DNA from: Candidatus Moraniibacteriota bacterium | GTDB taxonomy: Bacteria; Patescibacteriota; Minisyncoccia; Moranbacterales; UBA1568 | Length of the DNA stretch: 64,000 nucleotides | Direction of reading: 5' to 3' | Assembly: GCA_018061645.1 (NCBI GenBank) | Contig: JAGOTT010000002.1 | Span: forward strand, 23,842 to 87,841 | Shown here: positions 1-64,000 of the stretch, piece by piece | How the letters are laid out: the number at the start of each line of letters is the position of its first letter | Position numbering within the stretch: position 1 is the first letter of the stretch | Translations under genes and position numbers: made by a program | Notes under the pieces: model-generated | What the model saw: the letters and a program-made list of their open reading frames with translations, nothing else | The model's database searches: none | What the model was told of the DNA's origin: nothing

Positions 1-689
1 CATCCTTCGATGTAGTGCACGGACGAGCCTTCTTCGGCGATGATGAGCGTTCGTTCGAATTGTCCGAACCGTTCCGCGTTGATACGGAAATATGCCTGGA
101 GCGGAAGTCCGACTTTCACGCCTTTCGGGACGTACACGAACGAACCACCCGACCAGACGGCGGTGTTGAGCGCGGAAAATTTATTGTCGGCCGTCGGGAT
201 GAGCGTGCCGAAATACTTCCGGACGATTTCCGGGTGCTTTTTCACCGCGGTGTCCATGTCGCAGAAGATGACGCCCTTCTTCGTGAGCTCCTTCTGGATG
301 CTCTCATAGACGACTTCGCTTTCATACTGTGCGGAGACGCCGGCGAGGAATTTCCGCTCGGCTTCGGGGACGCCGATCTGGTCGTAGGTGTCCTTGATTT
401 CCTGCGGGAGATCCGTCCAGGCATCGGCGTTTCCTTCGGATGCCTTGAGATAGTAAGTGATGTCCTGAAAGTCGATGCCGGAGAGATCGGCGCCGAAGCT
501 TGGCATCTTCTTTTTCTTGAACACTCCGTAGGCATGGAGACGGAGATCCCGCATCCATGCCGGTTCCTCTTTCATATCGGAAATCTCGCGGACGATACCC
601 GCGCTTAACCCGCGCTTCGTCTTCTTGACCGCGCGTTCTGGCATGGAAAATCCGTATTTGTAGTCGAAATCGATCGATTCCTGTTTCAT
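1..689 (-). CDS. sufB: Fe-S cluster assembly protein SufB (N-terminal ~229 aa; C-terminus lies beyond window start)
   Basis: Minus-strand translation from ATG 689-687 reads MKQESIDFDYKYGFSMPERAVKKTKRGLSAGIVREISDMKEEPAWMRDLRLHAYGVFKKKKMPSFGADLSGIDFQD..., the conserved SufB N-terminus. It starts 1 nt after the sufC stop. It is not in the ORF track because no stop falls in the window. Confidence 0.8.
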   Translation of the reverse strand, partial: MKQESIDFDYKYGFSMPERAVKKTKRGLSAGIVREISDMKEEPAWMRDLRLHAYGVFKKKKMPSFGADLSGIDFQDITYYLKASEGNADAWTDLPQEIKDTYDQIGVPEAERKFLAGVSAQYESEVVYESIQKELTKKGVIFCDMDTAVKKHPEIVRKYFGTLIPTADNKFSALNTAVWSGGSFVYVPKGVKVGLPLQAYFRINAERFGQFERTLIIAEEGSSVHYIEG

Positions 690-690
690 A

Positions 691-1404
691 TCAGATATTC
701 TCGAATCCTTCTTTCTCGATTGCTCGGGCGAGTTCCGAGCCGCCGTGCTTCGCGATGACGCCGTTCCCTATGACGAACACCCGGTCCGGTTTGAGATACC
801 GGAGAATGCGGGTCGCATGCGTGATGATGAGGATCGACGAATCACCGGTCTTGTGTTTCAGGATGAACCGCGCGATCTTCCGGAGCGCGTCCACGTCGAC
901 GCCCGAATCGATCTCGTCGAGGATGAACAGCGACGGTTCGAGGATACCCGCTTGGAGGGTCTCGATCTTTTTCTTTTCGCCGCCGGAGAATCCGTCATGC
1001 GCGGAGCGGAAGAGGAGACCCTCCTCGATGCCGAGCTCCTTGGCATACGCTTTCGCGCGGGTGCGAAGAGTGAGCGCGTCCCCTTTTCCTTCGCGGGCGA
1101 TGCGGAGCAGATCGAGGACGGAGACTCCGGGAAGGGGGAGCGGATTCTGGAACGAGAGGAAAATGCCGAGCCGTGCGCGGTCCTCCGGCGCGAGGTTCGT
1201 GATCGATTTCCCGTTGAAGAGAATTTTCCCGCCGCGGGCGACGGAAAAAGCCGGATTGCCCGCGATCGCGTGGGCGAGCGTCGATTTTCCGGAGCCGTTC
1301 GGTCCCATGAGCACCGCGATCTCTCCCTTCCCGATTTCGAGAGAGAGCTTTTTCAGGATTTTTTTCCCGTCGATCGAGACGGACAACTTTTCTATAGTAA
1401 GCAT
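691..1404 (-). CDS. sufC: Fe-S cluster assembly ATPase SufC
   Basis: ABC ATPase motifs (GPNGSGKST Walker A, LSGGEKK signature). Start refined to ATG at 1404 (MLTIEKLSVSIDGKKIL), which is typical of SufC. The ORF track used a TTG at 1452. Confidence 0.85.
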   Translation of the reverse strand: MLTIEKLSVSIDGKKILKKLSLEIGKGEIAVLMGPNGSGKSTLAHAIAGNPAFSVARGGKILFNGKSITNLAPEDRARLGIFLSFQNPLPLPGVSVLDLLRIAREGKGDALTLRTRAKAYAKELGIEEGLLFRSAHDGFSGGEKKKIETLQAGILEPSLFILDEIDSGVDVDALRKIARFILKHKTGDSSILIITHATRILRYLKPDRVFVIGNGVIAKHGGSELARAIEKEGFENI

Positions 1405-1516
1405 AAAAAGTTCTTCTGTTATAAGCACCAAATTCAAAATTACAAATCCCAAATAAATTCCAATATCAAAATAATAAATTCAAAACGTTTCTGTTTTAGA
1501 ATCTTGGATTTATGAT

Positions 1517-1948
1517 TTATTTGGAACTTGGAATTTTAGATTTATGATTTTCTTGGGCAGTCAGTTTTCCCAGTGTGATCTTCGTCAATGTTCGTTCTAT
1601 TTCTTTCTCCAATATTCTCCACACTTCGTTCGTCTGGCAGTGGGAGATGATGGAGCAGGGGAGAGTGTTCTTGAGCGGTGGCGCAAACGACCTGATCGGT
1701 CCGTCGAGCGCTTCGAGGATATCCCAGGCGGAGATGGTTTCGGTCGGACGCGCGAGCGCATAGCCGCCGTCGACTCCTTTTTTGGATTCGACGATGCCGA
1801 CCTGGCGGAGTTTCTGGAGGATTTTTTCGAGGAAATCCTCGGGGATATATTCCGCTTCGGCAAGCTCGTGCGCGGAGACGGCCTGTCCGGAAGCAGCGAG
1901 GCTGACTGCCGCCCGAAGCCCATAATAAGCCTTTTTTGAAACTTTCAT
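1517..1948 (-). CDS. Rrf2/IscR-family transcriptional regulator
   Basis: MKVSKKAYYGLRAAVSLA... winged-helix N-terminus with Cys residues later (PCSIISHC). Lies upstream of sufCB on the same strand. Start refined to ATG 1948. Confidence 0.7.
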   Translation of the reverse strand: MKVSKKAYYGLRAAVSLAASGQAVSAHELAEAEYIPEDFLEKILQKLRQVGIVESKKGVDGGYALARPTETISAWDILEALDGPIRSFAPPLKNTLPCSIISHCQTNEVWRILEKEIERTLTKITLGKLTAQENHKSKIPSSK

Positions 1949-2047
1949 AATATAAGACCAATTAAGTCCTATATTAACAGGAACGAAACATTTTGTCAAA
2001 AGAAAACGCACCTCTTTTCGGGGCGCGTGAAACTTCGCTTCGGGTGG

Positions 2048-2311
2048 CTACTCGGATGGGATACAGACTCCGTCTCGGAGAATGGCGACGCGGATCGGTT
2101 CCTCTTCGGAATCCGACCGCAGCATTCGTTCGCGGATGAACTTCTGAAGCGCGGCGATCCTGTCAGGTGAGATTTCTCCCTGAATCAGTATCGCTATCTG
2201 TCTCCCATCGGTTTCGAGCGGGATGCAGACAGGGGAATCAGGGGTCTCCGCGAAAGCTCCTGAAGCATGTATGAACAACAAAAGAACGACGATGTGGTTG
2301 GCTCTTTTCAA
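2048..2311 (-). CDS. possible small secreted protein (TTG start, signal-peptide-like N-terminus HIVVLLLFIHASGAFA/ETPD)
   Basis: AAGGAG lies 6 nt upstream of a TTG. A hydrophobic signal-like segment follows. There is no homology call. Confidence 0.2.
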   Translation of the reverse strand: MKRANHIVVLLLFIHASGAFAETPDSPVCIPLETDGRQIAILIQGEISPDRIAALQKFIRERMLRSDSEEEPIRVAILRDGVCIPSE

Positions 2312-2699
2312 GAGTGTCTCCTTGGTTGTGACGTGCCCAATCTTCTGATAGGACTGAGGAATGATAGCGTGGTAGGCTGATTCGGTCAACTCTTCCGTCA
2401 GAGATATGAAAAAACCGAGGGCATGTGCCGTCGGTTTTCGTGAGGGGGTCGGAGCGTCGTTCCGGGCGCCGTGATGCCGACATCCGTGCCGGTGGCGCCG
2501 CTCGTTGATCCTTGCGGGATTTCCTGACTCTCGGAGTGAGACGGTTGATCCATCTTTTTGTTCGCAAGTCATCCTGCATTGTCACGATCAAGGCGTGTCT
2601 GTCCGACCCCCTGAGCCCTTGCCAAAAGAACATGTACGAAGTACAATTATACTCTCTTTCAAGAATTTTGTCAAGAGTGAACGATAATGATATCCCTGT

Positions 2700-3683
2700 A
2701 TGGAGCCATATCTCGGATTTTGGAAACAACTGAAAAAACCGTTTTTCGTGTTGGCGCCGATGGACGACGTGACGGATGCCGCTTTTCGACAGATCATCGC
2801 GAAACATGGTCGTCCTGATGTGACGTGGACGGAGTTCGTCTCTGCGGACGGCCTGTGTCATCCGGTCGGGCGGAAGGCGATACTCCCGAAACTGTGGTTC
2901 GACGAGAGCGAGCGACCGATCGTGGCGCAGCTTTTTTCGTCCTCGTCGGAGAAGATGCGTGGCGCGGCAAAACTCGCGGCGGAGCTCGGCTTCGACGGGA
3001 TCGATATCAACATGGGGTGCCCCGACAAGCTTATCAACAAACAGGGCGCCGGCGCGGCGTGCATCCTGGATTTCAAGAAAGCTCAGGACCTGATCCGTGC
3101 GGCGCAGGAGGGGGCACGAGACACAGGGAAGGAACTCCCTGTGTCGGTGAAGACGCGGCTCGGATTCGACACGGATATCCTCGAGAGTTGGTTGCCGGCG
3201 CTCCTCGAAGCGGAGCCGGCGGTCGTAACGATCCATGCTCGGACGCGGAAGGAAATGTCGGACGTGCCGGCACGATGGGAACGGATCGGGCGCGCGGTGG
3301 AAATCGCAAAAGGATCCGGAACGCTTATCATCGGCAACGGTGATGTGCAAGATATTGCGAAGGCGCGGGAGCTTGCGACAAAGACCGGCGTGGATGGGGT
3401 TATGCTCGGGCGGGCGATATTTGGCAACCCGTGGCTTTTCGATGAGGCAAAGGGCGTGGTTTCCGTCGAGGCGAAGCTCCGTGTCATGGTGGAACATACG
3501 AAACTCTATGAGGAGCTGTTTTCCGGCGTGAAGGGATTCGACTCGATGCGTAAACACTACGTCGCGTATGTTTCGGGGTTCCCGCGCGCGAAGGAACTGC
3601 GGGTGAAACTGATGAGCGCCAAGAACGCATCGGATGTTTCGGGTTTCGTCGAGGATTTCATATCGAGTCACGAAAAGTCATGA
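2700..3683 (+). CDS. tRNA-dihydrouridine synthase (Dus family)
   Basis: FVLAPMDDVTDAAFRQI motif and TIM-barrel Dus signature. TGA stop overlaps the mnmA start. Confidence 0.8.
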   Translation: MEPYLGFWKQLKKPFFVLAPMDDVTDAAFRQIIAKHGRPDVTWTEFVSADGLCHPVGRKAILPKLWFDESERPIVAQLFSSSSEKMRGAAKLAAELGFDGIDINMGCPDKLINKQGAGAACILDFKKAQDLIRAAQEGARDTGKELPVSVKTRLGFDTDILESWLPALLEAEPAVVTIHARTRKEMSDVPARWERIGRAVEIAKGSGTLIIGNGDVQDIAKARELATKTGVDGVMLGRAIFGNPWLFDEAKGVVSVEAKLRVMVEHTKLYEELFSGVKGFDSMRKHYVAYVSGFPRAKELRVKLMSAKNASDVSGFVEDFISSHEKS

Positions 3684-4897
3684 AGATAGCGATGCTTATT
3701 TCCGGCGGGGTGGACAGTTCCGTTTCATTGCGGCTGCTTCGCGATTCCGGTCACGATATCACCGCGTTCTATCTCAAGATCTGGCTCGAGGACGAGCTTG
3801 CATTCTTGGGCGAATGTCCGTGGGAGGATGACTTGAAGTATGTCCGCGCCGTGTGCGAGGAGGCGGGTGTGCCGCTCCGGATCGCGAACCTCCAGAAGGA
3901 ATACTGGGACGAAGTGGTCTCGTACGTGATCGCGGAGGCGAAAGCCGGGCGGACGCCGAACCCGGATATCCTCTGCAATTCCCGGATCAAGTTCGGGATG
4001 TTCTACGACCGGTTCGGCAAGGATTTCGATCGGGTCGCGACGGGGCACTATGCGCAAACTGAACTGCGTGATTTTCCGAAAGAAACTTTTTCCACGCCTC
4101 CTCGACTCATCAATTCTTTCGGTTACCGAAAAAATTCCCTCCCTCAACGGCAACCTGAGGAATTTTTTCGAACCGGAAACATTTTTTCAGACAGGAAGGA
4201 GCGCGCGGAAAAAATTCTTTCGGGAAATCCATCCGTACAGGAAGTGCTTCTCAAAAAATCTCCCGACCCGATAAAGGATCAGACGTATTTTCTCTCCCAG
4301 CTGTCGCAGGCGCAGGTGAACAAAGCGCTCTTTCCGATCGGCGGATTTCAGAAATCGGAAGTGCGTGAGTTAGCAAAGAAATATAAACTTCCGAACGCGG
4401 CACGGAAAGACAGTCAGGGGATCTGTTTTTTAGGGCAAGTCGCGTTCGACAAATTCCTCGAGCACTATCTCGGAACGAAGGAGGGCGATATCGTCGATCT
4501 GAAAACGGGGAAGGTGTTTGGAACGCACAAGGGATATTGGTTCCACACGATCGGACAAAGGCGGGGGCTCGGGCTCTCTGGGGGACCGTGGTATGTCGCG
4601 TCAAAAGATATCGGGGATAACACAGTCTTCGTTTCGAACGAGTGGCGGAGCGAAGAGATGGCGCGGGATTCGTTCATCGTTTCGCGATTGAACTGGATCT
4701 CCGGTAAGATTTCCGGGAAAAAGAATCTTTCCGTGAAACTCCGGCACGGACCGAAGGAGTATCCGTGCGAAGTGAAGTTTCTTGACGATGAGAGGCTCGA
4801 AGTGAAACTCGACGGCTTCGACCGTGGGATTGCGCCAGGGCAATTCGCGGTATTCTATGATGGGAAATATTGTCTCGGTGGCGGAGTCATCGTATAA
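3680..4897 (+). CDS. mnmA: tRNA-specific 2-thiouridylase MnmA, carrying a ~50-aa in-frame insertion
   Basis: SGGVDSSV PP-loop, CNSRIKFG and ATGHYA...KDQTYFL motifs. About 70 residues separate ATGHYA and KDQTYF, against ~20 typical. Confidence 0.85.
   Translation: MKIAMLISGGVDSSVSLRLLRDSGHDITAFYLKIWLEDELAFLGECPWEDDLKYVRAVCEEAGVPLRIANLQKEYWDEVVSYVIAEAKAGRTPNPDILCNSRIKFGMFYDRFGKDFDRVATGHYAQTELRDFPKETFSTPPRLINSFGYRKNSLPQRQPEEFFRTGNIFSDRKERAEKILSGNPSVQEVLLKKSPDPIKDQTYFLSQLSQAQVNKALFPIGGFQKSEVRELAKKYKLPNAARKDSQGICFLGQVAFDKFLEHYLGTKEGDIVDLKTGKVFGTHKGYWFHTIGQRRGLGLSGGPWYVASKDIGDNTVFVSNEWRSEEMARDSFIVSRLNWISGKISGKKNLSVKLRHGPKEYPCEVKFLDDERLEVKLDGFDRGIAPGQFAVFYDGKYCLGGGVIV
4073..4227. repeat. AT-rich nested inverted-repeat element inserted in-frame within mnmA
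   Basis: Outer arms tttccgaaagaaactttttcc (4073-4093) / ggaaaaaattctttcgggaaa (4207-4227). Inner perfect 12-nt arms cgaaaaaattcc (4127-4138) / ggaattttttcg (4159-4170). Local GC is ~40% against ~58% in flanking mnmA. Confidence 0.55.
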
Positions 4898-4926
4898 TGA
4901 AAAGCCGCCATTTTGTTGATGGCGGC
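4896..4926 (-). terminator. hairpin GCCGCCAT/ATGGCGGC followed by T-run on minus strand (also closes mnmA on plus strand)
   Basis: aaaagccgccattttgttgatggcggc; the minus-strand reading ends ...ggcggcttttcat. Confidence 0.4.
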
Positions 4927-4938
4927 GATCGTCGATCG

Positions 4939-5376
4939 TTAGGAATCGGTATCCGTTGCGGGTGCTCCTTCGATGAGATGAGCGTGTTCGACGAGTTGGA
5001 ACAAAACGATGGTATAGTCGTCGCCATCCGTTTCCAGAATTCGGATATCGACGGAGACGGGATTGATCTCCACTATATCAACCCTGTTGTTCGAGTGTCG
5101 TCCGACGAATCGGGCGCCACGTTTCGCGAATATGCGCTCGAGGACGTCTTTTTTTAGACATCCGCCACGGATAGCTCTCGCTTTCCAGTCCGGATGGAGC
5201 GAATACGGTTCCTTGACGGAAAACGGATCGATTGGTGATCGCGGGTCGTAATTGAGGGTGATGACATCTTTTTCCACGACTGTCTCCTTGTCGGTTGAAG
5301 GAACTGTGATGCTTCCATTTTTGTATACTATGTCCGCAGTCTTGTCAAAACGAAAAAAGGATTTTTTTGAAAACAT
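4939..5376 (-). CDS. hypothetical protein (145 aa)
   Basis: Protein-like composition, unlike the R/S/P-rich plus-frame ORFs here. Own hairpin terminator downstream. The 5' end overlaps the mutY start, so the start is uncertain. Confidence 0.35.
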   Translation of the reverse strand: MFSKKSFFRFDKTADIVYKNGSITVPSTDKETVVEKDVITLNYDPRSPIDPFSVKEPYSLHPDWKARAIRGGCLKKDVLERIFAKRGARFVGRHSNNRVDIVEINPVSVDIRILETDGDDYTIVLFQLVEHAHLIEGAPATDTDS

Positions 5377-6331
5377 TCTCTCGGACTTCCACCGGAAAGC
5401 CGGGCGGGAGCATTTGCCGTGGCGTCGGAAGGGAATCGGTGTCTATGGGATATGGGCGTCGGAAATCATGCTTCAACAGACGCAAGTCGGGCGGGTGATC
5501 CCGTATTATGAGAAGTTTCTTTCGCGGTTTCCGAATGTCGAGTCGCTCGCCCGGGTTTCGTGGGAAGAGTTTCTCCCGTATTACCAGGGACTCGGGTACT
5601 ATGCACGTGGGCGGAATATGCTTCGGACAGCGCGAATGATCGTTTCGGAGTATGGCGGGAAATTTCCGAGAGACGCGAAGGAGCTTGAGAAATTGCCAGG
5701 GGTGGGGCCGTATACGGCGGCGGCGATCGCGAGTTTCGCGTACGGCAAGGACACGGTCGCATGGGATACGAATCTCCGACGGGTCGTCGGGCGGTTTTTC
5801 TTCGGATCGAAAAAAGCCGATATCCCGAAGGAAAAAATCGAACCGCTGTTTTCCCTGAGGGCGAATGTGCTCAATGCGGCGATGATGGATTTCGGGTCGG
5901 CGATCTGTACGGCGCGACCGAAGTGCGGTGCGTGCCCGCTTTCGTCGCGGTGCGTGTATTTCAAGGAGAAAGGCACGCAAGAAACAAGGGACAAGAAACA
6001 AGATACAAAAATATCCAAAGTTTCAAGTCGAAAAGCTTCGGTCAATTGGAAAGATGCGCGGGTGTTCGTGACGCTCCACGAGAACCACAAGAAATATTAT
6101 TCGCCATTCAAGACAAGGTTTGCGCCGTTCGTCGTGCCGGCATCGCACAACACCCGTGCCGGCATCAAGGATTGGTTTCGACGGAAATACGGTCTCGGAC
6201 TCTCTGTTCGTCCGCCGCATAAAAGGGATATGCTCGATGGTCAACCGACGCTCTTCGTCAACACGCAGATTCTTTCCGGAAAACCGTCATTTTATGTCTT
6301 CAAGAGGAGTGATATGGATAATCGGGGCTAA
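5330..6331 (+). CDS. mutY: A/G-specific adenine DNA glycosylase (MutY family)
   Basis: LPWRR, HhH-GPD region, 4Fe-4S cysteine cluster CTARPKCGACPLSSRC. Start refined to ATG 5330 (MSAVLSKRKK...). Confidence 0.75.
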   Translation: MSAVLSKRKKDFFENILSDFHRKAGREHLPWRRKGIGVYGIWASEIMLQQTQVGRVIPYYEKFLSRFPNVESLARVSWEEFLPYYQGLGYYARGRNMLRTARMIVSEYGGKFPRDAKELEKLPGVGPYTAAAIASFAYGKDTVAWDTNLRRVVGRFFFGSKKADIPKEKIEPLFSLRANVLNAAMMDFGSAICTARPKCGACPLSSRCVYFKEKGTQETRDKKQDTKISKVSSRKASVNWKDARVFVTLHENHKKYYSPFKTRFAPFVVPASHNTRAGIKDWFRRKYGLGLSVRPPHKRDMLDGQPTLFVNTQILSGKPSFYVFKRSDMDNRG

Positions 6332-6418
6332 TTTTTTTGCTTTTCCACAAATTTTTCGTTAAAGTAGGGGAGCTTTCCGAAGTCCGCCGTTCATAATTCG
6401 CTCTTCATCATTTCTTCT

Positions 6419-7474
6419 ATGACAGCTTCCCGGGTCAATGTCTATTTCTTTCTCGCGCTGCTTCTTATAGCTGGCATCGGGGTATTTCTCATCCTGCAAC
6501 CGTTCCTTTCGGCGATCCTCGTCGCGGCGATCCTCGCGGTGTTTTTCATGAAACCGTTCGAGAAGACACGGGCGGTGCTCCACGGGAGCGACGGGTGGGC
6601 GGCGTTTCTGACCTGTATCCTGGTCGCGCTCATCGTGGTCGTTCCGCTCGCGGTCGTTCTCAGTCTCGCGGTGAACGAGGCGAACTCCTTCTATCATTCG
6701 GAGCAGAGTTCCGGGCTTCTTGAGAAGGGGAGCATGGTTGTCGCGAACCTGCCGTTTCTGGAAGTGACATTCGGAGATGGGAAGGGAATGGAACGGTTGT
6801 CCGGATCGTTCCAGGAAATCGGAAAGGGTGCAATCGGTATCCTCGGTGCCGCGTATCAGAGTGTGGCGGGGATGGTCTTGTGGCTCTTTGTGCTCTTCTT
6901 CTCGCTCTTCTATTTCCTCATCGACGGGAGGCGGATGGTCGGATACCTCATGCGGATTTCTCCTCTGCGCGACGAGCATGAGAAACTTCTGTTTCAGAAA
7001 TTCATCTCGATCAGCCGTGCGACGCTCAAGGGAACGCTTATCGTCGGTATCGTCCAAGGAGCCTTGGGCGGGGTCGCCTTCGCGATCGCCGGTGTCCCAT
7101 CGCCGATCATCTGGGGGATATTCATGGCGATCCTGTCGCTTATCCCGATGGTGGGTGCCGGACTCATCTGGCTTCCGGCGGGTATCATCCTGCTTCTTTC
7201 CGGGAGCGTCTGGCAGGGCGTGTTTCTGCTCCTATTCGGTCTCGGCGTGATATCGGTCATCGACAACATTCTCCGACCGAAGCTTGTCGGCCGTGATACC
7301 GAGATGCATCCGCTTCTCGTTTTCTTCGCCACCTTGGGCGGCATCGCGCTCTTCGGGATCTCCGGATTCCTCATCGGACCGATTATCGTCTCGCTCTTCA
7401 TGGCGCTCACGGGGATTTATATGTCCGAATACGCCGCCGAGCTCAAGGAATACAACGATAACGGAAAGGTATGA
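6419..7474 (+). CDS. AI-2E family transporter (UPF0118/PerM-like membrane protein)
   Basis: Multi-TM protein with a typical AI-2E topology and a conserved C-terminal region. Confidence 0.65.
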   Translation: MTASRVNVYFFLALLLIAGIGVFLILQPFLSAILVAAILAVFFMKPFEKTRAVLHGSDGWAAFLTCILVALIVVVPLAVVLSLAVNEANSFYHSEQSSGLLEKGSMVVANLPFLEVTFGDGKGMERLSGSFQEIGKGAIGILGAAYQSVAGMVLWLFVLFFSLFYFLIDGRRMVGYLMRISPLRDEHEKLLFQKFISISRATLKGTLIVGIVQGALGGVAFAIAGVPSPIIWGIFMAILSLIPMVGAGLIWLPAGIILLLSGSVWQGVFLLLFGLGVISVIDNILRPKLVGRDTEMHPLLVFFATLGGIALFGISGFLIGPIIVSLFMALTGIYMSEYAAELKEYNDNGKV

Positions 7475-8304
7475 CGGTTTGGTGGCAGAACATACCGACA
7501 TTTCTCGACCCGATCGTCTTTACGGCCGGGTCGTTCTCACTCCGGTGGTATGCGGTCTTTTTCGTACTCGGCTGGTTCGCCGCGTTCCGGTTTCTCCGGA
7601 GCCGGATCCGAAAAGGCGATCCGATCATAGGGAAAGAGGCGCTCTCCGATCTGGCGACCACCGTGTTCGTCGGCGCACTCCTTGGCGGAAGGCTCGGGTA
7701 TGCGCTTTTCTATGATCCGTCGCTTCTTTCGCATCCGATGTCCCTGGTGTCGCCATTCGATAGTTTTGGCACATGGAGGGGGATATGGGGGATGAGTTTT
7801 CATGGGGCGCTTTGCGGTGTTCTCTTCGGATCGTATTTTTTCGCGCGGTCGAGAAAGATCGGTTTCTGGCGGCTGACGGATTTCATTGTTCCTGCCGTTC
7901 CGATAGCGATTTTTTTCGGTCGTATCGGGAATTTTCTCAATCTCGAGCTGGTCGGAAGGACGACGGAACGATCATGGGGGATGTATTTCCCCGGGTTTTC
8001 CGGACTTCGCCACCCGTCGCAACTCTATGAGGCGTTCTTCGAGGGGGTGCTGCTCTTCGCGGTTCTCTTCATGATCGGGAAACGTCGGATGCGGGAAGGG
8101 TATCTGTCGCTCGCCTTCCTATTCCTATACGGATCCGCGCGTTTCATGCTCGAATTCTTCCGTGAGCCGGATGCCGGGTCGGAACTTTTCTTCGGATGGA
8201 TGACGCGTGGGCAATCGTTATCATTCGGTATGATCGTCTTTTCCATCGCGATTTCCGGCTTTTTCTCGAAGCAGAAAGATGGTATACTGAATGGGAGAGG
8301 GTAA
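7471..8304 (+). CDS. lgt: prolipoprotein diacylglyceryl transferase
   Basis: N-terminus resembling the Lgt N-terminus (FTAGSFSLRWYAVFFVLGWFAA) and FGRIGNFLN signature. Confidence 0.8.
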   Translation: MTVWWQNIPTFLDPIVFTAGSFSLRWYAVFFVLGWFAAFRFLRSRIRKGDPIIGKEALSDLATTVFVGALLGGRLGYALFYDPSLLSHPMSLVSPFDSFGTWRGIWGMSFHGALCGVLFGSYFFARSRKIGFWRLTDFIVPAVPIAIFFGRIGNFLNLELVGRTTERSWGMYFPGFSGLRHPSQLYEAFFEGVLLFAVLFMIGKRRMREGYLSLAFLFLYGSARFMLEFFREPDAGSELFFGWMTRGQSLSFGMIVFSIAISGFFSKQKDGILNGRG

Positions 8305-8710
8305 TAAGCCATTTTCTTTTTTTATGGGGAAAATCATCGGAATCGTCGTCGTGGTCGCCGCCTTGCTCGGAGGAGCGTATTTTTTGAAGACGTCCCAAGA
8401 GGAGGTTGCTGCGGTTCCGGATCAGGAAGCTCTGGTCGTTTCCGGTATCGTCTACTACTATGGCGAGGAATGTCCGCACTGTAAGGACGTCATGAGATTT
8501 CTCGACGAAAACAAGATTGCGGAAAAAGTGGATTTCGAGAAGAAGGAAGTCTGGCACGACATGGCGAATGCCCGGGAGATGGATGCGAAAGTAAAGATCT
8601 GCGGACTCGACAAAAAGAGCGTCGGCGTCCCGTTTCTCTTTGCCGATGGGAAATGTTTTATCGGTACGCCGGATGTGACGGGATTCTTCAAGAAAGCAGC
8701 CGGGATATAG
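8291..8710 (+). CDS. membrane-anchored thioredoxin/glutaredoxin-like protein (CPHC motif)
   Basis: TM helix then YYYGEECPHCKDV CxxC motif. TAG stop. Start may be the ATG at ~8324. Confidence 0.6.
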   Translation: MGEGNKPFSFFMGKIIGIVVVVAALLGGAYFLKTSQEEVAAVPDQEALVVSGIVYYYGEECPHCKDVMRFLDENKIAEKVDFEKKEVWHDMANAREMDAKVKICGLDKKSVGVPFLFADGKCFIGTPDVTGFFKKAAGI

Positions 8711-8737
8711 TCGAAAGGAACACACAAAAGACCCCCT

Positions 8738-9820
8738 ATGGAATCGAGGGCATTCCCCCTGAAGGAGCAGGTATCGAATAATATGGATGGTATCATCGGG
8801 ACGCGCGGCTCTGCCGGGTCATTTCTTCGTGCTTCTTCCTGTGCGGAGACGATCCCTTCGGTCCGCTCCGTCATCTTTTCGCGGGGAAAGCGGGCTGCTG
8901 TCGTCTCGTTTTCCGGTGACCGATACCTCTATCCGGCGCAGGCTATAGATTTTCTCGGCGAGCGGCCGCTCTATCTCTCCTCCATGAAGGTCGTCGATGG
9001 TCTGAGGAAGAAGGGATTTGTTCCGTCTTCTGGAGTGTCGCGTCCGTCCGTCGCTCTTGTCGCTCCGTCCAAAGAGGCTTTTGCTGCGGTCGAGGAAAGC
9101 TTCAGGAATTTCGGTGCGGATCTTTCCGCCGGGTTTTCCGGGTTCCGATTCGGAATCTCTTCGGGAAAACTGGCCTACGCCCCGCTTATCGGCGCGATGG
9201 CGCTCGGGATGGTGTCGGCGCTCTCGCTCGAACATTCTTTCGGACAAGGGGCTACGGCGGAAGAAGCGCGTATCGTCTATGTCGAGAGGACAGGATCGGA
9301 ATCCGTTCTGGGATCGGAAGACGGAAAGAACCGACTGCTCGATACGGAGGAGTTGCTTACCGGGCTTGTCGCGGAGGATCCCGATAAGAAAGAATTCGAG
9401 AACCGTGTGCGGAAACTGGTGAAGGGATATCCGATAGAAGACATGATTCCCTATATCATCGAGAAGGATCGGACAGTCGCGATGTTTTTGGTGGCAATCG
9501 CGAAGAAGGAGAGCGATTGGGGGAAACGCGTTCCGGTGCTCGAAGGACAGGACTGTTTCAATTATTGGGGATACCGCGGTATCCGGAAGATGATGGGAAC
9601 CGGGGGGCACACCTGTTTCAATAGTCGGCAGGACGCCGTGAATACCGTCGGGAAACGTCTCGAAACGCTCATCATAACGAACAAGCTCGACACGCCGGCG
9701 GATCTCATCCTCTGGAAGTGCGGCTCGTCGTGTGCGGGGCATAGCTCCTACAGCGTGCAGAAATGGATCGCGGACGTCGATCTCTATTATCGGAAACTTA
9801 ACGACGAAGGGAAAGAGTGA
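8738..9820 (+). CDS. membrane-anchored protein, paralogue A; C-terminal domain with AKKESDWGKR motif (possible lysozyme/glucosaminidase-like wall hydrolase)
   Basis: Shares a ~150-aa C-terminal domain with 9994..10773 (AKKESDWGKRVP...DCFNYWGY...WKCGSSCAGHS...KWIADVDLYYRKL). Confidence 0.6.
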   Translation: MESRAFPLKEQVSNNMDGIIGTRGSAGSFLRASSCAETIPSVRSVIFSRGKRAAVVSFSGDRYLYPAQAIDFLGERPLYLSSMKVVDGLRKKGFVPSSGVSRPSVALVAPSKEAFAAVEESFRNFGADLSAGFSGFRFGISSGKLAYAPLIGAMALGMVSALSLEHSFGQGATAEEARIVYVERTGSESVLGSEDGKNRLLDTEELLTGLVAEDPDKKEFENRVRKLVKGYPIEDMIPYIIEKDRTVAMFLVAIAKKESDWGKRVPVLEGQDCFNYWGYRGIRKMMGTGGHTCFNSRQDAVNTVGKRLETLIITNKLDTPADLILWKCGSSCAGHSSYSVQKWIADVDLYYRKLNDEGKE

Positions 9821-9905
9821 TTGTTCCTTGAGTTATTTTTTAATGGCTGGCGGCGGGGGAATCCTCGCTTTTTGCTTTAGATAAAGAAAATTTTATGAAA
9901 ATCCT

Positions 9906-9934
9906 TTGACGATTTGCCAAAAAAACGATATGAT
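9906..9934 (+). promoter_or_regulatory. sigma70-like promoter TTGACG-17-TATGAT for 9994..10773
   Basis: cctTTGACGatttgccaaaaaaacgaTATGATagg. Confidence 0.4.
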
Positions 9935-9993
9935 AGGAAGTGCATTCTTGCAGAAAAGGAGGGCTGGAGGGCTCTAATGACTAACAGCCATGT

Positions 9994-10773
9994 ATGCAGG
10001 ATATCGATTCGGTGACAGTGGAAGAGGAAGGAAATAAACGCAGAAGACAATCAAAAAAAAGTTATTCATCGGGACGCCTCCGGCAGGCGCTTTTTCTTTC
10101 AGGGGCAGCGCTCTTCGTGTTCGGCTCGGCTTTCGCTTTTGCGCGGGAATCAGAAGGGGTAGATGAATCGAATCGCGGAAGTGATTCTTCGGAGGAAAGT
10201 CTGAAAGAGTTATGTCTTTTCAGACTCGAACAGGAACTCTGGGAGTCGTTCGGGGGAAATCGGAATCCATCAGGTGCTCGGACGGACGCGATACGGAACT
10301 GTGAAGAAATCGTTTCCGGAAAGGACATCTTCGTGTCGAACGATCGGAGCGAACTCGAAGCGGAAATCCGCGCTCTTGTTTCCGGGTATCCGATCGAGGC
10401 GATGGCGACTTTCATCGCGTCGTATGACCGGGAAATCGCCGCGCTTCTTATCGGTATCGCGAAAAAGGAGTCGGATTGGGGGAAGCGCGTGCCTTTGGAC
10501 GATGTCGGGAAGGACTGCTTCAATTACTGGGGATACAAGGGGGCAGGATCGCGGGGTATCGGTATGGGACACGGATGTTTCGGGAGTCCGGAGGAAGCGG
10601 TGTCCACAGTGGGAAACCGTCTCGCGGAGCTCGTCGCGATCAGGAATACGAGCGATCCGGCGAACATGATCATCTGGAAGTGCGGCTCGTCGTGCGCGGG
10701 ACACAGTCCGGAGAGTGTCCGGAAATGGATCGCCGATGTGGATCTGTACTATCGGAAACTCGCGCGGTCGTAG
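9994..10773 (+). CDS. membrane-anchored protein, paralogue B of 8738..9820
   Basis: Signal/TM N-terminus and the same conserved C-terminal domain. TAG stop. Confidence 0.6.
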   Translation: MQDIDSVTVEEEGNKRRRQSKKSYSSGRLRQALFLSGAALFVFGSAFAFARESEGVDESNRGSDSSEESLKELCLFRLEQELWESFGGNRNPSGARTDAIRNCEEIVSGKDIFVSNDRSELEAEIRALVSGYPIEAMATFIASYDREIAALLIGIAKKESDWGKRVPLDDVGKDCFNYWGYKGAGSRGIGMGHGCFGSPEEAVSTVGNRLAELVAIRNTSDPANMIIWKCGSSCAGHSPESVRKWIADVDLYYRKLARS

Positions 10774-10780
10774 ACATTGG

Positions 10781-10808
10781 AACGCTCCTTCGGGGGCGTT
10801 TTTATTTT
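10781..10808 (+). terminator. rho-independent terminator (AACGCTCC-UUCG-GGGGCGTT + T-run)
   Basis: ggaacgctccttcgggggcgtttttatttt. Confidence 0.5.
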
Positions 10809-10835
10809 GAAAGACTATCCCGAGTTTTCCGGCAG

Positions 10836-10863
10836 TTGCAAAAAAAAACGATAGTGGGATAAT
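10836..10863 (+). promoter_or_regulatory. promoter TTGCAA-16-TGgGATAAT (extended -10), duplicated upstream of both Gly-rich paralogues
   Basis: atcccgagttttccggcagTTGCAAaaaaaaacgatagTGgGATAAT. The same ~50 nt is present at 58606-58655. Confidence 0.45.
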
Positions 10864-10986
10864 GATGGGAGAATCGCAGAATGAAGAATGATGATTGAAG
10901 AATTGAAGACTCCTATTTTAAAATCTGCAATCCACGATCCTCATTCATCATTCCGCGTAAACCAAAAACAGGCTAACAAAACGTCT

Positions 10987-12174
10987 ATGCGAAAAGGCAA
11001 CACGCTTCTCTATTGGGTGAAGGTCGTCTCCCTCGGTCTCATCCTCGGCCTCGGTCTCCAGTTCGCCTAGGCCTGGACCGCTCCATCCGCCCTTCCTCCC
11101 GGAGGCAACGTCGCAGGACCGGTGACGCTCGGAGCCGGCGCCCAGTACAAGCTCGGACGCCTCGGCGTGAACTCGAATGTCGCCCCGATCAACGCCCTCG
11201 AAGTCGGAGGCGGAGGCAACGCGCTCATCGGAGGAAACGCCTACGTGAGCGGCAGTGTCGGTATCGGTACCGCGGCTCCCACCGCCTATCTTCACGTACA
11301 GAAACCGTACGATCCCGGAACCCCGCTTTTCATCGCCACCAACTCATCGAACGACAACGGGTTCCGCGTCGGAGGACTCGGTCTCACCAGTCTCGGCAAC
11401 CATGCCGCTTCCGACGGTTCTCCCGCCGCATGGCTCAATGTCAAGGCGGAATCATCCGTCGGAAAACCGCTCATTCTCGGAACGAACGACGGAGCCGATC
11501 GGTTCCGTGTCGGAGGCGCGGGAAAAGTCGAGGCCTTCGGAGCCAGTGCCGACTTCTGTCTCGACAGGGGATCCGGTGCGACGTGTCTTTCGACCGTGGG
11601 CGGAGGGGGCGGATCGGGGACGGTGACGAGCGTTGGGACGGGTTCGGGCCTCACGGGAGGACCGATTACGGGGACGGGGACGATCGGCATCAATACGACA
11701 GGAATTTCCACTTGTACGGGAGGAAGTCAAAATATCGTCTGGGATGCATCCAATAGCCGCTTCAAATGCGAGACGGATGACACCGGCGTCAAGAGTTTTT
11801 CCTGTCCGTCCGGACAGGTAGTTTCCGGATTTGATGCCTCGGGAAACCCAATCTGCGTGAGTCATGTAAGCAGTCCGTTGAAAGGGTATTCGATGGGATG
11901 GGATGTCACTAACAGTCTCTATTATATAAGCGTAAGAACGCCAGCAGGTTTTTTGTCGCCGCGTTGTGGCTGTGATACGCGAATTGAAAACCTTCCGTCT
12001 GGTACTGGTACGACTGATTGTGGTGTTGTGGCTACTAGTAACGGTAAAGGTACAGCTGTTGCTGGGGGCAAATTTGGTTTTCATCAGGCAGACGTCGGTC
12101 CTGTGTGTTATGACCAGATACATGCTCCGTTTTCAAATGGCAATCGATCGATTCCATATTATAGGCTTGATTAA
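10987..12174 (+). pseudogene. glycine-rich secreted protein paralogue interrupted by in-frame TAG (11068-11070) at the signal-peptidase site
   Basis: ORFs 10888..11070 and 11122..12174 are in the same frame, separated only by TAG. Reads ...VKVVSLGLILGLGLQFA*AWTAPSALPPGGNVAGP..., against ...LKVVSLGLILGFGLQFAQAWTAPTQAPPGGNVSGP... in 58723..60069. Confidence 0.5.
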
Positions 12175-12292
12175 GCATATTTAAGATTCTTTGGTATAAT
12201 TCATAGCGTAATCAAAAAAATTGCGCCACGAATACTACTAACGAACAGTGAGGAACTCCTGTTTCCATGCTCGCAACTCTCCTGAAAATGGA

Positions 12293-12697
12293 ATGCTGAG
12301 TTTGTTTGCGAAAAATCCAGTTCAAAATCGTATCGTTCTTTACGTGCTTGGGATTTTCCTTACCATCATCATTTTGTGGGGTGTGTTTCATATGAAAATC
12401 TTGACTGATATGACTGTGCGGATAATGGATAAGGAAGTAGCGGTTCCGGTCAGACAGACTCTTTCGCAGGGGAAAACGATTCAGGGAAACATCGAAACAT
12501 CGGCGAAAGAAGAAAACGGAGTAGCGTCATTGACCGGAGAAGAGACTCACGTGCGACTCGAAAATTTGATGGCGGAAGAAGGCGATACGGCATCGCTGAC
12601 CGAAGAAGAGGTTCGTGCGAAGCTTGAAATGGTGCCGTCACCGGAATACGCGGAAGAACATGATGCGGATCATACCCACCAGCCGGATGTTAAGTAG
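12293..12697 (+). CDS. small single-TM protein with acidic C-terminal domain
   Basis: MLSLFAKNPVQNRIVLYVLGIFLTIIILWGV TM segment. Position is analogous to 60190..60564 downstream of the other Gly-rich paralogue. Confidence 0.4.
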   Translation: MLSLFAKNPVQNRIVLYVLGIFLTIIILWGVFHMKILTDMTVRIMDKEVAVPVRQTLSQGKTIQGNIETSAKEENGVASLTGEETHVRLENLMAEEGDTASLTEEEVRAKLEMVPSPEYAEEHDADHTHQPDVK

Positions 12698-12782
12698 GAT
12701 AAGCGCCTGCGTAAAACGCGCGGTATAACGGGAGCATTTACTTCCGTTTTCGTTTTCTTTCGGGATAGGGTAGAATGGAAGC

Positions 12783-13724
12783 ATGTCATGGATACTCGTC
12801 GCACTCTCGGGATATCTTTTCAACGCGCTCGCCGCGCTCTTCGACAAGTTCCTTCTTTCGGAGAATCGCATTGGCTCGCCGGCACTTTACGCGTTCTACA
12901 CATCGCTCGTGTCGCTCTTCGCAGTCGTGCTCATCCCATTCGGATTCGTTTTCGCGATTCCGAAAGCCATGTTTCTCGGCTTTTTTTCCGGGTTCCTGTT
13001 TCTTCTCGGACTCGTCGCCTTTTACGAATCCGTGAAACGGAGCGAGGTGTCGCGCGCGGCGCCTTTGGTCGGTGTCTCGGTGGTCGGTTTTCTTTTTCTT
13101 GTCTCGCTTCTCCTCGGAATCTCCTCCGGGCAACTGTTTCATGTGACGGATGTGATGGCGCTCGGGCTGCTCGTCGCCGGAAGCTTCGCACTTTCCAAGC
13201 ACACCGGTTCGAAGCGTGATCCGCTGTTCGCCCGGTATGTACTCGTCGCCGGCGCGCTTATGGCGGCGTCGCTCATCGTCCTCAAGGAGACGTACGTACT
13301 TTCCAATTTCTCGAGCGGATTCGTCTGGTCGAGACTTGGTATGTTCCTGACCGGCATGAGCTTTCTCCTGTTCCCCTTGTTTCGCGAGCAGATATTTTCC
13401 GGGGGTGAGCGCCATGCGAAGCCGACGAAACGCAATTTCGGAACGGCGACGTATTTCTTCCTGAACAAGGCGTTCGGAGGCGCCGGAGCGTTCCTGATCG
13501 CCTACGCGGTATCGCTCGGACCGGTCACGTTCATACAGGGGCTTTCGGGCACGCAGTTCGCTTTCCTGTTTCTGCTCGTCATTCCACTTTCCTTCCGTTA
13601 CCCGCACATTTTCGAAGAGAGACTTGATCGGATCGGACTTGTCGAGAAGGTGTTCGGCATCATACTCCTGTCACTCGGCGTCTTTCTCGCGGCCTCGAGC
13701 GGAAACCTGAAAGGATTTTTATAA
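12783..13724 (+). CDS. polytopic membrane protein (about 10 TM; DMT/EamA-like?)
   Basis: Hydrophobic helices throughout. The long antisense ORF 12786..13607 is rejected. Confidence 0.5.
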   Translation: MSWILVALSGYLFNALAALFDKFLLSENRIGSPALYAFYTSLVSLFAVVLIPFGFVFAIPKAMFLGFFSGFLFLLGLVAFYESVKRSEVSRAAPLVGVSVVGFLFLVSLLLGISSGQLFHVTDVMALGLLVAGSFALSKHTGSKRDPLFARYVLVAGALMAASLIVLKETYVLSNFSSGFVWSRLGMFLTGMSFLLFPLFREQIFSGGERHAKPTKRNFGTATYFFLNKAFGGAGAFLIAYAVSLGPVTFIQGLSGTQFAFLFLLVIPLSFRYPHIFEERLDRIGLVEKVFGIILLSLGVFLAASSGNLKGFL

Positions 13725-13786
13725 AGCTTGTATCGCAGTTTTGATTATTGGAATTCGAAACTTTTTTGGTGATTGGAGCTTGGTAA

Positions 13787-14863
13787 TTGGTTATTGCTGA
13801 ATGTATGTGGCGGATACTTCCTCTTTTGAAAATTATCGGAGTTTTCCTCCTCACGGTATTATTCGTCATTTCCGGATTTTTTGTGTATTTCAATCTGGAA
13901 GGTCCGGAACCACGCGAAGACGTGGAACTCGGCGTGACGTTCTCATATCGGTATGCCGAGTCGCTCGGACTCGATTGGAAGGAGGCCTATGTCGCGATGC
14001 TTGACGATCTCGGTGTTCGGAAACTCCGCATCCCGGTGTACTGGGATCTCGTGGAGAATGATCGCGGTTCATATGACTATTCCGCGGTCGATTGGCAGCT
14101 CGACGAGGCGAGGAGTCGCGGGGCGGAAGTCATCCTGTCCATGGGGCAGCGCGTGCCACGGTGGCCGGAATGTCATATTCCCGGATGGGTGAAGGAGAAT
14201 GGGACCGAATCGTATCGCGAAGCGGAGCTCCTTGGATTTCTCGAGCGGACCATGAGACGGTATATGGAGCGGGAAGAAATCGTCACGTGGCAGATCGAAA
14301 ACGAGCCATTTCTCGTCTTTTTCGGGGAGTGTCCGCCGCTTCGGAGAGGGTTTCTCGACGAGGAGATCGTACTCGTGAAAAGAATCGATCCGTCGAGGCC
14401 GGTCATGCTGACCGATTCCGGGGAATTGTCGATCTGGCTTCCTGCCGCCAAGCGTGCCGATATCTTCGGAACGACGATGTACCGGAAGATATTCAAGCCG
14501 GGATTCGGGTATTTCACGTATCCGCTCGGACCGAATTTCTTCCTTTTCAAGGAGACATTCGTTCGGCTTCTGTCCGATCAGGAACGATTTGTGGTCATCG
14601 AGCTCCAAGCCGAGCCGTGGGCAAGCGGATGGGTCGCGGATGTGCCGATAGCAGAACAATTCCGGACGATGAACCCGGATCTTCTCAGGCAGAATGTGGA
14701 ATATGCGAAGCGAGTCGGTTTTCCGGAGGTATATTTGTGGGGGGTGGAGTGGTGGTATTGGCTCCGGGAGAAGCATGATATGCCGGAGACATGGGATGCC
14801 GCCCGGGAGCTCTTCCGTGATTCCGGTGAAAACGGTATACTTGGAGAAGGAAATAAAACATAG
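13787..14863 (+). CDS. membrane-anchored putative glycoside hydrolase (TIM-barrel, cellulase-like fold)
   Basis: N-terminal TM, then LRIPVYWDLVE...WQIENEP resembling a GH5-type NEP catalytic motif. Confidence 0.5.
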   Translation: MVIAECMWRILPLLKIIGVFLLTVLFVISGFFVYFNLEGPEPREDVELGVTFSYRYAESLGLDWKEAYVAMLDDLGVRKLRIPVYWDLVENDRGSYDYSAVDWQLDEARSRGAEVILSMGQRVPRWPECHIPGWVKENGTESYREAELLGFLERTMRRYMEREEIVTWQIENEPFLVFFGECPPLRRGFLDEEIVLVKRIDPSRPVMLTDSGELSIWLPAAKRADIFGTTMYRKIFKPGFGYFTYPLGPNFFLFKETFVRLLSDQERFVVIELQAEPWASGWVADVPIAEQFRTMNPDLLRQNVEYAKRVGFPEVYLWGVEWWYWLREKHDMPETWDAARELFRDSGENGILGEGNKT

Positions 14864-14868
14864 TTGCT

Positions 14869-16482
14869 ATGAAAATAAAAATCATCTTCTCGTTCCTTTC
14901 GGCGGTATTCTTTACGCTTGGAATGCTCTTTATTTCCATGGACGGGCGCTTGGGAGAGGTTCTCGGCGATACGACATTGTCGACTGGGCTGCAGGGCGAT
15001 AACCAGATCGTCGGAGCGGACTCGCCAGGAACGGTTACAGCACTTCTCGCACCCGAACTGGTCGGTTCGCTCACAGGTCCGACATCGGTCAGATTGAATT
15101 GGACCCGACCGGCAAACGCTTCCGGGACGGTCACATACAAGATCAAGCGAAACGGAACACCCATCAAAACCTTCACGGATGTGCTCTCGTATGAGGATGT
15201 CGGTCTGAACCCGGGATCGAAATACGAATATGCCGTGTGGGCGGGAGACTCTGCGGGGAGAACCTCGAAAAGCGCCGTGTTCGAAGCGACGATTCCCGCT
15301 CCTGTCGGGGCACCTTCGGAAACAGCGTCGTCTACCGGAATCGTTTCCGAATCGAATCAGTCGGATACGATTGCGGATGTATCGCTTTCCGTTCCGGCGT
15401 TGAGCGGTTCGCTCACAGGTCCGACATCGGTCAGATTGAATTGGACCCGACCGGCAAACGCTTCCGGGACGGTCACATACAAGATCAAGCGAAACGGAAC
15501 ACCCATCAAAACCTTTACGGATGCGCTCTCGTATGAGGATGTCGGTCTGAACCCGGGATCGAAATACGAATATGCCGTGTGGGCGGGAGACTCAGTAGGA
15601 AGAGTCGTTCAGGCGTCACCGGTCAACATCATACTTCCGAAACCGGTACTGCCGGCTGTAAATGCCGTATCGGAATCGGCTTCGCCGGTTTCCGGCTCGA
15701 AGACGACCTATTCGGATTCCGGTTATCAGAAAAGTGCATCCGCTTCGACCGATGCCACGAAAGCTCCTTTGCCGGGGCAGGAAGAGAGGGATATTGATCC
15801 GTCGAGCGTCGTCACCTTGTCTGACCGTGATTCCGACCGTGATGGTCTGCCGGATGCCGAAGAAATCCGGGTAGGATCGGATCCGTTCGGTGTGGATACG
15901 GACGGTGACGGTTTTCCGGACGGTGAAGAGGTGAAAAGAGGTTTTAATCCGCTGAAATCGGCCACGAGCGATCGTGGCGATAAGGTCGTATTCGAATCTC
16001 CGAAGGAAAAACGGATATCGAAAGCCTCCGTCGAGGATCGCCGGCTTCGGGTTGAAAAAGTCGAGCGTGTGGTCCGTGAAAACGGGGGTGTCGGTACGAA
16101 AATCTCCGGGAAAGGAATTCCGAACACTTTTCTGACAGTCTACATCTACAGCGATCCCATCGTCGTGACCGTGAAGGCCGATGAGAACGGGAATTGGTCA
16201 TATGAACTCGATCGGGACCTTGAAGACGGAAATCATGAGGTGTATGTGGCCGTCACGGACGCTACCGGACGCATTTCTTCCCAATCAAGTCCGATTCCGT
16301 TCGTGAAGACGGCGCAGGCCATCAGCATCGGTTCCGTTTCCGACATGGAACGAGCGATAGAGGGAAATCGGTCGCCGGTCGAACGCGCCGGAGGCCAATT
16401 CATTTTTTTCGGCATCGCGATAGTGATTATGTTCCTTCTCGGTGCATTCTACTTCATCGGGCATAGGGCCTTTTCAGATTGA
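14869..16482 (+). CDS. surface protein with duplicated FN3-like modules, thrombospondin type-3 Ca-binding repeats and C-terminal TM anchor
   Basis: Signal peptide, two identical LTGPTSVRLNWTRPANASGTVTYKIKRNGTPIKTFTD modules, DSDRDGLPDAEE/DTDGDGFPDGEE repeats, and a C-terminal hydrophobic helix. Confidence 0.65.
   Translation: MKIKIIFSFLSAVFFTLGMLFISMDGRLGEVLGDTTLSTGLQGDNQIVGADSPGTVTALLAPELVGSLTGPTSVRLNWTRPANASGTVTYKIKRNGTPIKTFTDVLSYEDVGLNPGSKYEYAVWAGDSAGRTSKSAVFEATIPAPVGAPSETASSTGIVSESNQSDTIADVSLSVPALSGSLTGPTSVRLNWTRPANASGTVTYKIKRNGTPIKTFTDALSYEDVGLNPGSKYEYAVWAGDSVGRVVQASPVNIILPKPVLPAVNAVSESASPVSGSKTTYSDSGYQKSASASTDATKAPLPGQEERDIDPSSVVTLSDRDSDRDGLPDAEEIRVGSDPFGVDTDGDGFPDGEEVKRGFNPLKSATSDRGDKVVFESPKEKRISKASVEDRRLRVEKVERVVRENGGVGTKISGKGIPNTFLTVYIYSDPIVVTVKADENGNWSYELDRDLEDGNHEVYVAVTDATGRISSQSSPIPFVKTAQAISIGSVSDMERAIEGNRSPVERAGGQFIFFGIAIVIMFLLGAFYFIGHRAFSD
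15064..15593 (+). repeat. two ~188-nt near-identical tandem copies (15064-15251 and 15406-15593, period 342 nt)
   Basis: Only 2 mismatches between the copies. Each encodes an FN3-like module. Confidence 0.85.
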
Positions 16483-17846
16483 TAAGATCGGAAATCATGA
16501 AGAAACCAGTATCGACTTTTTCAAAAGGAGTCGCGTTCGTGCGACGGAATCCATCAGTCTTTTATTCGCTGTTTCTTATCATCGTGGTCGTCGGGGTGAT
16601 ATTCTGGAACAGTTACTATTCCCTCGGGAAATTCCAGAAAAGTACCGACAGCCTTTTGCAGGGGAGCGCGCTTCTTTCGGAACGGCTATTCGGGGTTTTC
16701 GCGGAAGATCTGATCCGTGATCCCGAAAAACTTTCCGAAAAAGTCGGAAGGATCCTCAGGGAGAATCCGAACGTGTCGAACATCGTCGTGCTCGAGAAAT
16801 CCGGTGAAGACGGGTTCAGGGTGACGACTTCGACGAATCCGGATGATATGGGCAGGATCGTGGACGATCCGTTCTATTTTCTCGCCTGGAGCCAGGAGGA
16901 GGGCGTGGCATTCCTCGGTAACGAGAGCGGGGAACGGTTCTGGAACGTACTCAAGCAGATCCGGAGCGGATCCGGAGAGAAGATCGGTCTCATTTTTTTC
17001 CAGCTTTCGCTCAGGGAAAACGACGCCTTCATTTCGGAAGAGGTGCGAAAAGTCTACGTTGTCGCCATCACGTCGCTTCTGTTCGTGTTGCTCATACTGG
17101 CGAATCATCTCCGGCTTTTTCGTTATGCCATCCGCGCGGCCGAATTGGAAGAGCTGGATAAGATGAAAGACGATTTCGTGTCCATGGCGAGCCATGAACT
17201 GAAAAGTCCGATCACCATCCTCCGCGGATATGTGGATCTTCTCAAGGAACCGATTCCGGAGCAGGAAGCCAAGAGGTATGTCGCCAGCATGGATGTCACG
17301 CTGGAGCGTCTCTCGACGCTCGTCGAGGATCTCCTGAATGTTTCGCGGCTCGAGCAGAACCGGCTTCCGATAGATGTGAAATCGGTCGGTCTCGAGGAGA
17401 TATTGCGACCGATAGCGGATGATTTCACTGTGCTTGCGAACGAGAAGGAACTTGAATTCTCATACGTCGATACGGATCTGCCCCGGGAAAGCGTTTCGGC
17501 CGACCCGGAACGTATGAAACAGATTCTCGTGAACCTCCTTTCGAATGCGGTGAAGTATACGAAAAAAGGGAAGGTGGAGCTGAAGGTTTCGGAGAAAGGG
17601 GATGATGTGATTGTCACCGTGGCTGACACGGGACTCGGTATATCCGCCGAAGACATGGAACATCTGTTCGGAAAATTCTATCGGGTGAAAAACGTGGATA
17701 CCGAAAAAATCCCGGGAACAGGGCTTGGGCTGTGGATTGCGCGCGAAATCGCTCGGAAAATGGGCGGAGATCTTACGGTGGAAAGCATACAAGGAGTCGG
17801 ATCACACTTCAGTCTCCATCTGAAGAAGGCGAAAACGAGTTCATAA
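16479..17846 (+). CDS. sensor histidine kinase (HisKA + HATPase_c), two N-terminal TM helices
   Basis: H-box MASHELKSPITILRGY and G-boxes GTGLGLWIAREIARKMGGDL. No response regulator is adjacent. Confidence 0.8.
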   Translation: MIRSEIMKKPVSTFSKGVAFVRRNPSVFYSLFLIIVVVGVIFWNSYYSLGKFQKSTDSLLQGSALLSERLFGVFAEDLIRDPEKLSEKVGRILRENPNVSNIVVLEKSGEDGFRVTTSTNPDDMGRIVDDPFYFLAWSQEEGVAFLGNESGERFWNVLKQIRSGSGEKIGLIFFQLSLRENDAFISEEVRKVYVVAITSLLFVLLILANHLRLFRYAIRAAELEELDKMKDDFVSMASHELKSPITILRGYVDLLKEPIPEQEAKRYVASMDVTLERLSTLVEDLLNVSRLEQNRLPIDVKSVGLEEILRPIADDFTVLANEKELEFSYVDTDLPRESVSADPERMKQILVNLLSNAVKYTKKGKVELKVSEKGDDVIVTVADTGLGISAEDMEHLFGKFYRVKNVDTEKIPGTGLGLWIAREIARKMGGDLTVESIQGVGSHFSLHLKKAKTSS

Positions 17847-17870
17847 AGTTTATAAAGTCCGTCAAGTTTA

Positions 17871-17921
17871 CCCTGTGAAATCCCACTCTGTGGGAATCCG
17901 GAGGCGGATTATTTCACAGGG
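17871..17921. other. three-way palindromic element (11-bp outer stem CCCTGTGAAAT/ATTTCACAGGG enclosing two hairpins)
   Basis: ccctgtgaaaTCCCACtctgTGGGAATCCGgagGCGGATTatttcacaggg. No T-run follows. Confidence 0.4.
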
Positions 17922-17940
17922 TGAATAAAGTGAAAGAAGC

Positions 17941-18687
17941 ATGAAAAGAAAAAAGCTTGCCATCTTCGATATCGATGGGACGATTTTCCGGAAGAATCTT
18001 CATTTCGAGCTCATCAACGAGCTCTCGTGGCTTGGTGCGTTTCCTGTTTCCGTTCGGAAGAAATTGACGGAAATCTACTCGAATTGGATCGAGCATGAAG
18101 GGACTTATGAGCAGTACCGCCGTGCGATCGTCGATCTGTACTCCGAACATATCCGTGGGTGTACCGAGGATGTCGTCCGTGAAGCGAGCCGCATCGTCGT
18201 TCCGTTCCATATGAAACGGACGTATATCTTTGCCGAGAATCTCATCCGGCGGTTCCGGAAGGAGGGGTATCATATCATCGCCGTATCCGGATCGCCACTG
18301 GAGATCGTCGAGGAATACAACGAGAAATATCTCAAGTTCGATTTCGTGTACGGGAGCGTGTATGAAAAGGATGAGGAAGGAATATACACCGGTGTCGCTT
18401 CATTCGAACCGTCGAAGGATAAGGGATCGATCGTGAAGCAGTACGTGTATGAGCAGGGACTGGATTTCAAGGAGTCGTACGGCATCGGCGACACCGAATC
18501 CGATATCAAGTTTCTCGGACTCGTCGAGTATCCGATCGCGTTCAATCCGAACCAGGGGCTGCTTGCCGCCGCCAAGGAACACGGTTGGCGGGTGGTGGTG
18601 GAGAAGAAGGACGTGGTATATGAAATTGAAAATGGAAAAATCAAAAATAAAAATGACAACACAAAATCAAAAAAACAGAAAGACTGA
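17941..18687 (+). CDS. HAD-superfamily hydrolase (phosphoserine phosphatase-like)
   Basis: LAIFDIDGTIF motif I and later GDTESD motif. Confidence 0.65.
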   Translation: MKRKKLAIFDIDGTIFRKNLHFELINELSWLGAFPVSVRKKLTEIYSNWIEHEGTYEQYRRAIVDLYSEHIRGCTEDVVREASRIVVPFHMKRTYIFAENLIRRFRKEGYHIIAVSGSPLEIVEEYNEKYLKFDFVYGSVYEKDEEGIYTGVASFEPSKDKGSIVKQYVYEQGLDFKESYGIGDTESDIKFLGLVEYPIAFNPNQGLLAAAKEHGWRVVVEKKDVVYEIENGKIKNKNDNTKSKKQKD

Positions 18688-18738
18688 ATGGTTTCAGGAT
18701 ATTTTCCATTTTGATATTTTCATTTTTCATTCCCCGTT

Positions 18739-18846
18739 ATGAACCAATTTCTCGACAATTTCCTGAAATCGACACTGTGGATCTGGCTTCCGTTCTATGC
18801 CTTTTTCGCTCTCCTCAAGCAGGCGGGGGAGAAGCTCCGAAAGTAA
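18739..18846 (+). CDS. possible 35-aa hydrophobic peptide
   Basis: MNQFLDNFLKSTLWIWLPFYAFFALLKQAGEKLRK. Ends at the RBS of the next gene. No homology. Confidence 0.2.
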   Translation: MNQFLDNFLKSTLWIWLPFYAFFALLKQAGEKLRK

Positions 18847-18856
18847 GGATGCATTT

Positions 18857-19258
18857 ATGATACTCTCCTTCTTCCGCGAGAAACACCAAGCGTTGTTCCT
18901 TTTGGTCACGTGGATGTGTGTCATTTTTGTCATGTCATCGTTTCCAGGTTCATCGGTGCGGTATGAAATGTCACTTCCGCTTCTCCTTGAGCGCAAGGGC
19001 GCGCATGTGTTCGAGTTCTTCGTGTTGACCATGCTTGCTTATAACGCGTTCTGCGCGTTTTTCCCGAAGGACCGTTCCGGTTCACTACTCGGGCTCTCCG
19101 GCGCCCTTTCCTTTCTCTACGCGTTTCTCGACGAGACACATCAGATGTTCGTTCCGTTCCGCGAGGGGAAGATTTCCGACATCGGTATCGATGCGATCGG
19201 TATCGCGCTATTCATCGTCGGATATGCTCTCTGGAAGGGATTCCGAAAAACTTCCTGA
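18857..19258 (+). CDS. VanZ-like family membrane protein
   Basis: AFLDETHQMFVPFREGKISDIGIDAIG motif. AAGGA RBS 8 nt upstream of ATG 18857. Confidence 0.5.
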   Translation: MILSFFREKHQALFLLVTWMCVIFVMSSFPGSSVRYEMSLPLLLERKGAHVFEFFVLTMLAYNAFCAFFPKDRSGSLLGLSGALSFLYAFLDETHQMFVPFREGKISDIGIDAIGIALFIVGYALWKGFRKTS

Positions 19259-19281
19259 TTGCAAATCCTGGACGACGAAAT

Positions 19282-19308
19282 AAAAAACTCCCCGGAGGGG
19301 AGTTTTCT
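19282..19308. terminator. bidirectional terminator AACTCCCC-gga-GGGGAGTT flanked by A/T runs
   Basis: Lies between convergent VanZ-like (+) and rplT (-). Confidence 0.5.
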
Positions 19309-19334
19309 TGTATCATGCATCTCCTATCCTCTTC

Positions 19335-19685
19335 TTACATCGTCTTCACCTTCTCGATGAAGGTCTTGAACGCCCCCGGATTCTTCATTGCGAGCTCGGA
19401 GAGGACTTTCCGGTCGAGTTCGATATTCTTCTCCTTCTGAAGCGGAATGAAATCCCGGTATTTGAGGCCGTAAAGACGAAGCGCATTCCCAAGGCGGACG
19501 ATCCAGAGACTCCGGAACGTGCGTTTCTTGTTGTGGCGGTCGCGATATGCGTAAACGCCGGCTTTCATGACGGCTTCTTTCGCTTTCGTGAACAGCTTGC
19601 TTCGACCCCAACGGTAACCCTTGGCGGCTTTCAGGACGTTGTTATGGCGTTTCTTGGTCATCACGCCGCGTTTGACTCTGGTCAT
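19335..19685 (-). CDS. rplT: 50S ribosomal protein L20
   Basis: MTRVKRGVMTKKRHNNVLKAAKGYRWGRSKLFTKAKEA... Confidence 0.9.
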   Translation of the reverse strand: MTRVKRGVMTKKRHNNVLKAAKGYRWGRSKLFTKAKEAVMKAGVYAYRDRHNKKRTFRSLWIVRLGNALRLYGLKYRDFIPLQKEKNIELDRKVLSELAMKNPGAFKTFIEKVKTM

Positions 19686-19789
19686 ACGTTTCTAGATAAA
19701 AATGTAAATCTCAAAATAGAAAATGTTCGTGCGCCGCGAGGCGGCACTCCTCAATTTTTACTTTTGATACTTTCCTTTTGCATTTCCGA

Positions 19790-19987
19790 TTATGCGTACG
19801 GCAATCCTTTCTTGATGTTGTTCTCATCGGCGAGTACCGCGATACCGCGATCGCGCCGTTTCGCGCGGGTCGCGTTGCCGTTGTCACGGGAGTTGTAATG
19901 GTTCTGCCCTGTGGCGCGCCGGGTGATCTTTCCTGATCCGGTGACCTTCACTTTCTTTGACACCGATTTTTTGGTCTTCTGCTTCAT
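19790..19987 (-). CDS. rpmI: 50S ribosomal protein L35
   Basis: MKQKTKKSVSKKVKVTGSGKITRR... Confidence 0.85.
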   Translation of the reverse strand: MKQKTKKSVSKKVKVTGSGKITRRATGQNHYNSRDNGNATRAKRRDRGIAVLADENNIKKGLPYA

Positions 19988-20126
19988 ACGTTATTGAGTT
20001 GGGGACTTTCGGGTTCGAGCATAGTTCGAGGCGCAAGAGAGGAACGCAGTAAGCTGTATGTCGCATACAGCGTCGAGTACCGGATCTTGCAACGAAGAAA
20101 TGTGCCGAACGCGTAAGTCCCAGTGA
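19988..20126 (-). promoter_or_regulatory. structured infC-rpmI spacer (possible L20 autoregulatory leader)
   Basis: Minus strand has a perfect hairpin CTGTATGcgaCATACAG and long-range complementary GGGACTT...AAGTCCC. Confidence 0.3.
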
Positions 20127-20675
20127 TTATTCAGGAATTATGAGGATGCTGAACCCGTTCTGGAACCGCTTCATCTCCTCTTCCACGCGGTAGGGGAGCG
20201 TGAGCGTGGCGAGGAATTCGTGGAGCGTGACTTTCGCTCGGTCCGGCATCGCCTTTTCCCGTCCCCGAAGGAGCACTTCGATCTTCACCTTGTGCCCCTT
20301 CTTGAGGAACTTCTCGGCCTGCTCCTTCTTGAAGGTGAGGTCGTGGGTGTCGGTGCGGAGGCCGAGTCGTACGCCCTTGATGTCGATCTTTTTCTGATTG
20401 CTCTTCGACGCCTGCTCTTTCTTCGTCTGCTGGTACTGGAATTTCCCGTACTCGAGGATCTTGCAGACCGGCGGGCTTGCCTGCGGGGAGACTTCGATCA
20501 GATCAAGATCGTCGGCGTGTGCCTTCGCGATAGCGTCGATAGTCGGCATCTCACCGACCGGTATTCCGTCCGCGCCGATAAGAAAAACCGTCGGAGCAGT
20601 GATCTGCTCGTTGGATCGGAACCGGATGACTACCTGCGGTTTCGGTTTCGGACGATGATGCCTTCTTCGACGCAT
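20127..20675 (-). CDS. infC: translation initiation factor IF-3
   Basis: MRRRRHHRPKPKPQVVIRFRSNEQITAPTVFLIGADGIPVGEM.... The ORF-track upstream extension to 20879 actually covers the tmRNA 3' part. Confidence 0.85.
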   Translation of the reverse strand: MRRRRHHRPKPKPQVVIRFRSNEQITAPTVFLIGADGIPVGEMPTIDAIAKAHADDLDLIEVSPQASPPVCKILEYGKFQYQQTKKEQASKSNQKKIDIKGVRLGLRTDTHDLTFKKEQAEKFLKKGHKVKIEVLLRGREKAMPDRAKVTLHEFLATLTLPYRVEEEMKRFQNGFSILIIPE

Positions 20676-20691
20676 GGTTTCGTGCTTAAAA

Positions 20692-21096
20692 TGTGGAGTT
20701 GATGGGAATCGCACCCATGTCCAAAATGTTTCTTCAAAATAATCTACAAGCTTAGCGTGTCTTGGGTGATACTGAGGGGTAAAAGATACGCGAAATCCCT
20801 TCAGGATCGTTTCTTCGTGCATACGGCTCAAGGCGGGAAAAAACGGAAGTCGCCTCTTGTCGTCCCGATAATATGACACCGAACGTTCCTACCGGGAATC
20901 AGGCGTTCGATGGCTCCGCACTAAACTGAATTAGGCGAGGGCAGGCGCGAAAGAAGGGGCAAACGCTTGCGCGAATGCGTTCTTGGCCTTGGTGATGAAG
21001 TTTGCATTTATCATCGTGGAAGCGAGTTTTTCGATCATACTTCCGAGATCGGCTTGCATATTTTGAATGTGCATCCTGTCGAAACTAGGCAACCCC
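20692..21096 (-). ncRNA. ssrA: tmRNA (ssrA)
   Basis: 5' GGGGTTGCCTAGTTTCGACAGG (canonical tmRNA start). Tag frame GCAAACTTC...GCCTAA = ANFITKAKNAFAQAFAPSFAPALA*. 3' T-arm GGGTGCGATTCCCAT and acceptor CAACTCC pairing with the 5' GGGGUUG. smpB is ~150 nt away on the same strand. Confidence 0.75.
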
Positions 21097-21120
21097 AGAC
21101 ATTGCGGAGCAATGTAATTT

Positions 21121-21240
21121 CTAATAACCAAGCTCCAATTTCCAAACAATGATCAATCACCAAATTGCAAGAACCAAACGGAAACCGATTTGATTTTTGG
21201 AAATTGGAAATTATTTGGAAATTGGAATTTGGTTATTGGT
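21121..21240. repeat. AT-rich palindromic intergenic island (arms ~28 nt: aataaccaagctccaatttccaaacaat / revcomp)
   Basis: The left half is the reverse complement of the right half (ggaaattggaaattatttggaaattggaatttggttattgg). Related islands occur at 1441-1560, 13735-13800, 28441-28500, 46624-46739, 49205-49270 and 54531-54660. Confidence 0.6.
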
Positions 21241-21243
21241 CAT

Positions 21244-21684
21244 TTAATTCAAATGCCTTCGCATTTGAATTTTTGCTTCTCGCTTCTTGATCGTTTCGCG
21301 CTTGTCGTAGGATTTTTTTCCTTTTCCCACGGCGAATTCGAGCTTTATGAGCTGGTTCTTAGTATAGACCCGGATAGGGACGAGTGTCAAGCCTTCTACG
21401 CGTGATTTTCCTATCAATGAGCGGATTTCCGAACGCTTGAGAAGGAGCTTTCTCGGTCTGGCATCCTCGTTCTTGGTATCCTTGTGGGCGTGTTCGTAGC
21501 GTGGAATGAGCGAATTCGTAAGGTAGAGCTCGTTTCCGTGGGTGGTGACGAAGGCGCCTTTCAGGCTGATATGACCTGTTTTCGCCGCCTTTACCTCGTT
21601 TCCGGTCAAAACCAAGCCCGCCTCGTACCGGTCGAGGAGTTCATAATCGAAACTTGCCCGTTTGTTGACAGCGAGTGTTTTCAT
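21244..21684 (-). CDS. smpB: SsrA-binding protein SmpB
   Basis: MKTLAVNKRASFDYELLDRYEAGLVLTGNEVKAAK... Confidence 0.85.
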   Translation of the reverse strand: MKTLAVNKRASFDYELLDRYEAGLVLTGNEVKAAKTGHISLKGAFVTTHGNELYLTNSLIPRYEHAHKDTKNEDARPRKLLLKRSEIRSLIGKSRVEGLTLVPIRVYTKNQLIKLEFAVGKGKKSYDKRETIKKREAKIQMRRHLN

Positions 21685-21762
21685 GACCCAAGTATCGGGT
21701 ATTTCGGAGGAAGTATCAAGGGGACGGCACTTCCAATTTCATTTCGTTTCCGTTAGGATGGA

Positions 21763-23448
21763 TTGGTGAAAGAAATCATTCGGCAGAAAATCGAAGAGGC
21801 AATCCGGGAGCTTCTTGCCCGGGTCGCTGCGCAAAGCGTTGCGGACAGGTCCGAGGATGGATTGCCGGTTTTTGATGTGTCCAGAGTGAAGGACGAACGG
21901 TTCGGGGATTACTCGACCAATGTCGCGATGATTCTTGCCAAGCTGCTCGGGAAGAGCCCGATGGAGATTGCGGAGCTTATCAGTCAACAGATAACAAATA
22001 ACAATCAACAGGGAATCCCTTTTGAAAAGATAGAAGTGGCGAGGCCGGGGTATATCAATTTTTTCCTGTCGCCTCGATATTTTGAGGGTGTGCTCGGGGA
22101 GGTGATCGGGAAAGGGGAGCAGTTCGGAGACTTGGAAATCGGAAAGGGACTGAAGATCGACAACGAGGTCATTTCGGCGAACCCGACCGGTCCGCTCCAT
22201 CTTGGGAACGCGCGCGGCGGATTCTGTGGGGACGCGCTTTCCCGTATCATGCGCAAAGCCGGGTACGACGTGACGAACGAATACTATGTGAACGACGCGG
22301 GTGAGCAGGTGGAAAAGCTTGGACACAGCGTCTTGAAAGATGAAGAAGCGGTGTATGCGGGCGACTATGTTGATGCATTGCATCAACGGTTAACAGTCAA
22401 CAATGAACAAAAAACAGTAAGGGAAGTCGGTGAGCGATCAGCGGAGCATGTTCTTGAGGAAATGATCAAGCCGACGGTGACGGAGAGGATGGGAATTCCG
22501 GTCGATCTGTGGATTTCCGAGAAGCGCGATATCGTGGACGCGGGACTCGTTGACAAAGCGATTGAAACATTGAAGGGCAAGGGGCTGACCTTCGAGAGCG
22601 AAGGGGCGCTCTGGCTCAAGACGACTGCTTTCGGTGACGACAAGGACCGGGTGCTCGTGAAATCGGATGGATCCCGGACGTATTTCGCGTCCGACTGCGG
22701 ATACATCCTTCACAAGAAAGAACGGGGATTTTCCCGGCTCATCCTTATTCTTGGAGCGGATCATCACGGGTATCGGACACGTCTTCAGGCTGCCGCGTCG
22801 GCGCTCGGCTTTGAGGGAACGTATGATATCTCGTTCGTTCAGCTCGTACGGCTCATGAAGGATGGTAAGGAGGTCCGCATGTCCAAGCGTGCGGGAAACG
22901 TGGTGACGATTGACGAGCTCCTTGAAAAGATTCCGGTCGATGTCGCGCGGTTCTTCTTTCTTATGTACTCACCCGATACACACATGAATTTCGACCTCGG
23001 ACTTGCGGAAGAACGATCCGCCAAGAACCCGGTTTACTATGTCCAGTACGCGCACGCGCGTCTCGCAAGCATTCTTCGCAAGGCGGAGGAGGCGGGGCTG
23101 GATTCCCGTTTTCACGGGAATGACAAAGAGAAGGATGGGAATCTGGATTTTTCTCTGCTCGCGCATCCGAAGGAGCGGGCGATTCTCCGGGAGCTCGCGT
23201 TCTTTCCGGAGCTCGTCGAAGAGGCGGCTACGGAGCGCGCGCCGCATAGACTCCCGCAGTACGCGATGCGGCTCGCGGACAAACTCCACTCGTTCTATGA
23301 CGAATGCAAGGTGATCGATCCGGAAAACAGGGAACTTTCGAAGGCGCGCCTCGCGCTCATCTCCGCGACGAAGATTGTCCTCAAAGAAACGCTCGGGCTG
23401 ATGGGTGTCTCGGCTCCGGAGCGGATGGAATCTAATGAGGATAAATGA
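21763..23448 (+). CDS. argS: arginine--tRNA ligase
   Basis: Class I HLGNARGG and KMSKR motifs. Two heptamer-array in-frame insertions (21981-22015; 22384-22425). Confidence 0.9.
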   Translation: MVKEIIRQKIEEAIRELLARVAAQSVADRSEDGLPVFDVSRVKDERFGDYSTNVAMILAKLLGKSPMEIAELISQQITNNNQQGIPFEKIEVARPGYINFFLSPRYFEGVLGEVIGKGEQFGDLEIGKGLKIDNEVISANPTGPLHLGNARGGFCGDALSRIMRKAGYDVTNEYYVNDAGEQVEKLGHSVLKDEEAVYAGDYVDALHQRLTVNNEQKTVREVGERSAEHVLEEMIKPTVTERMGIPVDLWISEKRDIVDAGLVDKAIETLKGKGLTFESEGALWLKTTAFGDDKDRVLVKSDGSRTYFASDCGYILHKKERGFSRLILILGADHHGYRTRLQAAASALGFEGTYDISFVQLVRLMKDGKEVRMSKRAGNVVTIDELLEKIPVDVARFFFLMYSPDTHMNFDLGLAEERSAKNPVYYVQYAHARLASILRKAEEAGLDSRFHGNDKEKDGNLDFSLLAHPKERAILRELAFFPELVEEAATERAPHRLPQYAMRLADKLHSFYDECKVIDPENRELSKARLALISATKIVLKETLGLMGVSAPERMESNEDK

Positions 23449-23492
23449 TGCAGGATGCATGATGCGCGAGGCGGAGATGTAAGATGCAACAG
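23439..23492. repeat. heptad array ATGATGC/AGGATGC/ATGATGC/GCGAGGC/GGAGATG/TAAGATGC beginning GATAAATGATG at the argS stop
   Basis: Same lead-in GATAAATGATG and GATGCA heptads occur at 50803-50839 after atpD. A partial E-element 3' module follows (23491-23522). Confidence 0.55.
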
Positions 23493-23772
23493 GATTCCTC
23501 GGCTGTGTTCGGAATGATAATGAGAGATAATGCGGTGCTAACAGGGAAATAAAAACGGAACCTATGCCGAGAAAACGGGGTCAGGATGAGGAAATCCTTC
23601 TTTTCGCGATGAAGGTCGTGGGACCAGTGGCGGTCTTCTTCATCGCCGCCGCAGTGACGGATCTGACGCATGTCATCTCGTGGGCGTCCTCGGGTCCTAT
23701 CGACTCCGCTCTGTATACCGTTTCTGGTGTCGTCGGCTGGCTGTTTTCTACGTCGTCATTGTGATAAACGAT

Positions 23773-24351
23773 ATGAATCATCCCGAAACGACATTCTTTC
23801 TTGTTCGGCATGGACAGTCGGAAAACAACGTCCTCGGACTTCTTTCTTCCTGGCCGGAGAAGCGCATTTTTCATCTGACGGAAAAAGGAAGGGAGCAAGC
23901 GGTGGTTGCGGCCGAGAAGCTCCAAGGAAAGGAAATAGCGAAGATATACAGCTCTCCTATAACACGGGCACTCGAGACGGCGCGGATCATCTCTGTCGCG
24001 ACCGGTATCGATATCGTCGTCGATGAGCGGCTTCGTGAGACGGATTTCGGTATCTATGACGGTATGTCGCCGAAGGTTCGGACGGCGAAGTATGCGACCG
24101 ATCTCGATCGCATCGATACGGATATCGCGGAGATCGAGGGGTTGCGGCACGAGCGGGAACGGATAAGTGCGTTCCTCGTGGATGTGATGAAAAACGATGT
24201 CGGGAAGAAAATCGTAGTTGTTTCTCACGGCGATCCGCTTGAACTTTTGCATGGAATACTTCTTGGTCAGACGATAGAAGAGAGTCTTCTTGAATGGGCG
24301 CCGGAAAACGCTTCGGTGACGGAGATGATGTTCAATGGAGAGCGTCCATGA
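23773..24351 (+). CDS. histidine phosphatase family protein (phosphoglycerate-mutase-like)
   Basis: FFLVRHGQSENN RHG motif. Start refined to ATG 23773. Confidence 0.65.
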   Translation: MNHPETTFFLVRHGQSENNVLGLLSSWPEKRIFHLTEKGREQAVVAAEKLQGKEIAKIYSSPITRALETARIISVATGIDIVVDERLRETDFGIYDGMSPKVRTAKYATDLDRIDTDIAEIEGLRHERERISAFLVDVMKNDVGKKIVVVSHGDPLELLHGILLGQTIEESLLEWAPENASVTEMMFNGERP

Positions 24352-24623
24352 CCGAGCTTCTACAAAATTTCGACTTCGGTACCGCTGCGCTTGTTTTCGC
24401 GGCGTATCTGGTCATAGACGCGCTCTATGCGCAGTATACGTACGCGGTGGTGAAGAAAAATCCGCTGCAGGCGGCGAATATCGGATTCGTGATGCATTTT
24501 CTCCTCGCCTTCGGCGTCGTCAACTATGTCGGGAATTTCCTCTATGTCGTTCCGCTCGCGCTCGGTTCCTGGCTCGGGACGTATCTTGTCGTACGGAGGG
24601 AAAAGGGCAAGGATATTGCCTGA
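24348..24623 (+). CDS. small membrane protein (2-3 TM)
   Basis: MTELLQNFDFGTAALVFAAYLVIDALY.... ATGA start/stop overlap with the previous gene. Confidence 0.4.
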   Translation: MTELLQNFDFGTAALVFAAYLVIDALYAQYTYAVVKKNPLQAANIGFVMHFLLAFGVVNYVGNFLYVVPLALGSWLGTYLVVRREKGKDIA

Positions 24624-24707
24624 AATGCTGAATTCCGCTACACTTTCCGTACAAATCGAAAGGCGATGACGAGGTTATCACCTCTGAGCTTCGGGAAGAA
24701 ACGATTC

Positions 24708-24776
24708 TGTCATCCTGAGCAAAGCGAAGGATCTCGCAAGAAAGACGAGATTCCTCGATAAACTCGGAATGACAAT
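24708..24776. repeat. E-element copy 1: TGTCATCCTGAGcaaagCGAAGGATCTCG-loop-CGAGATTCCTCGAtaaaCTCGGAATGACAA
   Basis: Outer arms GTCATCCTGAG/CTCGGAATGAC and an inner hairpin. Four further full or partial copies occur (49284-49352, 58567-58616, 23491-23522, 55479-55512). Confidence 0.6.
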
Positions 24777-24960
24777 CGGACTAGACCCCGACGGGTATGC
24801 CCGTAACAGCGTGAAATGAGGCGATAGTCATCATCTTGGTCATTGGGACTTGGTGATCGGTTATTGCGAAGCGAAGGTGGTACCACGTCATCGACGTCCT
24901 TCTCCGTTATTCGGGGCGGGTCGTTTTTTATTGTCAGATGGTTTTATGGTCGGTATGGTT

Positions 24961-25341
24961 ATGGAACAGGAAAGATTTCTCACTCTTAATAAAATTACTG
25001 CTTACAAAAAATCGTTTGCACTTTCAAATGATATCTGGGGTCTTGTCGGGAAGTGGGATGAATTTTCAAAAAGGACGATAGGATCCCAATTTGTACGGGC
25101 TATTGATTCCGTTTCCGCAAACATTGCCGAAGGATTCGGGAGATATGAGAAGAAAGATAAAGTACAATTTTATAGGATAGCGCGTGGGTCCGCATATGAA
25201 TCGCTTGATTGGCTGGAAAAATCAAAAAGAAGAAAGCTTCTTTCTGAAAAAGAATATGGACGCATCTTCTTGATCCTGAAAGAGCTGCCGAAGGATATCA
25301 ATACGTTGATAAAATATACCAATGATCATCTGGCGACCTGA
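24961..25341 (+). CDS. four-helix-bundle protein (23S rRNA intervening-sequence protein / Avd-like family)
   Basis: ITAYKKSFALSNDIWGLV...ANIAEGFGRYEKKDKVQFYRIARGSAYESLDWLE. GC is ~40% against ~58% in the flanks. Start refined to ATG 24961. Confidence 0.6.
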   Translation: MEQERFLTLNKITAYKKSFALSNDIWGLVGKWDEFSKRTIGSQFVRAIDSVSANIAEGFGRYEKKDKVQFYRIARGSAYESLDWLEKSKRRKLLSEKEYGRIFLILKELPKDINTLIKYTNDHLAT

Positions 25342-25375
25342 CCATAAAACAATGTAACTATCTAGCCATACAACT

Positions 25376-28300
25376 ATGTTCAAAAAAGTCGATCCGAAGG
25401 TGAGTTTTCCGAAGATGGAGGAGGAAATCCTCAAATACTGGGAGGACAACAAGATATTCGAGAAGTCGGTGTCGAAGGACGCGCCGCAGGGCGATTTCGT
25501 GTTTTATGAAGGGCCGCCGACGGCGAATGGGAAGCCGGGGCTTCATCACGTGCTCGCGCGGTCGTTCAAGGACATCATCCCGCGATACAAGACGATGAAA
25601 GGCTACCGGGTGGCGCGCAAGGCGGGGTGGGATACGCACGGGCTCCCGGTTGAGCTTCAGGTGGAAAAGGCGCTCGGACTCAAGAATAAACAGGATATCG
25701 AGAATATCGTCCCGGGCGATGCACGAGCGAGCGTCATCGAATTCAATAGGCGGTGCAAAGAATCCGTATGGGAGTATCGTGATCTCTGGGAGAAATTGAC
25801 GCGACGTATGGGCTACTGGGTGGATATGGAGCATCCGTATGTCACCTATGAGAACAGCTACATCGAATCAGTCTGGTGGCAGATAGCGCAAATCGCCGAA
25901 CTCAAAGATGAGAAAGGTGAAAGTTTGCTGTATCGTGGGCATAAGGTTGTGCCGTATTGCTATCGCTGCGGCACCGCACTTTCATCGCATGAAGTCGCGC
26001 AGGGGTATCAGACCGTGAAGGACAATTCGGTGTATGTGAAATTCGAAGTCAAAGAGCAAGGAGCAGGGAGTAAGAAACAAGGAAAGACCTATCTGCTAGC
26101 ATGGACTACTACGCCTTGGACTTTGCCGGGGAATGTGGCTTTGGCGGTGAATCCGAGTATTGAGTACGTTATTCGAGAAATTTTGAAAGGAGATCATGCT
26201 GGAGAAACATATATTACCGCCTCTGAAAGGCAAGCTGATGTTTATGCGTATTCCGGGATATTTCCGAAAGATGAATTAAAAGAAGGGGAAAATCCTGATG
26301 CTTGGGCAAAGACGAGAATTATAACCGGGAAAGAGTTGATTGGCCTCAATTATGAACCACTCTACGAAACTGACGAAAAAAATAATCGAGAGGGATTATA
26401 CCGCGTGATTGCTGGAGATTTCGTGACGACCGATTCGGGGACGGGAGTTGTGCACATCGCGCCGGCGTTCGGGGAAGATGACGCCAACGTCGGTCGGGAG
26501 AACGGGTTGCCGACACTTCATACCGTGGATCTCGAGGGGAAAGTCTCCGCTGATGTTCCTGGGAAGGGGATCTCGGTCAAGAAGAAGAATGACAAGAACC
26601 GGTATGCGGTCGACGACCTGATCATCGCGGACCTCAAGGAATGCGGACTGCTGTTCAAGGAGGAGGAATACGAACACGAATATCCGTTCTGCTGGCGGTG
26701 CGACACACCACTCATCTACTTCGCGAAGCCGTCGTGGTTCATCGCGATGAGCGCGGTGCGCGAGGAGCTGATGAAGAATGCCGAGGCGATCAGCTGGGTT
26801 CCGGAAAATATCAAGGAAGGACGATTCGGGGAGTGGCTTCGCGGTATCCGGGACTGGGCGATCTCGCGCGACCGGTACTGGGGGACACCGATCCCGATCT
26901 GGGAATGTGAAGGACAGACAACGGGTAACAGTCAACAAAAAACAGGATGCGGAAAGAGAAAAGTCATTTCTTCCATCAAGGAGCTTGAGGAATTATCCGG
27001 ACAGAAGTTAGAAGATGTGCATAAGCCGTATATCGACGATGTCGAGTGGACGTGTGAGTGCGGCAAGGGAACGATGCGGCGGACGCCGGAGGTGCTCGAC
27101 GTGTGGTTCGATTCCGGTGCGATGCCTCTGGCGCAGTTTTCGTATCCGGCTGGGTCGACGGACGATGAGAAGGTGATGATCGAGACCGGGAAATCCTTCC
27201 CGGCGGGTTTCATCTCTGAGGCGGTCGATCAGACGCGTGGCTGGTTCTACACGCTCCATGCGATCGCGACACTGCTTCATAAAGCCGGGGCGGTGCCGAA
27301 GGGGAACGCGTACGACAACGTGATCTGTCTCGGACACGTGCTCGACGGACAGGGTAAGAAGATGTCGAAGTCGAAAGGGAACGTGATCGATCCGTTCAAG
27401 ATGTTCGACGAATACGGTGCCGACATGCTCCGGTGGGCGCTCTTTTCTGTCAATCAGCCGGGACTGCCGAAACGTTTCGATGCCAAAGTGATGCGTGACG
27501 TCCAGAACCGCGTGTTCCGGATGCTGTGGAACTCGTATTCGTTCTTCATGACGTATGCTTCGATTGATGATTGGAAACCGAAGGAAAGCGTCGGTAAGTC
27601 GGAGCACATCCTCGATCGTTGGATCTTGGCTGACTGCAACTATCTGGTGCATGAAGTGAAATATGATCTCGACCGGTATGACGTGTATTCGGCCACGCAG
27701 ACGATCGAGAAGTTCATAGATAATCTCTCTAACTGGTATATCCGTCGGAGTCGGAACCGGTTTTGGAAAAATGAGAACGATGACGACAAGGAACACGCCT
27801 ATCAGACGTTGTGTGGAGTTCTTTTGACTCTTTCGAAATTGATGGCCCCGTTCACGCCGTTTCTTTCGGAAGAGATTTATCGGAACCTGACAGGAGAAGA
27901 TTCGGTGCACCTCGCGAATTGGCCGGAGGAAACGGAGCTTGAGGGTGGGGAGCTGCGGAAAGAGATGTTGTCGGCTCGTCTGCTTGTGACGCAGGGACTT
28001 AAGATGCGCTCTGAGGCGGGAGTGAAAGTGCGACAGCCGCTTTCGGGATTCTCCATCGGAGATATCGAGTTGCGCGATGAACTGAAGGAAATTCTCGCGG
28101 ATGAACTGAATGTGAAAACAGTTGTCGGCGGTAAGCCGCTGGGACTCGATACCGAAATTACCCCCGAACTCAGGCTCGAAGGGCAGGCGCGGGAAATCAT
28201 CCGCGCGGTGCAGGAAGGACGAAAGAAGGCGGGGTTCAACGTGGAGGACCGCATCAGCCTCGGCTACGAGGGAATGTCAGCAGTCTTTGCTGACGAGATA

Positions 28301-28435
28301 CTCCGGAACCTCATCGCCGGTGAGACGCTCGCGGAGGGCGGCATCACCGAAGGCGAGCTTGCTGATGCCGACTTCACCGAGTCCGTCGATCTCGACGGGG
28401 AGGCGTTCGCATTTTGGTTGAAACGTGGAAAGTGA
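25376..28435 (+). CDS. ileS: isoleucine--tRNA ligase
   Basis: PTANGKPGLHHV (HIGH) and KMSKSKGN motifs; 1019 aa. Heptamer insertion at 26914-26948. Confidence 0.9.
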   Translation: MFKKVDPKVSFPKMEEEILKYWEDNKIFEKSVSKDAPQGDFVFYEGPPTANGKPGLHHVLARSFKDIIPRYKTMKGYRVARKAGWDTHGLPVELQVEKALGLKNKQDIENIVPGDARASVIEFNRRCKESVWEYRDLWEKLTRRMGYWVDMEHPYVTYENSYIESVWWQIAQIAELKDEKGESLLYRGHKVVPYCYRCGTALSSHEVAQGYQTVKDNSVYVKFEVKEQGAGSKKQGKTYLLAWTTTPWTLPGNVALAVNPSIEYVIREILKGDHAGETYITASERQADVYAYSGIFPKDELKEGENPDAWAKTRIITGKELIGLNYEPLYETDEKNNREGLYRVIAGDFVTTDSGTGVVHIAPAFGEDDANVGRENGLPTLHTVDLEGKVSADVPGKGISVKKKNDKNRYAVDDLIIADLKECGLLFKEEEYEHEYPFCWRCDTPLIYFAKPSWFIAMSAVREELMKNAEAISWVPENIKEGRFGEWLRGIRDWAISRDRYWGTPIPIWECEGQTTGNSQQKTGCGKRKVISSIKELEELSGQKLEDVHKPYIDDVEWTCECGKGTMRRTPEVLDVWFDSGAMPLAQFSYPAGSTDDEKVMIETGKSFPAGFISEAVDQTRGWFYTLHAIATLLHKAGAVPKGNAYDNVICLGHVLDGQGKKMSKSKGNVIDPFKMFDEYGADMLRWALFSVNQPGLPKRFDAKVMRDVQNRVFRMLWNSYSFFMTYASIDDWKPKESVGKSEHILDRWILADCNYLVHEVKYDLDRYDVYSATQTIEKFIDNLSNWYIRRSRNRFWKNENDDDKEHAYQTLCGVLLTLSKLMAPFTPFLSEEIYRNLTGEDSVHLANWPEETELEGGELRKEMLSARLLVTQGLKMRSEAGVKVRQPLSGFSIGDIELRDELKEILADELNVKTVVGGKPLGLDTEITPELRLEGQAREIIRAVQEGRKKAGFNVEDRISLGYEGMSAVFADEILRNLIAGETLAEGGITEGELADADFTESVDLDGEAFAFWLKRGK

Positions 28436-28485
28436 TATTGGAAATTCCGAAATTCAATCATGAAAAATTGATTGGAAATTGAAAA

Positions 28486-29223
28486 ATGGGAATTGAGAAT
28501 TCTTCTGTGGAATACCGTTACACTGCCATCGTGCTGAAGAAGAAGGAGGTCGGGGAGACCGATCGCCTGTACACGTTTTTGACGCGCGAGGGTGGAAAGA
28601 TCCGCGCGAAGGCGGTCGGGGTCCGCAAGCCCCATGCGCGTCTCGCGGCATCACTTGAGACGCTGATGCTCTCCGATATCACGGTCGTAAGGGGAAGGGG
28701 GATGGGGCGCATTGCCGGAGCGATCACGGAGGAAGCGTATCTTGGCCTCCGCGGCGATCTTGACGCGCTCTCGCTCGTGGTCGAAGCGGCGGATATCGTC
28801 GATTCGCTTGTCGGGCTCGAACAACCCGACGAAAGCCTTTTCGCGTTGTTTCTCGAGTATCTTTCTCTGCTCGACGAACTTGCGGGAGCGGGAGACGCGG
28901 AATGCACACCGCTTGTGTCCGAGGGATTCTACGTGAAGCTCCTCTCCGAGCTTGGCTATCATCTCGAGACGTCTCTCTGCGCGGTGTCGGGGGATCGACT
29001 CGGATCCGGAAGCGAATGTTTCTTCAGTCCGGATGCGGGAGGAATCGTGCTCGCGGATCATGCCGACCGGCATTCGATCGCGGTGAGTGGCAACGCCGTG
29101 AAGCTTCTGCGACTGTTCCTCGGAAATCGTCTCGGATCACTCCGGAAGGTCCGTGTTTCGGATGCGGATATCGCGGAGCTCGGACGTATGCGGAAATTGT
29201 TCCTTCGGCATATTCTGCGTTGA
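28486..29223 (+). CDS. recO: DNA repair protein RecO
   Basis: N-terminal OB-fold region YRYTAIVLKKKEVGETDRLYTFLTREGGKIRAKAVGVRK, typical of RecO. Confidence 0.6.
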   Translation: MGIENSSVEYRYTAIVLKKKEVGETDRLYTFLTREGGKIRAKAVGVRKPHARLAASLETLMLSDITVVRGRGMGRIAGAITEEAYLGLRGDLDALSLVVEAADIVDSLVGLEQPDESLFALFLEYLSLLDELAGAGDAECTPLVSEGFYVKLLSELGYHLETSLCAVSGDRLGSGSECFFSPDAGGIVLADHADRHSIAVSGNAVKLLRLFLGNRLGSLRKVRVSDADIAELGRMRKLFLRHILR

Positions 29224-29271
29224 TCCATGATATAATGACAGGAACCAAGGAAAAGCTAATATAAAAATCGT

Positions 29272-31176
29272 ATGGGCCTTCAGGATCTCAATGAGGATAT
29301 CTATGCGCGGAACTACGAGGGTGGTCGCAAGACGCATACCGAATTCGAGCCGGGAAACCAGGCGTCCGGAAATGTCGAATTCGGGATGGATCGGTGGGGA
29401 GTATCCAAAATATCCGCTCCTGAAACGTTCCAGTCGAAGGTAAGGGACTTTTTCATGACGAAATGGAAGTGGTTCATGATCGGTCTTCTGTCCCTTTTCT
29501 TCATAGTCTTCGTGGCAAACCTCGCTTTCATCCGCGGGATGCTTTTCACCGAGGACCGTGTCAGTCTCGAGATCGTCGGACCGAAGGAAGTCGCAAGCTC
29601 CGAAACGGTGGAGTATGTCGTCCGATACAAGAATGAGAACATGCTGCCCATGGGTGACGTTGAGCTTCTTTTTTCCTATCCGGAATCGTTCAGGATGGAT
29701 GATAGCCAAGGCGCCACCGTAAGTGGGAATTCGGCGAAAATCGTTCTCGGGACCGTTGACGGACGATCCGGCGGCGAAGCGCGGTTCTCCGGAAAATTTT
29801 ATGGATCAAAGGGATCGCTTGCGTATTTTAAAGCCATACTCGTGTTCGCTCCCTCCGGTATTTCGGGTCGGTTCGAACGACAGGCGCAGGCAGGCGTGAC
29901 CATCGCATCCTCGCCGATCGTGCTCGAAGTCAGCGCTCCGCAGGAGGTCGCTTCCGGAAATGAGGTCGAATACGTGTTCGCCTACCGTAACGACAGTGAT
30001 CTTTCCTTTTCGAATCTCCGGATACAGGCGGAATATCCGCAGAACTTCCGCTTTAATTCCTCGGAGCCGAGATCGATCGATGGGGATGCCTCCTGGCGTC
30101 TCGGCAATCTGCTTCCCCGGGCGACTGGTGAGATACGCGTCCGCGGTGTCATTACGGGGAATCGGGATGAGGCGAAAGTGGTGCGCGTTTCACTCGGTGT
30201 GCTTCAGGGGGACGATACGCTTCTGTCGTATGATCGGAAGGAGCGACTGACACGTATCGTGGTGTCACCGCTTTCCATCACGCAGACCGTGAACGGGAAG
30301 ACGGACATCTCGGTGAATCCAGGCGATTCGCTCAATTACGAAATACAGTATTCGAATGATGGAGATATCGGTCTTCGTGACGTCATCATCACCGTCGAAG
30401 TGAATGCGGCGTATCTCGATATGACGAAACTCAGGATGGCCGGAGGTTCATACGATACCGCGAGGAGCGTCATCACATGGAAAGCGCCGGATCTCCCGGA
30501 ACTTTCCAGACTTGAACCGAAAAAAGGCGGAAAAGTCACTTTTACGACGTTCGTTCGGAGCGATATCGGCGTGTCCGGGGAGGCTGGAAAACACCTCTCC
30601 GTCCGGACCATAGCGAAGATAGACAGTCCGGATATCCCGTTTTCGAATCCCTCGAACAAGGTCATTGCGAGCAATGCGCTCGAGACCCGGATCGGATCGA
30701 CCGTGGATTACCAGGTGTCCGGGTACCATTTCGATACCGCATTGCCGAATGCGGGTTCTATCCCGCCGAAGGTAGGGGAAGAGACGACCTATACGCTTCG
30801 GTTCAAGGTGACGAACTATCTTAACGATATCGCTCGGGCGAAGGTGACGGCTACGCTGCCGACCGGGGTACGTTATACGGGAAAAAAGATTCCTGAAAGC
30901 GAGCCTATTTCGTACAATGAGCGCACCGGCCATCTTATCTGGGATATCGGAAGCATGTGGGGCGGAGGAAAGACTACGAAGGAAATAGCGTTTCAGGTAG
31001 CCATCGTTCCCGGGCTGAACGAAATAGGAACTTCGCCCACCATCCTCCTCGACTCCGTGTTCGAGGCCGAAGATACTTTCACGAAAAAATCGATCCGCGT
31101 GGAAAGCGGGTCGAAGACGACGAACCTGAAGGATGATGTGAATCTTTCGGAGTCCGGATTCAATGTCGTTCCGTAA
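29272..31176 (+). CDS. membrane-anchored protein with repeated DUF11/CARDB-like beta-sandwich modules
   Basis: One TM after a ~60-aa cytoplasmic N-terminus, then at least three ~120-aa modules (PKEVASSETVEYVVRYKNEN..., SAPQEVASGNEVEYVFAYRND...). Confidence 0.5.
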   Translation: MGLQDLNEDIYARNYEGGRKTHTEFEPGNQASGNVEFGMDRWGVSKISAPETFQSKVRDFFMTKWKWFMIGLLSLFFIVFVANLAFIRGMLFTEDRVSLEIVGPKEVASSETVEYVVRYKNENMLPMGDVELLFSYPESFRMDDSQGATVSGNSAKIVLGTVDGRSGGEARFSGKFYGSKGSLAYFKAILVFAPSGISGRFERQAQAGVTIASSPIVLEVSAPQEVASGNEVEYVFAYRNDSDLSFSNLRIQAEYPQNFRFNSSEPRSIDGDASWRLGNLLPRATGEIRVRGVITGNRDEAKVVRVSLGVLQGDDTLLSYDRKERLTRIVVSPLSITQTVNGKTDISVNPGDSLNYEIQYSNDGDIGLRDVIITVEVNAAYLDMTKLRMAGGSYDTARSVITWKAPDLPELSRLEPKKGGKVTFTTFVRSDIGVSGEAGKHLSVRTIAKIDSPDIPFSNPSNKVIASNALETRIGSTVDYQVSGYHFDTALPNAGSIPPKVGEETTYTLRFKVTNYLNDIARAKVTATLPTGVRYTGKKIPESEPISYNERTGHLIWDIGSMWGGGKTTKEIAFQVAIVPGLNEIGTSPTILLDSVFEAEDTFTKKSIRVESGSKTTNLKDDVNLSESGFNVVP

Positions 31177-32341
31177 CATGAATCGGATGCGATCACATTT
31201 CTTGGCAAACGAAGGCGTGTCGGTCGGTCGGACCGGTATGCTTCTGACGGGAAGCGGGGAGATGCGAACCCCGTTTTTCATGCCGGACGCGACCAAGGGA
31301 TCGGTCAAGGGGGTCTCCCTGTCAGACCTCGAAAGTGTCGGTGTCGGACCGATGGTCGTGAATACCTATCACCTTCAGCTTGCGCCCGGAGCGGATTTCA
31401 TCGGTGAAGCGGGCGGTGTTCATCGGTTCATGGGGTGGGATAAGCCTCTTCTTTCGGATTCCGGCGGATATCAGGTTTATTCGCTCATACATGGGAATCC
31501 GGATATGGGACGGATCACCGAGGATGGGGCGGAATTCCGCTCAGTGATCGACGGAGCGAAGCATTTCTTGACGCCGGAGCGGGCGGTTCAGATCCAATTC
31601 GATCTCGGTGTCGATATGATGGTATGTCTCGACGATCCGCGACCGAACGACGTATCCGAGGAGGAGATGGCGGCGTCCGTCGACCGGACGATCCGGTGGG
31701 CGAAGCGGTGCCGCGAGGAATATGATCGGCAGGTCGCCGAGAGAGAGCTTTCGGATGAGAGTCGGCCGCTTCTGTTCGGGGTGGTGCAGGGCGGGACGAG
31801 CGTGGGGTTACGGAGGAAGTGTGTCGCCGCTCTCGTCGATATCGGATTCGACGGATACGGGTTCGGTGGGCGACATGTGGATGTGGCGGGGAATTTTCTT
31901 GAGGAGATCATCCGGGAAACGGCGACAGCTATCCCTGAGGATAAACCGCGGTTTGCGCTCGGCATCGGGACGCCTGAGGACATAGTCCGTTGCTATCGTC
32001 TCGGCTGGGATATGTTCGACTGCGTTATCCCGACGCGCGAAGGCCGGCATGGCCGACTTTTCCGATGGAAAAATCAGGATACAGGATACAGGATACAGGA
32101 TACGAACCCCTCGGATTTCTACGAGACGATCAATATCAGTAACGAGCAGTTCAAAGAGGATTTTTCTCCGGTGGACGAGACATGCGATTGCGAGTTATGC
32201 CGGAATCATACGAAAGCGTACCTACGCCATCTTTTCCGTGTCGGGGACTCGCTCGGCGGTCGTCTCGCGTCGATTCATAATCTCCGTTTCTATATGCGGC
32301 TCATGGAGTCGCTTCGTCATCACGGTATTGACAAAAAGTAA
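31163..32341 (+). CDS. tgt: queuine tRNA-ribosyltransferase
   Basis: MRTPFFMPDATKG, LSDSGGYQV and the zinc site CDCELCRNH...H. Contains a (CAGGATA)4 tract. Confidence 0.85.
   Translation: MSFRNMNRMRSHFLANEGVSVGRTGMLLTGSGEMRTPFFMPDATKGSVKGVSLSDLESVGVGPMVVNTYHLQLAPGADFIGEAGGVHRFMGWDKPLLSDSGGYQVYSLIHGNPDMGRITEDGAEFRSVIDGAKHFLTPERAVQIQFDLGVDMMVCLDDPRPNDVSEEEMAASVDRTIRWAKRCREEYDRQVAERELSDESRPLLFGVVQGGTSVGLRRKCVAALVDIGFDGYGFGGRHVDVAGNFLEEIIRETATAIPEDKPRFALGIGTPEDIVRCYRLGWDMFDCVIPTREGRHGRLFRWKNQDTGYRIQDTNPSDFYETINISNEQFKEDFSPVDETCDCELCRNHTKAYLRHLFRVGDSLGGRLASIHNLRFYMRLMESLRHHGIDKK
32075..32102 (+). repeat. (CAGGATA)x4 heptanucleotide tract inside tgt
   Basis: aaatCAGGATACAGGATACAGGATACAGGATAcgaac, encoding KNQDTGYRIQDTN. 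Confidence 0.85.
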
Positions 32342-32382
32342 AAAGTATGCCATACTCTTCCGTTAATATCTAACGGGTGGGT

Positions 32383-32499
32383 ATGAGTGATTTCATGTTC
32401 GAGGTCGGTTTTTTCGGTCTTTGTTACGCGCTTATCTTCGGTGGAATATTCGGGGCCGCGTACAAGATGACCGAAATGATGCTTGTGATGATCGCCTGA
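32383..32499 (+). CDS. possible 38-aa hydrophobic peptide
   Basis: MSDFMFEVGFFGLCYALIFGGIFGAAYKMTEMMLVMIA. Followed by a terminator hairpin. Confidence 0.25.
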   Translation: MSDFMFEVGFFGLCYALIFGGIFGAAYKMTEMMLVMIA

Positions 32500-32510
32500 A
32501 GTTGGGATTT

Positions 32511-32600
32511 CCGGAAAACCTCCTCCTTGCGGGGGAGGTTTTCGTTTCCCAAAAAATGAAAACGCCGGCAGTTGCTTCTGCGCGGCGTTTTGCTTCAGGG
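32511..32600. terminator. pair of hairpins forming bidirectional terminators between convergent genes
   Basis: CCTCCtccttgcggGGGAGGtttt on plus. AAAACGCCGcgcagaagcaactgCCGGCGTTTTcatttttt on minus. Confidence 0.4.
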
Positions 32601-32738
32601 GATTTTTGGCGGTTTCTTTCGACGGTTCAATCCGATCGCGACGGACGCGAGAAGCGCCGCTGCCAAAATGACGCATATGGCCACGAGGATTATTGATCCA
32701 GGGTCGATGTCGATGATGTGCATGGCAAACTCCTTTGT

Positions 32739-33065
32739 TCAGGCTATCGCGTGGAAGGATCCCGAGCGTTTCGGAGCAGCCAATCTCGCCGCGTATTCTA
32801 TCTTGCCGAGATGTTCCGGATCATTTTTCAGAGTCGGAACCGTATCGGATGCGGCAAGCAGCACGTTCAGATACCGTTCCGCGAGCCGTTTTCCGGTTGG
32901 GTAGTCGCCAGGGTGGATATCGCGGTGCTCGTTCGTCCATCTGTTCAAGTCGGCTTCGGCCTCCGACAGATCGGCAAAAGGCCGTTCGCCTCCGGATCTG
33001 AATGCCTTGTAGAGGAGGAGCGCTAGTGCGGCCAGAACGATCAGGGGGATGCTGTCTGAGAGCAT
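32739..33065 (-). CDS. hypothetical membrane-anchored protein (108 aa)
   Basis: AAAGGAG SD 6 nt upstream of ATG 33065. N-terminal TM SIPLIVLAALALLLY. Terminator downstream. Confidence 0.45.
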   Translation of the reverse strand: MLSDSIPLIVLAALALLLYKAFRSGGERPFADLSEAEADLNRWTNEHRDIHPGDYPTGKRLAERYLNVLLAASDTVPTLKNDPEHLGKIEYAARLAAPKRSGSFHAIA

Positions 33066-33184
33066 GGGAGCTCCTTTCTTGTCAGGGGGTTGTTAAGGAA
33101 TGGTTTCTGTGTAGCGCGGAATCGTGTGTTTGTCCAGCGTTCTTTGACTTTCAGACCGGAAAAAGGTAGGGTTGAAGGGAAATA

Positions 33185-34612
33185 ATGAACTTTTTTCCTA
33201 TGGCGGAACAGAAAAATGACCTGATGGACAGGATCGTCTCCCTCTGCAAGCGGCGCGGATTCATCTTCCCGTCATCGGAGATCTACGGCGGGTTCGCGGC
33301 GGTGTACGATTTCGGTCCGTATGGGGTCGAGCTCGCGCGCAATATCCGCGAGGCGTGGTGGAAGGCGATGGTGCGCGACCACGAGAACATCGTCGGTCTC
33401 GATTCGGCGATCTTCATGCACCCACGGGTCTGGGAGGCGTCCGGGCATGTCGGCGGATTCTCCGATCCGCTCGCCGAGTGTCGGAAATGCCACAGCCGCG
33501 TCCGCGTCGACCATCTTCTCGAGGAAGCGGGAGTGTTTGCCGACGAGAAAATGACCGAAGCGGAGATAAATGCACTCTTTTCCGAGAACAAAGAGAAGAT
33601 AGCGTGCCCGAAATGTGGGTCGAAAGATTTCACCGAGGCGAAAAGTTTCAATCTTCTCGTTCAATCCAATCTTGGTAATTTTACCGGGGATTGGACGAAG
33701 GAGCCGACCTATCTCCGTGGCGAGACGTGCCAGGGCATTTACGTCAATTTCAAGAACGTCCTCGACTCTTCGCGGGTCAGGGTTCCGTTCGGTATCGCGC
33801 AGATCGGCAAGGCGTTCCGCAACGAAATCACCGCGCGGCAGTTCATCTTCCGCAAGCGCGAGTTCGAACAGATGGAGATGCAGTACTTCGTCCGGCCCGA
33901 GGAGGCGGCCGCGACCTATGAGGAGTGGCGCAAGAAACGTTGGCAGTACTATCTCGATCTCGGGATCAAGGAGGAACACCTCCGCTGGCACGAGCACGAA
34001 AACCTCGTCTTCTATGCCAAGGCGGCATGGGACATCGAGTACGAATTCCCATTCGGGTTCAAGGAACTTGAAGGCATTCACAACCGGAGCGACTATGACC
34101 TCACACAGCACTCGAAGTTTTCCGGCGTCGATCTCTCGTACCGCGATCCACAAACGAACGAGAAATATACCCCCTGGATCGTCGAGACTTCCGTCGGGCT
34201 TGATCGGACGTTTCTCGCGGTGCTGACGGATGCATACATGGAGGAAAAAATCTCGGACGATGAAACGCGCATCGTGCTCAAATTCCCGAAGAAGCTCGCG
34301 CCGGTACAGGTGGCGGTCTTCCCGCTCCTCAAGAACAAACCGGAGCTTGTAGCGAAGGCACGGGAGATATTCTCGTCGCTCAAGGAGGATTTCCGCGTCG
34401 AGTTCGACGACAACGGCAATGTCGGCAAGCGCTATCGTCGTCAGGACGAAATCGGCACGCCCTACTGCGTGACCGTCGACTTCGACACAATCGGCCAGGG
34501 CGAAGACGCTTCCCTGAAAGACACCGTCACCGTCCGCGACCGCGACACAATGAAACAGGAGCGGATAGGAATCAATGAATTGCACGAATATTTTTCGAGT
34601 AATCTAAAATAA
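33185..34612 (+). CDS. glyQS: glycine--tRNA ligase (dimeric GlyQS type)
   Basis: MDRIVSLCKRRGFIFPSSEIYGG N-terminus and class II motifs. Confidence 0.85.
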   Translation: MNFFPMAEQKNDLMDRIVSLCKRRGFIFPSSEIYGGFAAVYDFGPYGVELARNIREAWWKAMVRDHENIVGLDSAIFMHPRVWEASGHVGGFSDPLAECRKCHSRVRVDHLLEEAGVFADEKMTEAEINALFSENKEKIACPKCGSKDFTEAKSFNLLVQSNLGNFTGDWTKEPTYLRGETCQGIYVNFKNVLDSSRVRVPFGIAQIGKAFRNEITARQFIFRKREFEQMEMQYFVRPEEAAATYEEWRKKRWQYYLDLGIKEEHLRWHEHENLVFYAKAAWDIEYEFPFGFKELEGIHNRSDYDLTQHSKFSGVDLSYRDPQTNEKYTPWIVETSVGLDRTFLAVLTDAYMEEKISDDETRIVLKFPKKLAPVQVAVFPLLKNKPELVAKAREIFSSLKEDFRVEFDDNGNVGKRYRRQDEIGTPYCVTVDFDTIGQGEDASLKDTVTVRDRDTMKQERIGINELHEYFSSNLK

Positions 34613-34622
34613 TCAAACTCGT

Positions 34623-35336
34623 ATGTCCGAAGTATTTCATCCGTATAGCGAATACGAAGCGAACGAGGAAGCGGAGCAGATGAAAGCGAAGATCGCTTCG
34701 GGGGAGGCGTCGAACTATACCGAAGCGGAAAAGGGCGTCGATAAGGAACGAATAAAGAAGAATCTTGAAGAAACTCTTGAATCATTGCGAATCAATCGTT
34801 TTGGCAATTCGCTGCACTTTCTTGCTGCCGCGAATCTTCTGGAGCTGAAGGATGTGACTATAGACCTGTACCGAATCCATATCTCAAGAGCGGCAGATGT
34901 TGTGCTTGAAAGTGATGATCCTTATGTAGTCTTTCATCAACCCGTTCATACAGCGCATGATTATTTAAGAGAGGAATACAAGGGGTTGACTGATGGATTG
35001 GGCGAAAAATGGCAAGCAATAGGAAAACTTTTGGTCATACTTCGGGCGGCTCAGAGGGCTGATGAAGGATTTTTTAATGAGGAAAAAAATGGTGCCGCTA
35101 GGTATTATAGACGTATAGGAATGGATGAAGAGGCAGACAGGTTTGAAACGATGAAGAATGATTCTCATGATAATGAGCATGAAACCTGCAGCGAAATGCC
35201 CTACGTCGGGAAAATCGTAGCAAAGTTTCGGGAAGAGATACGGAAAGAGGATTTGTTTACACCCGAAGAAACCGAAAAAATCCGTGTCGACGCGATAGAG
35301 AAAATAGAGAAGGTTCTAGCGGATTTGGAAAAATAA
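34623..35336 (+). CDS. hypothetical protein with low-GC central segment
   Basis: No recognisable motifs. The central ~400 nt is ~42% GC. Confidence 0.4.
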   Translation: MSEVFHPYSEYEANEEAEQMKAKIASGEASNYTEAEKGVDKERIKKNLEETLESLRINRFGNSLHFLAAANLLELKDVTIDLYRIHISRAADVVLESDDPYVVFHQPVHTAHDYLREEYKGLTDGLGEKWQAIGKLLVILRAAQRADEGFFNEEKNGAARYYRRIGMDEEADRFETMKNDSHDNEHETCSEMPYVGKIVAKFREEIRKEDLFTPEETEKIRVDAIEKIEKVLADLEK

Positions 35337-35347
35337 TCACATTTGCA

Positions 35348-36622
35348 ATGAAATTTCAGAAACACACGCTGAAAAACGGGCTGCGGGTGATGCTCGCGCC
35401 GATGCGGGACACAGGGACGGTGACGGTACTCGTCATGACCGGTGCCGGGTCGCGCTATGAGACGCGCAAGGAGAGCGGCATCGCGCACTTCCTCGAGCAC
35501 ATGTTTTTCAAGGGGACGAAACGTCGCCCGACAGCATTCGATATTTCCAAGGAACTCGACGGGATCGGTGCCGAATACAACGCGTTCACCGGAAAGGAAT
35601 ATACCGGGTATTATGCCAAGGTGGAGGCACACCATGCGGATACCGCGCTCGACGTAGTCTCGGATCTCTTCCTCCATCAGAAGCTCGAACAGGAAGAGAT
35701 CGACCGCGAGAAGGGGACGATTCTCCAGGAGATCAATATGTACGAGGACAAGCCGTCGTCGCGCGTCGGCGAGCATTTCGACGAGCTTCTTTATGGTGAC
35801 CACCCGGCGGGCTGGCGGATTTTGGGGCCGAAGGAGAATATCAGGAGGTTCAAGCGTGCGGATTTTGTCCGGTTTCTCCGGAAAATGTATACCGGGTCGA
35901 ACGTCGTCGTGGGGGTTGCCGGAAAATTCGATGAGAAAGAAATCCTGAAAGGGATAGAAGAGCGGTTCGATGTCCTCGCGGGAGGGAAGAGGCCGTCATT
36001 TAGGAAGATTTCCGAGCGACAGAAATCGCCCGCGCTTTTCATCGAGAAAAAGAAGACCGATCAGACGCATTTTCTCCTCGGTGTCAGGGGCTATGAAGCG
36101 GAACACGAGGATCGCTATCCGCTTGCGGTGCTTTCGACGATTCTCGGGGGTGGGATGTCCTCGCGACTCTTCATCCAGGTCCGTGAGCGCCGTGGGCTCG
36201 CCTATCATGTCTCAACCGGCGTAGATGCGCTTCATGATGCCGGGTCGCTTGCGACGCAGTGCGGGGTGGAACACGAGAATCTCGAGAAGACGATCGCGGT
36301 CATCCTCGACGAGTATCGGAAGATAGCTCAGGAGAGGGTGGAAGAGGAGGAGCTTTCCCGCGCGAAGGAATATATCAAGGGGCGGCTCGCGATGGGACTT
36401 GAGGGGTCGGACGATGTGGTCGAGTACCTTGTCGCGCAGGAGGTGCTTCGTGACAAGGTGACGCTTCCGGAGGAAAAGGCGAAGAAAATCGATGCGGTCA
36501 CGGCGGATGATGTCTTGCGTGTCGCGCAGGATATCTTCCGGAACGACAAGCTCAACCTCGCCGTCATCGGTCCGCATGATGCGAGGATGAAAAAGCGGCT
36601 GGAGAAATTCCTTTCATTGTGA
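35348..36622 (+). CDS. M16-family zinc peptidase (insulinase-like)
   Basis: HFLEHMFFKGT inverted zincin motif. Confidence 0.8.
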   Translation: MKFQKHTLKNGLRVMLAPMRDTGTVTVLVMTGAGSRYETRKESGIAHFLEHMFFKGTKRRPTAFDISKELDGIGAEYNAFTGKEYTGYYAKVEAHHADTALDVVSDLFLHQKLEQEEIDREKGTILQEINMYEDKPSSRVGEHFDELLYGDHPAGWRILGPKENIRRFKRADFVRFLRKMYTGSNVVVGVAGKFDEKEILKGIEERFDVLAGGKRPSFRKISERQKSPALFIEKKKTDQTHFLLGVRGYEAEHEDRYPLAVLSTILGGGMSSRLFIQVRERRGLAYHVSTGVDALHDAGSLATQCGVEHENLEKTIAVILDEYRKIAQERVEEEELSRAKEYIKGRLAMGLEGSDDVVEYLVAQEVLRDKVTLPEEKAKKIDAVTADDVLRVAQDIFRNDKLNLAVIGPHDARMKKRLEKFLSL

Positions 36623-37656
36623 ATATGGATACGGATCGGATCGTCGAAATTGGAACCAGACTCATCTTTCGTGTCGCGTTTCTCGCGGTAGCGGTATATT
36701 TTCTGTATCTGCTTCGCGATATCGTGCTTATCGTGCTCCTTGCGGTGCTTACCGCCGCGGCGTTGTATCCGCTTATCGCACGGCTTGAGCGGTGGAGGCT
36801 TTCCCGGACCGGTGCGGTCGTCGCGGTCTACCTCGGATTTCTGACGATTATCGTTGCCGCAGTTGCGGTCTTCATCCCGCTCTTCATATCGGAAGTGAAG
36901 AACTTCGCATCCTCGTGGCCGATGTACGGAAACAAGCTTTCCGGCTTTCTTGCCGCGCTCGAATCATATTTTCAGTCTTTCGGGGTCGAGTTCAGTCGGG
37001 ATCAGTTTTTCGGTGAGATAGAATCAGGGATCTCGCAGAGCGCGGGGAATATCGTCGCGACGACCGTCGGAATCTTCTCGGGGCTCATTCATTTTCTCGG
37101 CTATTTCTTCCTTGCGCTGTATCTTTCGCTCGAGGAGGACGGTATCGAGAAATTCTTCCTCGCGCTCGCGCCGGATCAGTATCATGCGCGCGCGACGGAA
37201 TTCGCGGGAAAGATCCGCATCCGTGTCTCGCGCTGGCTCGGGGCGCAACTCCTGCTTATGGCGATCGTCTTCGTCATCTACTATATCGGACTGTCGCTTT
37301 TCGGTGTTCCGTATGCGCTTGCGATCGCCCTTTTCGGGGGACTGGTCGAGATCGTCCCGTATATCGGACCGATCTTGGCCGCGATTCCGGCGGTGCTCCT
37401 CGGCTTGCTCGAAGCGCCGGTCGTGGGATTCTCGGTACTCGCGTACTACACGGTCGCCCATCAGCTCGAAAGCCACATCATCGCGCCGCAGGTGATGAAA
37501 CATTCCGCGGGGCTCAACCCGGTCGTGCTCATCGTCGCGGTGCTGATCGGACTCGAGCTCGGAGGGGCGATCGGCGTGCTCCTCGCGGTGCCTGCCGCCA
37601 TGGTTATGGGGGTGTTCGTGGAAGACTTCATGGAGAAGAAGAAAGAGCGAATGTAG
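36619..37656 (+). CDS. AI-2E family transporter (second copy)
   Basis: Multi-TM protein with a conserved AI-2E C-terminal region. Confidence 0.65.
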   Translation: MNMDTDRIVEIGTRLIFRVAFLAVAVYFLYLLRDIVLIVLLAVLTAAALYPLIARLERWRLSRTGAVVAVYLGFLTIIVAAVAVFIPLFISEVKNFASSWPMYGNKLSGFLAALESYFQSFGVEFSRDQFFGEIESGISQSAGNIVATTVGIFSGLIHFLGYFFLALYLSLEEDGIEKFFLALAPDQYHARATEFAGKIRIRVSRWLGAQLLLMAIVFVIYYIGLSLFGVPYALAIALFGGLVEIVPYIGPILAAIPAVLLGLLEAPVVGFSVLAYYTVAHQLESHIIAPQVMKHSAGLNPVVLIVAVLIGLELGGAIGVLLAVPAAMVMGVFVEDFMEKKKERM

Positions 37657-37673
37657 AATATTGAATGTAGAAT

Positions 37674-38342
37674 ATGGGGACACTTTTCATCGTCGCGACG
37701 CCGATCGGAAATATGGAAGACATCACTCTCCGAGCTTTGAGAGTGCTGCGGGAATGCGACGCGGTGCTCGCGGAGGATACGCGCGTGACGAAAAAACTCC
37801 TTGCGAAATATGAGATCGAAAAACCTGCCGTCTCCTGTCATGAACACACGGACGAGGCGAAACTTCTCCGGCTCGTGGGAGAAATGAAGGAAGGGAAAAC
37901 ATTCGCGTACGTGACGGACGCCGGGACGCCGGGACTTTCGGATCCGGGAAACAAACTCGTCTCACTCGCAAGTGGTGCCGGTGTCGCGGTCTCGCCGATT
38001 CCCGGTGCCTCCGCTCTCGGAGCGATCGTGTCGGTCGCGGGGATCGACATGCGCGAATTCCTCTTTCTCGGGTTTCCGCCGCACAAGAAGGGCCGCGAGA
38101 CCTTTTTCAAGAAGGTGGTTGCGTCGGAACATCCGGTCGTCTACTATGAATCGCCGCACCGCGTGATGAAGAATCTCGAGCTGCTCGGGATGCTTGCATC
38201 GGAGTCGAAGGTCATCATTGGTCGCGAGCTTACCAAGATGTTCGAGGAAGTCATCCGCGGCACGGTCGGGGAAGCGACGGGATATTTCGAGGCGAATCCG
38301 TCCAAGGTGAAGGGGGAATTCGTCATCGTCGTGTATCGATAA
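37674..38342 (+). CDS. rsmI: 16S rRNA (cytidine1402-2'-O)-methyltransferase
   Basis: LFIVATPIGNMEDITLRALRVLRECDAVLAEDTR. Confidence 0.8.
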   Translation: MGTLFIVATPIGNMEDITLRALRVLRECDAVLAEDTRVTKKLLAKYEIEKPAVSCHEHTDEAKLLRLVGEMKEGKTFAYVTDAGTPGLSDPGNKLVSLASGAGVAVSPIPGASALGAIVSVAGIDMREFLFLGFPPHKKGRETFFKKVVASEHPVVYYESPHRVMKNLELLGMLASESKVIIGRELTKMFEEVIRGTVGEATGYFEANPSKVKGEFVIVVYR

Positions 38343-38357
38343 TCAATAAAAAAATAT

Positions 38358-38840
38358 ATGGAAACGATCAAGCAGGCGGCGATCCCGATCGCGAACTATA
38401 AGCAGACGATCTCATTCGATTCCGAACGGATCGTCGTCGAAGACGCATCGGGACGGCACGAGCTCTTTCTGTGCGATATCGAAATGGTTCACGTATACCC
38501 GCTTTTCTTTCCGGTGCTTCGGATCGTTCCGGTGTTGGTATCCGATGTGTATCTGACGGGGAAAGGAAACGAAGTGAAGGCGTTTAATGTTTCCCGTAGT
38601 GACACTGAAAGAATCGTTTCGGCGGTTTCGGTGGCGCGTCCGGACGTGGCGATCGTCCGCGAACCGCTTCGGCGGGGGATCGGCGGATTCAGCGGATACC
38701 TCATGCGCTCGCTCGATCGGCAGGCGGAGCTGGGTGTCCCGCACGCCTCACTTCCCTTGGTGTTCATTTTCCTTGACCTTTTCTGGATGATTCTCCTTTT
38801 CGGGCTTCTCGGATACGGAATAACGAGGATGCTGTTTTGA
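38358..38840 (+). CDS. hypothetical membrane protein
   Basis: Two or three TM segments. No motif. Confidence 0.4.
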   Translation: METIKQAAIPIANYKQTISFDSERIVVEDASGRHELFLCDIEMVHVYPLFFPVLRIVPVLVSDVYLTGKGNEVKAFNVSRSDTERIVSAVSVARPDVAIVREPLRRGIGGFSGYLMRSLDRQAELGVPHASLPLVFIFLDLFWMILLFGLLGYGITRMLF

Positions 38841-38879
38841 CCGCTTGTCGCCACCGGTTTTTTGCGCGACAATGAAAAA

Positions 38880-38905
38880 GCCCGATGCATTGCATCGAGC
38901 TTGAA
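38880..38905 (-). terminator. CGATGC-aat-GCATCG hairpin + T-run (minus strand)
   Basis: The minus strand reads cgatgcaatgcatcgggcttttt. Confidence 0.35.
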
Positions 38906-38907
38906 GG

Positions 38908-39069
38908 TCAGAAGAGCCCGGGGAAAAGTATGGAAAGGGAAAAAACTGTCACCACGAACGCGTAGAATCCTGCGCCCATGATGAGTCCCAACAGGATAAT
39001 TTTCCACAAGGGTGGCGATTTCTCCTGTTCCATATCCTTTACCGTAATACCAAAATTCTTTCCTGCCAT
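38908..39069 (-). CDS. 53-aa small membrane protein
   Basis: AAGGAGG SD 7 nt before ATG 39069. MAGKNFGITVKDMEQEKSPPLWKIILLGLIMGAGFYAFVVTVFSLSILFPGLF. The ORF-track 38908..39615 extension overlapping metG is rejected. Confidence 0.45.
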   Translation of the reverse strand: MAGKNFGITVKDMEQEKSPPLWKIILLGLIMGAGFYAFVVTVFSLSILFPGLF

Positions 39070-39159
39070 TGCACCCTCCTTTGGGTTAGTGATAGTGATA
39101 TGAAAAAGGACTACAATTCGATATATTATACTCCATAAATATAGTTTTGTCAATACTCT

Positions 39160-40596
39160 ATGCAAGAAAGAACTGAAAACAAGCCTTTTTACATAACGAC
39201 GACCCTGCCGTACGTGAACGGTCGACCGCACCTGGGACATATCCTCGAATTCGTACAGGCGGATGTTTTGGCGCGCATGGCGCGAGCACGCGGGGACGAG
39301 GTGATCTTCAATGTCGGCACGGATGAGCATGGGCAGAAGATATTCCAGAAGGCCACTGAAGAAAGCATCACTCCACAGGAATACTGTGACCGGATGTCGG
39401 AGCACTTCCGCATAGTCAAAGAGACGCTCGATGTGAGTTATACGCATTTCATCCGCACGACCGATCCGCATCATGTCGCTGCCGCGCAGGAATTCTGGCG
39501 GCGATGCGAAGCGAGTGGCGATATCTACAAGAAACAGTATAAGACGAAGTACTGCGTCGGGTGCGAACTCGAGAAGACGGATTCGGATCTCGACCACGGG
39601 AAATGTCCGGATCATCCGAATATGGAAATCGAGACCGTCGACGAGGAAAACTATTTCTTCCGATTCTCGAAGTACCAGGACGCGCTCTTGAAGCTCTACG
39701 ATGAGCGGCCGGATTTCGTCGTGCCGAAGAATCGTCTCGTGGAAATCCGCAATTTCGTCGCAGGCGGACTCCGGGATTTTTCCATCTCGCGTCTCGCGAC
39801 GAAGATGTCATGGGGGATTCCGGTTCCCGGTGATGAGGAGCACGTCATGTACGTGTGGTTCGACGCGCTCGCGAACTATGTGACCACGTTGGGCTGGCCC
39901 GAGGACGAGACGAATTTCAGGAAATTCTGGCCGGGACTCCAGATCGCCGGGAAGGACAATCTTCGCCCGCAGTCCGCCATGTGGCAGGCGATGCTCCTTT
40001 CTGCCGGAATGGAGCCGTCGCGGCAGATCCTCATCCATGGGCATGTCATGAGCGGCGGGACGAAGATGTCGAAATCGCTCGGGAACGTGATCTCACCCGA
40101 CGAGCTCGTGGAGAAATTCGGCAAGGACGGGACACGGTATCTGCTGCTTTCTTCGGGAAATCTCGAGAACGATCCGGATATCACGATGGAGCGGCTCACG
40201 GAGAAATACAACGCCGACCTCGCGAACGGACTGGGAAACCTCGTTTCACGCGTTTTGAAACTGTCTGAAAAACTGGATCCCCGGGTCAAGTCCGAGGATG
40301 ACAAAGCGGGTGCATTTCCTGAAGAGCTTGCGAAGATTCTCGATGAATACCGGTTCGCGGATGCGACGGAGTATGTGATGGGACTCGTGCGCGAGGCGAA
40401 CAGGCATATCGACGACGAAAAACCGTGGGAACTCGTGAAGACCGACATGGAGCGATTTGACGGCGTGATGCGCGTGCTGCTCGACCGGCTCGCCTTCATC
40501 GCTTCCGCGCTCGCGCCGCTCCTCCCCGAAACCTCGGCAAAAATCACGAAGGCGCTTGCGGAAGGAAAAGTTGAACCGCTTTTCAAGAGGGTCTAG
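39160..40596 (+). CDS. metG: methionine--tRNA ligase
   Basis: PYVNGRPHLGHILEF (HIGH) and KMSKSLGN motifs. Confidence 0.9.
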   Translation: MQERTENKPFYITTTLPYVNGRPHLGHILEFVQADVLARMARARGDEVIFNVGTDEHGQKIFQKATEESITPQEYCDRMSEHFRIVKETLDVSYTHFIRTTDPHHVAAAQEFWRRCEASGDIYKKQYKTKYCVGCELEKTDSDLDHGKCPDHPNMEIETVDEENYFFRFSKYQDALLKLYDERPDFVVPKNRLVEIRNFVAGGLRDFSISRLATKMSWGIPVPGDEEHVMYVWFDALANYVTTLGWPEDETNFRKFWPGLQIAGKDNLRPQSAMWQAMLLSAGMEPSRQILIHGHVMSGGTKMSKSLGNVISPDELVEKFGKDGTRYLLLSSGNLENDPDITMERLTEKYNADLANGLGNLVSRVLKLSEKLDPRVKSEDDKAGAFPEELAKILDEYRFADATEYVMGLVREANRHIDDEKPWELVKTDMERFDGVMRVLLDRLAFIASALAPLLPETSAKITKALAEGKVEPLFKRV

Positions 40597-40673
40597 ATAG
40601 ACATCAAGTATTTCGCATAAGGGAATTATGAATTTCCATACGTGATACAAGATACGGTATACGCAATACGACC

Positions 40674-41612
40674 ATGATCGACATCCATACCCATCTTCAT
40701 TTCAAGGACTACGACGCGGATCGCGACGCGGTGATCGCGCGTGCGCGTGAAGCTGGGGTGGAGAAGATGATCCTGGTCGGGACGGACCTCGAATCGTCGC
40801 GCACGGCAATCGCACTTTCGGAGAAGCATGATTTTCTGTTCGCATCGGTCGGCATCCACCCTCACTTTTTCAACGAAGTTGAAAAAGAATTTCCAATTTC
40901 CAATTTCCAATTTCCAAACAAATCCCAATTTCCAATTTCCAAATTTCAAACGGAAATCAAAGGAATAACGGAGCTAGCGAAACATCCGAAGGTCGTGGCG
41001 ATCGGGGAGTGTGGGCTGGATTACTTCGTACGCAACGAGCAAGGAGCAACGAACAATGAGCAGGGAGGAGCAATCAGCAATCAACAGAAGAAAATCCAAG
41101 AAGAAGGATTTTTGGCACAGATGGAAATCGCGAAGGAACTCGGTCTGCCGCTCATCATCCACACTCGCCCCTCCGTTGGCACGATGGATGCCTACGAAGA
41201 TGTTTTCGAGATTCTGAAAAATCATTTATCACTCATCCCGCATCCCGCATCTGCTTTCATCCTCCACTGTTATCAGGGTGACACGGAAATCACGAAGAAA
41301 CTTCTCGGACTGCCGAACGCGCATTTTTCTTTTGCGGGAAGTGTCACCTATCCGGTAAAAAAATCGCTTATTGGAACGAAGGATGATTCCTCGGAGGTCG
41401 TAAAACTTGTACCGATGGAGCGAATTTTTGTCGAGACGGATTGCCCGTATCTTGCGCCGCAGCCGATGCGCGGGAGTCGCAACGAGCCGGCGTATGTCAC
41501 GATGACCGCGGAGCGGATGGCGGAAACGAAGGGGACGGATGTCAAGGAACTGGAATCGACCATAAACCGGGTCTTTTCAAGGGTTTTCGGAAGGAGTAAG
41601 ATGGAAACGTAA
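40674..41612 (+). CDS. TatD-family metal-dependent DNase with two low-complexity insertions
   Basis: IDIHTHLHF N-terminal histidine motif, then the conserved GECGLDY and further catalytic His/Asp motifs. Insertions FPISNFQFPNKSQFPISKFQ and NEQGATNNEQGGAISNQQ. Confidence 0.75.
   Translation: MIDIHTHLHFKDYDADRDAVIARAREAGVEKMILVGTDLESSRTAIALSEKHDFLFASVGIHPHFFNEVEKEFPISNFQFPNKSQFPISKFQTEIKGITELAKHPKVVAIGECGLDYFVRNEQGATNNEQGGAISNQQKKIQEEGFLAQMEIAKELGLPLIIHTRPSVGTMDAYEDVFEILKNHLSLIPHPASAFILHCYQGDTEITKKLLGLPNAHFSFAGSVTYPVKKSLIGTKDDSSEVVKLVPMERIFVETDCPYLAPQPMRGSRNEPAYVTMTAERMAETKGTDVKELESTINRVFSRVFGRSKMET
40891..40950 (+). repeat. CCAATTT heptamer tandem array (~9 units) in-frame inside tatD
   Basis: ttccaat ttccaat ttccaat ttccaaa caaatcc caatttc caatttc caaattt caaa. 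Confidence 0.85.
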
Positions 41613-41631
41613 TCAGGATAATCTCAACTGT

Positions 41632-42162
41632 ATGATGAACTTCGATATGCCGGTGGCGAAGAAAGATGATGGTCCGAAAATCAATCCGGACGGGACGGTG
41701 GAGTTTATCTTCGCGACCGATGAGGAAAAAGCGGCTCTCGCGGAGGCGAAAGCGGCGGGTATTGCCAAAAACAGAGAAACCGGCGGATCGGGAAGAATCC
41801 TCTCTTCCAAGGAAAAGGCAGGGAATTGGTATGGACAGGACACCGGTCCGGAAGGTTCATCGGAATGGGTTCTTGATCCGGAGAAGCCCGTGGCTGCGGT
41901 GGTGGAGACGACCGTGGAAAGCTTGAAGGGAGAGGATTCTCTGACAAGGTTGACGAGGCAAATCGATGATATCGCGAAGAAACGCGCCGATATATTGCTC
42001 CAGTTGGTTCAGGCAACCGACGAAGTCGAGAAGAATCGTCTGCGGGCGCTTTCGGATGCGCTTGAGAAAGGGTACGCCACCAGGATGAGGGAATACGAGG
42101 ATATGACCGGCGTATCACAGGAAGTAAGTGATGTCGAGGAAAGTGATAAGCTCGTAGCCTGA
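41632..42162 (+). CDS. hypothetical acidic protein
   Basis: ORF only. Confidence 0.4.
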   Translation: MMNFDMPVAKKDDGPKINPDGTVEFIFATDEEKAALAEAKAAGIAKNRETGGSGRILSSKEKAGNWYGQDTGPEGSSEWVLDPEKPVAAVVETTVESLKGEDSLTRLTRQIDDIAKKRADILLQLVQATDEVEKNRLRALSDALEKGYATRMREYEDMTGVSQEVSDVEESDKLVA

Positions 42163-42167
42163 AGAAT

Positions 42168-43418
42168 ATGAACGACAAGTCATTCGTTCCAGAATCGACC
42201 CAGACCGAATCGGTGTTCGATTTTCCGGATACATCCTCCGCTGTCGGATCCGATGACGATGCTTCCGTAGACCAATTGCGGACCGAGCTTGTCAGAAAGG
42301 AGAAATTGCTCGGTCAGGTCGATACGTATCTCGAAAAAAATATCGCCGAACGGATACGCGCTACCGATGACAAACGTATCGACGCGGAATACGGGGAGAA
42401 ACTCGACTCCGGATATCTGAAAATGGCGACACACGGAGACGACATCGAGAAGAGGATAATCGCCATCAGAAAGGCGATCGGTGTCGATCCCGAAGGAAAA
42501 AATATTCCTGCGGTGTCGGAGAACATGGATTCCGTTGCTACCACCGGCACTGTTCCCGTTTGTGAAAAAAATATCGCCGGACGTATGTTTTCCGGTTTCC
42601 GCGGATTGATTCGGAAAATCTTTTCCGGTTTCAGGGGAGGATTTTCGGGGAAAGGGATTTCCGATGAAAATCTTGCCGCGCCGGTGGAAACGCTTCCGCC
42701 TGAGAAAAAACCGGTGTTGCCAGTTGTCGGGAAATTCGGGATGAACGGCGTTTCGGAATATCGGAGCGATGGCGCGCTTCCGACCGGTTGGGGGGCGATT
42801 GGAAATGCATCGGACCCGTATGCGGCGGAGCGGTATCCGCATGAGGGCGGTATATCGGACAAGGAAAACGTTCCGATCGAACCTGACGCAGAACTCGCGA
42901 AAGCCCTTTCGGAGCCTTCCGAGTATGATAATGTGCGCCGTCTGCGGGAGCGTGACTGGATGGGATTTTCGGAAGTTCATCGGGAAGGGGCTGCTGGAAT
43001 CGGTATGGATGAATGGCTGGAGAAGAAGCGGCGTGCCGATGTGCCTGACACCAAGATATTCGGAGCCGTTCCGGAAGACCAGTACCGCATCGAAGAAATC
43101 GGGGCGACACGGGCGATGGGGGATGTTGTCACGCTCAAGACTACCCTCGAGGATGTCGAAAGGATGGCAAAGGAACATCCGGATCTCGCGGAAACCTACG
43201 CTGTCCAACGGGATATCGCGGGTCGAGCCTATGCGGAAGCTCTCGGAGTCGCCCGGTTCGCGCTTGCGGCGGAGCTTCGTGGCGAACCGGAGGGCGAGCA
43301 TCGGAAGGCGCTCATGAAGGATTTCTCTTTTGTTGTAGCCGAATTGCGTCGCATCGGCGAGTCGTCGCCCGAAACGTCGGTTTCGGAGGAGGAGGCTTCC
43401 GATAGGAGGGCAGCCTGA
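42168..43418 (+). CDS. hypothetical acidic protein (416 aa)
   Basis: ORF only. Antisense ORFs are rejected. Confidence 0.45.
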   Translation: MNDKSFVPESTQTESVFDFPDTSSAVGSDDDASVDQLRTELVRKEKLLGQVDTYLEKNIAERIRATDDKRIDAEYGEKLDSGYLKMATHGDDIEKRIIAIRKAIGVDPEGKNIPAVSENMDSVATTGTVPVCEKNIAGRMFSGFRGLIRKIFSGFRGGFSGKGISDENLAAPVETLPPEKKPVLPVVGKFGMNGVSEYRSDGALPTGWGAIGNASDPYAAERYPHEGGISDKENVPIEPDAELAKALSEPSEYDNVRRLRERDWMGFSEVHREGAAGIGMDEWLEKKRRADVPDTKIFGAVPEDQYRIEEIGATRAMGDVVTLKTTLEDVERMAKEHPDLAETYAVQRDIAGRAYAEALGVARFALAAELRGEPEGEHRKALMKDFSFVVAELRRIGESSPETSVSEEEASDRRAA

Positions 43419-43433
43419 ACGAGTCCGGAAAAA

Positions 43434-43468
43434 GAAAAGCGCCCCACGTGTTGCGTCGGGGCGTTTTG
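43434..43468. terminator. bidirectional terminator GCGCCCC...GGGGCG with T-runs on both strands
   Basis: aaaagcgccccacgtgttgcgtcggggcgttttgctg, between convergent genes. Confidence 0.5.
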
Positions 43469-43472
43469 CTGT

Positions 43473-44162
43473 CTATGGAAGGGGGAATGGGAACCTGCGT
43501 ATCGTGAGGGATGTCTCCCGATCAGCGAGCGAGGAGAGCGCGGTGAGGAACTTCCAGGGGTTTTCCGATGGAGCCTCACCGAAGATTTCGGCGACGATCC
43601 GATCGTCCGATTTCGTCGCGTACCACTCCGTAAATGACCGTTTGGCTCGGAGGAGTCGGATAGTGTCCTTGGGATCCGCGTTTCCGAGAAGAAGCGCATT
43701 CCAGCATTCTTCCGCGACGAAGCGGATCCGCTCTCCGGCGAGTATGGTTATAGATTCGCAATGCGATCTTCCGGAGGTGTCCATGCCGGGAGCGGTCGAA
43801 ACCCGGATCTCTTCGAGAACGGTTTCCCAGAACAGGTGTTTCGAAAGCGTCCAACGGTATCGATCAAGGATTGGTCCAAGCGGTTTTCTCGTCGCAAAAT
43901 GACGTCTGTCGATCGTACGTGCAAGCCGGAGGACTTCTGCGAAGTACCGTTTCGCGGCGAAGACGATTTCCTGTCTCGGATCATCGTGGTCGTCATTGGT
44001 AGACTCGCCGACGCTTCCGGTGACAGGAATGATGAGAGACATCCAGGATGCATGAGGGCTGGCGTGGGATCCCGGGATATTCGGGGGGGTGGTGTTCTGA
44101 AGCGAGTCATTCGCGGCTTCTGTGGCCGCAACGGTAAAAAGCGGTGCGGCGCGTGAAGTCAT
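43473..44162 (-). CDS. hypothetical protein (229 aa)
   Basis: ORF with protein-like composition. Terminator downstream. Confidence 0.4.
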   Translation of the reverse strand: MTSRAAPLFTVAATEAANDSLQNTTPPNIPGSHASPHASWMSLIIPVTGSVGESTNDDHDDPRQEIVFAAKRYFAEVLRLARTIDRRHFATRKPLGPILDRYRWTLSKHLFWETVLEEIRVSTAPGMDTSGRSHCESITILAGERIRFVAEECWNALLLGNADPKDTIRLLRAKRSFTEWYATKSDDRIVAEIFGEAPSENPWKFLTALSSLADRETSLTIRRFPFPLP

Positions 44163-44296
44163 GAGAAACTCCTCACTGTGAAAAATATGTGGCCCCTTCC
44201 GGGGCGGAATTGGTAATGAGCCATCGAAGATGTATATACCGTAATCGTATCTTTGTCAAGAATGAGTGCCTCCCGTTATCGGAATTTTTTTAAGCT

Positions 44297-44325
44297 TTGA
44301 CACTTTCCGGTTTCGGATATATACT
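44297..44325 (+). promoter_or_regulatory. consensus sigma70 promoter TTGACA-17-TATACT upstream of atp operon
   Basis: TTGACActttccggtttcggataTATACT. Confidence 0.55.
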
Positions 44326-44328
44326 TGG

Positions 44329-44359
44329 TGGCGTCGCGACGATTGCGACGTCATTTTTT
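44329..44359 (+). other. GC hairpin + T7 immediately at predicted transcript start (5' stabiliser or attenuator)
   Basis: ggCGTCGCgacgattGCGACGtcattttttt. Confidence 0.4.
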
Positions 44360-44372
44360 TGTTTGAATTTTC

Positions 44373-44560
44373 TGAGAGCCTGTTGAATATCTCATGTCGA
44401 GTTGCAAACTCGGAAATTCCGCGCGAAAATCATGAAAAGTAAGAAGGGATACTATCGTATCCCGACAAGCTTTGAATGGTTTGCAGCCGGAATTTCCGAG
44501 TTTCAGCCGACAAGCACTTGTTTTTCTTTTATTCATGCGGTGAGATATTAAACAGGCTCT
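44373..44560. repeat. 188-nt nested palindrome in atp leader
   Basis: Outer arms tgagagcctgttgaatatctca / tgagatattaaacaggctct. Inner arms cgagttgcaaactcggaaattccg / cggaatttccgagtttcagc. Apex hairpin GGGATACtatcGTATCCC. Confidence 0.6.
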
Positions 44561-44570
44561 GTTCGATCGT

Positions 44571-45326
44571 ATGGAAATATCCATCGCGGCGGAAAAACTT
44601 TTCGGTTTCGGAACATTCCCCATCACGAACTCACTTCTGCTCGCTGTCTCTTTGAGCGCGCTCCTGTCGGGGGCCGTTTTTGTTTTCCTGCGGAAGCTCG
44701 AGGAAATCCCGCGCGGGGTGCAGAACGCCGTCGAGGCGGTGTTCGAGGCGCTCCTCTCGCTCATCGAGAGCGTGACCCAGGACAAGGTGCAGGCGAGAAA
44801 GTTCTTTCCGCTCATCGCGACGATTTTTCTCTTCGTGCTCTTCTCGAACTGGGCGGGGCTGCTCCCCGGTGGCGGGACGGTCGGCGTTCACGGTGAGCAC
44901 GGGGGGCATGAGACGGTCATTCCGTTCCTTCGCAGTCCGTCGGCGGATCTCAATATGACGCTTGCGCTCTCGCTGATTTCCGTTTTTTCGATCCAGTTCG
45001 CGGGCATCGCCGCTTTGGGTCTTCGCGGATATGCGTCGAAATTCTTCGTCGCGCCGTGGACCAAGCCCTATGGTATCGGTACCGCGGTCGGACTCCTCGA
45101 GCTTATCGGGGAATTCGCGAAGATCCTTTCATTTTCATTCCGGCTCTTCGGAAACGTGTTCGCGGGGGAAGTGCTTTTGACCGTCATGCTCCATCTGGTC
45201 CCGTATACCATCCCGCTCCCGTTCCTGTTTCTCGAGGTGTTCGTCGGAGTCATCCAGGCGCTCGTGTTCGCGCTTCTGACGCTTGTCTTCCTTAAGATGG
45301 CGACCATCGGGCACGAGAGTCATTAG
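44571..45326 (+). CDS. atpB: ATP synthase Fo subunit a
   Basis: Five to six TM helices. Conserved Arg in ...FRLFGNVFAGE.... Confidence 0.85.
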   Translation: MEISIAAEKLFGFGTFPITNSLLLAVSLSALLSGAVFVFLRKLEEIPRGVQNAVEAVFEALLSLIESVTQDKVQARKFFPLIATIFLFVLFSNWAGLLPGGGTVGVHGEHGGHETVIPFLRSPSADLNMTLALSLISVFSIQFAGIAALGLRGYASKFFVAPWTKPYGIGTAVGLLELIGEFAKILSFSFRLFGNVFAGEVLLTVMLHLVPYTIPLPFLFLEVFVGVIQALVFALLTLVFLKMATIGHESH

Positions 45327-45398
45327 AGATGAAAATTACGACGTGCGACGTGCGTATTTGGAAACAAGTAGGCAGTTCGCAATCCGTAATATAATTAA

Positions 45399-45635
<237 letters not shown>

Positions 45636-45637
45636 TC

Positions 45638-45737
45638 AGTTAACAGATAACAGAAAACAAAAAACAGGGAGCGCTGCTGTCTGTCATCGCATCTCTCCTG
45701 GGATTATTGTTGGCTGTTTATCGTTTTTTGTTGACTG
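45638..45737. repeat. inverted CAGNTAA heptamer arrays flanking the atpE-atpF spacer
   Basis: cagttaa cagataa cagaaaa caaaaaa cag ... ctgtttatcgttttttgttgactg. Confidence 0.55.
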
Positions 45738-45740
45738 TCT

Positions 45741-46229
45741 ATGGAAGCACTTGTGAAACTGGGTATCGACTGGAAACTGCTGCTCGCGCAGGCAGTGAAC
45801 TTTGTCGTGCTGCTCCTCGTCCTGCGTCGGTTCGCCTATCGTCCGATGCTCGAATTCCTCGACAAGCGCGCGGGAAGGATAGAGCAGGGGCTTAAGGACG
45901 CCGAAGCGGCCGGAAAGCGGCTCGAGGAGGCGGCGCGGAAGGAGGAAGAGCTTCTTGCTGCGGCGCGTGAAGAAGCGAAGGGTCTGGTCGCGAAGGCGGA
46001 AATCGCCGCTGAGAAGCGAGCCGAGGCGATCATGACGCAGGTTGCGGCGAAATCGGAAGCGATTTTCGAGGAAGCGAAGAAGCATGCGGAGGCGGAACGG
46101 GAAAAGATTTTCCGTGAAGCCAAGGAAGAGCTTGCGACGCTTGTGCTTTCGGCGACGGAGAAGATCCTCGGCGAGAAATCATCCGGCAAGGACAAGGAAA
46201 TCGCGGAACGGTTTTTGAACGAAAAGTGA
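45741..46229 (+). CDS. atpF: ATP synthase Fo subunit b
   Basis: N-terminal TM then a long charged helix. Confidence 0.8.
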   Translation: MEALVKLGIDWKLLLAQAVNFVVLLLVLRRFAYRPMLEFLDKRAGRIEQGLKDAEAAGKRLEEAARKEEELLAAAREEAKGLVAKAEIAAEKRAEAIMTQVAAKSEAIFEEAKKHAEAEREKIFREAKEELATLVLSATEKILGEKSSGKDKEIAERFLNEK

Positions 46230-46230
46230 T

Positions 46231-46620
46231 ATGAAAGTATCGTCGTCACAATATGCGAAGACGTTGCTCGCGCTTTCCGATACGGGAGACGTGCGTCGGA
46301 TTGCCGCATCGTTCCTGGCGCTCGTCCGGAGAAACCGCGCGGCGAAGCGGCTTCCGGCGATCCTCCGGATGGCGGAGCGCCTTTCGGACGAGCGCGACGG
46401 GGTGATATCACTTTCGGTCGAGACGGCGACCGAGGCGGATGCATCGGTGCGGCAGGCTATCGAATCCGTCGTGGCGGGATTTTTTCCGGGGAAGCGGCCG
46501 GTGTTCAGATACGGAGTAGTTTTCGGTCTCGTGGGCGGCGCGCGGATTTCTTCCGATGACGAGATGATCGATGCGACGGTCCGTAGGAGATTGATTGAAC
46601 TTGAAAAGGCACTGCGCTGA
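46231..46620 (+). CDS. atpH: ATP synthase F1 subunit delta (OSCP)
   Basis: Position and size fit. MKVSSSQYAKTLLAL.... Confidence 0.75.
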   Translation: MKVSSSQYAKTLLALSDTGDVRRIAASFLALVRRNRAAKRLPAILRMAERLSDERDGVISLSVETATEADASVRQAIESVVAGFFPGKRPVFRYGVVFGLVGGARISSDDEMIDATVRRRLIELEKALR

Positions 46621-46623
46621 TAG

Positions 46624-46739
46624 TCATTTTCCAATTCCCAGTAAGTTTTCATTTGTACGAATTCCTGGTTATTTTTGGAAATTGTTTCATTGATGATTCA
46701 TTGGTAATTGGAAATTGGTAATTGGAAATTGTTTCAAGT
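46624..46739. repeat. AT-rich island with ggtaattggaaattg repeats (atpH-atpA spacer)
   Basis: cattggtaattggaaattggtaattggaaattg; same CCAATTTCC family as 21121-21240. Confidence 0.5.
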
Positions 46740-48242
46740 ATGGCAAACACACTCATCGAGGAGCTGAAGCGGCAGATCGAATCCTTCGATCACGAGACGA
46801 AGAAGGAGAAGATTGGCCGGGTGATGGAAACGGGCGACGGCGTCGCGCGCCTCTCCGGTCTCTCGGACGTCGCGTCGTCGGAGATCGTCGAATTCGGAAG
46901 TGGGGCGATCGGCGTCGCGCAGAACCTCGAGGAATCCGAAGTCGGTGTGATGATTCTTTCCGGCGCGGAGGGCGTGAAAGAGGGCGAGACGGCGAAGGGA
47001 ACAGGACGACTGCTTTCCATCCCGGTGTCGGAAGGTATCGTCGGCCGGGTCGTTGATCCGCTTGGGGTACCGCTCGACGGACGGGGCGAGATCGTGGGCG
47101 AGAAGAAGCTCATGCCGATAGAAAAAGTGGCCCCCGGAGTCATCGCGCGCGAGTCGGTCAAGAAACCGCTTCAGACCGGTATCAAGGCGATCGATGCGCT
47201 CATTCCCGTCGGTCGCGGGCAGCGTGAACTCATCATCGGTGATCGGCAGACCGGCAAGACCGCGGTCGCGATCGATACGATCGTGAACCAGAAGGGGCAG
47301 GATGTTATCTGTATCTACGTCGCCATCGGACAGAAGGAATCCAAGGTCGCGCGCATCATGGGTGAATTGTCGAAGCGTGGCGCGATGGACTACACGGTCG
47401 TCGTGGTCGCCGGCGCGTCGAAGCCGGCCGCACTCTCGTTTCTCGCGCCGTATGCGGGAGCGGCGATCGGTGAATATTTCATGGAACAGGGGAAGGATGT
47501 GCTCGTGATCTATGATGATCTTTCCAAGCATGCCTGGGCGTATCGGCAGATCGCGCTCATCCTGCGCCGTCCGCCGGGACGCGAGGCGTATCCGGGCGAT
47601 GTGTTCTACCTCCACTCGCGGCTTCTTGAGCGGAGCGCCAAACTCTCCGCGGAAGAAGGCGGTGGATCGCTCACCGCGCTTCCGATTATCGAGACGCAAG
47701 CGGGTGACGTGTCGGCATATATCCCGACGAACGTTATCTCGATCACCGACGGTCAGATTTATCTCGAAAGCGATCTCTTCTACAAGGGTATCCGCCCGGC
47801 ACTCAACGTCGGATTGTCGGTCTCGCGCGTGGGATCGGCGGCACAGATCAAGGCGATGAAGCAGGTCGCAGGAACCTTGCGGCTCGACCTGGCGCAGTTC
47901 CGCGAGATGGAAGCCTTCGCACAGTTCGGTTCCGACCTCGACGAAGGGACGCGGAAACTCATCGATCGCGGGCGTCGCGCGGTGGAGCTCCTGAAACAGC
48001 CGCAATACGCGCCGCTCAAAGTCGAAGAAGAAGTTGCGGTGCTCTATGCGCTCTCTCGCGGACATCTCGACACCGTTCCGGCGGAAAAGATCCGCGAGTG
48101 GGAGACGGGAGTACTCTCGTATCTCCGGACCGAAGGCGAGGACGCGCTTGCCGGTATCCGTGAGAAGAAGGAACTGACCGAGGAAGTGGAGAAGGTGTTG
48201 AAGGAAAGAATAGAAGAATTCAACAAACGATTTCAGATTTAA
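46740..48242 (+). CDS. atpA: ATP synthase F1 subunit alpha
   Basis: GDRQTGKT Walker A. Start refined to ATG 46740 ([10 protein letters not shown]). Confidence 0.9.
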
Positions 48243-48269
48243 GATTTCAGAGTGAAGATTGTCGGATCA

Positions 48270-48300
48270 AATCTGCAATCGAAAATCTGCAATCTGCAAT
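48270..48300. repeat. AATCTGC heptamer array
   Basis: aatctgc aatcgaa aatctgc aatctgc aattc. The reverse complement of the same heptamer occurs in-frame in leuS at 52236-52270. Confidence 0.6.
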
Positions 48301-48304
48301 TCTT

Positions 48305-49204
48305 ATGGCTTCGACCAGGGACGTACAACGGCGGATAAAGGGCGTGAAGTCGACCGGGAAAATCACCCGGGCGATGGAGATGATTTCGGCCGTGAAGATG
48401 CGCAAGGCGGTCACGGCCGTGATGAACGTTCGTCCGTATGCGAAAGCCGTGCTCGTGGTATTGCGGCAGATGACGACCGTCGAACGGATGGGTGCGCATC
48501 CGTTTTTCATCGATCGCCCCGTGAAGCGCGAGTGCTATGTCGTCGTCTCGTCGAACCGCGGACTCTGCGGCGGGTTCAACTCGCAGATCATGAAGCGTCT
48601 CCGTGCCATCCGCGAGGCGGATGCGGACCGGGAGGCGGAGTTTGTCACCATCGGCAAGAAAGCCGACGGGATCGTCCGGAGATTGGGGGGCGAGATTATT
48701 GCGTCCTTTCCGGACGTGCTCGCGACGCCGACCGCCGAGAATCTCCGCCCGATCGCGAAGATGCTCGTCGCGAAATTCCTCGGGGGCGAGATCGACCGCG
48801 CGGTCATGGTCTATACGGACTTCGTGTCGGTGCTCTCGCAGGTCGTGAAGGTGCGTGCGCTCCTGCCGGTCGTAGAAAAGGACGTTCTGAAAGCGCTTCA
48901 CGAGATGGATCCGAAAGCGGATGTTTCGGTGGATGAGATCGAAGCGGAATATGTGGTCGAGCCGGCGACGGAGGAGATGCTCGAGCGGCTCATCTTGCAA
49001 CTCCTCACGATGGAACTCTACCACGGTGTGTTCGAGTCGAATGCCAGCCAGGAGGCTGCGCGTATGATCGCGATGCGCAACGCGACTGACGCCGCCAAGG
49101 AGATGGTGGAAAACCTGACGCTTTCCTACAACCAGCTCCGTCAGGCGAAGATCACCGCCGAAATCGCCGAACTCTCGGCAGGGAAAGCGGCCCTTGAAAC
49201 GTAG
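48305..49204 (+). CDS. atpG: ATP synthase F1 subunit gamma
   Basis: MASTRDVQRRIKGVKSTGKITRAMEMIS... Confidence 0.85.
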   Translation: MASTRDVQRRIKGVKSTGKITRAMEMISAVKMRKAVTAVMNVRPYAKAVLVVLRQMTTVERMGAHPFFIDRPVKRECYVVVSSNRGLCGGFNSQIMKRLRAIREADADREAEFVTIGKKADGIVRRLGGEIIASFPDVLATPTAENLRPIAKMLVAKFLGGEIDRAVMVYTDFVSVLSQVVKVRALLPVVEKDVLKALHEMDPKADVSVDEIEAEYVVEPATEEMLERLILQLLTMELYHGVFESNASQEAARMIAMRNATDAAKEMVENLTLSYNQLRQAKITAEIAELSAGKAALET

Positions 49205-49283
49205 TTTCAAGAAATTTCAAATGACAAATTCCAAAAACCAAACAAATCACAGATTCCAAATTCAAAAACACAAAATGTAGAAG

Positions 49284-49352
49284 TGTCATCCTGAGTGAAA
49301 CGAAGAATCCCGGTGTGAGAACGGGATTCCTCGACAGACTCGGAATGGCAAG
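49284..49352. repeat. E-element copy 2
   Basis: TGTCATCCTGAGtgaaaCGAAGAATCCCGgtgtgagaaCGGGATTCCTCGAcagaCTCGGAATGGCAA. The inner stem is perfect and shows compensatory changes relative to copy 1. Confidence 0.6.
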
Positions 49353-49386
49353 AAATGAAGTGAAGAGTTCTGACCTATCATTTTGA

Positions 49387-50891
<1,505 letters not shown>

Positions 50892-51338
50892 ATGCAAAGC
50901 ATAAAACTCAAAATCGTTACGCCTGAAAAACTTATCCTCGAGGAAGAGGTGTATTCGGTGACGCTTCCGGGAGCTGCGGGCGAAGTGACCATTCTGCCGG
51001 AACATGTCCCGTATGTCGGGATGATCAAGGCGGGGGAGCTTTATTTTCGTCGTACGCCCGATGCGGAGCCGGAGCCGTTCGCGACCGCCGGCGGATTTGT
51101 CGAGTTCCATGAGAACACGCTTTCAGTACTTGCGGACACGGCGGAGCGACCGAAGGAGATCGATATAAAAGCCGCGGAAGAAGCGCACAAGCGCGCGGAA
51201 GAAGTGATGAAGTCGCGCGTGTCGATGGACGATGAGGAGTATGCCCGCGTCGCCGCCGCTCTCGAACGCGAATTCGCGAGGCTCAAGGTCGCACGGAAAC
51301 ACGCGAGCAAGCCGCGGGTTTCACTCGGCGAAGAATAG
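50892..51338 (+). CDS. atpC: ATP synthase F1 subunit epsilon
   Basis: MQSIKLKIVTPEKLILEEEVYSVTLPGAAGEVTILPEH... Confidence 0.8.
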   Translation: MQSIKLKIVTPEKLILEEEVYSVTLPGAAGEVTILPEHVPYVGMIKAGELYFRRTPDAEPEPFATAGGFVEFHENTLSVLADTAERPKEIDIKAAEEAHKRAEEVMKSRVSMDDEEYARVAAALEREFARLKVARKHASKPRVSLGEE

Positions 51339-51352
51339 GATACGCATTTTCG

Positions 51353-51385
51353 GAAGCCGCCTATATCAGGCGGCTTTTCTTGTTT
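51353..51385 (+). terminator. rho-independent terminator of atp operon (GCCGCC-tatatca-GGCGGC + T-run)
   Basis: gaagccgcctatatcaggcggcttttcttgtttctt. Confidence 0.55.
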
Positions 51386-51438
51386 CTTCGGGGATTTTCC
51401 GCTAGAGTGGGATAGTGAAATCGTATTCTCTTGATACT

Positions 51439-53859
51439 ATGGATAAGCGATATTCCCCGAAAACCATAGAGCCGAAATGGCAGAAAGAATGGGAAGAAAA
51501 AGGGATTTTCCGTCAGTATGACCGGAAGAAGAGATTCTACGTACTCGACATGTTCCCGTATCCGTCCGGAACCGGTCTTCATGTCGGTCATCCGAAAGGG
51601 TATATCGCGACCGATGTGGTGGCGCGGATGAAACAGCTACAGGGCTTCGGCGTGCTCCACCCGATGGGTTGGGATGCGTTCGGACTTCCGGCGGAACAGT
51701 TTGCCATTAAGAACAAGATGCATCCGAGTATCGCTGTGAAAGAGAATATCGGAACCTACAAGAAACAGATGGAAGCCATCGGGTTTTCCTATGATTGGGA
51801 GCGGGAAATCGATACGACGGACCCGGAGTATTACAGATGGACGCAGTGGATATTCCTCAAGATGTTCGAAAAGGGACTCGCGTACGAGTCATATGAGCCG
51901 ATCAACTGGTGTCCGTCGTGTCAGACGGGACTGGCGAACGAGGATCTCGAGGACGGTGCGTGCGAACGCTGCGGGACGCAGGTCGAGAAGAAGCCGATGC
52001 GGCAGTGGGTACTCAGGATGACCGCGTACGCGGATCGGTTGCTTGCCGATCTCGATCGGACGGAGCTTGATTGGGAAGAGCAGATCAAGGAACAACAGCG
52101 GAACTGGATCGGACGGAGCGAAGGAGCGGAAGTCGAATTCCAAATCACGAATTCCAAATCAAAGATAAGAGTCTTTACCACGAGAGTTGACACTATTTTC
52201 GGGTGCACGTATGTGGTCGTGGCGCCGGAACATAGAATAATTGCAGATTGCGAATTGCAGATTGTAAATTTCGGAGAGGTCGAAGAGTATCTCGAGAAGA
52301 CAAAGAAAAAGTCCGATCTCGAGCGGACAGAACTGAACAAGGAAAAAACCGGCGTGAAACTCGAAGGCATCGAAGCGGTGAATCCGTTCACAGGGGAATC
52401 CGTACCGGTGTACGTTGCCGATTACGTACTCGGCTCATATGGCACGGGCGCCGTCATGGCAGTCCCGGCGCATGATGAGCGTGATTTCGAGTTCGCGAAG
52501 AAGTACGGACTTGATATAAGCACGGTGGTTTCCGGCGGAGATCAATCCGATGAAGTCGCATTTACCGAGGATGGGATGCTTGTAAACTCTGGTGATTTTT
52601 CTGGACTTTCATCCGCGGAGGCGAGGGAAAAGATGATGGCATGGATCGAGGAGAAAGGACTCGGCAGGAAGTCGGTGAAATACAAGATGCGGGACTGGAC
52701 GTTTTCGCGCCAACGATACTGGGGCGAACCGATCCCGATCGTTCATTGCGAGGAATGTGGCGCGGTGCCGGTCAAGGAGTCGGATCTTCCGGTGCGGTTG
52801 CCGGATGTGGAGTCGTATGAGCCGACGGGAACGGGAGAATCGCCGCTTGCGGATATAGATGAGTGGGTGAATGTGCCGTGCCCGAAGTGTGGGGGCGCAG
52901 GGAAGCGGGAGACGAATACGATGCCGCAGTGGGCGGGGTCGTGCTGGTATTACCTTCGGTTCATCGATCCGAAGAATGGCGGAGCGTTCGTCGGGGAAGA
53001 ATTGGAAAGGGAATGGATGCCGGTCGATCTTTATGTGGGTGGCGCGGAGCATGCGACGCGACATCTCCTCTATGCCAGATTCTGGCATAAGTTTCTCTTC
53101 GATATCGGTGTCGTTTCGACCGATGAGCCGTTCAAGAGGCTTGTTCACGTCGGACTCATCAATGCATCCGATGGGCGGAAGATGTCGAAGCGATGGGGGA
53201 ATGTGGTGAATCCGGACGATATCATCAGGGATTTCGGCGCGGACGCGCTCAGGCTCTATGAAATGTTCATGGGACCGTTCACGCAGAACATCGCCTGGAA
53301 TACCGAAGGACTCGTCGGGACGCGGCGATTCCTGGATAAGATATGGAAGCTTTCCGAGAAAGTGACAAGGAACAAGGAGAGAGGAACGAGTGGGAACGAA
53401 AAACTTGAAGCGGCTGTTCATCGGACGATCAGAAAGGTGACGGAAGATGTCGACGATTTCAAGTTCAATACCGCGATCAGCGCTCTTATGATTCTTGCGA
53501 ATGCGATGGAGAAGGAGAATCATGTATCGGACATCGTGTATCGGGAATTTCTTATCCTCCTCTCTCCCTTCGCGCCGCACATCGCGGAAGAACTCTGGGA
53601 AAGATCGGGAAACGAACAGTCGATCTTCCTTGAGAAATGGCCGCAGTACGACCCGGAGAAGGCGGTCGAAATGCAGGTGACAATCGCGGTTTCAGTGAAC
53701 GGGAAAGTGCGTGATATCATCACAGTCGCGAGGGATGCTTCGGAGGAAACGCTTCGATCGAAGGCGCTTTCGAATGAAAAGGTGCGGAAATATTTGGAGG
53801 AGAAGGAACCGAAAAAAGTTATCGTCGTTCCCGGTCGCATCGTCAATATCGTCATCTGA
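51439..53859 (+). CDS. leuS: leucine--tRNA ligase
   Basis: PYPSGTGLHVGH (HIGH) and KMSKRWGN motifs. Start refined to MDKRYSPKTIEPKWQ. In-frame heptamer arrays at 52141-52168 and 52236-52270. Confidence 0.9.
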   Translation: MDKRYSPKTIEPKWQKEWEEKGIFRQYDRKKRFYVLDMFPYPSGTGLHVGHPKGYIATDVVARMKQLQGFGVLHPMGWDAFGLPAEQFAIKNKMHPSIAVKENIGTYKKQMEAIGFSYDWEREIDTTDPEYYRWTQWIFLKMFEKGLAYESYEPINWCPSCQTGLANEDLEDGACERCGTQVEKKPMRQWVLRMTAYADRLLADLDRTELDWEEQIKEQQRNWIGRSEGAEVEFQITNSKSKIRVFTTRVDTIFGCTYVVVAPEHRIIADCELQIVNFGEVEEYLEKTKKKSDLERTELNKEKTGVKLEGIEAVNPFTGESVPVYVADYVLGSYGTGAVMAVPAHDERDFEFAKKYGLDISTVVSGGDQSDEVAFTEDGMLVNSGDFSGLSSAEAREKMMAWIEEKGLGRKSVKYKMRDWTFSRQRYWGEPIPIVHCEECGAVPVKESDLPVRLPDVESYEPTGTGESPLADIDEWVNVPCPKCGGAGKRETNTMPQWAGSCWYYLRFIDPKNGGAFVGEELEREWMPVDLYVGGAEHATRHLLYARFWHKFLFDIGVVSTDEPFKRLVHVGLINASDGRKMSKRWGNVVNPDDIIRDFGADALRLYEMFMGPFTQNIAWNTEGLVGTRRFLDKIWKLSEKVTRNKERGTSGNEKLEAAVHRTIRKVTEDVDDFKFNTAISALMILANAMEKENHVSDIVYREFLILLSPFAPHIAEELWERSGNEQSIFLEKWPQYDPEKAVEMQVTIAVSVNGKVRDIITVARDASEETLRSKALSNEKVRKYLEEKEPKKVIVVPGRIVNIVI

Positions 53860-53864
53860 ATCAC

Positions 53865-54530
53865 ATGAAAACGAGCATACCGGATTTTTTGCCGCTTGAT
53901 CGGCCGGTCATCATCTTCGACCTTGAGACGACCGGACTCACGCCGGGCGAGGATCGCATCGTGGAAATAGCCTATGAGAAGATCCTTCCATCCGGAGAGA
54001 TCCAGTCATCCGTGGCCCGGATCAACCCGGGAAAATCCATTCCCGAGGATGCCAAACGCGTGCACGGCATAAGCGACGAGGATGTGAAGGATTCGCCGTC
54101 GTTCGCCAAACTCGCGTACGAACTGTGGAGCGTCTTCGACGGGGCGGATGTCGGTGGGTTCAACGTGCTCGGGTTCGATTTGCCGTTTCTGCGAGGGGAA
54201 TTCTCGACCGTCGGGAAAAATTTCGAATTTTCCCAGAAGCGCGTGCTCGACGCGAAGATCCTCTATCACAAGATCGTCCCGCGTGACAATTTCGCACCTC
54301 GTAACCTTTCCGCCGCATACAGGCTCTATTGCGGAAAGACTCACGACAGCGCGCATACCGGCGCGGGGGATGTCCGCGTGACGGTCGAGATTCTCGAGCA
54401 GATCCTGAAGCGGTATCCGGAGCTCCGGAACTGGGATACGATCATGGGGCTGAACGGACAAAAGAAGCTGCTCGAATCCGCGAAAAACGAGCATGCGCCG
54501 CTTTTGGAATCGACCGGAACACTATTCTAA
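53865..54530 (+). CDS. DEDDh 3'-5' exonuclease (DNA polymerase III epsilon-like)
   Basis: VIIFDLETTGL Exo I motif and later H-x4-D. Confidence 0.7.
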   Translation: MKTSIPDFLPLDRPVIIFDLETTGLTPGEDRIVEIAYEKILPSGEIQSSVARINPGKSIPEDAKRVHGISDEDVKDSPSFAKLAYELWSVFDGADVGGFNVLGFDLPFLRGEFSTVGKNFEFSQKRVLDAKILYHKIVPRDNFAPRNLSAAYRLYCGKTHDSAHTGAGDVRVTVEILEQILKRYPELRNWDTIMGLNGQKKLLESAKNEHAPLLESTGTLF

Positions 54531-54660
54531 AATTTCAAGTTTTCAATTTCTCATTTCTAAACAATTTTCAATGATTCAATTTTAAAATTTGAGAATTAAG
54601 GAATTTGATCATTGTTTGAAAATTAAGAATCAGAAATTGGAAATTCCGAGTGGTGAGGCT
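54531..54660. repeat. AT-rich palindromic island with 7-nt periodicity (AATTTCA ... TGAAAAT), core CAAACAATGATCA
   Basis: The left half is approximately the reverse complement of the right half. It shares the CAATGATCAA core with 21150-21165. Confidence 0.55.
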
Positions 54661-54695
54661 GATATCCAATATGTTTTCGCAACGAAATAAGAAAT

Positions 54696-55463
54696 ATGAA
54701 TTATAGTGACGCAATTCTTCTCGGCATAGTGGAAGGTCTTTCGGAATTCCTTCCGATTTCCTCGACCGGGCATCTCATCCTTACGGCGAAATTTCTAGGA
54801 CTCGAGCAGACTGGGTTTCTGCCGAGTTTCGAGGTGGTGATCCAGCTCGGTGCGATCCTGGCTATCGTTGCCCTGTACTGGCGGAAACTCTTTCTGAATC
54901 GGGCAGTCATGGAGCGGATAGCGATCGCGCTTCTGCCTGCGATACTGATCGGAGGCTCGCTGTATCCGTGGATCAAGTCGCTCTTCGCCATGGAAGCCGT
55001 CGTGGTTGCGGCGCTTTTTTTCGGAGGCATGCTCATCATTCTCTTCGAGTGGTTCCATAAGGAGAAACCGGATGCCGTCGATGACCTCTCCACGCTTCCA
55101 CGCCGGACGGCGTTTTTCGTCGGCATGTTCCAGGCGTTGTCGGTCGTTCCCGGCGTGTCCCGGGCGGGAGCGACCATTCTCGCCGGGCTCGCGCTCGGCA
55201 TGAAACGTCGCGCGACCGTCGAATTCTCGTTTCTCCTCGCCGTGCCGACGATGATCGCTGCGACCGCCATCGATATCTGGAAGAACGGCGCGGGCTTCGC
55301 CTCTTCGGAATGGGGATTGCTTTCGGTCGGGTTCATCGTCGCGTTTTTCGTCGCGATCCTTGCGGTGAAGTTCTTTCTCCGATTCGCCGAGTCGCACACG
55401 TTCATCGCGTTCGGTGTGTACCGGATGTTTATCGCCGCGCTCTTTTTCCTGTTCATTCTCTGA
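54696..55463 (+). CDS. uppP: undecaprenyl-diphosphatase
   Basis: VEGLSEFLPISSTGHL motif. Eight TM. Confidence 0.85.
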   Translation: MNYSDAILLGIVEGLSEFLPISSTGHLILTAKFLGLEQTGFLPSFEVVIQLGAILAIVALYWRKLFLNRAVMERIAIALLPAILIGGSLYPWIKSLFAMEAVVVAALFFGGMLIILFEWFHKEKPDAVDDLSTLPRRTAFFVGMFQALSVVPGVSRAGATILAGLALGMKRRATVEFSFLLAVPTMIAATAIDIWKNGAGFASSEWGLLSVGFIVAFFVAILAVKFFLRFAESHTFIAFGVYRMFIAALFFLFIL

Positions 55464-55478
55464 TTTCTCTTGAAAGTT

Positions 55479-55512
55479 TTGTCATTCTGATCGAAGTGAA
55501 GAATCTAGGATC
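55479..55512. repeat. E-element partial copy (5' module) abutting folD start
   Basis: TGTCATTCTGATCGAAGTGAAGAATCTAGGATCG. Confidence 0.4.
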
Positions 55513-55518
55513 GAAATC

Positions 55519-56373
55519 ATGCCTCTTCTATTTGGAAAACCGGTCTCGGAAAAAATTCTTTCCGAGACAAGAGAGAAAATAAAAGGCTCGGGAGTCGTTC
55601 CGGGACTCGGTGTCGTGTTGGTAGGGGACGACCCTGCGTCGCGGATTTACGTCGGCATAAAGGAGTCGCGTGCGAGCGAACTCGGTTTCCGTTTCGTGAA
55701 GACGGAACTTCCTGTCTTCGCGACGGAAGCGGATATCCTTGATGCTGTTCGGAAGCTGAACAAAGACGAGAGCGTTCATGGGATTATCGTACAATTGCCG
55801 CTTCCTCCCGGAATAGATGCCGACCGGATTATCACTGCGATCGACCCCATGAAGGATGCCGACGGATTCCTTCTCGATGAAAAAAATGTAACACGAACTC
55901 ACGGTCGTGAGATGATGTTACATTCTGTGCCGGTGTTTCCGGAGGCGATGATAGAGCTTGCGAAATCTTCGGGCGTGCCTTTTTCGGAGAAGTCCGGTGT
56001 CGTACTTGTGAATTCCGAACGATTCGGGAAAACGATGGTGGATGCGCTTCGGCAGGAAGGCGTACAGTCGGAGTATGTATTTTCCGATGATATCGGTTCG
56101 AGCCGATCGACGATCAGTCGGGCTGATTTCGTGTTCACCGCGCTCGGGAAGCCGGAAGCTCTTTCGAAAAACATGTTCAAAAAAGGTGTGGTCGTGATCG
56201 ACGGCGGCATCGCTCCGTCAGACAGGAAAATCGTCGGGGACGTGTCCATCGACGGAAGCGATGAAAATATGTTTCTCTCACCGGTTCCCGGTGGCGTCGG
56301 TCCGGTCACGGTCGCATGCCTCCTTCGGCGGGTCGTGACGCTCGCGCTTGAAAACGGAAAAACGGCCGCATAG
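55519..56373 (+). CDS. folD: bifunctional methylenetetrahydrofolate dehydrogenase/cyclohydrolase
   Basis: GLGVVLVGDDPASRIYVGIKESRASELGF...VHGIIVQLPLP. Confidence 0.85.
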   Translation: MPLLFGKPVSEKILSETREKIKGSGVVPGLGVVLVGDDPASRIYVGIKESRASELGFRFVKTELPVFATEADILDAVRKLNKDESVHGIIVQLPLPPGIDADRIITAIDPMKDADGFLLDEKNVTRTHGREMMLHSVPVFPEAMIELAKSSGVPFSEKSGVVLVNSERFGKTMVDALRQEGVQSEYVFSDDIGSSRSTISRADFVFTALGKPEALSKNMFKKGVVVIDGGIAPSDRKIVGDVSIDGSDENMFLSPVPGGVGPVTVACLLRRVVTLALENGKTAA

Positions 56374-56385
56374 CCGTTTTTTTTT
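56361..56385. terminator. AACGGC-cgcata-GCCGTT + T9; bidirectional (folD on plus, tRNA-Leu on minus)
   Basis: aaaaacggccgcatagccgttttttttt. Confidence 0.55.
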
Positions 56386-56386
56386 G

Positions 56387-56469
56387 TGCCGGGAGAGAGA
56401 CTCGAACTCTCATGCTGTTGCCAGCGCGGGATTTTGAGTCCCGTGCGTCTACCATTCCGCCATCCCGGC
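56387..56469 (-). tRNA. tRNA-Leu (anticodon CAA), class II long variable arm, CCA not encoded
   Basis: Reverse complement GCCGGGATGGCGGAATGGTAGACGCACGGGACTCAAAATCCCGCGCTGGCAACAGCATGAGAGTTCGAGTCTCTCTCCCGGCA. 7-bp acceptor, D-arm GGCGGAATGGTAGACGC as in tRNA-Leu, anticodon loop CTCAAAA, T-loop TTCGAGT. Confidence 0.85.
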
Positions 56470-56582
56470 AGGATTCCATCATTTTATGGCTGTATTATTG
56501 CATTGTTAGTAAAAAATATCTACCTAATCGTTTCTTTCGGTAATGTGGCAATGAAGCAATGCAATCATGAAAGTCTAGGCAA

Positions 56583-56611
56583 TTGAAAAGAGTGTGTCAA
56601 TGACGTATACT
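56583..56611 (+). promoter_or_regulatory. promoter TTGAAA-17-TATACT for parAB
   Basis: TTGAAAagagtgtgtcaatgacgTATACT. Confidence 0.45.
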
Positions 56612-56612
56612 G

Positions 56613-56690
56613 TCAGGGAACAATGAACAGGGAACAGAACCCATTCGTTCCCTCTTCGGATGTTCGTTGCTCCCTGTTTATTGTTCGCTG
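56613..56690. promoter_or_regulatory. 78-nt imperfect palindrome forming the entire parA 5' leader (candidate operator)
   Basis: Left gaacaatgaacagggaacagaac and right gttcgttgctccctgtttattgttc are reverse complements. The palindrome ends 3 nt before ATG 56694. Confidence 0.45.
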
Positions 56691-56693
56691 ATT

Positions 56694-57464
56694 ATGGCTA
56701 AGATCGTCGCATTCGTGAACCAGAAGGGCGGGGTAGGGAAAACCACGACGACGATCAACGTCGCCCGGTATTTGGCGCATTTCGGGAAAAAAGTACTCCT
56801 CGTCGATCTTGATCCCCAGGGGAACGCCTCGTCGGGCCTGGGCATCGACCCACGGGGGCTCGAGAAGAATCTCTATCATGCCATGATCGGCGGGCTTTCG
56901 CCGCGCGAAATCATCCTCTCGACCGATACCGAAAATCTCCATATCATTCCTGCGGCGCAGGACTTGGCCGGCGCGGAGATCGAGATGGTACATATCGACG
57001 CACGTGAATTCCGGCTCTATTCCGTTCTGCGGCAGGTACGGACGTTCTATGATTATATCCTTATCGATTCTCCACCGTCACTCGGGCTCCTCACGGTCAA
57101 CGGGCTCGTGGCGAGCGACGAGGTCGTGATACCGGTGCAGGCGGAATACTATGCACTCGAAGGACTCTCGCAGCTCCTGGGGACGGTGGAACTCGTTCGG
57201 GAGCGACTTCAGCCGAATCTCAAGATCATGGGGGCGCTCATCACGCTCTATGATCGGCGGAACCGCCTTGCACGGCAGGTCGTGTCGGAAGTGCAGAAAC
57301 ATTTTCCGGGGCCGGTGTTCGAGACGATCGTGCCGCGTTCCGTCCGACTCGCCGAAGCCCCTTCGTATGGGAAGTCCATCCTTGATTTCGACGCGTTCTC
57401 CAAAGGCGCCCGCGCGTACAAGGCGGTCGCTCGCGAAATCATTTCCCGGGAGAATGAAAAATGA
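56694..57464 (+). CDS. parA: chromosome partitioning ATPase ParA/Soj
   Basis: MAKIVAFVNQKGGVGKTTTT deviant Walker A. Confidence 0.85.
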   Translation: MAKIVAFVNQKGGVGKTTTTINVARYLAHFGKKVLLVDLDPQGNASSGLGIDPRGLEKNLYHAMIGGLSPREIILSTDTENLHIIPAAQDLAGAEIEMVHIDAREFRLYSVLRQVRTFYDYILIDSPPSLGLLTVNGLVASDEVVIPVQAEYYALEGLSQLLGTVELVRERLQPNLKIMGALITLYDRRNRLARQVVSEVQKHFPGPVFETIVPRSVRLAEAPSYGKSILDFDAFSKGARAYKAVAREIISRENEK

Positions 57465-57547
57465 AAATATCAAAAATCAAAATTACGGTGTACAATGTGA
57501 TCGGTATGGAAGATTTTCCATTTTGACGTTTCCATTTTGATTTCCCT

Positions 57548-58561
57548 ATGGCTCAGCAGCACGGACTCGGGAGGGGACTCTCCTCGCTTATCCCGCCGAA
57601 AAAAACCGGAGGCGATTCGCCATTCAAGGATATGGTGCTTCGCGCCGTGGAAAAGGAGAGTTTCCCTGTATCCGGGGTGATTAAGCCGCTTTCTGCCGAA
57701 ATTTCGAAACCGGTTGTTTCCTCGGGTGCTTCGTTTTCCGGTGAGCCTGAATCGGAGGTTTCTCCGGTTTCAATCCTGATGAACTCGGTCGTCGAGGCCG
57801 ACATCATGTCGATCGTTCCGAACCCGCACCAGCCGCGGATCCGGTTCGACGAGGAAAAGCTTCGCGAGCTTGCGAATTCGATACAAGAGCACGGTATCCT
57901 GCAGCCGCTCATAGTTTCGCCGCTTCCGGACGGGAAGTATGAGCTGATCGCTGGAGAACGTCGGCTCCAGGCGGCGAAACTCGCCGGACTCGCGACGGTG
58001 CCGGTACTCGTCCGTGACGCGAAGGAGAACGAGAAACTCGAGCTTGCGATCATCGAAAATGTTCAGCGGCACGACCTCGATCCGATCGAGGAGGCGAAAG
58101 CGTATGCGCGTCTCATGGACGAATTCGGATTGACGCAGGAAGGGACGGCGAAGAAGATGGGGAAGAGCCGGAGTGCGGTCGCGAACCTACTTCGGCTGCT
58201 TTCGCTCCCGATCGAGATCCAACGCGCGATTTCCGAGGGAAAGATCACCGAGGGGCATGCGAAGGCGCTTCTCTCGATAGAGAATCCGGAGAAACAACGC
58301 GCTTTGTTTGAGATGATCGTGAAGACCGGAATGACGGTTCGTGAGACGGAATCGAAGGCGCGGGAGGTGTCTGTCCGGCCTCACGTGCGACACATCTCGA
58401 CGCTCCCACCGGAGCTTGCCGAGAAGGCGGACAGGCTCTCGTCCGCGCTCGGGACCAAGGTCGCCGTGAAGCCGGCGGGGAAGGGTGGGAGAATCGTCGT
58501 CGAATACTATTCCGACGAGGAACTCGAGCAGATCGTTTCGCGGTTCCTGGTGACGAACTGA
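57548..58561 (+). CDS. parB: chromosome partitioning protein ParB
   Basis: IVPNPHQPR ParB box and HTH region. Confidence 0.85.
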   Translation: MAQQHGLGRGLSSLIPPKKTGGDSPFKDMVLRAVEKESFPVSGVIKPLSAEISKPVVSSGASFSGEPESEVSPVSILMNSVVEADIMSIVPNPHQPRIRFDEEKLRELANSIQEHGILQPLIVSPLPDGKYELIAGERRLQAAKLAGLATVPVLVRDAKENEKLELAIIENVQRHDLDPIEEAKAYARLMDEFGLTQEGTAKKMGKSRSAVANLLRLLSLPIEIQRAISEGKITEGHAKALLSIENPEKQRALFEMIVKTGMTVRETESKAREVSVRPHVRHISTLPPELAEKADRLSSALGTKVAVKPAGKGGRIVVEYYSDEELEQIVSRFLVTN

Positions 58562-58566
58562 GTTTT

Positions 58567-58616
58567 CGTCATCCTGAGTCCGCCAAAGGCGGATAGGCTC
58601 CGCGAAGAATCCCGAG
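58567..58616. repeat. E-element copy 3 (5' module + hairpin TCCGCCaaaGGCGGA) fused to the Gly-rich gene promoter repeat
   Basis: CGTCATCCTGAGtccgccaaaggcggataggctccgcGAAGAATCCCGAG. Confidence 0.45.
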
Positions 58617-58627
58617 TTTTCCGGCAG

Positions 58628-58655
58628 TTGCAAAAAAATCAAATCGTGGGATAAT
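58628..58655 (+). promoter_or_regulatory. promoter TTGCAA-16-TGgGATAAT (copy 2)
   Basis: Identical ~50-nt block as at 10812-10863. Confidence 0.45.
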
Positions 58656-58722
58656 GCATCCAGGAAACAGTCAACAAGTAACAGTTAACAGAAACCGTAT
58701 GCATACGAAACAATCGTTCGCG

Positions 58723-60069
58723 ATGAAAGTCTCATACTGGCTCAAGGTCGTCTCCCTGGGACTTATCCTCGGATTCGGACTCCAGTTCGCCCAAGCCTGG
58801 ACCGCTCCGACCCAAGCCCCTCCCGGAGGCAACGTCTCGGGACCGATCACCGTCGGCGATGTCGGACAGAGTAAGGCTGGAAACCTCGCGCTCAACACGA
58901 GCGGGGCATACGCGAACGGACTCCTCGTCCCGAACGGCAATGTCGGTATCGGCACCGCGGCTCCGAACAGGAAACTTCACGTGCTCTTCAATAATCCGAA
59001 TGCCGACGGAACCAACGGACAGCTTGTCGTCGAGAATATCGCCGACAGCGCGAACGGTGTCGCCGCGGTGAATATACGTGTCGGGAACGCCGGCGCGATG
59101 GGCAATCTTCAGTTCAGCGTCGGAAACTGGCAGGGAAGCGCGAACAAGGCGGCATTCGGCTATGACCACGGAGGACAGGAATTCGAATTCTGGACCCTGA
59201 ACGGATCCTGGTCGCCGAAACTCTTCATCGGTCAGACGGGAAACCTCGCCGCCAACGGCAACATCACGTCCGGCACCAGTGTTACCGCGCCGCAGTTCTG
59301 CATCGGCGCAAGCTGTATCAACAGCTGGCCGAGCGGAGGTGGTTCCGGTGATAATCTCGGCAACCACACCGCGACGCAGAATCTCAATATGGGAGGCTTC
59401 AATGTCTCCAGTGCCGGAGCCGTCTACGCCAACACCTTCTATGACAACAACAACGTCGGCTACTATCTCGATCCCGCAAGTACGAGTTTCGTCAATGGCA
59501 TCGCCGCTGTCGGGAACTACACCACGACGAACGGGAATATCACCACGACGAACGGTGACTTGTCCGGCAAGAGGGTGTGCATAAACGGCGTGTGCCAGGG
59601 GAGTTGGCCGGCCGGCGGGTCGGGGACGGTGACATCGCTCTCCGCGGGGAACGGTATCACGCTTTCCCCGAATCCGATCGTGGGAGCGGGGACGATTTCC
59701 TGGAACCATACCGCGACGCAGAACCTCGACATGAATACCACGAACAGGATCATCAACCTCGCAACTCCGACAGGCAACAATGATGCGGCGACGAAGGGGT
59801 ATGTGGATGGAAAAGTCGGCAGTTGGGCAATTTTTTCCAATATACCTACGGGAGCGGTGGCTGCCGGTTGTAGCCAATTTCATAGTGTAGCATCCTCACG
59901 ATATTCCGCTGAATGCTGGGGAGGGGCGAGTGTGAATATCGTCACTTGCGGAACTACGCTAACGACGTCAAATTGTCCAGCAGGTACGACAAGAAAAGGA
60001 AACATGACTTCGTCAGTAGACGGTGGCTTCTGTGATGTAAGAGGTGCTTTCAGCTGTATAAAAAATTAG
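58723..60069 (+). CDS. glycine/asparagine-rich secreted protein (tail-fibre-like beta-helix adhesin?), intact paralogue
   Basis: Sec signal MKVSYWLKVVSLGLILGFGLQFAQA/W. Repeated GNVGIGTAAP-type motifs, C-terminal Cys-rich region and ...NLATPTGNNDAATKGYVD motif. The first ATG at 58654 lies inside the -10 box, so the start was moved to 58723 (or 58699). Confidence 0.65.
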   Translation: MKVSYWLKVVSLGLILGFGLQFAQAWTAPTQAPPGGNVSGPITVGDVGQSKAGNLALNTSGAYANGLLVPNGNVGIGTAAPNRKLHVLFNNPNADGTNGQLVVENIADSANGVAAVNIRVGNAGAMGNLQFSVGNWQGSANKAAFGYDHGGQEFEFWTLNGSWSPKLFIGQTGNLAANGNITSGTSVTAPQFCIGASCINSWPSGGGSGDNLGNHTATQNLNMGGFNVSSAGAVYANTFYDNNNVGYYLDPASTSFVNGIAAVGNYTTTNGNITTTNGDLSGKRVCINGVCQGSWPAGGSGTVTSLSAGNGITLSPNPIVGAGTISWNHTATQNLDMNTTNRIINLATPTGNNDAATKGYVDGKVGSWAIFSNIPTGAVAAGCSQFHSVASSRYSAECWGGASVNIVTCGTTLTTSNCPAGTTRKGNMTSSVDGGFCDVRGAFSCIKN

Positions 60070-60189
60070 CTACATTTAAAAGAGGAGAGGTTGGATAAAC
60101 GACGTTTGTGATGAGCCTTACATCTCCATAGCTATCTTCAGATGAAATAGAACGGAATTCTCCCGGATAAATTTAAAATAAAAAATCAT

Positions 60190-60564
60190 ATGTTCGTAGA
60201 CAGACCACTCGGAGACCCGCTCAAGCGGAAGCAGTTGAAATGGCTCCTTCTCGTGCTCGGCGTCATCATGATTATCGCGATACTCCTTCTCTCGTTTCGT
60301 CTTATGAAAGAGCCGGTGCAGGATCCGGCGCAGCCGATGTCTCCCGATAAGGGTACCGCGCAGGGAAAGCCGACCCAGGAGGATGTCCAGAAACAACTCG
60401 AAATGCTTGCCAAGGAAGACGCCGCGAACTCCGCTCCGAAGCCGACCCAGGAGGAAATCCAAAAGCAGCTCGAAGCGCTTGCTGCCGAGGATGCCAAGAA
60501 TCCCGCTCCGAAGCCGACCCAGGAGGAGATAGCGAAGCAGCTCGAGGCCCTTTCCAAACAATAA
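60190..60564 (+). CDS. small single-TM protein with 24-aa tandem repeats (PKPTQEEIQKQLEALAAEDAKNPA)
   Basis: N-terminal TM. The repeats are encoded by 72-nt tandem units at 60370, 60442 and 60514. Confidence 0.5.
   Translation: MFVDRPLGDPLKRKQLKWLLLVLGVIMIIAILLLSFRLMKEPVQDPAQPMSPDKGTAQGKPTQEDVQKQLEMLAKEDAANSAPKPTQEEIQKQLEALAAEDAKNPAPKPTQEEIAKQLEALSKQ
60370..60561 (+). repeat. 72-nt in-frame tandem repeat, ~2.7 copies
   Basis: The unit ccgacccaggagga...gctccgaag repeats with ~80% identity. Confidence 0.75.
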
Positions 60565-60576
60565 CGGAAGGAAATT

Positions 60577-61722
60577 ATGAAAACAAAAGCATTCAGAAAG
60601 ATATTCGGGACATTCGCGGTTCTGGCGTTCGCGCTCGGTGCCGGTGTCGCGATCCGCTCCGCCTCCGCAGGAATGGAAACCGGTTCCGGCTGGTTGTGGG
60701 GCGGAAGCGAGGTTGCCGATACGAATGGTGGTGCCGCACCGAACAACGGGGTATTGGATGGAGATGAATCCGGTCTTGGGTGGGTGAGCTTCAACAGCAC
60801 CGATTGTGATACGAACAACAATGGAACCATCGAGGCCTCCGAAGTGGCAGCGCATCCGGGATGTCCGGCAGGCGCGACCGCGAGTTATGGAGTGGATATC
60901 CCTTCCGGTAACGGTCCGCTTTCCGGCTATGCCTGGTCGGAAAATTTCGGTTGGATCAGTTTCAACGGCGCCGATCTATCGGGAGTAAATCCTTGTGCCC
61001 CAGTGCTTGCACAGGCGACACGGACCGGAAGTAGTATTTCCGGCGGAGCGAGGATTCTTTCCATAAAAACTGCGATGGCAGCAGGAAATGCCGGTGGGTT
61101 TGACGGATGTATCAGTCTCTCCGGAGCGGCTCCAGCTTATAGTGTGACCGTTGATGCAACACCGGATCCGGATAAGTTATTGGGCTATGCTTGGTCGAGC
61201 GATCTCGGTTGGATCGATTTCAGCCGTGCGTCGGTCGGGGGCGCGTTGCCTCCCCCGAACACCCTCAAGGTCTGTCTCAATTCCTGCGATAGTGGAAGTC
61301 TCAATTTTAATGGCGGGGTTATAAGCTTCAACCCGACCGAAACCCGTCAACTCGTATCCTGTCATAATTCCGCTCCTGATTGTTCGATGGCTTCCGGGGA
61401 TATCACCGCGCTTGGTACTACGAGCTTCTCTGCAGGGGATACTCCGAATGATGCTGTGACTCCGACAGCGACAAAGGGAGAATTCCAGGCGAACGCCGTC
61501 GCATCTACTCAAAGCGAGGATGTTTCGATCGTGACGGCATCTGGTAACGCCTCAATGCGATTTACCACCCTCTATACTCCAGCATGCTCCTCCTGTAACG
61601 ACGAAAAAGCGCAGCACTGTCCGACTGAAACTTGGACGAGCGGATGCGGAGTGAGTTGTGCGGCGGGAACAGGCACTCGATACTGCGACATGAACTGGAA
61701 GGAAGTGGCGCCGGGACAGTGA
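60577..61722 (+). CDS. secreted protein with three GYAWSENFGWISFN-type aromatic repeats and Cys-rich C-terminus
   Basis: Signal peptide MKTKAFRKIFGTFAVLAFALGAGVAIRSASA. Repeats LGWVSFN / GYAWSENFGWISFNGADLS / GYAWSSDLGWIDFS. Confidence 0.55.
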   Translation: MKTKAFRKIFGTFAVLAFALGAGVAIRSASAGMETGSGWLWGGSEVADTNGGAAPNNGVLDGDESGLGWVSFNSTDCDTNNNGTIEASEVAAHPGCPAGATASYGVDIPSGNGPLSGYAWSENFGWISFNGADLSGVNPCAPVLAQATRTGSSISGGARILSIKTAMAAGNAGGFDGCISLSGAAPAYSVTVDATPDPDKLLGYAWSSDLGWIDFSRASVGGALPPPNTLKVCLNSCDSGSLNFNGGVISFNPTETRQLVSCHNSAPDCSMASGDITALGTTSFSAGDTPNDAVTPTATKGEFQANAVASTQSEDVSIVTASGNASMRFTTLYTPACSSCNDEKAQHCPTETWTSGCGVSCAAGTGTRYCDMNWKEVAPGQ

Positions 61723-61760
61723 GCTGAAAGTCCATCAAGTTCGTAAAGTTGTAAAGTTAT

Positions 61761-61792
61761 AAAGAAAGCCTCTTATTTTAGGGGCTTTCTTT
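61761..61792 (+). terminator. hairpin AAAGAAAGCCTC-ttatttta-GGGGCTTTCTTT
   Basis: aaagaaagcctcttattttaggggctttctttac. Confidence 0.4.
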
Positions 61793-61889
61793 ACTTTATG
61801 GACTTGAAAGACTTTAAAAACTTGATGGACTTTATGAACTGTTCATTCTGTAGTACAATGGAAAAAGAAATAAGTGATCGGATTTTCCT

Positions 61890-62669
61890 ATGGCAGAGAA
61901 TGGAACATACCTCTCGGTCGTCATTCCGTCGTACAAGGAAGGGGAGCGGATCGGACGGAACCTGCTCGAGATCGACAAATATCTGAAGAGCAAAAATTTC
62001 TCATACGAGATTCTCGTGGTAGTTGACGGATCCCCGGACAATACTGCGGAAGTGGCGCGGAATTACGCGCTTTCCATCCCGAATCTCCGCGTGATCGAAA
62101 ACAAGGAGAACCATGGCAAGGGCTATGTCGTCCGTCAGGGACTGCTCGAAGCCAAGGGGGCGTATCGGATTTTTCTCGATGCGGACGGGTCGACATCCAT
62201 CACGCACTGGGACTCGTTCGAGCCGGAATTCCGGAAGGGCGCGGATGTCGTTATCGGATCGCGGGACTTGCCGGAATCGTATATCCAGGTGCATCAGCCG
62301 AGGCACCGGGAAATCATGGGGGATATGGGGAACTGGCTTATCCGTATCACGCTCGGACTCTGGCGGTATCCCGATACGCAGTGCGGGTTCAAGGTGCTCT
62401 CCGCCGAGGCGGCGGAGGCGGTCGCCTCTCGGATGGTCGTCGACCGCTTCGGATTCGATTTCGAACTCATCGCACTTGCCGAGCGACTTGGGTTTTCCGT
62501 GAGACAGATGCCGGTCCGCTGGATGAACGAAGAAGGATCGACGGTCGGATTGACCGGGAAAAACGGGTTCACGCAGGTATTGATCGATCTCTGGAAGACC
62601 AGGATGCGGCTCTGGGTCGGAGCGTATGGGCTCGGGGAAGGGGGAAAGCGGTCGGCAGTATCCGAATAG
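61890..62669 (+). CDS. family 2 glycosyltransferase (dolichyl-phosphate hexosyltransferase-like)
   Basis: LSVVIPSYKE...VVDGSPDNT...LDADGS DxD motifs. Confidence 0.75.
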   Translation: MAENGTYLSVVIPSYKEGERIGRNLLEIDKYLKSKNFSYEILVVVDGSPDNTAEVARNYALSIPNLRVIENKENHGKGYVVRQGLLEAKGAYRIFLDADGSTSITHWDSFEPEFRKGADVVIGSRDLPESYIQVHQPRHREIMGDMGNWLIRITLGLWRYPDTQCGFKVLSAEAAEAVASRMVVDRFGFDFELIALAERLGFSVRQMPVRWMNEEGSTVGLTGKNGFTQVLIDLWKTRMRLWVGAYGLGEGGKRSAVSE

Positions 62670-62700
62670 ACGGAAATCCTGAAAAACGAACAAAAAACGT

Positions 62701-63732
62701 GTGAAAATAGAAATCGAACAGACAAAGAAAGTCGCCGCACCGTCCGAATCGGAACTGCGACAGGATATCGTGACCGGGGACTGGGTCGTCATCGCCACCG
62801 GACGCGCGAAGCGCCCGGAAGATTTCGTTTCGACGTCGCGCGCGAAGGACAACCCGGACGTGGACGATCCTTTTCTGGATCTCCGGGCGAGCGACCAGGA
62901 AGAACCGGTACTGCTTTATACGAAGCCGGACGGGGAGTGGAGTCTCGCCGTCATCCCGAACAAATTTCCGGCCTTTACCCGTGGTCGTGCGCCACGTGAT
63001 CTCTCCGAGGGACCGTATTTCGCGATGTCCGGAGTCGGATATCACGAGGTCGTCATCACGCACGACCCGGAGAAGTCCATCGCGGAGCTCGAGCTGTGGC
63101 AGGTGGCGGAAGTGGTGGATGCGTACCATGATCGATACATGTCGCTCATGAGCAGGAAAAGCGTGAATTCCATACAGATTTTCCATAATCACGGCAGGGA
63201 ATCCGGCGCATCGATATCGCATCCGCACTCCCAGCTCATGGCGATTCCGGTCATCTCGCCATACCTCAAGTTGGAGCTCGACGGCGCGGAGCTCTATCAC
63301 AAGAACAACCGCGAGAATGTCTACCAGGTGATCGCCGAATACGAGTCGAAGGAGAAGACCCGGGTCGTGTTCGAGAACGAACATTTCATCGTCTTCTGCC
63401 CGTTCGCGTCGAGAGCGGCTTTCGAGACATGGATTCTTCCGAAGTCGGGAAACCCCTATTTCGAACGGATTATCGACGACGAGAAACTCGCGCTTGCGGA
63501 GGCCTTGCAGAAAGGACTCTTCGGCATCTGGAAGGGTCTCGGGAATCCGGCATATAATTTTTATCTCCATGCTGCGCCGTGCGACGGGAAAGACTATCCG
63601 CATTACCGGTGGCATTTCGAGATCCTACCGAGGACGAGTATCTGGGGCGGATTCGAGCTCTCGAACGGCATCGAGGTTTCGACGATACAGCCGGAGAAAG
63701 CGGCGGAATTCCTGCGATCCCAATTGTCATGA
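62701..63732 (+). CDS. galactose-1-phosphate uridylyltransferase-like HIT-family nucleotidyltransferase
   Basis: SHPHSQLMAIP (HxHxQ) motif. GTG start. Confidence 0.65.
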   Translation: MKIEIEQTKKVAAPSESELRQDIVTGDWVVIATGRAKRPEDFVSTSRAKDNPDVDDPFLDLRASDQEEPVLLYTKPDGEWSLAVIPNKFPAFTRGRAPRDLSEGPYFAMSGVGYHEVVITHDPEKSIAELELWQVAEVVDAYHDRYMSLMSRKSVNSIQIFHNHGRESGASISHPHSQLMAIPVISPYLKLELDGAELYHKNNRENVYQVIAEYESKEKTRVVFENEHFIVFCPFASRAAFETWILPKSGNPYFERIIDDEKLALAEALQKGLFGIWKGLGNPAYNFYLHAAPCDGKDYPHYRWHFEILPRTSIWGGFELSNGIEVSTIQPEKAAEFLRSQLS

Positions 63733-64000
63733 AGAAAAAGTATCTCATCGGAAATCTCAAGATGAACCTCTCCTCGAAGGAGGAGGCGGATCAGTATCTG
63801 TCTGTACTCAAACGGGAGACGGCGGGGAGGCATTTCGAACATGTCGAAATCGTCGTTGCTCCTCCGTTCATTCACCTTGACCGGTTCCATCGCGAGTTGT
63901 CGAAAGGCATCGCGCTCGGGGCGCAGGATGTCTTTTGGGAGAAGGAGGGATCGTATACCGGAGAAATATCCCCATCCATGCTGAAGGATATCGGTGTCGA
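63729..64000 (+). CDS. tpiA: triosephosphate isomerase (5' part; continues beyond window)
   Basis: MKKKYLIGNLKMN...VEIVVAPPF...GAQDV. ATGA overlap with the previous stop. Confidence 0.75.
   Translation, partial: MKKKYLIGNLKMNLSSKEEADQYLSVLKRETAGRHFEHVEIVVAPPFIHLDRFHRELSKGIALGAQDVFWEKEGSYTGEISPSMLKDIGV

Follow-up and report, generated by a model that had tools for sequence, protein, structure and literature searches.

The window analysed here, a single 64-kb stretch of a Candidatus Moranbacteria (Patescibacteria/CPR) MAG, contains tandem heptanucleotide arrays in the spacers between its genes and within the genes themselves (Table 1). The tatD gene (40674-41612, TIGR00010 match) carries at 40888-40950 the succession AATTTCC x4.3, AAACAAATC and CCAATTT CCAATTT CCAAATT TCAAA, which encodes EFPISNFQFPNKSQFPISKFQ; the nine-copy CCAATTT array of the preliminary description was recovered by Tandem Repeats Finder at 40888-40947, with a period of 7, 8.9 copies and a score of 69. 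The unit families are CAAATNN/CCAATTT, AACAGNN, ATTGCAG/GATTTCA, GATGCAG, ATCACTC and CAGGATA, and an array usually holds 4-5 units, with a maximum of 9. Array density is ~7-7.5 times higher in spacers (16 in 8.4 kb) than outside them (14 in 55.5 kb).

Table 1. Heptanucleotide arrays and array hairpins of the window, in order of position (z, RNA fold z; L-numbers designate loci of relatives).
Position	Strand	Feature	Context and comparison
1430..1543		Two inverted CAAATNN arrays, 49-nt arms	Spacer hairpin, z -2.2
5978..6008	+	MutY: CAAGNNA array, encodes QETRDKKQDT
10875..10957		AGAATGA arrays	Spacer hairpin, z -4.4
18624..18731		AAAATGA/ATTTTCC-family hairpin	Left arm in 3' end of HAD hydrolase gene; z -0.27, not below shuffles
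21111..21249		CCAATTT-family hairpin, 139 nt, 54-nt arms	Between tmRNA and smpB; z -5.9
21979..22015	+	ArgS site 1: AACAGNN, 5 units, encodes SQQITNNNQQG	Conserved in L165
22381..22425	+	ArgS site 2: AACAGNN, encodes QRLTVNNEQKT	L164 has (ATTGCAG)4.5, identical length
23447..23470	+	GATGCAG array	Overlaps argS stop codon; identical in L164
26046..26085	+	IleS site 1: CAAGGAG-type array, encodes KEQGAGSKKQGK	In place of PGQKIGDFTTD-type segment of most relatives
26912..26950	+	IleS site 2: AACAGNN element, encodes GQTTGNSQQKTG	11-13 aa insertion (11 aa vs 8c8w)
32072..32125	+	Tgt insertion with (CAGGATA)4.1, encodes NQDTGYRIQDTNPSD	17 aa longer than solved Tgt
37649..37675	+	GAATGTAGAATATT x2	Spans stop codon and next start codon
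40885..40952	+	TatD site 1: CCAATTT/CAAATNN, 63 nt, 9 units, CCAAACAAATC core	21-22 aa insertion
41030..41085	+	TatD site 2: GCAANGA/AGCAATC array, encodes NEQGATNNEQGGAISN	~15-aa insertion
41221..41251	+	TatD site 3: ATCACTC/ATCCCGC array, encodes HLSLIPHPA	Other families here in relatives
45339..45354	+	CGACGTG x2	Directly after atp a-subunit gene; identical in L163
45636..45742		Inverted AACAGNN arrays	Hairpin between atp c-subunit and b-subunit genes; z -3.4
46625..46731		CCAATTT/ATTGGAA-family hairpin	Between atpH and atpA; z -2.6
48229..48300		GATTTCA and AATCTGC arrays	Hairpin across atpA stop codon, ends 4 nt before atpG start; z -2.1
49205..49270	+	Single CAAATNN element, ~63 nt, CCAAACAAATC core	atpG-atpD spacer; 25 nt shorter in L163
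50803..50888		GATGCAN, GGTTTCC x2 and ATCACTC arrays	Hairpin across atpD stop codon, ends 3 nt before atpC start; z -3.2
52134..52161	+	LeuS site 1: perfect 14-mer x2 (CGAATTCCAAATCA), encodes EFQITNSKS	Length as in orthologues
52236..52270	+	LeuS site 2: ATTGCAG-family element, encodes IIADCELQIVN	Length as in orthologues
53519..53544	+	LeuS site 3: weak 14-nt periodic segment (HVSDIVYR)	Loop also with array in L003
56614..56676		AACAGGG arrays	Hairpin upstream of parA; z -4.5
57458..57538		AAAATGA/ATTTTCC-family hairpin	Between parA and parB; z only -0.2
58662..58696	+	AACAGNN element, 5 units	5' end of ORF 58654-60069; coding or upstream of true start

The period-7 signal and its families

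The period-7 signal lies far above chance. Exact 7-mers recurred 78 times at lag 7 (5.0±3.5 in codon-shuffled controls), 84 times at lag 14 (3.6±2.1) and 46 times at lag 21 (11.8±5.0), and the lag spectrum has peaks at these three values only. Period-7 arrays with a score of at least 12 numbered six, against 0.0 in 30 shuffles in which local (100-nt) composition was kept; at the same threshold, six arrays were found at period 14 and 0-1 at each of the periods 5, 6 and 8-13. The AACANNN x3 motif was matched 20 times where 0.11 matches were expected, and CAAATNN x3 was matched 38 times where 1.9 were expected. The claim that tandem heptamers recur throughout the window is thus borne out by composition shuffles, codon shuffles and motif counts, and period-7 or period-14 structure is present at every coordinate listed in the preliminary description; those in spacers were located at 23447, 45339, 45637, 48270, 49205, 50808, 50858 and 56614. 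The array at 58665 is equally real, but its assignment to a spacer became unclear, since it falls at the 5' end of an ORF.

It could be supposed that AT-rich low-complexity DNA, codon usage or assembly error produces the periodicity, and some arrays are A/T-rich and degenerate: those already noticed in argS (21979-22015 and 22381-22425) and ileS (26912-26950) proved to be degenerate AACAGNN arrays with a lag-7 identity of 0.45-0.56. However, shuffles that keep local composition or codons yield ~0-5 events against the 78-84 observed, lags of 7, 14 and 21 alone stand out, and perfect arrays containing GC occur (CAGGATA, GATGCAG, CGACGTG). Assembly error is unlikely, as the arrays are far shorter than reads and recur in independent NCBI, JGI and Logan assemblies. 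An artefact of low complexity, codon usage or assembly, which is refuted by the shuffles and by the counts of both motifs, retains next to no probability.

The arrays represent dispersed families, the copies of which resemble each other in unit number and have common edges, a property absent from the preliminary description. The CCAAACAAATC core is common to CAAATNN copies at unrelated loci, such as TatD site 1 and the atpG-atpD spacer; copies of the ATTGCAG family have the common non-periodic edges A[AT]AATTGCAG...CAGATTT; and copies of the AACAGNN family keep an AACA anchor every 7 nt, the other three positions being free. Perfect runs are found within otherwise diverged arrays (AATTTCC x4, CAGGATA x4, a 14-mer x2, and (ATTGCAG)4.5 in L164). 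As first described, the recurrent heptamer families are found in spacers as well as in frame within housekeeping genes, three of which encode aminoacyl-tRNA synthetases.

In-frame arrays in housekeeping enzymes

Within genes, the arrays are single and in frame, and they occupy surface loops of low conservation in housekeeping enzymes. The AlphaFold model of TatD has a mean pLDDT of 88, with values below 50 only at two inserts (residues 77-86 and 123-130), and sites 1 and 2 are accordingly modelled as low-confidence loops. The (CAGGATA)4 array reported in tgt is a perfect array of 4.1 copies at 32075-32103, and the same insertion site is occupied by a CAAATNN element in L162. IleS site 1 is 7 aa longer than the solved structure 8c8w, and the non-repeat segment of relatives is of nearly equal length. 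The insertion at IleS site 2 splits a CxxC motif, giving C-x13-C, and is distributed patchily among relatives, and at ArgS site 1 a 109-nt MITE-like insert is found in L164 instead of the array. The leuS arrays were also recovered, as a perfect 14-mer x2 at 52134-52161 and a period-7 segment at 52239-52270; in an alignment of 45 sequences, no length change was found at the LeuS array sites against 40 orthologues, and the distant Patescibacteria L029 and L003 have arrays in the same LeuS loops. Inverted pairing between the two LeuS arrays, or involving other gene-internal arrays, was considered and no significant partner was found.

The description of these segments as insertions can be retained in part: it is correct for TatD, Tgt and IleS in comparison with solved homologues, but not for LeuS, ArgS site 2 and IleS site 1 in comparison with relatives, where length changes little or not at all. 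The inserts are not ancestral, in line with their earlier reading as acquired repeats: solved TatD, Tgt and IleS homologues are devoid of them, and their occurrence within Moranbacteria is patchy. The suggestion that they are tolerated because 21 nt equal seven codons did not hold, as only two sites agree with it, TatD site 1 (63 nt) and IleS site 1 (21 nt relative to the PDB structure); the net length changes at the other insertion sites are 33, 45 and 51 nt. The length differences between relatives are all multiples of three at the coding sites compared. The reading frame appears to be kept by selection on net length, with no three-unit rule.

Spacer hairpins and turnover among relatives

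An inverted partner array, with significance taken as no match among 100 shuffles, was found for 12 of the 16 spacer or edge arrays, against none of the 13 CDS-internal arrays. The spacer pairs form imperfect hairpins of 60-140 nt, four of them inside the atp operon, a pairing that had not been noticed previously. The hairpin arms measure 16-54 nt, are 71-88% complementary, begin at or near the upstream stop codon and finish 2-11 nt before the next start codon. RNA fold z ranges from -2.1 to -5.9 for eight of ten hairpins, the other two being no better than shuffled sequence. Those of the atp operon are bounded by a promoter-like site at 44297 and a canonical terminator at 51352. A function as intrinsic terminators was rejected, given that none of the hairpins scored terminator-like and that the canonical GC-rich terminator after atpC looks different. 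The idea that the hairpins replace Shine-Dalgarno sites or mark translational coupling was not retained either: for nearly all genes in the window an upstream Shine-Dalgarno motif is a rarity, which leaves no contrast by which such a replacement could be tested.

Relatives were obtained by exact-protein look-ups, a metagenome scan with a TatD alignment having given only relatives of at most 50% identity. Where the flanking sequence is 75-99% identical in a relative, the site itself is occupied by a different heptamer family, by a MITE-like palindrome or a small gene, or by sequence without repeats. The position of the hairpin between tmRNA and smpB is taken by a GIY-YIG gene in L164, and a 23S_rRNA_IVP gene flanked by inverted heptamer arrays lies at such a site in L163. 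The occupied positions are thus hot spots, and the turnover seen at them from one close relative to the next is cassette-like. The orthologous spacer arrays of the window and of L163, which is not a near-identical strain, differ by 9 and 25 nt, values that are not clean multiples of 7. Array identity is kept in relatives for CGACGTG x2, for the GATTTCA array at the 3' end of atpA and for the hairpin at 18624-18731, which is homologous to that at 57458-57538 and identical in L164. A 29-aa difference in MetG length relative to L162, considered as a possible array, was traced to start-codon calling. A period-7 excess is also present in several other Patescibacteria loci, and none was found in Elusimicrobia or Clostridia loci.

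Known repeat systems and the origin of the arrays

The label 'STRR-like' chosen in the preliminary description is a fair functional analogy, with regard to a heptamer unit that is tandem and dispersed at many loci. The units of STRR1-3 are reportedly CCCCAGT, TTGGTCA and CAACAGT. In the window, CCCCAGT x2 has one match with two mismatches, which is no more than chance, and CAACAGT x2, said to represent STRR3, was found only with two mismatches, in the argS AACAGNN element, so that the AACAGNN family resembles it loosely. The cyanobacterial STRR heptanucleotides were described in heterocystous cyanobacteria (Mazel et al, 1990, as cited in PMC4692102); the likeness consists of tandem 7-nt units in several families, at many and mostly intergenic loci, with no established function, whereas the present arrays belong to another phylum, have other units, and are short, usually hairpin-paired and frequent in conserved enzymes. 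Among the long SSRs of SSR-rich bacteria, heptamers are the most frequent, and slippage has been proposed as the explanation (PMC4679880, PMC4692102), with a polymerase-footprint idea put forward for long heptanucleotide SSRs (Mrazek, Guo & Shah, 2007, via PMC4679880, PMC4692102). The arrays of the window share the properties of long SSRs as these papers relay them, with a unit within 5-11 nt, a length greater than composition predicts and a period of 7 favoured over its neighbours. In coding regions, according to the same accounts, the units of the 2007 survey are usually multiples of three, whereas here 7-nt units lie in frame in essential genes. The genomes leading that survey for 5-11 nt units are, in the summary of PMC4679880, those of Burkholderia, cyanobacteria, actinobacteria and Xanthomonas, and the summary does not mention Patescibacteria.

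Other systems share particular traits with the arrays. In marine Beggiatoaceae, cyanobacteria and Bacteroidetes, TAACTGA direct repeats form arrays of 2-6 copies (MacGregor, 2015, PMC4679880) that similarly lie just upstream of starts or over upstream stops where Shine-Dalgarno sites are rare, and a few are within ORFs; unlike the present arrays, they have one dominant unit, almost no inverted pairs, and ORF copies at protein ends or in hypothetical proteins. The TAACTGA unit is absent from the window. The GGGAATC and GGGGA(T/C)T heptamers of Xanthomonas and Nostoc (Rehm et al, 2015, PMC4692102) are intergenic, include some inverted pairs and vary widely in length and sequence between close relatives at the same spacer, but they are G-rich and quadruplex-forming, whereas the units here are A/C/T-rich without G-runs and occur also in coding sequence. 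Rickettsia palindromic elements (RPE; Ogata et al, 2000), as reviewed in PMC10969869, are short repeats found in spacers and in frame in unrelated housekeeping genes, at fold-compatible positions, and TatD, Tgt and IleS likewise have in-frame insertions at tolerated sites, those of TatD being low-pLDDT loops. In that review, however, RPE are ~100-150 bp, palindromic and not periodic, whereas in the present genes the copies span 28-63 nt, have a heptamer period and lack self-complementarity. REP/BIME/REPIN elements, among which REPINs are linked to a RAYT (IS200-like Y1) transposase and a conserved 20-40 nt palindrome (PMC3116915), are also short, dispersed and hairpin-forming, with many copies in operon spacers and suspected mobility. 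Here, no RAYT gene or head motif was seen in the window, and the arms are tandem heptamers. Similar traits (short, dispersed, hairpin-forming, many copies in operon spacers, suspected mobility) are said to characterise the small dispersed repeats of cyanobacteria, reportedly treated by Elhai and colleagues in 2008.

We consider it somewhat probable that the arrays are heptanucleotide simple-sequence repeats of the STRR or 'long SSR' kind, which slippage makes, which are copied between sites and which selection filters. Replication slippage in a 7-nt register would create the units and keep them homogeneous, and the perfect copies within diverged arrays are expected from ongoing slippage. Whole arrays may be copied between permissive sites via recombination or template switching; alternatively, strains may exchange alleles by homologous recombination in the conserved flanks. 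Selection in genes would leave survivors that are stop-free, located in loops and of a net length that is a multiple of three, and in spacers it is the hairpin form that would survive, possibly because folding keeps neighbouring cistrons close. It can be speculated that a stem of at least 20 bp could be the target of a double-strand-specific RNase or a barrier to exonucleases. In-situ slippage alone does not explain the non-periodic edges, cores and unit counts common to copies of one family at unrelated loci and in different genomes, nor does it explain why AACAGNN units keep their AACA anchor while the three remaining positions vary. In addition, the perfect 14-nt duplication in LeuS and the family swap in ArgS, both with unchanged length, require either two compensating events in an essential gene or length-neutral copying in one step, and the latter is not something slippage provides. 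These length-neutral changes at LeuS and ArgS site 2, together with the arrays in the LeuS loops of distant lineages and the common edges and unit counts, would fit a further proposal, which we regard as unlikely, namely that Patescibacteria possess a dedicated copying in 7-nt register that overwrites permissive sequence with ~5-unit cassettes at unchanged length, swaps families and builds inverted pairs. The candidate agents would be realignment of the polymerase, a switch of template or a recombination system that takes heptamer arrays as its substrate, and such a process, if true, would represent a new kind of mutational or mobile system beyond ordinary microsatellite slippage.

Another reading, which we consider somewhat unlikely, sees in the arrays small MITE-, REPIN- or SDR-like mobile elements on which an enzyme acts in trans, its gene lying elsewhere in the genome; the heptamer periodicity would then be a property of the element and would not stem from slippage. 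The dispersed families with common edges, cores and unit counts, the spacer form as a hairpin with inverted arms, and the presence, absence or replacement of copies where flanks are 93-99% identical are consistent with this proposal, as are the hot spots that also take MITE-like palindromes and small genes (GIY-YIG in L164, 23S_rRNA_IVP in L163). Compared with MITEs, the spacer elements measure 63-139 nt and have inverted arms, but these arms are tandem arrays in place of defined termini; gene-internal copies are single arms without self-complementarity. Furthermore, the ORFs of the 64-kb window that were scanned with Pfam include no transposase, RAYT or reverse transcriptase, no target-site duplications were noticed by eye at element edges in the alignments, and the perfect internal unit runs, together with apparent unit-number differences, point rather to slippage.

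Selection for a cis-acting RNA function, in which the spacer hairpins, and perhaps the arrays too, would be signals for operon processing or stability, or arrays bound by a protein with a 7-nt footprint (cold-shock or S1 domain), appears quite unlikely. The four hairpins between the promoter-like site and the terminator of the atp operon, the limits of the arms relative to stop and start codons, the identity of some arrays in relatives and the AACA anchor conserved at 7-nt spacing would fit such a role, for which there is a precedent hypothesis concerning the TAACTGA repeats of Beggiatoaceae (PMC4679880). Against it stand the rapid turnover, with unrelated families swapping at the same spacer in close relatives, the many unit sequences, which speak against one sequence-specific binder, the presence of the same families within coding loops, where an RNA role is not needed, and the two of ten hairpins that fold no better than shuffled sequence. 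Finally, a 7-nt unit does not divide into whole codons, so that adding or removing a single unit would move the reading frame, and several arrays overlap stop or start codons, as might be expected of phase-variation (contingency) loci, whose genes are switched on and off by frameshift. The host genes are, however, essential single-copy housekeeping genes, all of them intact in the window, no phase-variable out-of-frame alleles were found at the coding sites compared, where relatives are in frame, and the arrays are short and mostly imperfect; phase variation is thus very improbable.

Knowledge of heptanucleotide repeats dates from 1990 for cyanobacteria and from 2007 for other bacteria, and no account of their origin or function has been generally accepted. 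Bacteria of the candidate phyla radiation, a vast and little-understood branch, have tiny genomes in which any non-coding base stands out. No report of heptamer repeats in the CPR or Moranbacteria, or in this form, was found in the literature, within an incomplete coverage. The present arrays extend heptanucleotide repeats to the candidate phyla radiation, where the same families fill operon spacers as hairpins and, in essential enzymes such as aminoacyl-tRNA synthetases, occur as in-frame inserts in loops. They account in part for the variable length of these proteins and for their unusual low-complexity stretches, which in genomes of this kind can lead alignment, phylogeny, gene calling and structure prediction astray. 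The arrays could serve as strain markers, and their cassette-like turnover at hot spots offers a concrete system for how period-7 repeats arise and spread.

Period-7 arrays and their families

The tatD segment flagged in the preliminary description is indeed a period-7 array of 8.9 copies lying inside tatD, with a translation that matches the peptide claimed, and at all its remaining positions there is a periodicity of 7 or 14 nt, ranging between perfect and degenerate. The gene names on which it relied (tatD, argS, ileS, leuS, tgt, mutY and the atp operon) are backed by NCBIfam and Pfam, which also identify infC, smpB, recO, glyS, metG, parA and parB. The window has a G+C content of ~54%, carries the majority of its genes on the + strand and includes one tmRNA and one tRNA. 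TatD and IleS of the window match proteins from a Candidatus Moranbacteria metagenome-assembled genome at NCBI with 100% identity, and the top matches of LeuS among species-representative genomes belong to Patescibacteria, with an identity of at most 66%. Shine-Dalgarno-like motifs are nearly lacking within 14 nt of the start codon upstream of nearly all genes of the window. The mechanically called infC ORF overlaps the tmRNA, so that the real infC start necessarily lies further downstream.

Six period-7 arrays scoring at least 12 were observed, against none in shuffles preserving local composition, and other periods gave 0-1. Relative to codon-preserving shuffles, exact 7-mer recurrences were in excess at lags 7 (78 vs 5.0±3.5), 14 (84 vs 3.6±2.1) and 21 (46 vs 11.8±5.0), and the excess was more extreme still for the motifs AACANNN x3 (20 matches vs 0.11) and CAAATNN x3 (38 matches vs 1.9). 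Given these shuffles and motif counts, the arrays withstand the objection that they are mere AT-rich low-complexity DNA.

The catalogue comprises 30 arrays. Genes, which total 55.5 kb, contain 14 of them; the other 16 lie in spacers or overlap them, and with 8.4 kb of spacer the density there is ~7.5 times as high. They belong to few families (CAAATNN/CCAATTT, AACAGNN, ATTGCAG/GATTTCA, GATGCAG, ATCACTC and CAGGATA), each present at several loci and in both orientations, and copies of the same family can be aligned beyond plain periodicity. The CAAATNN element measures ~63 nt (9 units), has the core CCAAACAAATC and occurs in two spacers, in TatD of the window and of the syntenic relatives L161 and L162, and, in L162, also in Tgt (alignment A2). 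The AACAGNN copies comprise ~5 units, in which AACA is conserved as an anchor while the other three positions are free (alignment A3), and the ATTGCAG copies of the window leuS, of argS in the relative L164 and of one window spacer arm have their edges in common (alignment A6).

A period-7 excess was also found in several Patescibacteria loci, namely of Moranbacteria/Moraniibacteriota (L003, L073, L163), of Gribaldobacteria (L063) and of other Patescibacteria (L029, L051, L052), and in three additional metagenome contigs; the loci of Elusimicrobia and Clostridia that this query also retrieved did not show it. A GAATGTT/GAATATC family, with longer arrays, is common to the unrelated contigs L051 and L131.

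Arrays inside genes and their turnover

Compared with solved structures, TatD contains inserts of ~21-22 aa and ~15 aa, Tgt one of 17 aa and IleS two, of 7 aa and 11 aa. In the AlphaFold model of TatD (mean pLDDT 88), values below 50 are restricted to residues 77-86 and 123-130, which are the two inserts, located in loops joining secondary-structure elements of the barrel. The heptamer insert at IleS site 2 (residues ~511-526) converts a conserved CxxC into C-x13-C, and only some relatives of 65-78% identity carry it. The LeuS arrays entail zero length change relative to 40 orthologues, ArgS sites 1 and 2 show no gap against solved homologues, and at IleS site 1 the array stands in place of a PGQKIGDFTTD-type segment of nearly equal length. 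It follows directly from the sequence that a heptamer array encodes the same 7-residue periodic peptide in whichever of the three frames, which explains the recurrence of similar peptides (xPNKSQ, IIADCxLQI, NNEQGAT).

To compare site occupancy, the 64 kb of the window were set against five short syntenic relatives (L161-L165), with flanks 75-99% identical. Unchanged in relatives are CGACGTG x2 and GATGCAG after argS, as well as the 18624 hairpin in L164. Among 36 TatD homologues (52-80% identity), 3-4 hypervariable positions are either empty or occupied by peptides of the heptamer type or of the MITE type (GSRVKPGMT, LCHSREGGNP). LeuS of the distant Patescibacteria L029 and L003 carries arrays in the same four loops as LeuS of the window. 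Since families and occupancy at the sites differ across relatives, the arrays do not behave as an ancestral feature, with the same peptides in unrelated taxa; on this comparison, the inserts are lineage-specific and labile.

Certain in-frame peptides of the relatives (LVSCHPELVEGS...RRLARNDN, GSRVKPGMT, LCHSREGGNP, PARIA(T/P)RS(V/G)AGG) look like translated palindromic (MITE-like) repeats at the hot spots of heptamer arrays. Their sources are L164 argS, L162 tatD, L163 metG and the TatD homologues P0003, P0007, P0024, P0052, P0056, P0075 and P0097. The metG of L163 is broken into two overlapping ORFs with extra in-frame segments, and either a frameshift or a sequencing error could account for the split.

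Sites and features in the window and in related loci
Site or feature	Position	Window	Relatives
TatD site 1		(CCAATTT)9	L161, L162: CAAATNN; L163: (GATGCAG)
Tgt site		(CAGGATA)4	L164: (CAGGATA)4; L162: CAAATNN element
ArgS site 1		AACAGNN	L165: conserved; L164: 109-nt MITE-like insert (argS ~4000-4110)
ArgS site 2		AACAGNN	L164: (ATTGCAG)4.5, length identical
IleS site 2	26912-26950	heptamer insert	
tmRNA-smpB spacer	21111-21249	heptamer hairpin	L164: GIY-YIG domain gene (2890-3135), flanks 94-99% identical to window
Several atp spacers		heptamer hairpins	L163: other families or non-repeat sequence
Hairpin 18624	18624-18731	spacer hairpin	
Hairpin 57458	57458-57538	parA-parB spacer hairpin	
infC	20127-20879	mechanical ORF	
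tmRNA	20691-21096 (-)	adjoins smpB	
smpB	21244-21684 (-)		
23S_rRNA_IVP-family gene	24850-25341	directly upstream of ileS	L163: 12238-12657, between atpD and atpC
22-nt inverted repeat	24930-24951, 25340-25361	flanks 23S_rRNA_IVP gene	
tgt-glyS interval	32342-33184	840 nt without any ORF of at least 120 aa	small called ORFs only
Promoter-like site	44297	atp operon	
atpG-atpD spacer	49275-49375	MITE-like palindromic element	L163: nearly identical
Canonical terminator	51352	atp operon	
21-nt repeat (TTTNGNI)	59511-59555	within ORF 58654-60069	
72-nt tandem repeat	60367-60557	2.7 copies; overlapping ORFs on both strands; no Pfam match	
metG			L163: 601-2309
GAATGTT/GAATATC array			L051: 6156-6264, ~15 units (109 nt)
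GAATGTT/GAATATC-family inverted pair			L131: 16043-16159, AACATTC x6.7 / TGTTGAA x5.6

Hairpins in the spacers

In ten spacer elements, two arrays are paired in inverted orientation, with arms of 16-54 nt that are 71-88% complementary and loops of 9-75 nt; for eight of the ten, the fold z-score lies between -2.1 and -5.9. Of the 16 spacer or edge arrays, 12 have, at a distance of up to 150 nt, an inverted partner that none of 100 shuffles matched, whereas none of the 13 gene-internal arrays has one. The hairpins 18624 and 57458 are homologous copies (alignment A4). In the atp operon, four hairpins lie between the promoter-like site and the canonical terminator, none of them terminator-like. 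The left arm of a hairpin and the upstream stop codon frequently overlap, and 2-11 nt separate the end of the right arm from the start codon that follows. The same architecture of inverted arrays is present in other lineages (L163, L073, L052, L131); any function that we infer for the hairpins is putative.

The palindromic element of the atpG-atpD spacer (GTCATCCTGAGTGAAACGAAGAATCCCGG...CTCGGAATGGCAAG) adjoins a CAAATNN array. The small 23S_rRNA_IVP gene (PF05635) is bracketed by inverted repeats in the window, and its homologue in L163 by inverted GGAATNA heptamer arrays; it thus looks like the cargo of a hairpin element, borne in the loop, at sites that differ between the two genomes.

Relation to known repeats and possible origin

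The closest known phenomena are cyanobacterial STRRs, the TAACTGA arrays of Beggiatoaceae (PMC4679880), the G-rich heptamers of Xanthomonas and Nostoc (PMC4692102) and the heptanucleotide long SSRs of Mrazek et al. 2007, for which polymerase slippage was proposed as the cause (PMC4679880; PMC4692102). For the in-frame aspect, Rickettsia palindromic elements are the closest (PMC10969869). Since a motif search of the window returned neither of the named units STRR1 and TAACTGA, the arrays are an analogue of known heptamer repeats and not a member by sequence. No earlier description of such heptamer repeats from the candidate phyla radiation turned up in an incomplete literature search.

Simple slippage is strained by the shared edges and unit counts of the copies, by the conserved AACA anchor and by length-neutral replacement in essential genes, in view of which a mobile-element or templated-copying mechanism may lie behind the arrays. 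We favour a combined process, in which slippage would generate the heptamer repeats, these would then be copied or exchanged between permissive sites, and selection would filter the resulting repeats.

Follow-up and report, generated by a model that had tools for sequence, protein, structure and literature searches.

The nested palindrome that lies upstream of atpB in the window (the whole stretch of 64,000 nucleotides that was analysed) is very probably a copy of a MITE, inserted between a conserved promoter and 5' hairpin on one side and atpB on the other, where it would be carried as a tolerated passenger. The insertion would have happened in an ancestor shared by the lineages of the window and of locus L082, when a 184-bp non-autonomous element entered a TGA lying downstream of the U-rich tract and ahead of the start codon. 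The element family was previously undescribed, yet an insertion of this sort is an ordinary kind of event. An earlier note on this DNA had left the choice between an inserted MITE co-opted into the leader and a regulatory RNA of large size and elaborate structure. Insertion was borne out by empty orthologous sites, dispersal in unrelated gene contexts and TNA target duplications; an RNA specific to the atp operon was not, the block being missing in relatives that keep the promoter and dispersed elsewhere.

Results

Anatomy and predicted fold of the atp leader

The top matches of the AtpB protein of the window were with Ca. Moranbacteria/Moraniibacteriota (CPR). The features of the leader are listed in Table 1. 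The near-consensus promoter and the GC hairpin followed by T7 that the earlier note had described are both present, the promoter being conserved at orthologous loci, and the coordinates of the palindrome, said to end 10 nt before the ATG of atpB, were verified.

Table 1. Coordinates of the features of the atp leader (positions in the window)
Feature	Position	Strand	Remarks
Spacer	44163-44570		Between the minus-strand ORF 43473-44162 and atpB
atp promoter, TTGACA-17-TATACT	44297-44325	+	11/12 positions of the consensus; putatively active
Promoter-proximal GC hairpin + U7	44329-44360	+	Stem 44329-37 / 44345-53; T7 44354-44360
Target-site duplication, left copy	44373-44375		TGA; TTTCTGA at this place in the empty-site relative L086
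Probable MITE ("nested palindrome"), 184 bp	44376-44559	+	Absent in orthologous leaders; homologous copies elsewhere
Left terminal inverted repeat	44376-44394		GAGCCTGTTGAATATCTCA
Inner arms	44406-44452 / 44457-44503		47 nt; apex GGGATACtatcGTATCCC
Apex hairpin	44447-44464
Unmatched T-rich side branch	44513-44540		About 28 nt, on the 3' arm
Right terminal inverted repeat	44541-44559		18/19 positions match the left repeat
Target-site duplication, right copy	44560-44562		Degenerate, TGT (TGG in L082)
atpB (F0 subunit a; PF00119)	44571-45326	+	Heads atpB-E-F-H-A

A repeat-finding tool showed that the outer arms (44375-44394 and 44541-44560) are 95% complementary over 20 nt. The description of the palindrome as perfectly nested was right for its helices but not for its 3' arm, which carries the unmatched T-rich branch. 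Folding of the leader, which had been proposed as a check, gave a minimum free energy of -110.8 kcal/mol for the RNA versus -65.8 +/- 4.8 kcal/mol for shuffled sequences (z = -9.3; none of 200 shuffles was equal), and the opposite strand folded to -94. The element alone was predicted to form a single long hairpin of about -90 kcal/mol. The 5' UTR of the leader is about 239 nt long with the element and about 52 nt long after its excision in silico. The fold prediction placed the start codon of atpB within a small hairpin, AUGGAAAUAUCCAU, which was predicted, like the 5' hairpin and the U-tract, to be the same with or without the element, and the probability that the segment from the AUG to +12 is unpaired was 0.34 in both cases.

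The Rfam 15 models run at their gathering thresholds on the window left the palindrome unmatched, with only a tmRNA and a tRNA elsewhere reaching the required score. A permissive search (E <= 10) of positions 44150-45750 gave three chance-level matches, none of which covered the palindrome; the only one on the leader, a weak match of TLS-PK5 over the 5' hairpin, scored 17.5 bits against a gathering threshold of 70. A consensus scan of the copy of the element in the window found no promoter inside it.

The copies of the family are 183-211 bp long, and the only ORF common to them is disrupted in most, in agreement with the small size and lack of coding capacity expected of a MITE. That the element encodes a small protein (ORF 44441-44560 in the window, MKSKKGYYRIPTSFEWFAAGISEFQPTSTCFSFIHAVRY) is therefore a reading to which we give practically no weight. 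The ORF is open from a conserved ATGAAA in the window, L082 and L005, and the motifs KGYYR, FAA and FQPTS are shared among these three. However, the amino-acid identity between the window and L005 is about 54% (21/39, counted by eye), far below the 79% identity of their nucleotide sequences. Five copies have ATA, CTG or GTG in place of the start codon, the frame is broken by indels of 1 nt (L094 and L100) and 22 nt (L097 and L106), and the substitutions track base pairing rather than codon position. The broken frames among the copies led us to reject a small protein.

Empty and filled orthologous sites

The leaders of the closest AtpB relatives were collected and aligned, a comparison of upstream regions that the earlier note had set in advance as a means of recognising an insertion. 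Locus L082 (AtpB 96% identical) had the entire leader, including the palindrome at the same site. The promoter and the hairpin with its U-run were present at loci L083, L084 and L085 (AtpB 88% identical), L086 (87%) and L088 (83%), and the block was absent from all of them, their leaders running directly to atpB (...TTTTTCCGGA|TCGTATG). At this orthologous site, the block was restricted to the window, an identical locus (L001) and L082, and the element was absent from about 18 other Moranbacteria atp loci. Since L083 to L088 share the promoter and the hairpin but have no block, about 187 nt set one small clade apart from its sister lineages, which do without them. Relatives with this promoter but no palindrome were the pattern named beforehand for an insertion. 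The note had also expected that, for an insertion, the relatives would be without the hairpin; the hairpin and U-run were instead kept, with covariation.

Dispersal of the family

A blastn search with the leader against 88 atp loci, confined to these loci, gave one further match, in another Moraniibacteriota MAG (L005; AtpB 69% identical), in which the element lies between atpB and atpE. This copy was also found by nhmmer, and the spacer that holds it is 261 nt long versus 72-81 nt in relatives. Because this first search was restricted to atp loci, a metagenome collection was scanned with a pattern made of two conserved inner blocks, TTTGCAGCCGN{9,13}TTTCAGCCGAC. The scan returned 18 loci, 13 of which carried the element by nhmmer (E 1e-25 to 1e-49); the remaining matches (L089, L096, L102, L103 and L104) were chance occurrences of the pattern, without the element. 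The neighbours of the 13 metagenome copies were unrelated genes and included rfbB (dTDP-glucose dehydratase), an hndD/nuoG-like gene, a nusA-like gene, ndk, recG, an ABC permease and a response regulator, and none of the 13 adjoined atp genes. With respect to their neighbours, seven members of the family were in the sense and four in the antisense orientation, and three were unclear. The hosts of L099 and L106 were identified as Ca. Moraniibacteriota, apparently a single MAG, from a protein accession (for L106, that of a 90% cluster mate).

A second, internally deleted copy was found in two contigs: L091 has a mini-copy of 32 bp and L101 a longer one of about 110 bp. Five of the 13 metagenome copies were cut inside the element at contig ends, as expected because repeats break assemblies. 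No second copy was found in the 64-kb window by arm searches allowing three mismatches, nhmmer with --max and fuzzy searches for terminal repeats, and two pattern scans of viral contigs gave no element. Searches by tblastn for orthologues in the window of the genes on the MITE-bearing contigs found none, the two matches obtained being distant (27% and 36% identity). The family thus shows both the dispersed copies and the presence/absence polymorphism of a MITE.

This distribution bears on a vertically inherited RNA dedicated to the atp operon, riboswitch-like or analogous to ATPC, which we consider very improbable. The very stable fold of the palindrome and its strong covariation agree with such an RNA, as do the positions of two copies just before atp start codons (atpB in the window and atpE in L005). 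However, both of these copies came from the search limited to atp loci, and the unbiased scan placed none beside atp genes. A dedicated RNA is also difficult to reconcile with the empty leaders of close relatives and of the other Moranbacteria, with target-site duplications and terminal inverted repeats on the copies, and with Rfam matches that did not rise above chance.

Ends of the element and target duplication

Across 11-16 aligned copies, similarity was lost exactly at the ends of the element. Its boundaries are therefore sharp, and the terminal inverted repeats found at them, of about 19-20 bp, exceed the at least 10-15 bp usual for a MITE. The ends of the family, GAGCCTGT... and GTATCTATCTC..., are flanked by TNA: TAA in L099 and L093, TTA in L094, L105 and the mini-copy of L091, TGA in L100 and TCA in L106. 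A perfect 3-bp TNA direct repeat was present in seven of 11 insertions, when chance would give 1/64 per copy, and the other four had a mismatch of one base: the insertion shared by the window and L082 (TGA/TGT and TGA/TGG, respectively) and those of L101, L097 and L005. The copies thus carry target-site duplications that differ among them, as those of MITEs do.

Two sub-families of terminal repeats were distinguished. The major one has GTATCTATCTCAAATCTCA..., and the minor one (GAGCCTGTTGAATATCTCA...) comprises the copies of the window, L082, L105 and L093. Between the sub-families, variation is greater in the outermost arms than further inside, an uncommon pattern if a transposase recognises the repeats.

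The IS1031 group of the IS5 family uses a TNA target and generates exclusively a 3-bp direct repeat (PMC12016507; PMC1676026), and both traits were found in the element. The terminal repeat of one member, ISLrh of Lacticaseibacillus rhamnosus, is GAACCTGTCTAGTATCT (PMC12016507). The left and right ends of the window copy, GAGCCTGTTGAATATCT and GAGCCTGTTTAATATCT, match it at 13/17 and 14/17 positions, respectively, and the right end of the L082 copy at 14/16, in a post hoc comparison with a single reference. The major sub-family, with its different ends (GTATCTATCTC...), is less like the ISLrh repeat. The element further differs from the IS1031 group in having no transposase gene, in its length (184 bp versus about 860 bp) and in being self-complementary over its full length, beyond the ends alone. 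No insertion sequence or transposase with matching ends was found in the window or at the 106 loci; an IS30-like transposase located 1.7 kb away from the copy in L094 was rejected, as it has no matching ends. The assignment to the IS1031 group consequently depends on the duplication and the terminal sequence. On these grounds, the element most likely derives from an IS1031-group (IS5 family) element, and it would have been moved in trans by a transposase of that group.

Conserved pairing and strand bias

RNAalifold applied to 11 full copies gave 68 pairs, 25 of which change on both sides. Paired cells amounted to 97.1%, versus 89.1% for shuffled controls and no more than 49% after the partners had been slid, at a mean column identity among copies of 76%. 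G-U-type cells outnumbered A-C-type cells by 26 to 6, and by 24 to 12 when the structure was predicted on the other strand. In each of the 11 copies the plus strand was the more stable one, by 2-24 kcal/mol. Sub-families of a transposon are expected to covary in their terminal repeats; the inner helices of the element covary too.

A double-stranded DNA transposon that inserts in both orientations leaves this strand bias unexplained. It may come from selection, acting either on the transcript or on an intermediate of single-stranded DNA, or from wobbles inherited from a few master copies. Selection on such an intermediate would suit an element of the IS200/IS605 type, associated with palindromes, or another element that moves as single-stranded DNA, and such an origin would account for the better folding of the plus strand in every copy and for the excess of G-T-type over A-C-type cells. 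We nevertheless hold it to be highly unlikely, as IS200/IS605 elements have neither terminal inverted repeats nor target duplications and the ends found here seem to resemble an IS1031-group repeat. The flanking triplet varies among copies but matches within a copy, so it is a true duplication, which argues against the IS200/IS605 type.

Divergence of the element within the atp leader

The window and L082 differ at four of the 184 positions of the element and, in atpB, atpE and atpF together, at 63 of 263 four-fold sites (24%; P ~6e-17 for the element under the synonymous rate). The four differences spare the helices: a compensatory pair (44409/44500), a change giving G-U at 44557 and one in a bulge at 44402. 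The tract of low divergence reaches position 44671, with no differences over the first 100 nt of atpB, and the other spacers of the operon diverge by 3.7% and 8.6%. More distant relatives showed only a partial depression of divergence at the 5' end. Because the tract extends into atpB, this comparison is not a clean test of purifying selection on the element in situ; constraint on the whole initiation region, or a recombination tract, could possibly explain the low divergence.

These results are relevant to the possibility that the MITE, once inserted, was co-opted to act in cis in the atp leader and is kept there by purifying selection. It might then serve as an RNase III site at which a new 5' end is made, as a hairpin that stabilises or insulates, or as an attenuator formed by the inner hairpin and the U-rich branch. 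The low divergence with all helices spared points in this direction, as does the better folding of the plus strand, which is the sense strand here. Its helices of 20 and 27 bp would be long enough for RNase III, which cuts Correia transcripts at their terminal repeats and thereby alters the expression of adjacent genes (PMC10969869; PMC2649163). Against this, the low divergence does not end at the element and is equally well explained by a recombination tract or by constraint on the initiation region, the remaining spacers of the operon are conserved too, close relatives operate the same operon without the element, and the family occurs in both orientations with respect to its neighbours. We regard co-option as possible but rather unlikely.

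The tolerated passenger that we prefer would be co-transcribed with the atp genes from the upstream promoter. In the predicted fold, the long hairpin of the element joins its two ends, which would bring the U-rich tract back near the start codon, and this tight folding may be what makes the passenger tolerable. A secondary effect on the processing or stability of the mRNA is possible, for example through RNase III as in Correia elements. The low divergence, the kept pairing and the strand bias together suggest selection on a single-stranded form, and are awkward for a mere passenger.

A broader reading of the same data is that the family is a mobile, strand-specific RNA module, whose hairpin is maintained because selection acts on the RNA made from one strand, and which is reused by CPR genomes as a portable cis element. 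The figures that speak for it are the 97% pairing at 76% identity, the ratio of G-U to A-C of about 4:1, the better folding of the plus strand in 11 of 11 copies, the compensatory change and a divergence about 10-fold lower than that of synonymous sites. We consider it unlikely. If it were true, the module could serve, for example, for processing, for insulation or for termination downstream of genes, and would here be part of the ATP synthase leader.

The promoter and the 5' hairpin

Transcription of the atp operon would start at about 44331-44333. The atp promoter, which looks like a strong one of the sigma-70 type, was the top-scoring of three promoter-like sites within 40000-50000; as 4.2 such sites are expected by chance, their count by itself is not significant. 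Identical hexamers with identical spacing were found at the orthologous loci L082, L083, L086 and L088, and related sites, TTGAC(N)-17-TA(N)A(N)T, in the majority of Moranbacteria atp leaders.

A hairpin with a U-run was present 0-14 nt from the -10 hexamer in 14 of 21 Moranbacteria atp loci. The sequences of the stems vary, and include GCGCT.., GGCGTCGC.. and GGCGGCG.. (with G-U pairs); the structure is kept at L083, L086, L088, L002, L008, L012, L018 and others, and the U-run is attached to the stem in all 14 loci despite the differing stem sequences. The distance from the stem to the ATG is 4-33 nt in the Moranbacteria atp loci, and 215 nt in the window and 216 nt in L082 because the element is inserted there. 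No Shine-Dalgarno sequence was visible upstream of atpB in the Moranbacteria atp leaders. Among the 13 strong promoter-like sites of the window, that of the atp operon was the only one followed immediately by a hairpin and a U-run. Judged from these alignments, the promoter with its hairpin and U-run is the ancestral atp leader and a genuine leader feature, conserved with covariation. Since the stems differ in sequence and use G-U pairs, the structure is selected at the RNA level. A DNA operator, for which the sequence would have been kept, was rejected as an explanation of the +1 hairpin.

The roles that the earlier note had proposed for the hairpin and its U7 (terminator, attenuator or 5' stabiliser) remain the right candidates. 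A terminator scan picked out the hairpin as resembling a terminator: it has 13 pairs, of which 6 are GC, and its tail is TTTTTGTTTG. It has the anatomy of an intrinsic terminator, namely a GC-rich stem, a short loop and a U-tract (6-7 U) immediately 3'. The hairpin could thus be a promoter-proximal terminator or attenuator, which would stop the majority of transcripts near +30, so that the expression of ATP synthase would depend on read-through. This canonical anatomy, the constant attachment of the U-run to stems of varying sequence, the fact that a mere 5' stabiliser would make the U-run superfluous, and the confinement of the arrangement to the atp promoter within the window all speak for attenuation. 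However, the ATG comes just 4-13 nt past the U-run in L012, L018, L002 and L008, and an efficient terminator so near to it would shut off an essential operon. In addition, no pairing partner for an anti-terminator was evident. We therefore hold attenuation only tentatively; if the +1 hairpin and U-run were a dedicated attenuator, they would control the expression of ATP synthase in Moranbacteria.

Stem-loops that stabilise the 5' end, of the ompA and aprE type, classically stand at the start of the transcript, and the stem begins at or beside the predicted +1. Lacking a Shine-Dalgarno sequence in these leaders, atpB could plausibly use the U-rich tract as a ribosome loading site. A 5'-terminal stabilising stem-loop followed by a U-rich loading region for this start codon is the reading that we favour, with somewhat better than even confidence.

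Discussion

Significance

The CPR/Patescibacteria have small genomes, from which few mobile elements have been described; in the literature that could be searched, we found no report of MITEs for Patescibacteria. The family described here is a clean and datable example inside the 5' UTR of an essential operon: orthologous sites occur both with and without the element, the duplication is TNA, and the ends look like those of the IS1031 group. It calls for caution, in that long conserved hairpins in CPR leaders are not to be taken for riboswitch-like RNAs. With five of 13 contigs ending within it, the element accounts for some assembly breaks, and it may be used as a sequence marker for Moraniibacteriota lineages. 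The promoter, hairpin and U-run before an atpB without a Shine-Dalgarno sequence are a small candidate for the control of ATP synthase in unculturable organisms.

Comparison with known systems

The hairpin and U7 of the atp leader resemble both 5' stabilising stem-loops and intrinsic terminators in having a GC stem from about +1 followed by a U-tract, with a structure that is kept and a sequence that varies. They differ from either class in showing the hallmarks of both, and their location directly before a start codon that has no Shine-Dalgarno sequence is typical of neither.

The ATPC RNA motif of cyanobacteria, known from Rfam, is located in the atp operon, where the genes of subunits a and c flank it. 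The likeness is positional only and concerns the L005 copy, which is structured and lies between atpB and atpE. The Rfam model of ATPC had no match to the leader of the window (E <= 10), and the element is mobile and mostly outside atp operons.

The Correia elements of Neisseria (CREE/NEMIS) are, like the element described here, intergenic MITEs of 100-200 bp that lie near gene starts, are co-transcribed and form long hairpins. They differ in duplicating TA and in carrying IHF sites and outward promoters, whereas the present element duplicates TNA and the consensus scan found no promoter in its window copy. The ERIC/IRU elements of enterobacteria and QMITE2 of Coxiella burnetii are likewise palindromic MITEs with very stable stem-loops in their transcripts. 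The terminal repeats of QMITE2 are 23-29 bp long and its predicted fold is about -113 kcal/mol, and transcripts of both ERIC/IRU and QMITE2 can change mRNA stability depending on their orientation (PMC10969869). Their hosts, sequences and duplication lengths differ from those of the element, and sequence similarity was neither found nor expected. The palindrome of the atp leader nevertheless resembles the palindromic bacterial MITEs represented by Correia, ERIC and QMITE2, and it has every feature of a MITE for which it was tested.

Strand asymmetry and copies of the MITE

Comparison of the 11 copies of the MITE, the palindromic mobile element of the atpB leader, in alignment A5 showed that the RNA fold of the + strand was the more stable one in every copy (11/11), and that the ratio of G-U to A-C cells was 26:6. 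This asymmetry of the fold was maintained despite the presence of copies in both orientations relative to the neighbouring genes.

The atp operon of another Moraniibacteriota MAG (L005) carries a copy between atpB and atpE (positions 3826-4008). The end of this copy lies 15 nt from the ATG of atpE, a little upstream of an AAGGA Shine-Dalgarno sequence, and the copy is flanked by the triplets ATG and ATA, a degenerate duplication. Internally deleted derivatives were found on the same contig as full copies in two metagenome contigs, L091 and L101 (see table). In one sub-lineage the terminal hairpin is extended by 22 nt inserted at its apex (TATCCGAAGAGCATGAGGATCC). Among the metagenome copies, the two with ends closest to those of the window (GAGCCTG...) were located on contigs L093 and L105, with a G+C content of 39%, whereas that of the window is 54%; this difference hints that the sub-family with these ends is spread over rather different hosts.

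Positions of repeats, MITE derivatives and the divergent promoter
Feature	Location	Strand	Context
32-bp MITE mini-element GAATCTATCTCATCTCATGTCGAGAGAGATAC	L091 501-532	minus	TTA/TTA flanks
~110-bp MITE variant without apex	L101 455-545	minus	
MITE copies of the 22-nt-insertion sub-lineage	L097 120-330; L106 1359-1568; L098 164-273		
Divergent candidate promoter, TTGACA (44259-44254)-17-TATACA (44236-44231)	window	minus	ahead of ORF 43473-44162
AT-rich imperfect palindromes, arms 49-54 nt	window 21111-21249; 1430-1543		
Short tandem arrays	window 5978-6008; 10878-10909; 32075-32103; 40888-40947; 41032-41062; 46700-46731; 48229-48300; 52134-52161; 52239-52270		

Surroundings of the atp leader

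The first 100 nt of atpB showed no nucleotide difference between the window (44563-44671) and L082, an atp locus with the MITE at the same site, and 24% of the four-fold sites differ overall between these two lineages. This absence of divergence is due either to a recombination tract in which the MITE is included or to strong constraint acting on the 5' part of the coding region.

The atp promoter is arranged back to back with a minus-strand candidate promoter (44259-44231) serving a minus-strand ORF, the leader of which contains a GC hairpin (44205-44192) and the ATG of which is preceded by GAGGAG. The leader alignment showed that the -35 box of this divergent promoter is kept in L083, L085 and L088, three atp loci of relatives without the MITE.

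Other repeats of the window

Many tandem arrays of about 30 nt each, with a period of 7 or 14 and units unrelated to one another, are present in the window; the units include CAAGAAA, AGAATGA, CAGGATA, AATTTCC, GCAACGA, ATTGGTA/ATTGGAA and AATCTGC, among others. Two arrays, both in frame, are contained in the TatD-like ORF 40674-41612, where AATTTCC x 8.9 encodes FPISNFQFPNKSQFPISKFQ, and other short arrays are held by the spacers of the atp operon.

The two AT-rich palindromes, one of which adjoins the tmRNA gene (20691-21096), showed no sequence relationship to the MITE of the atp leader. They are built from CCAAAT/ATTTGG-like words and may represent another repeat family.
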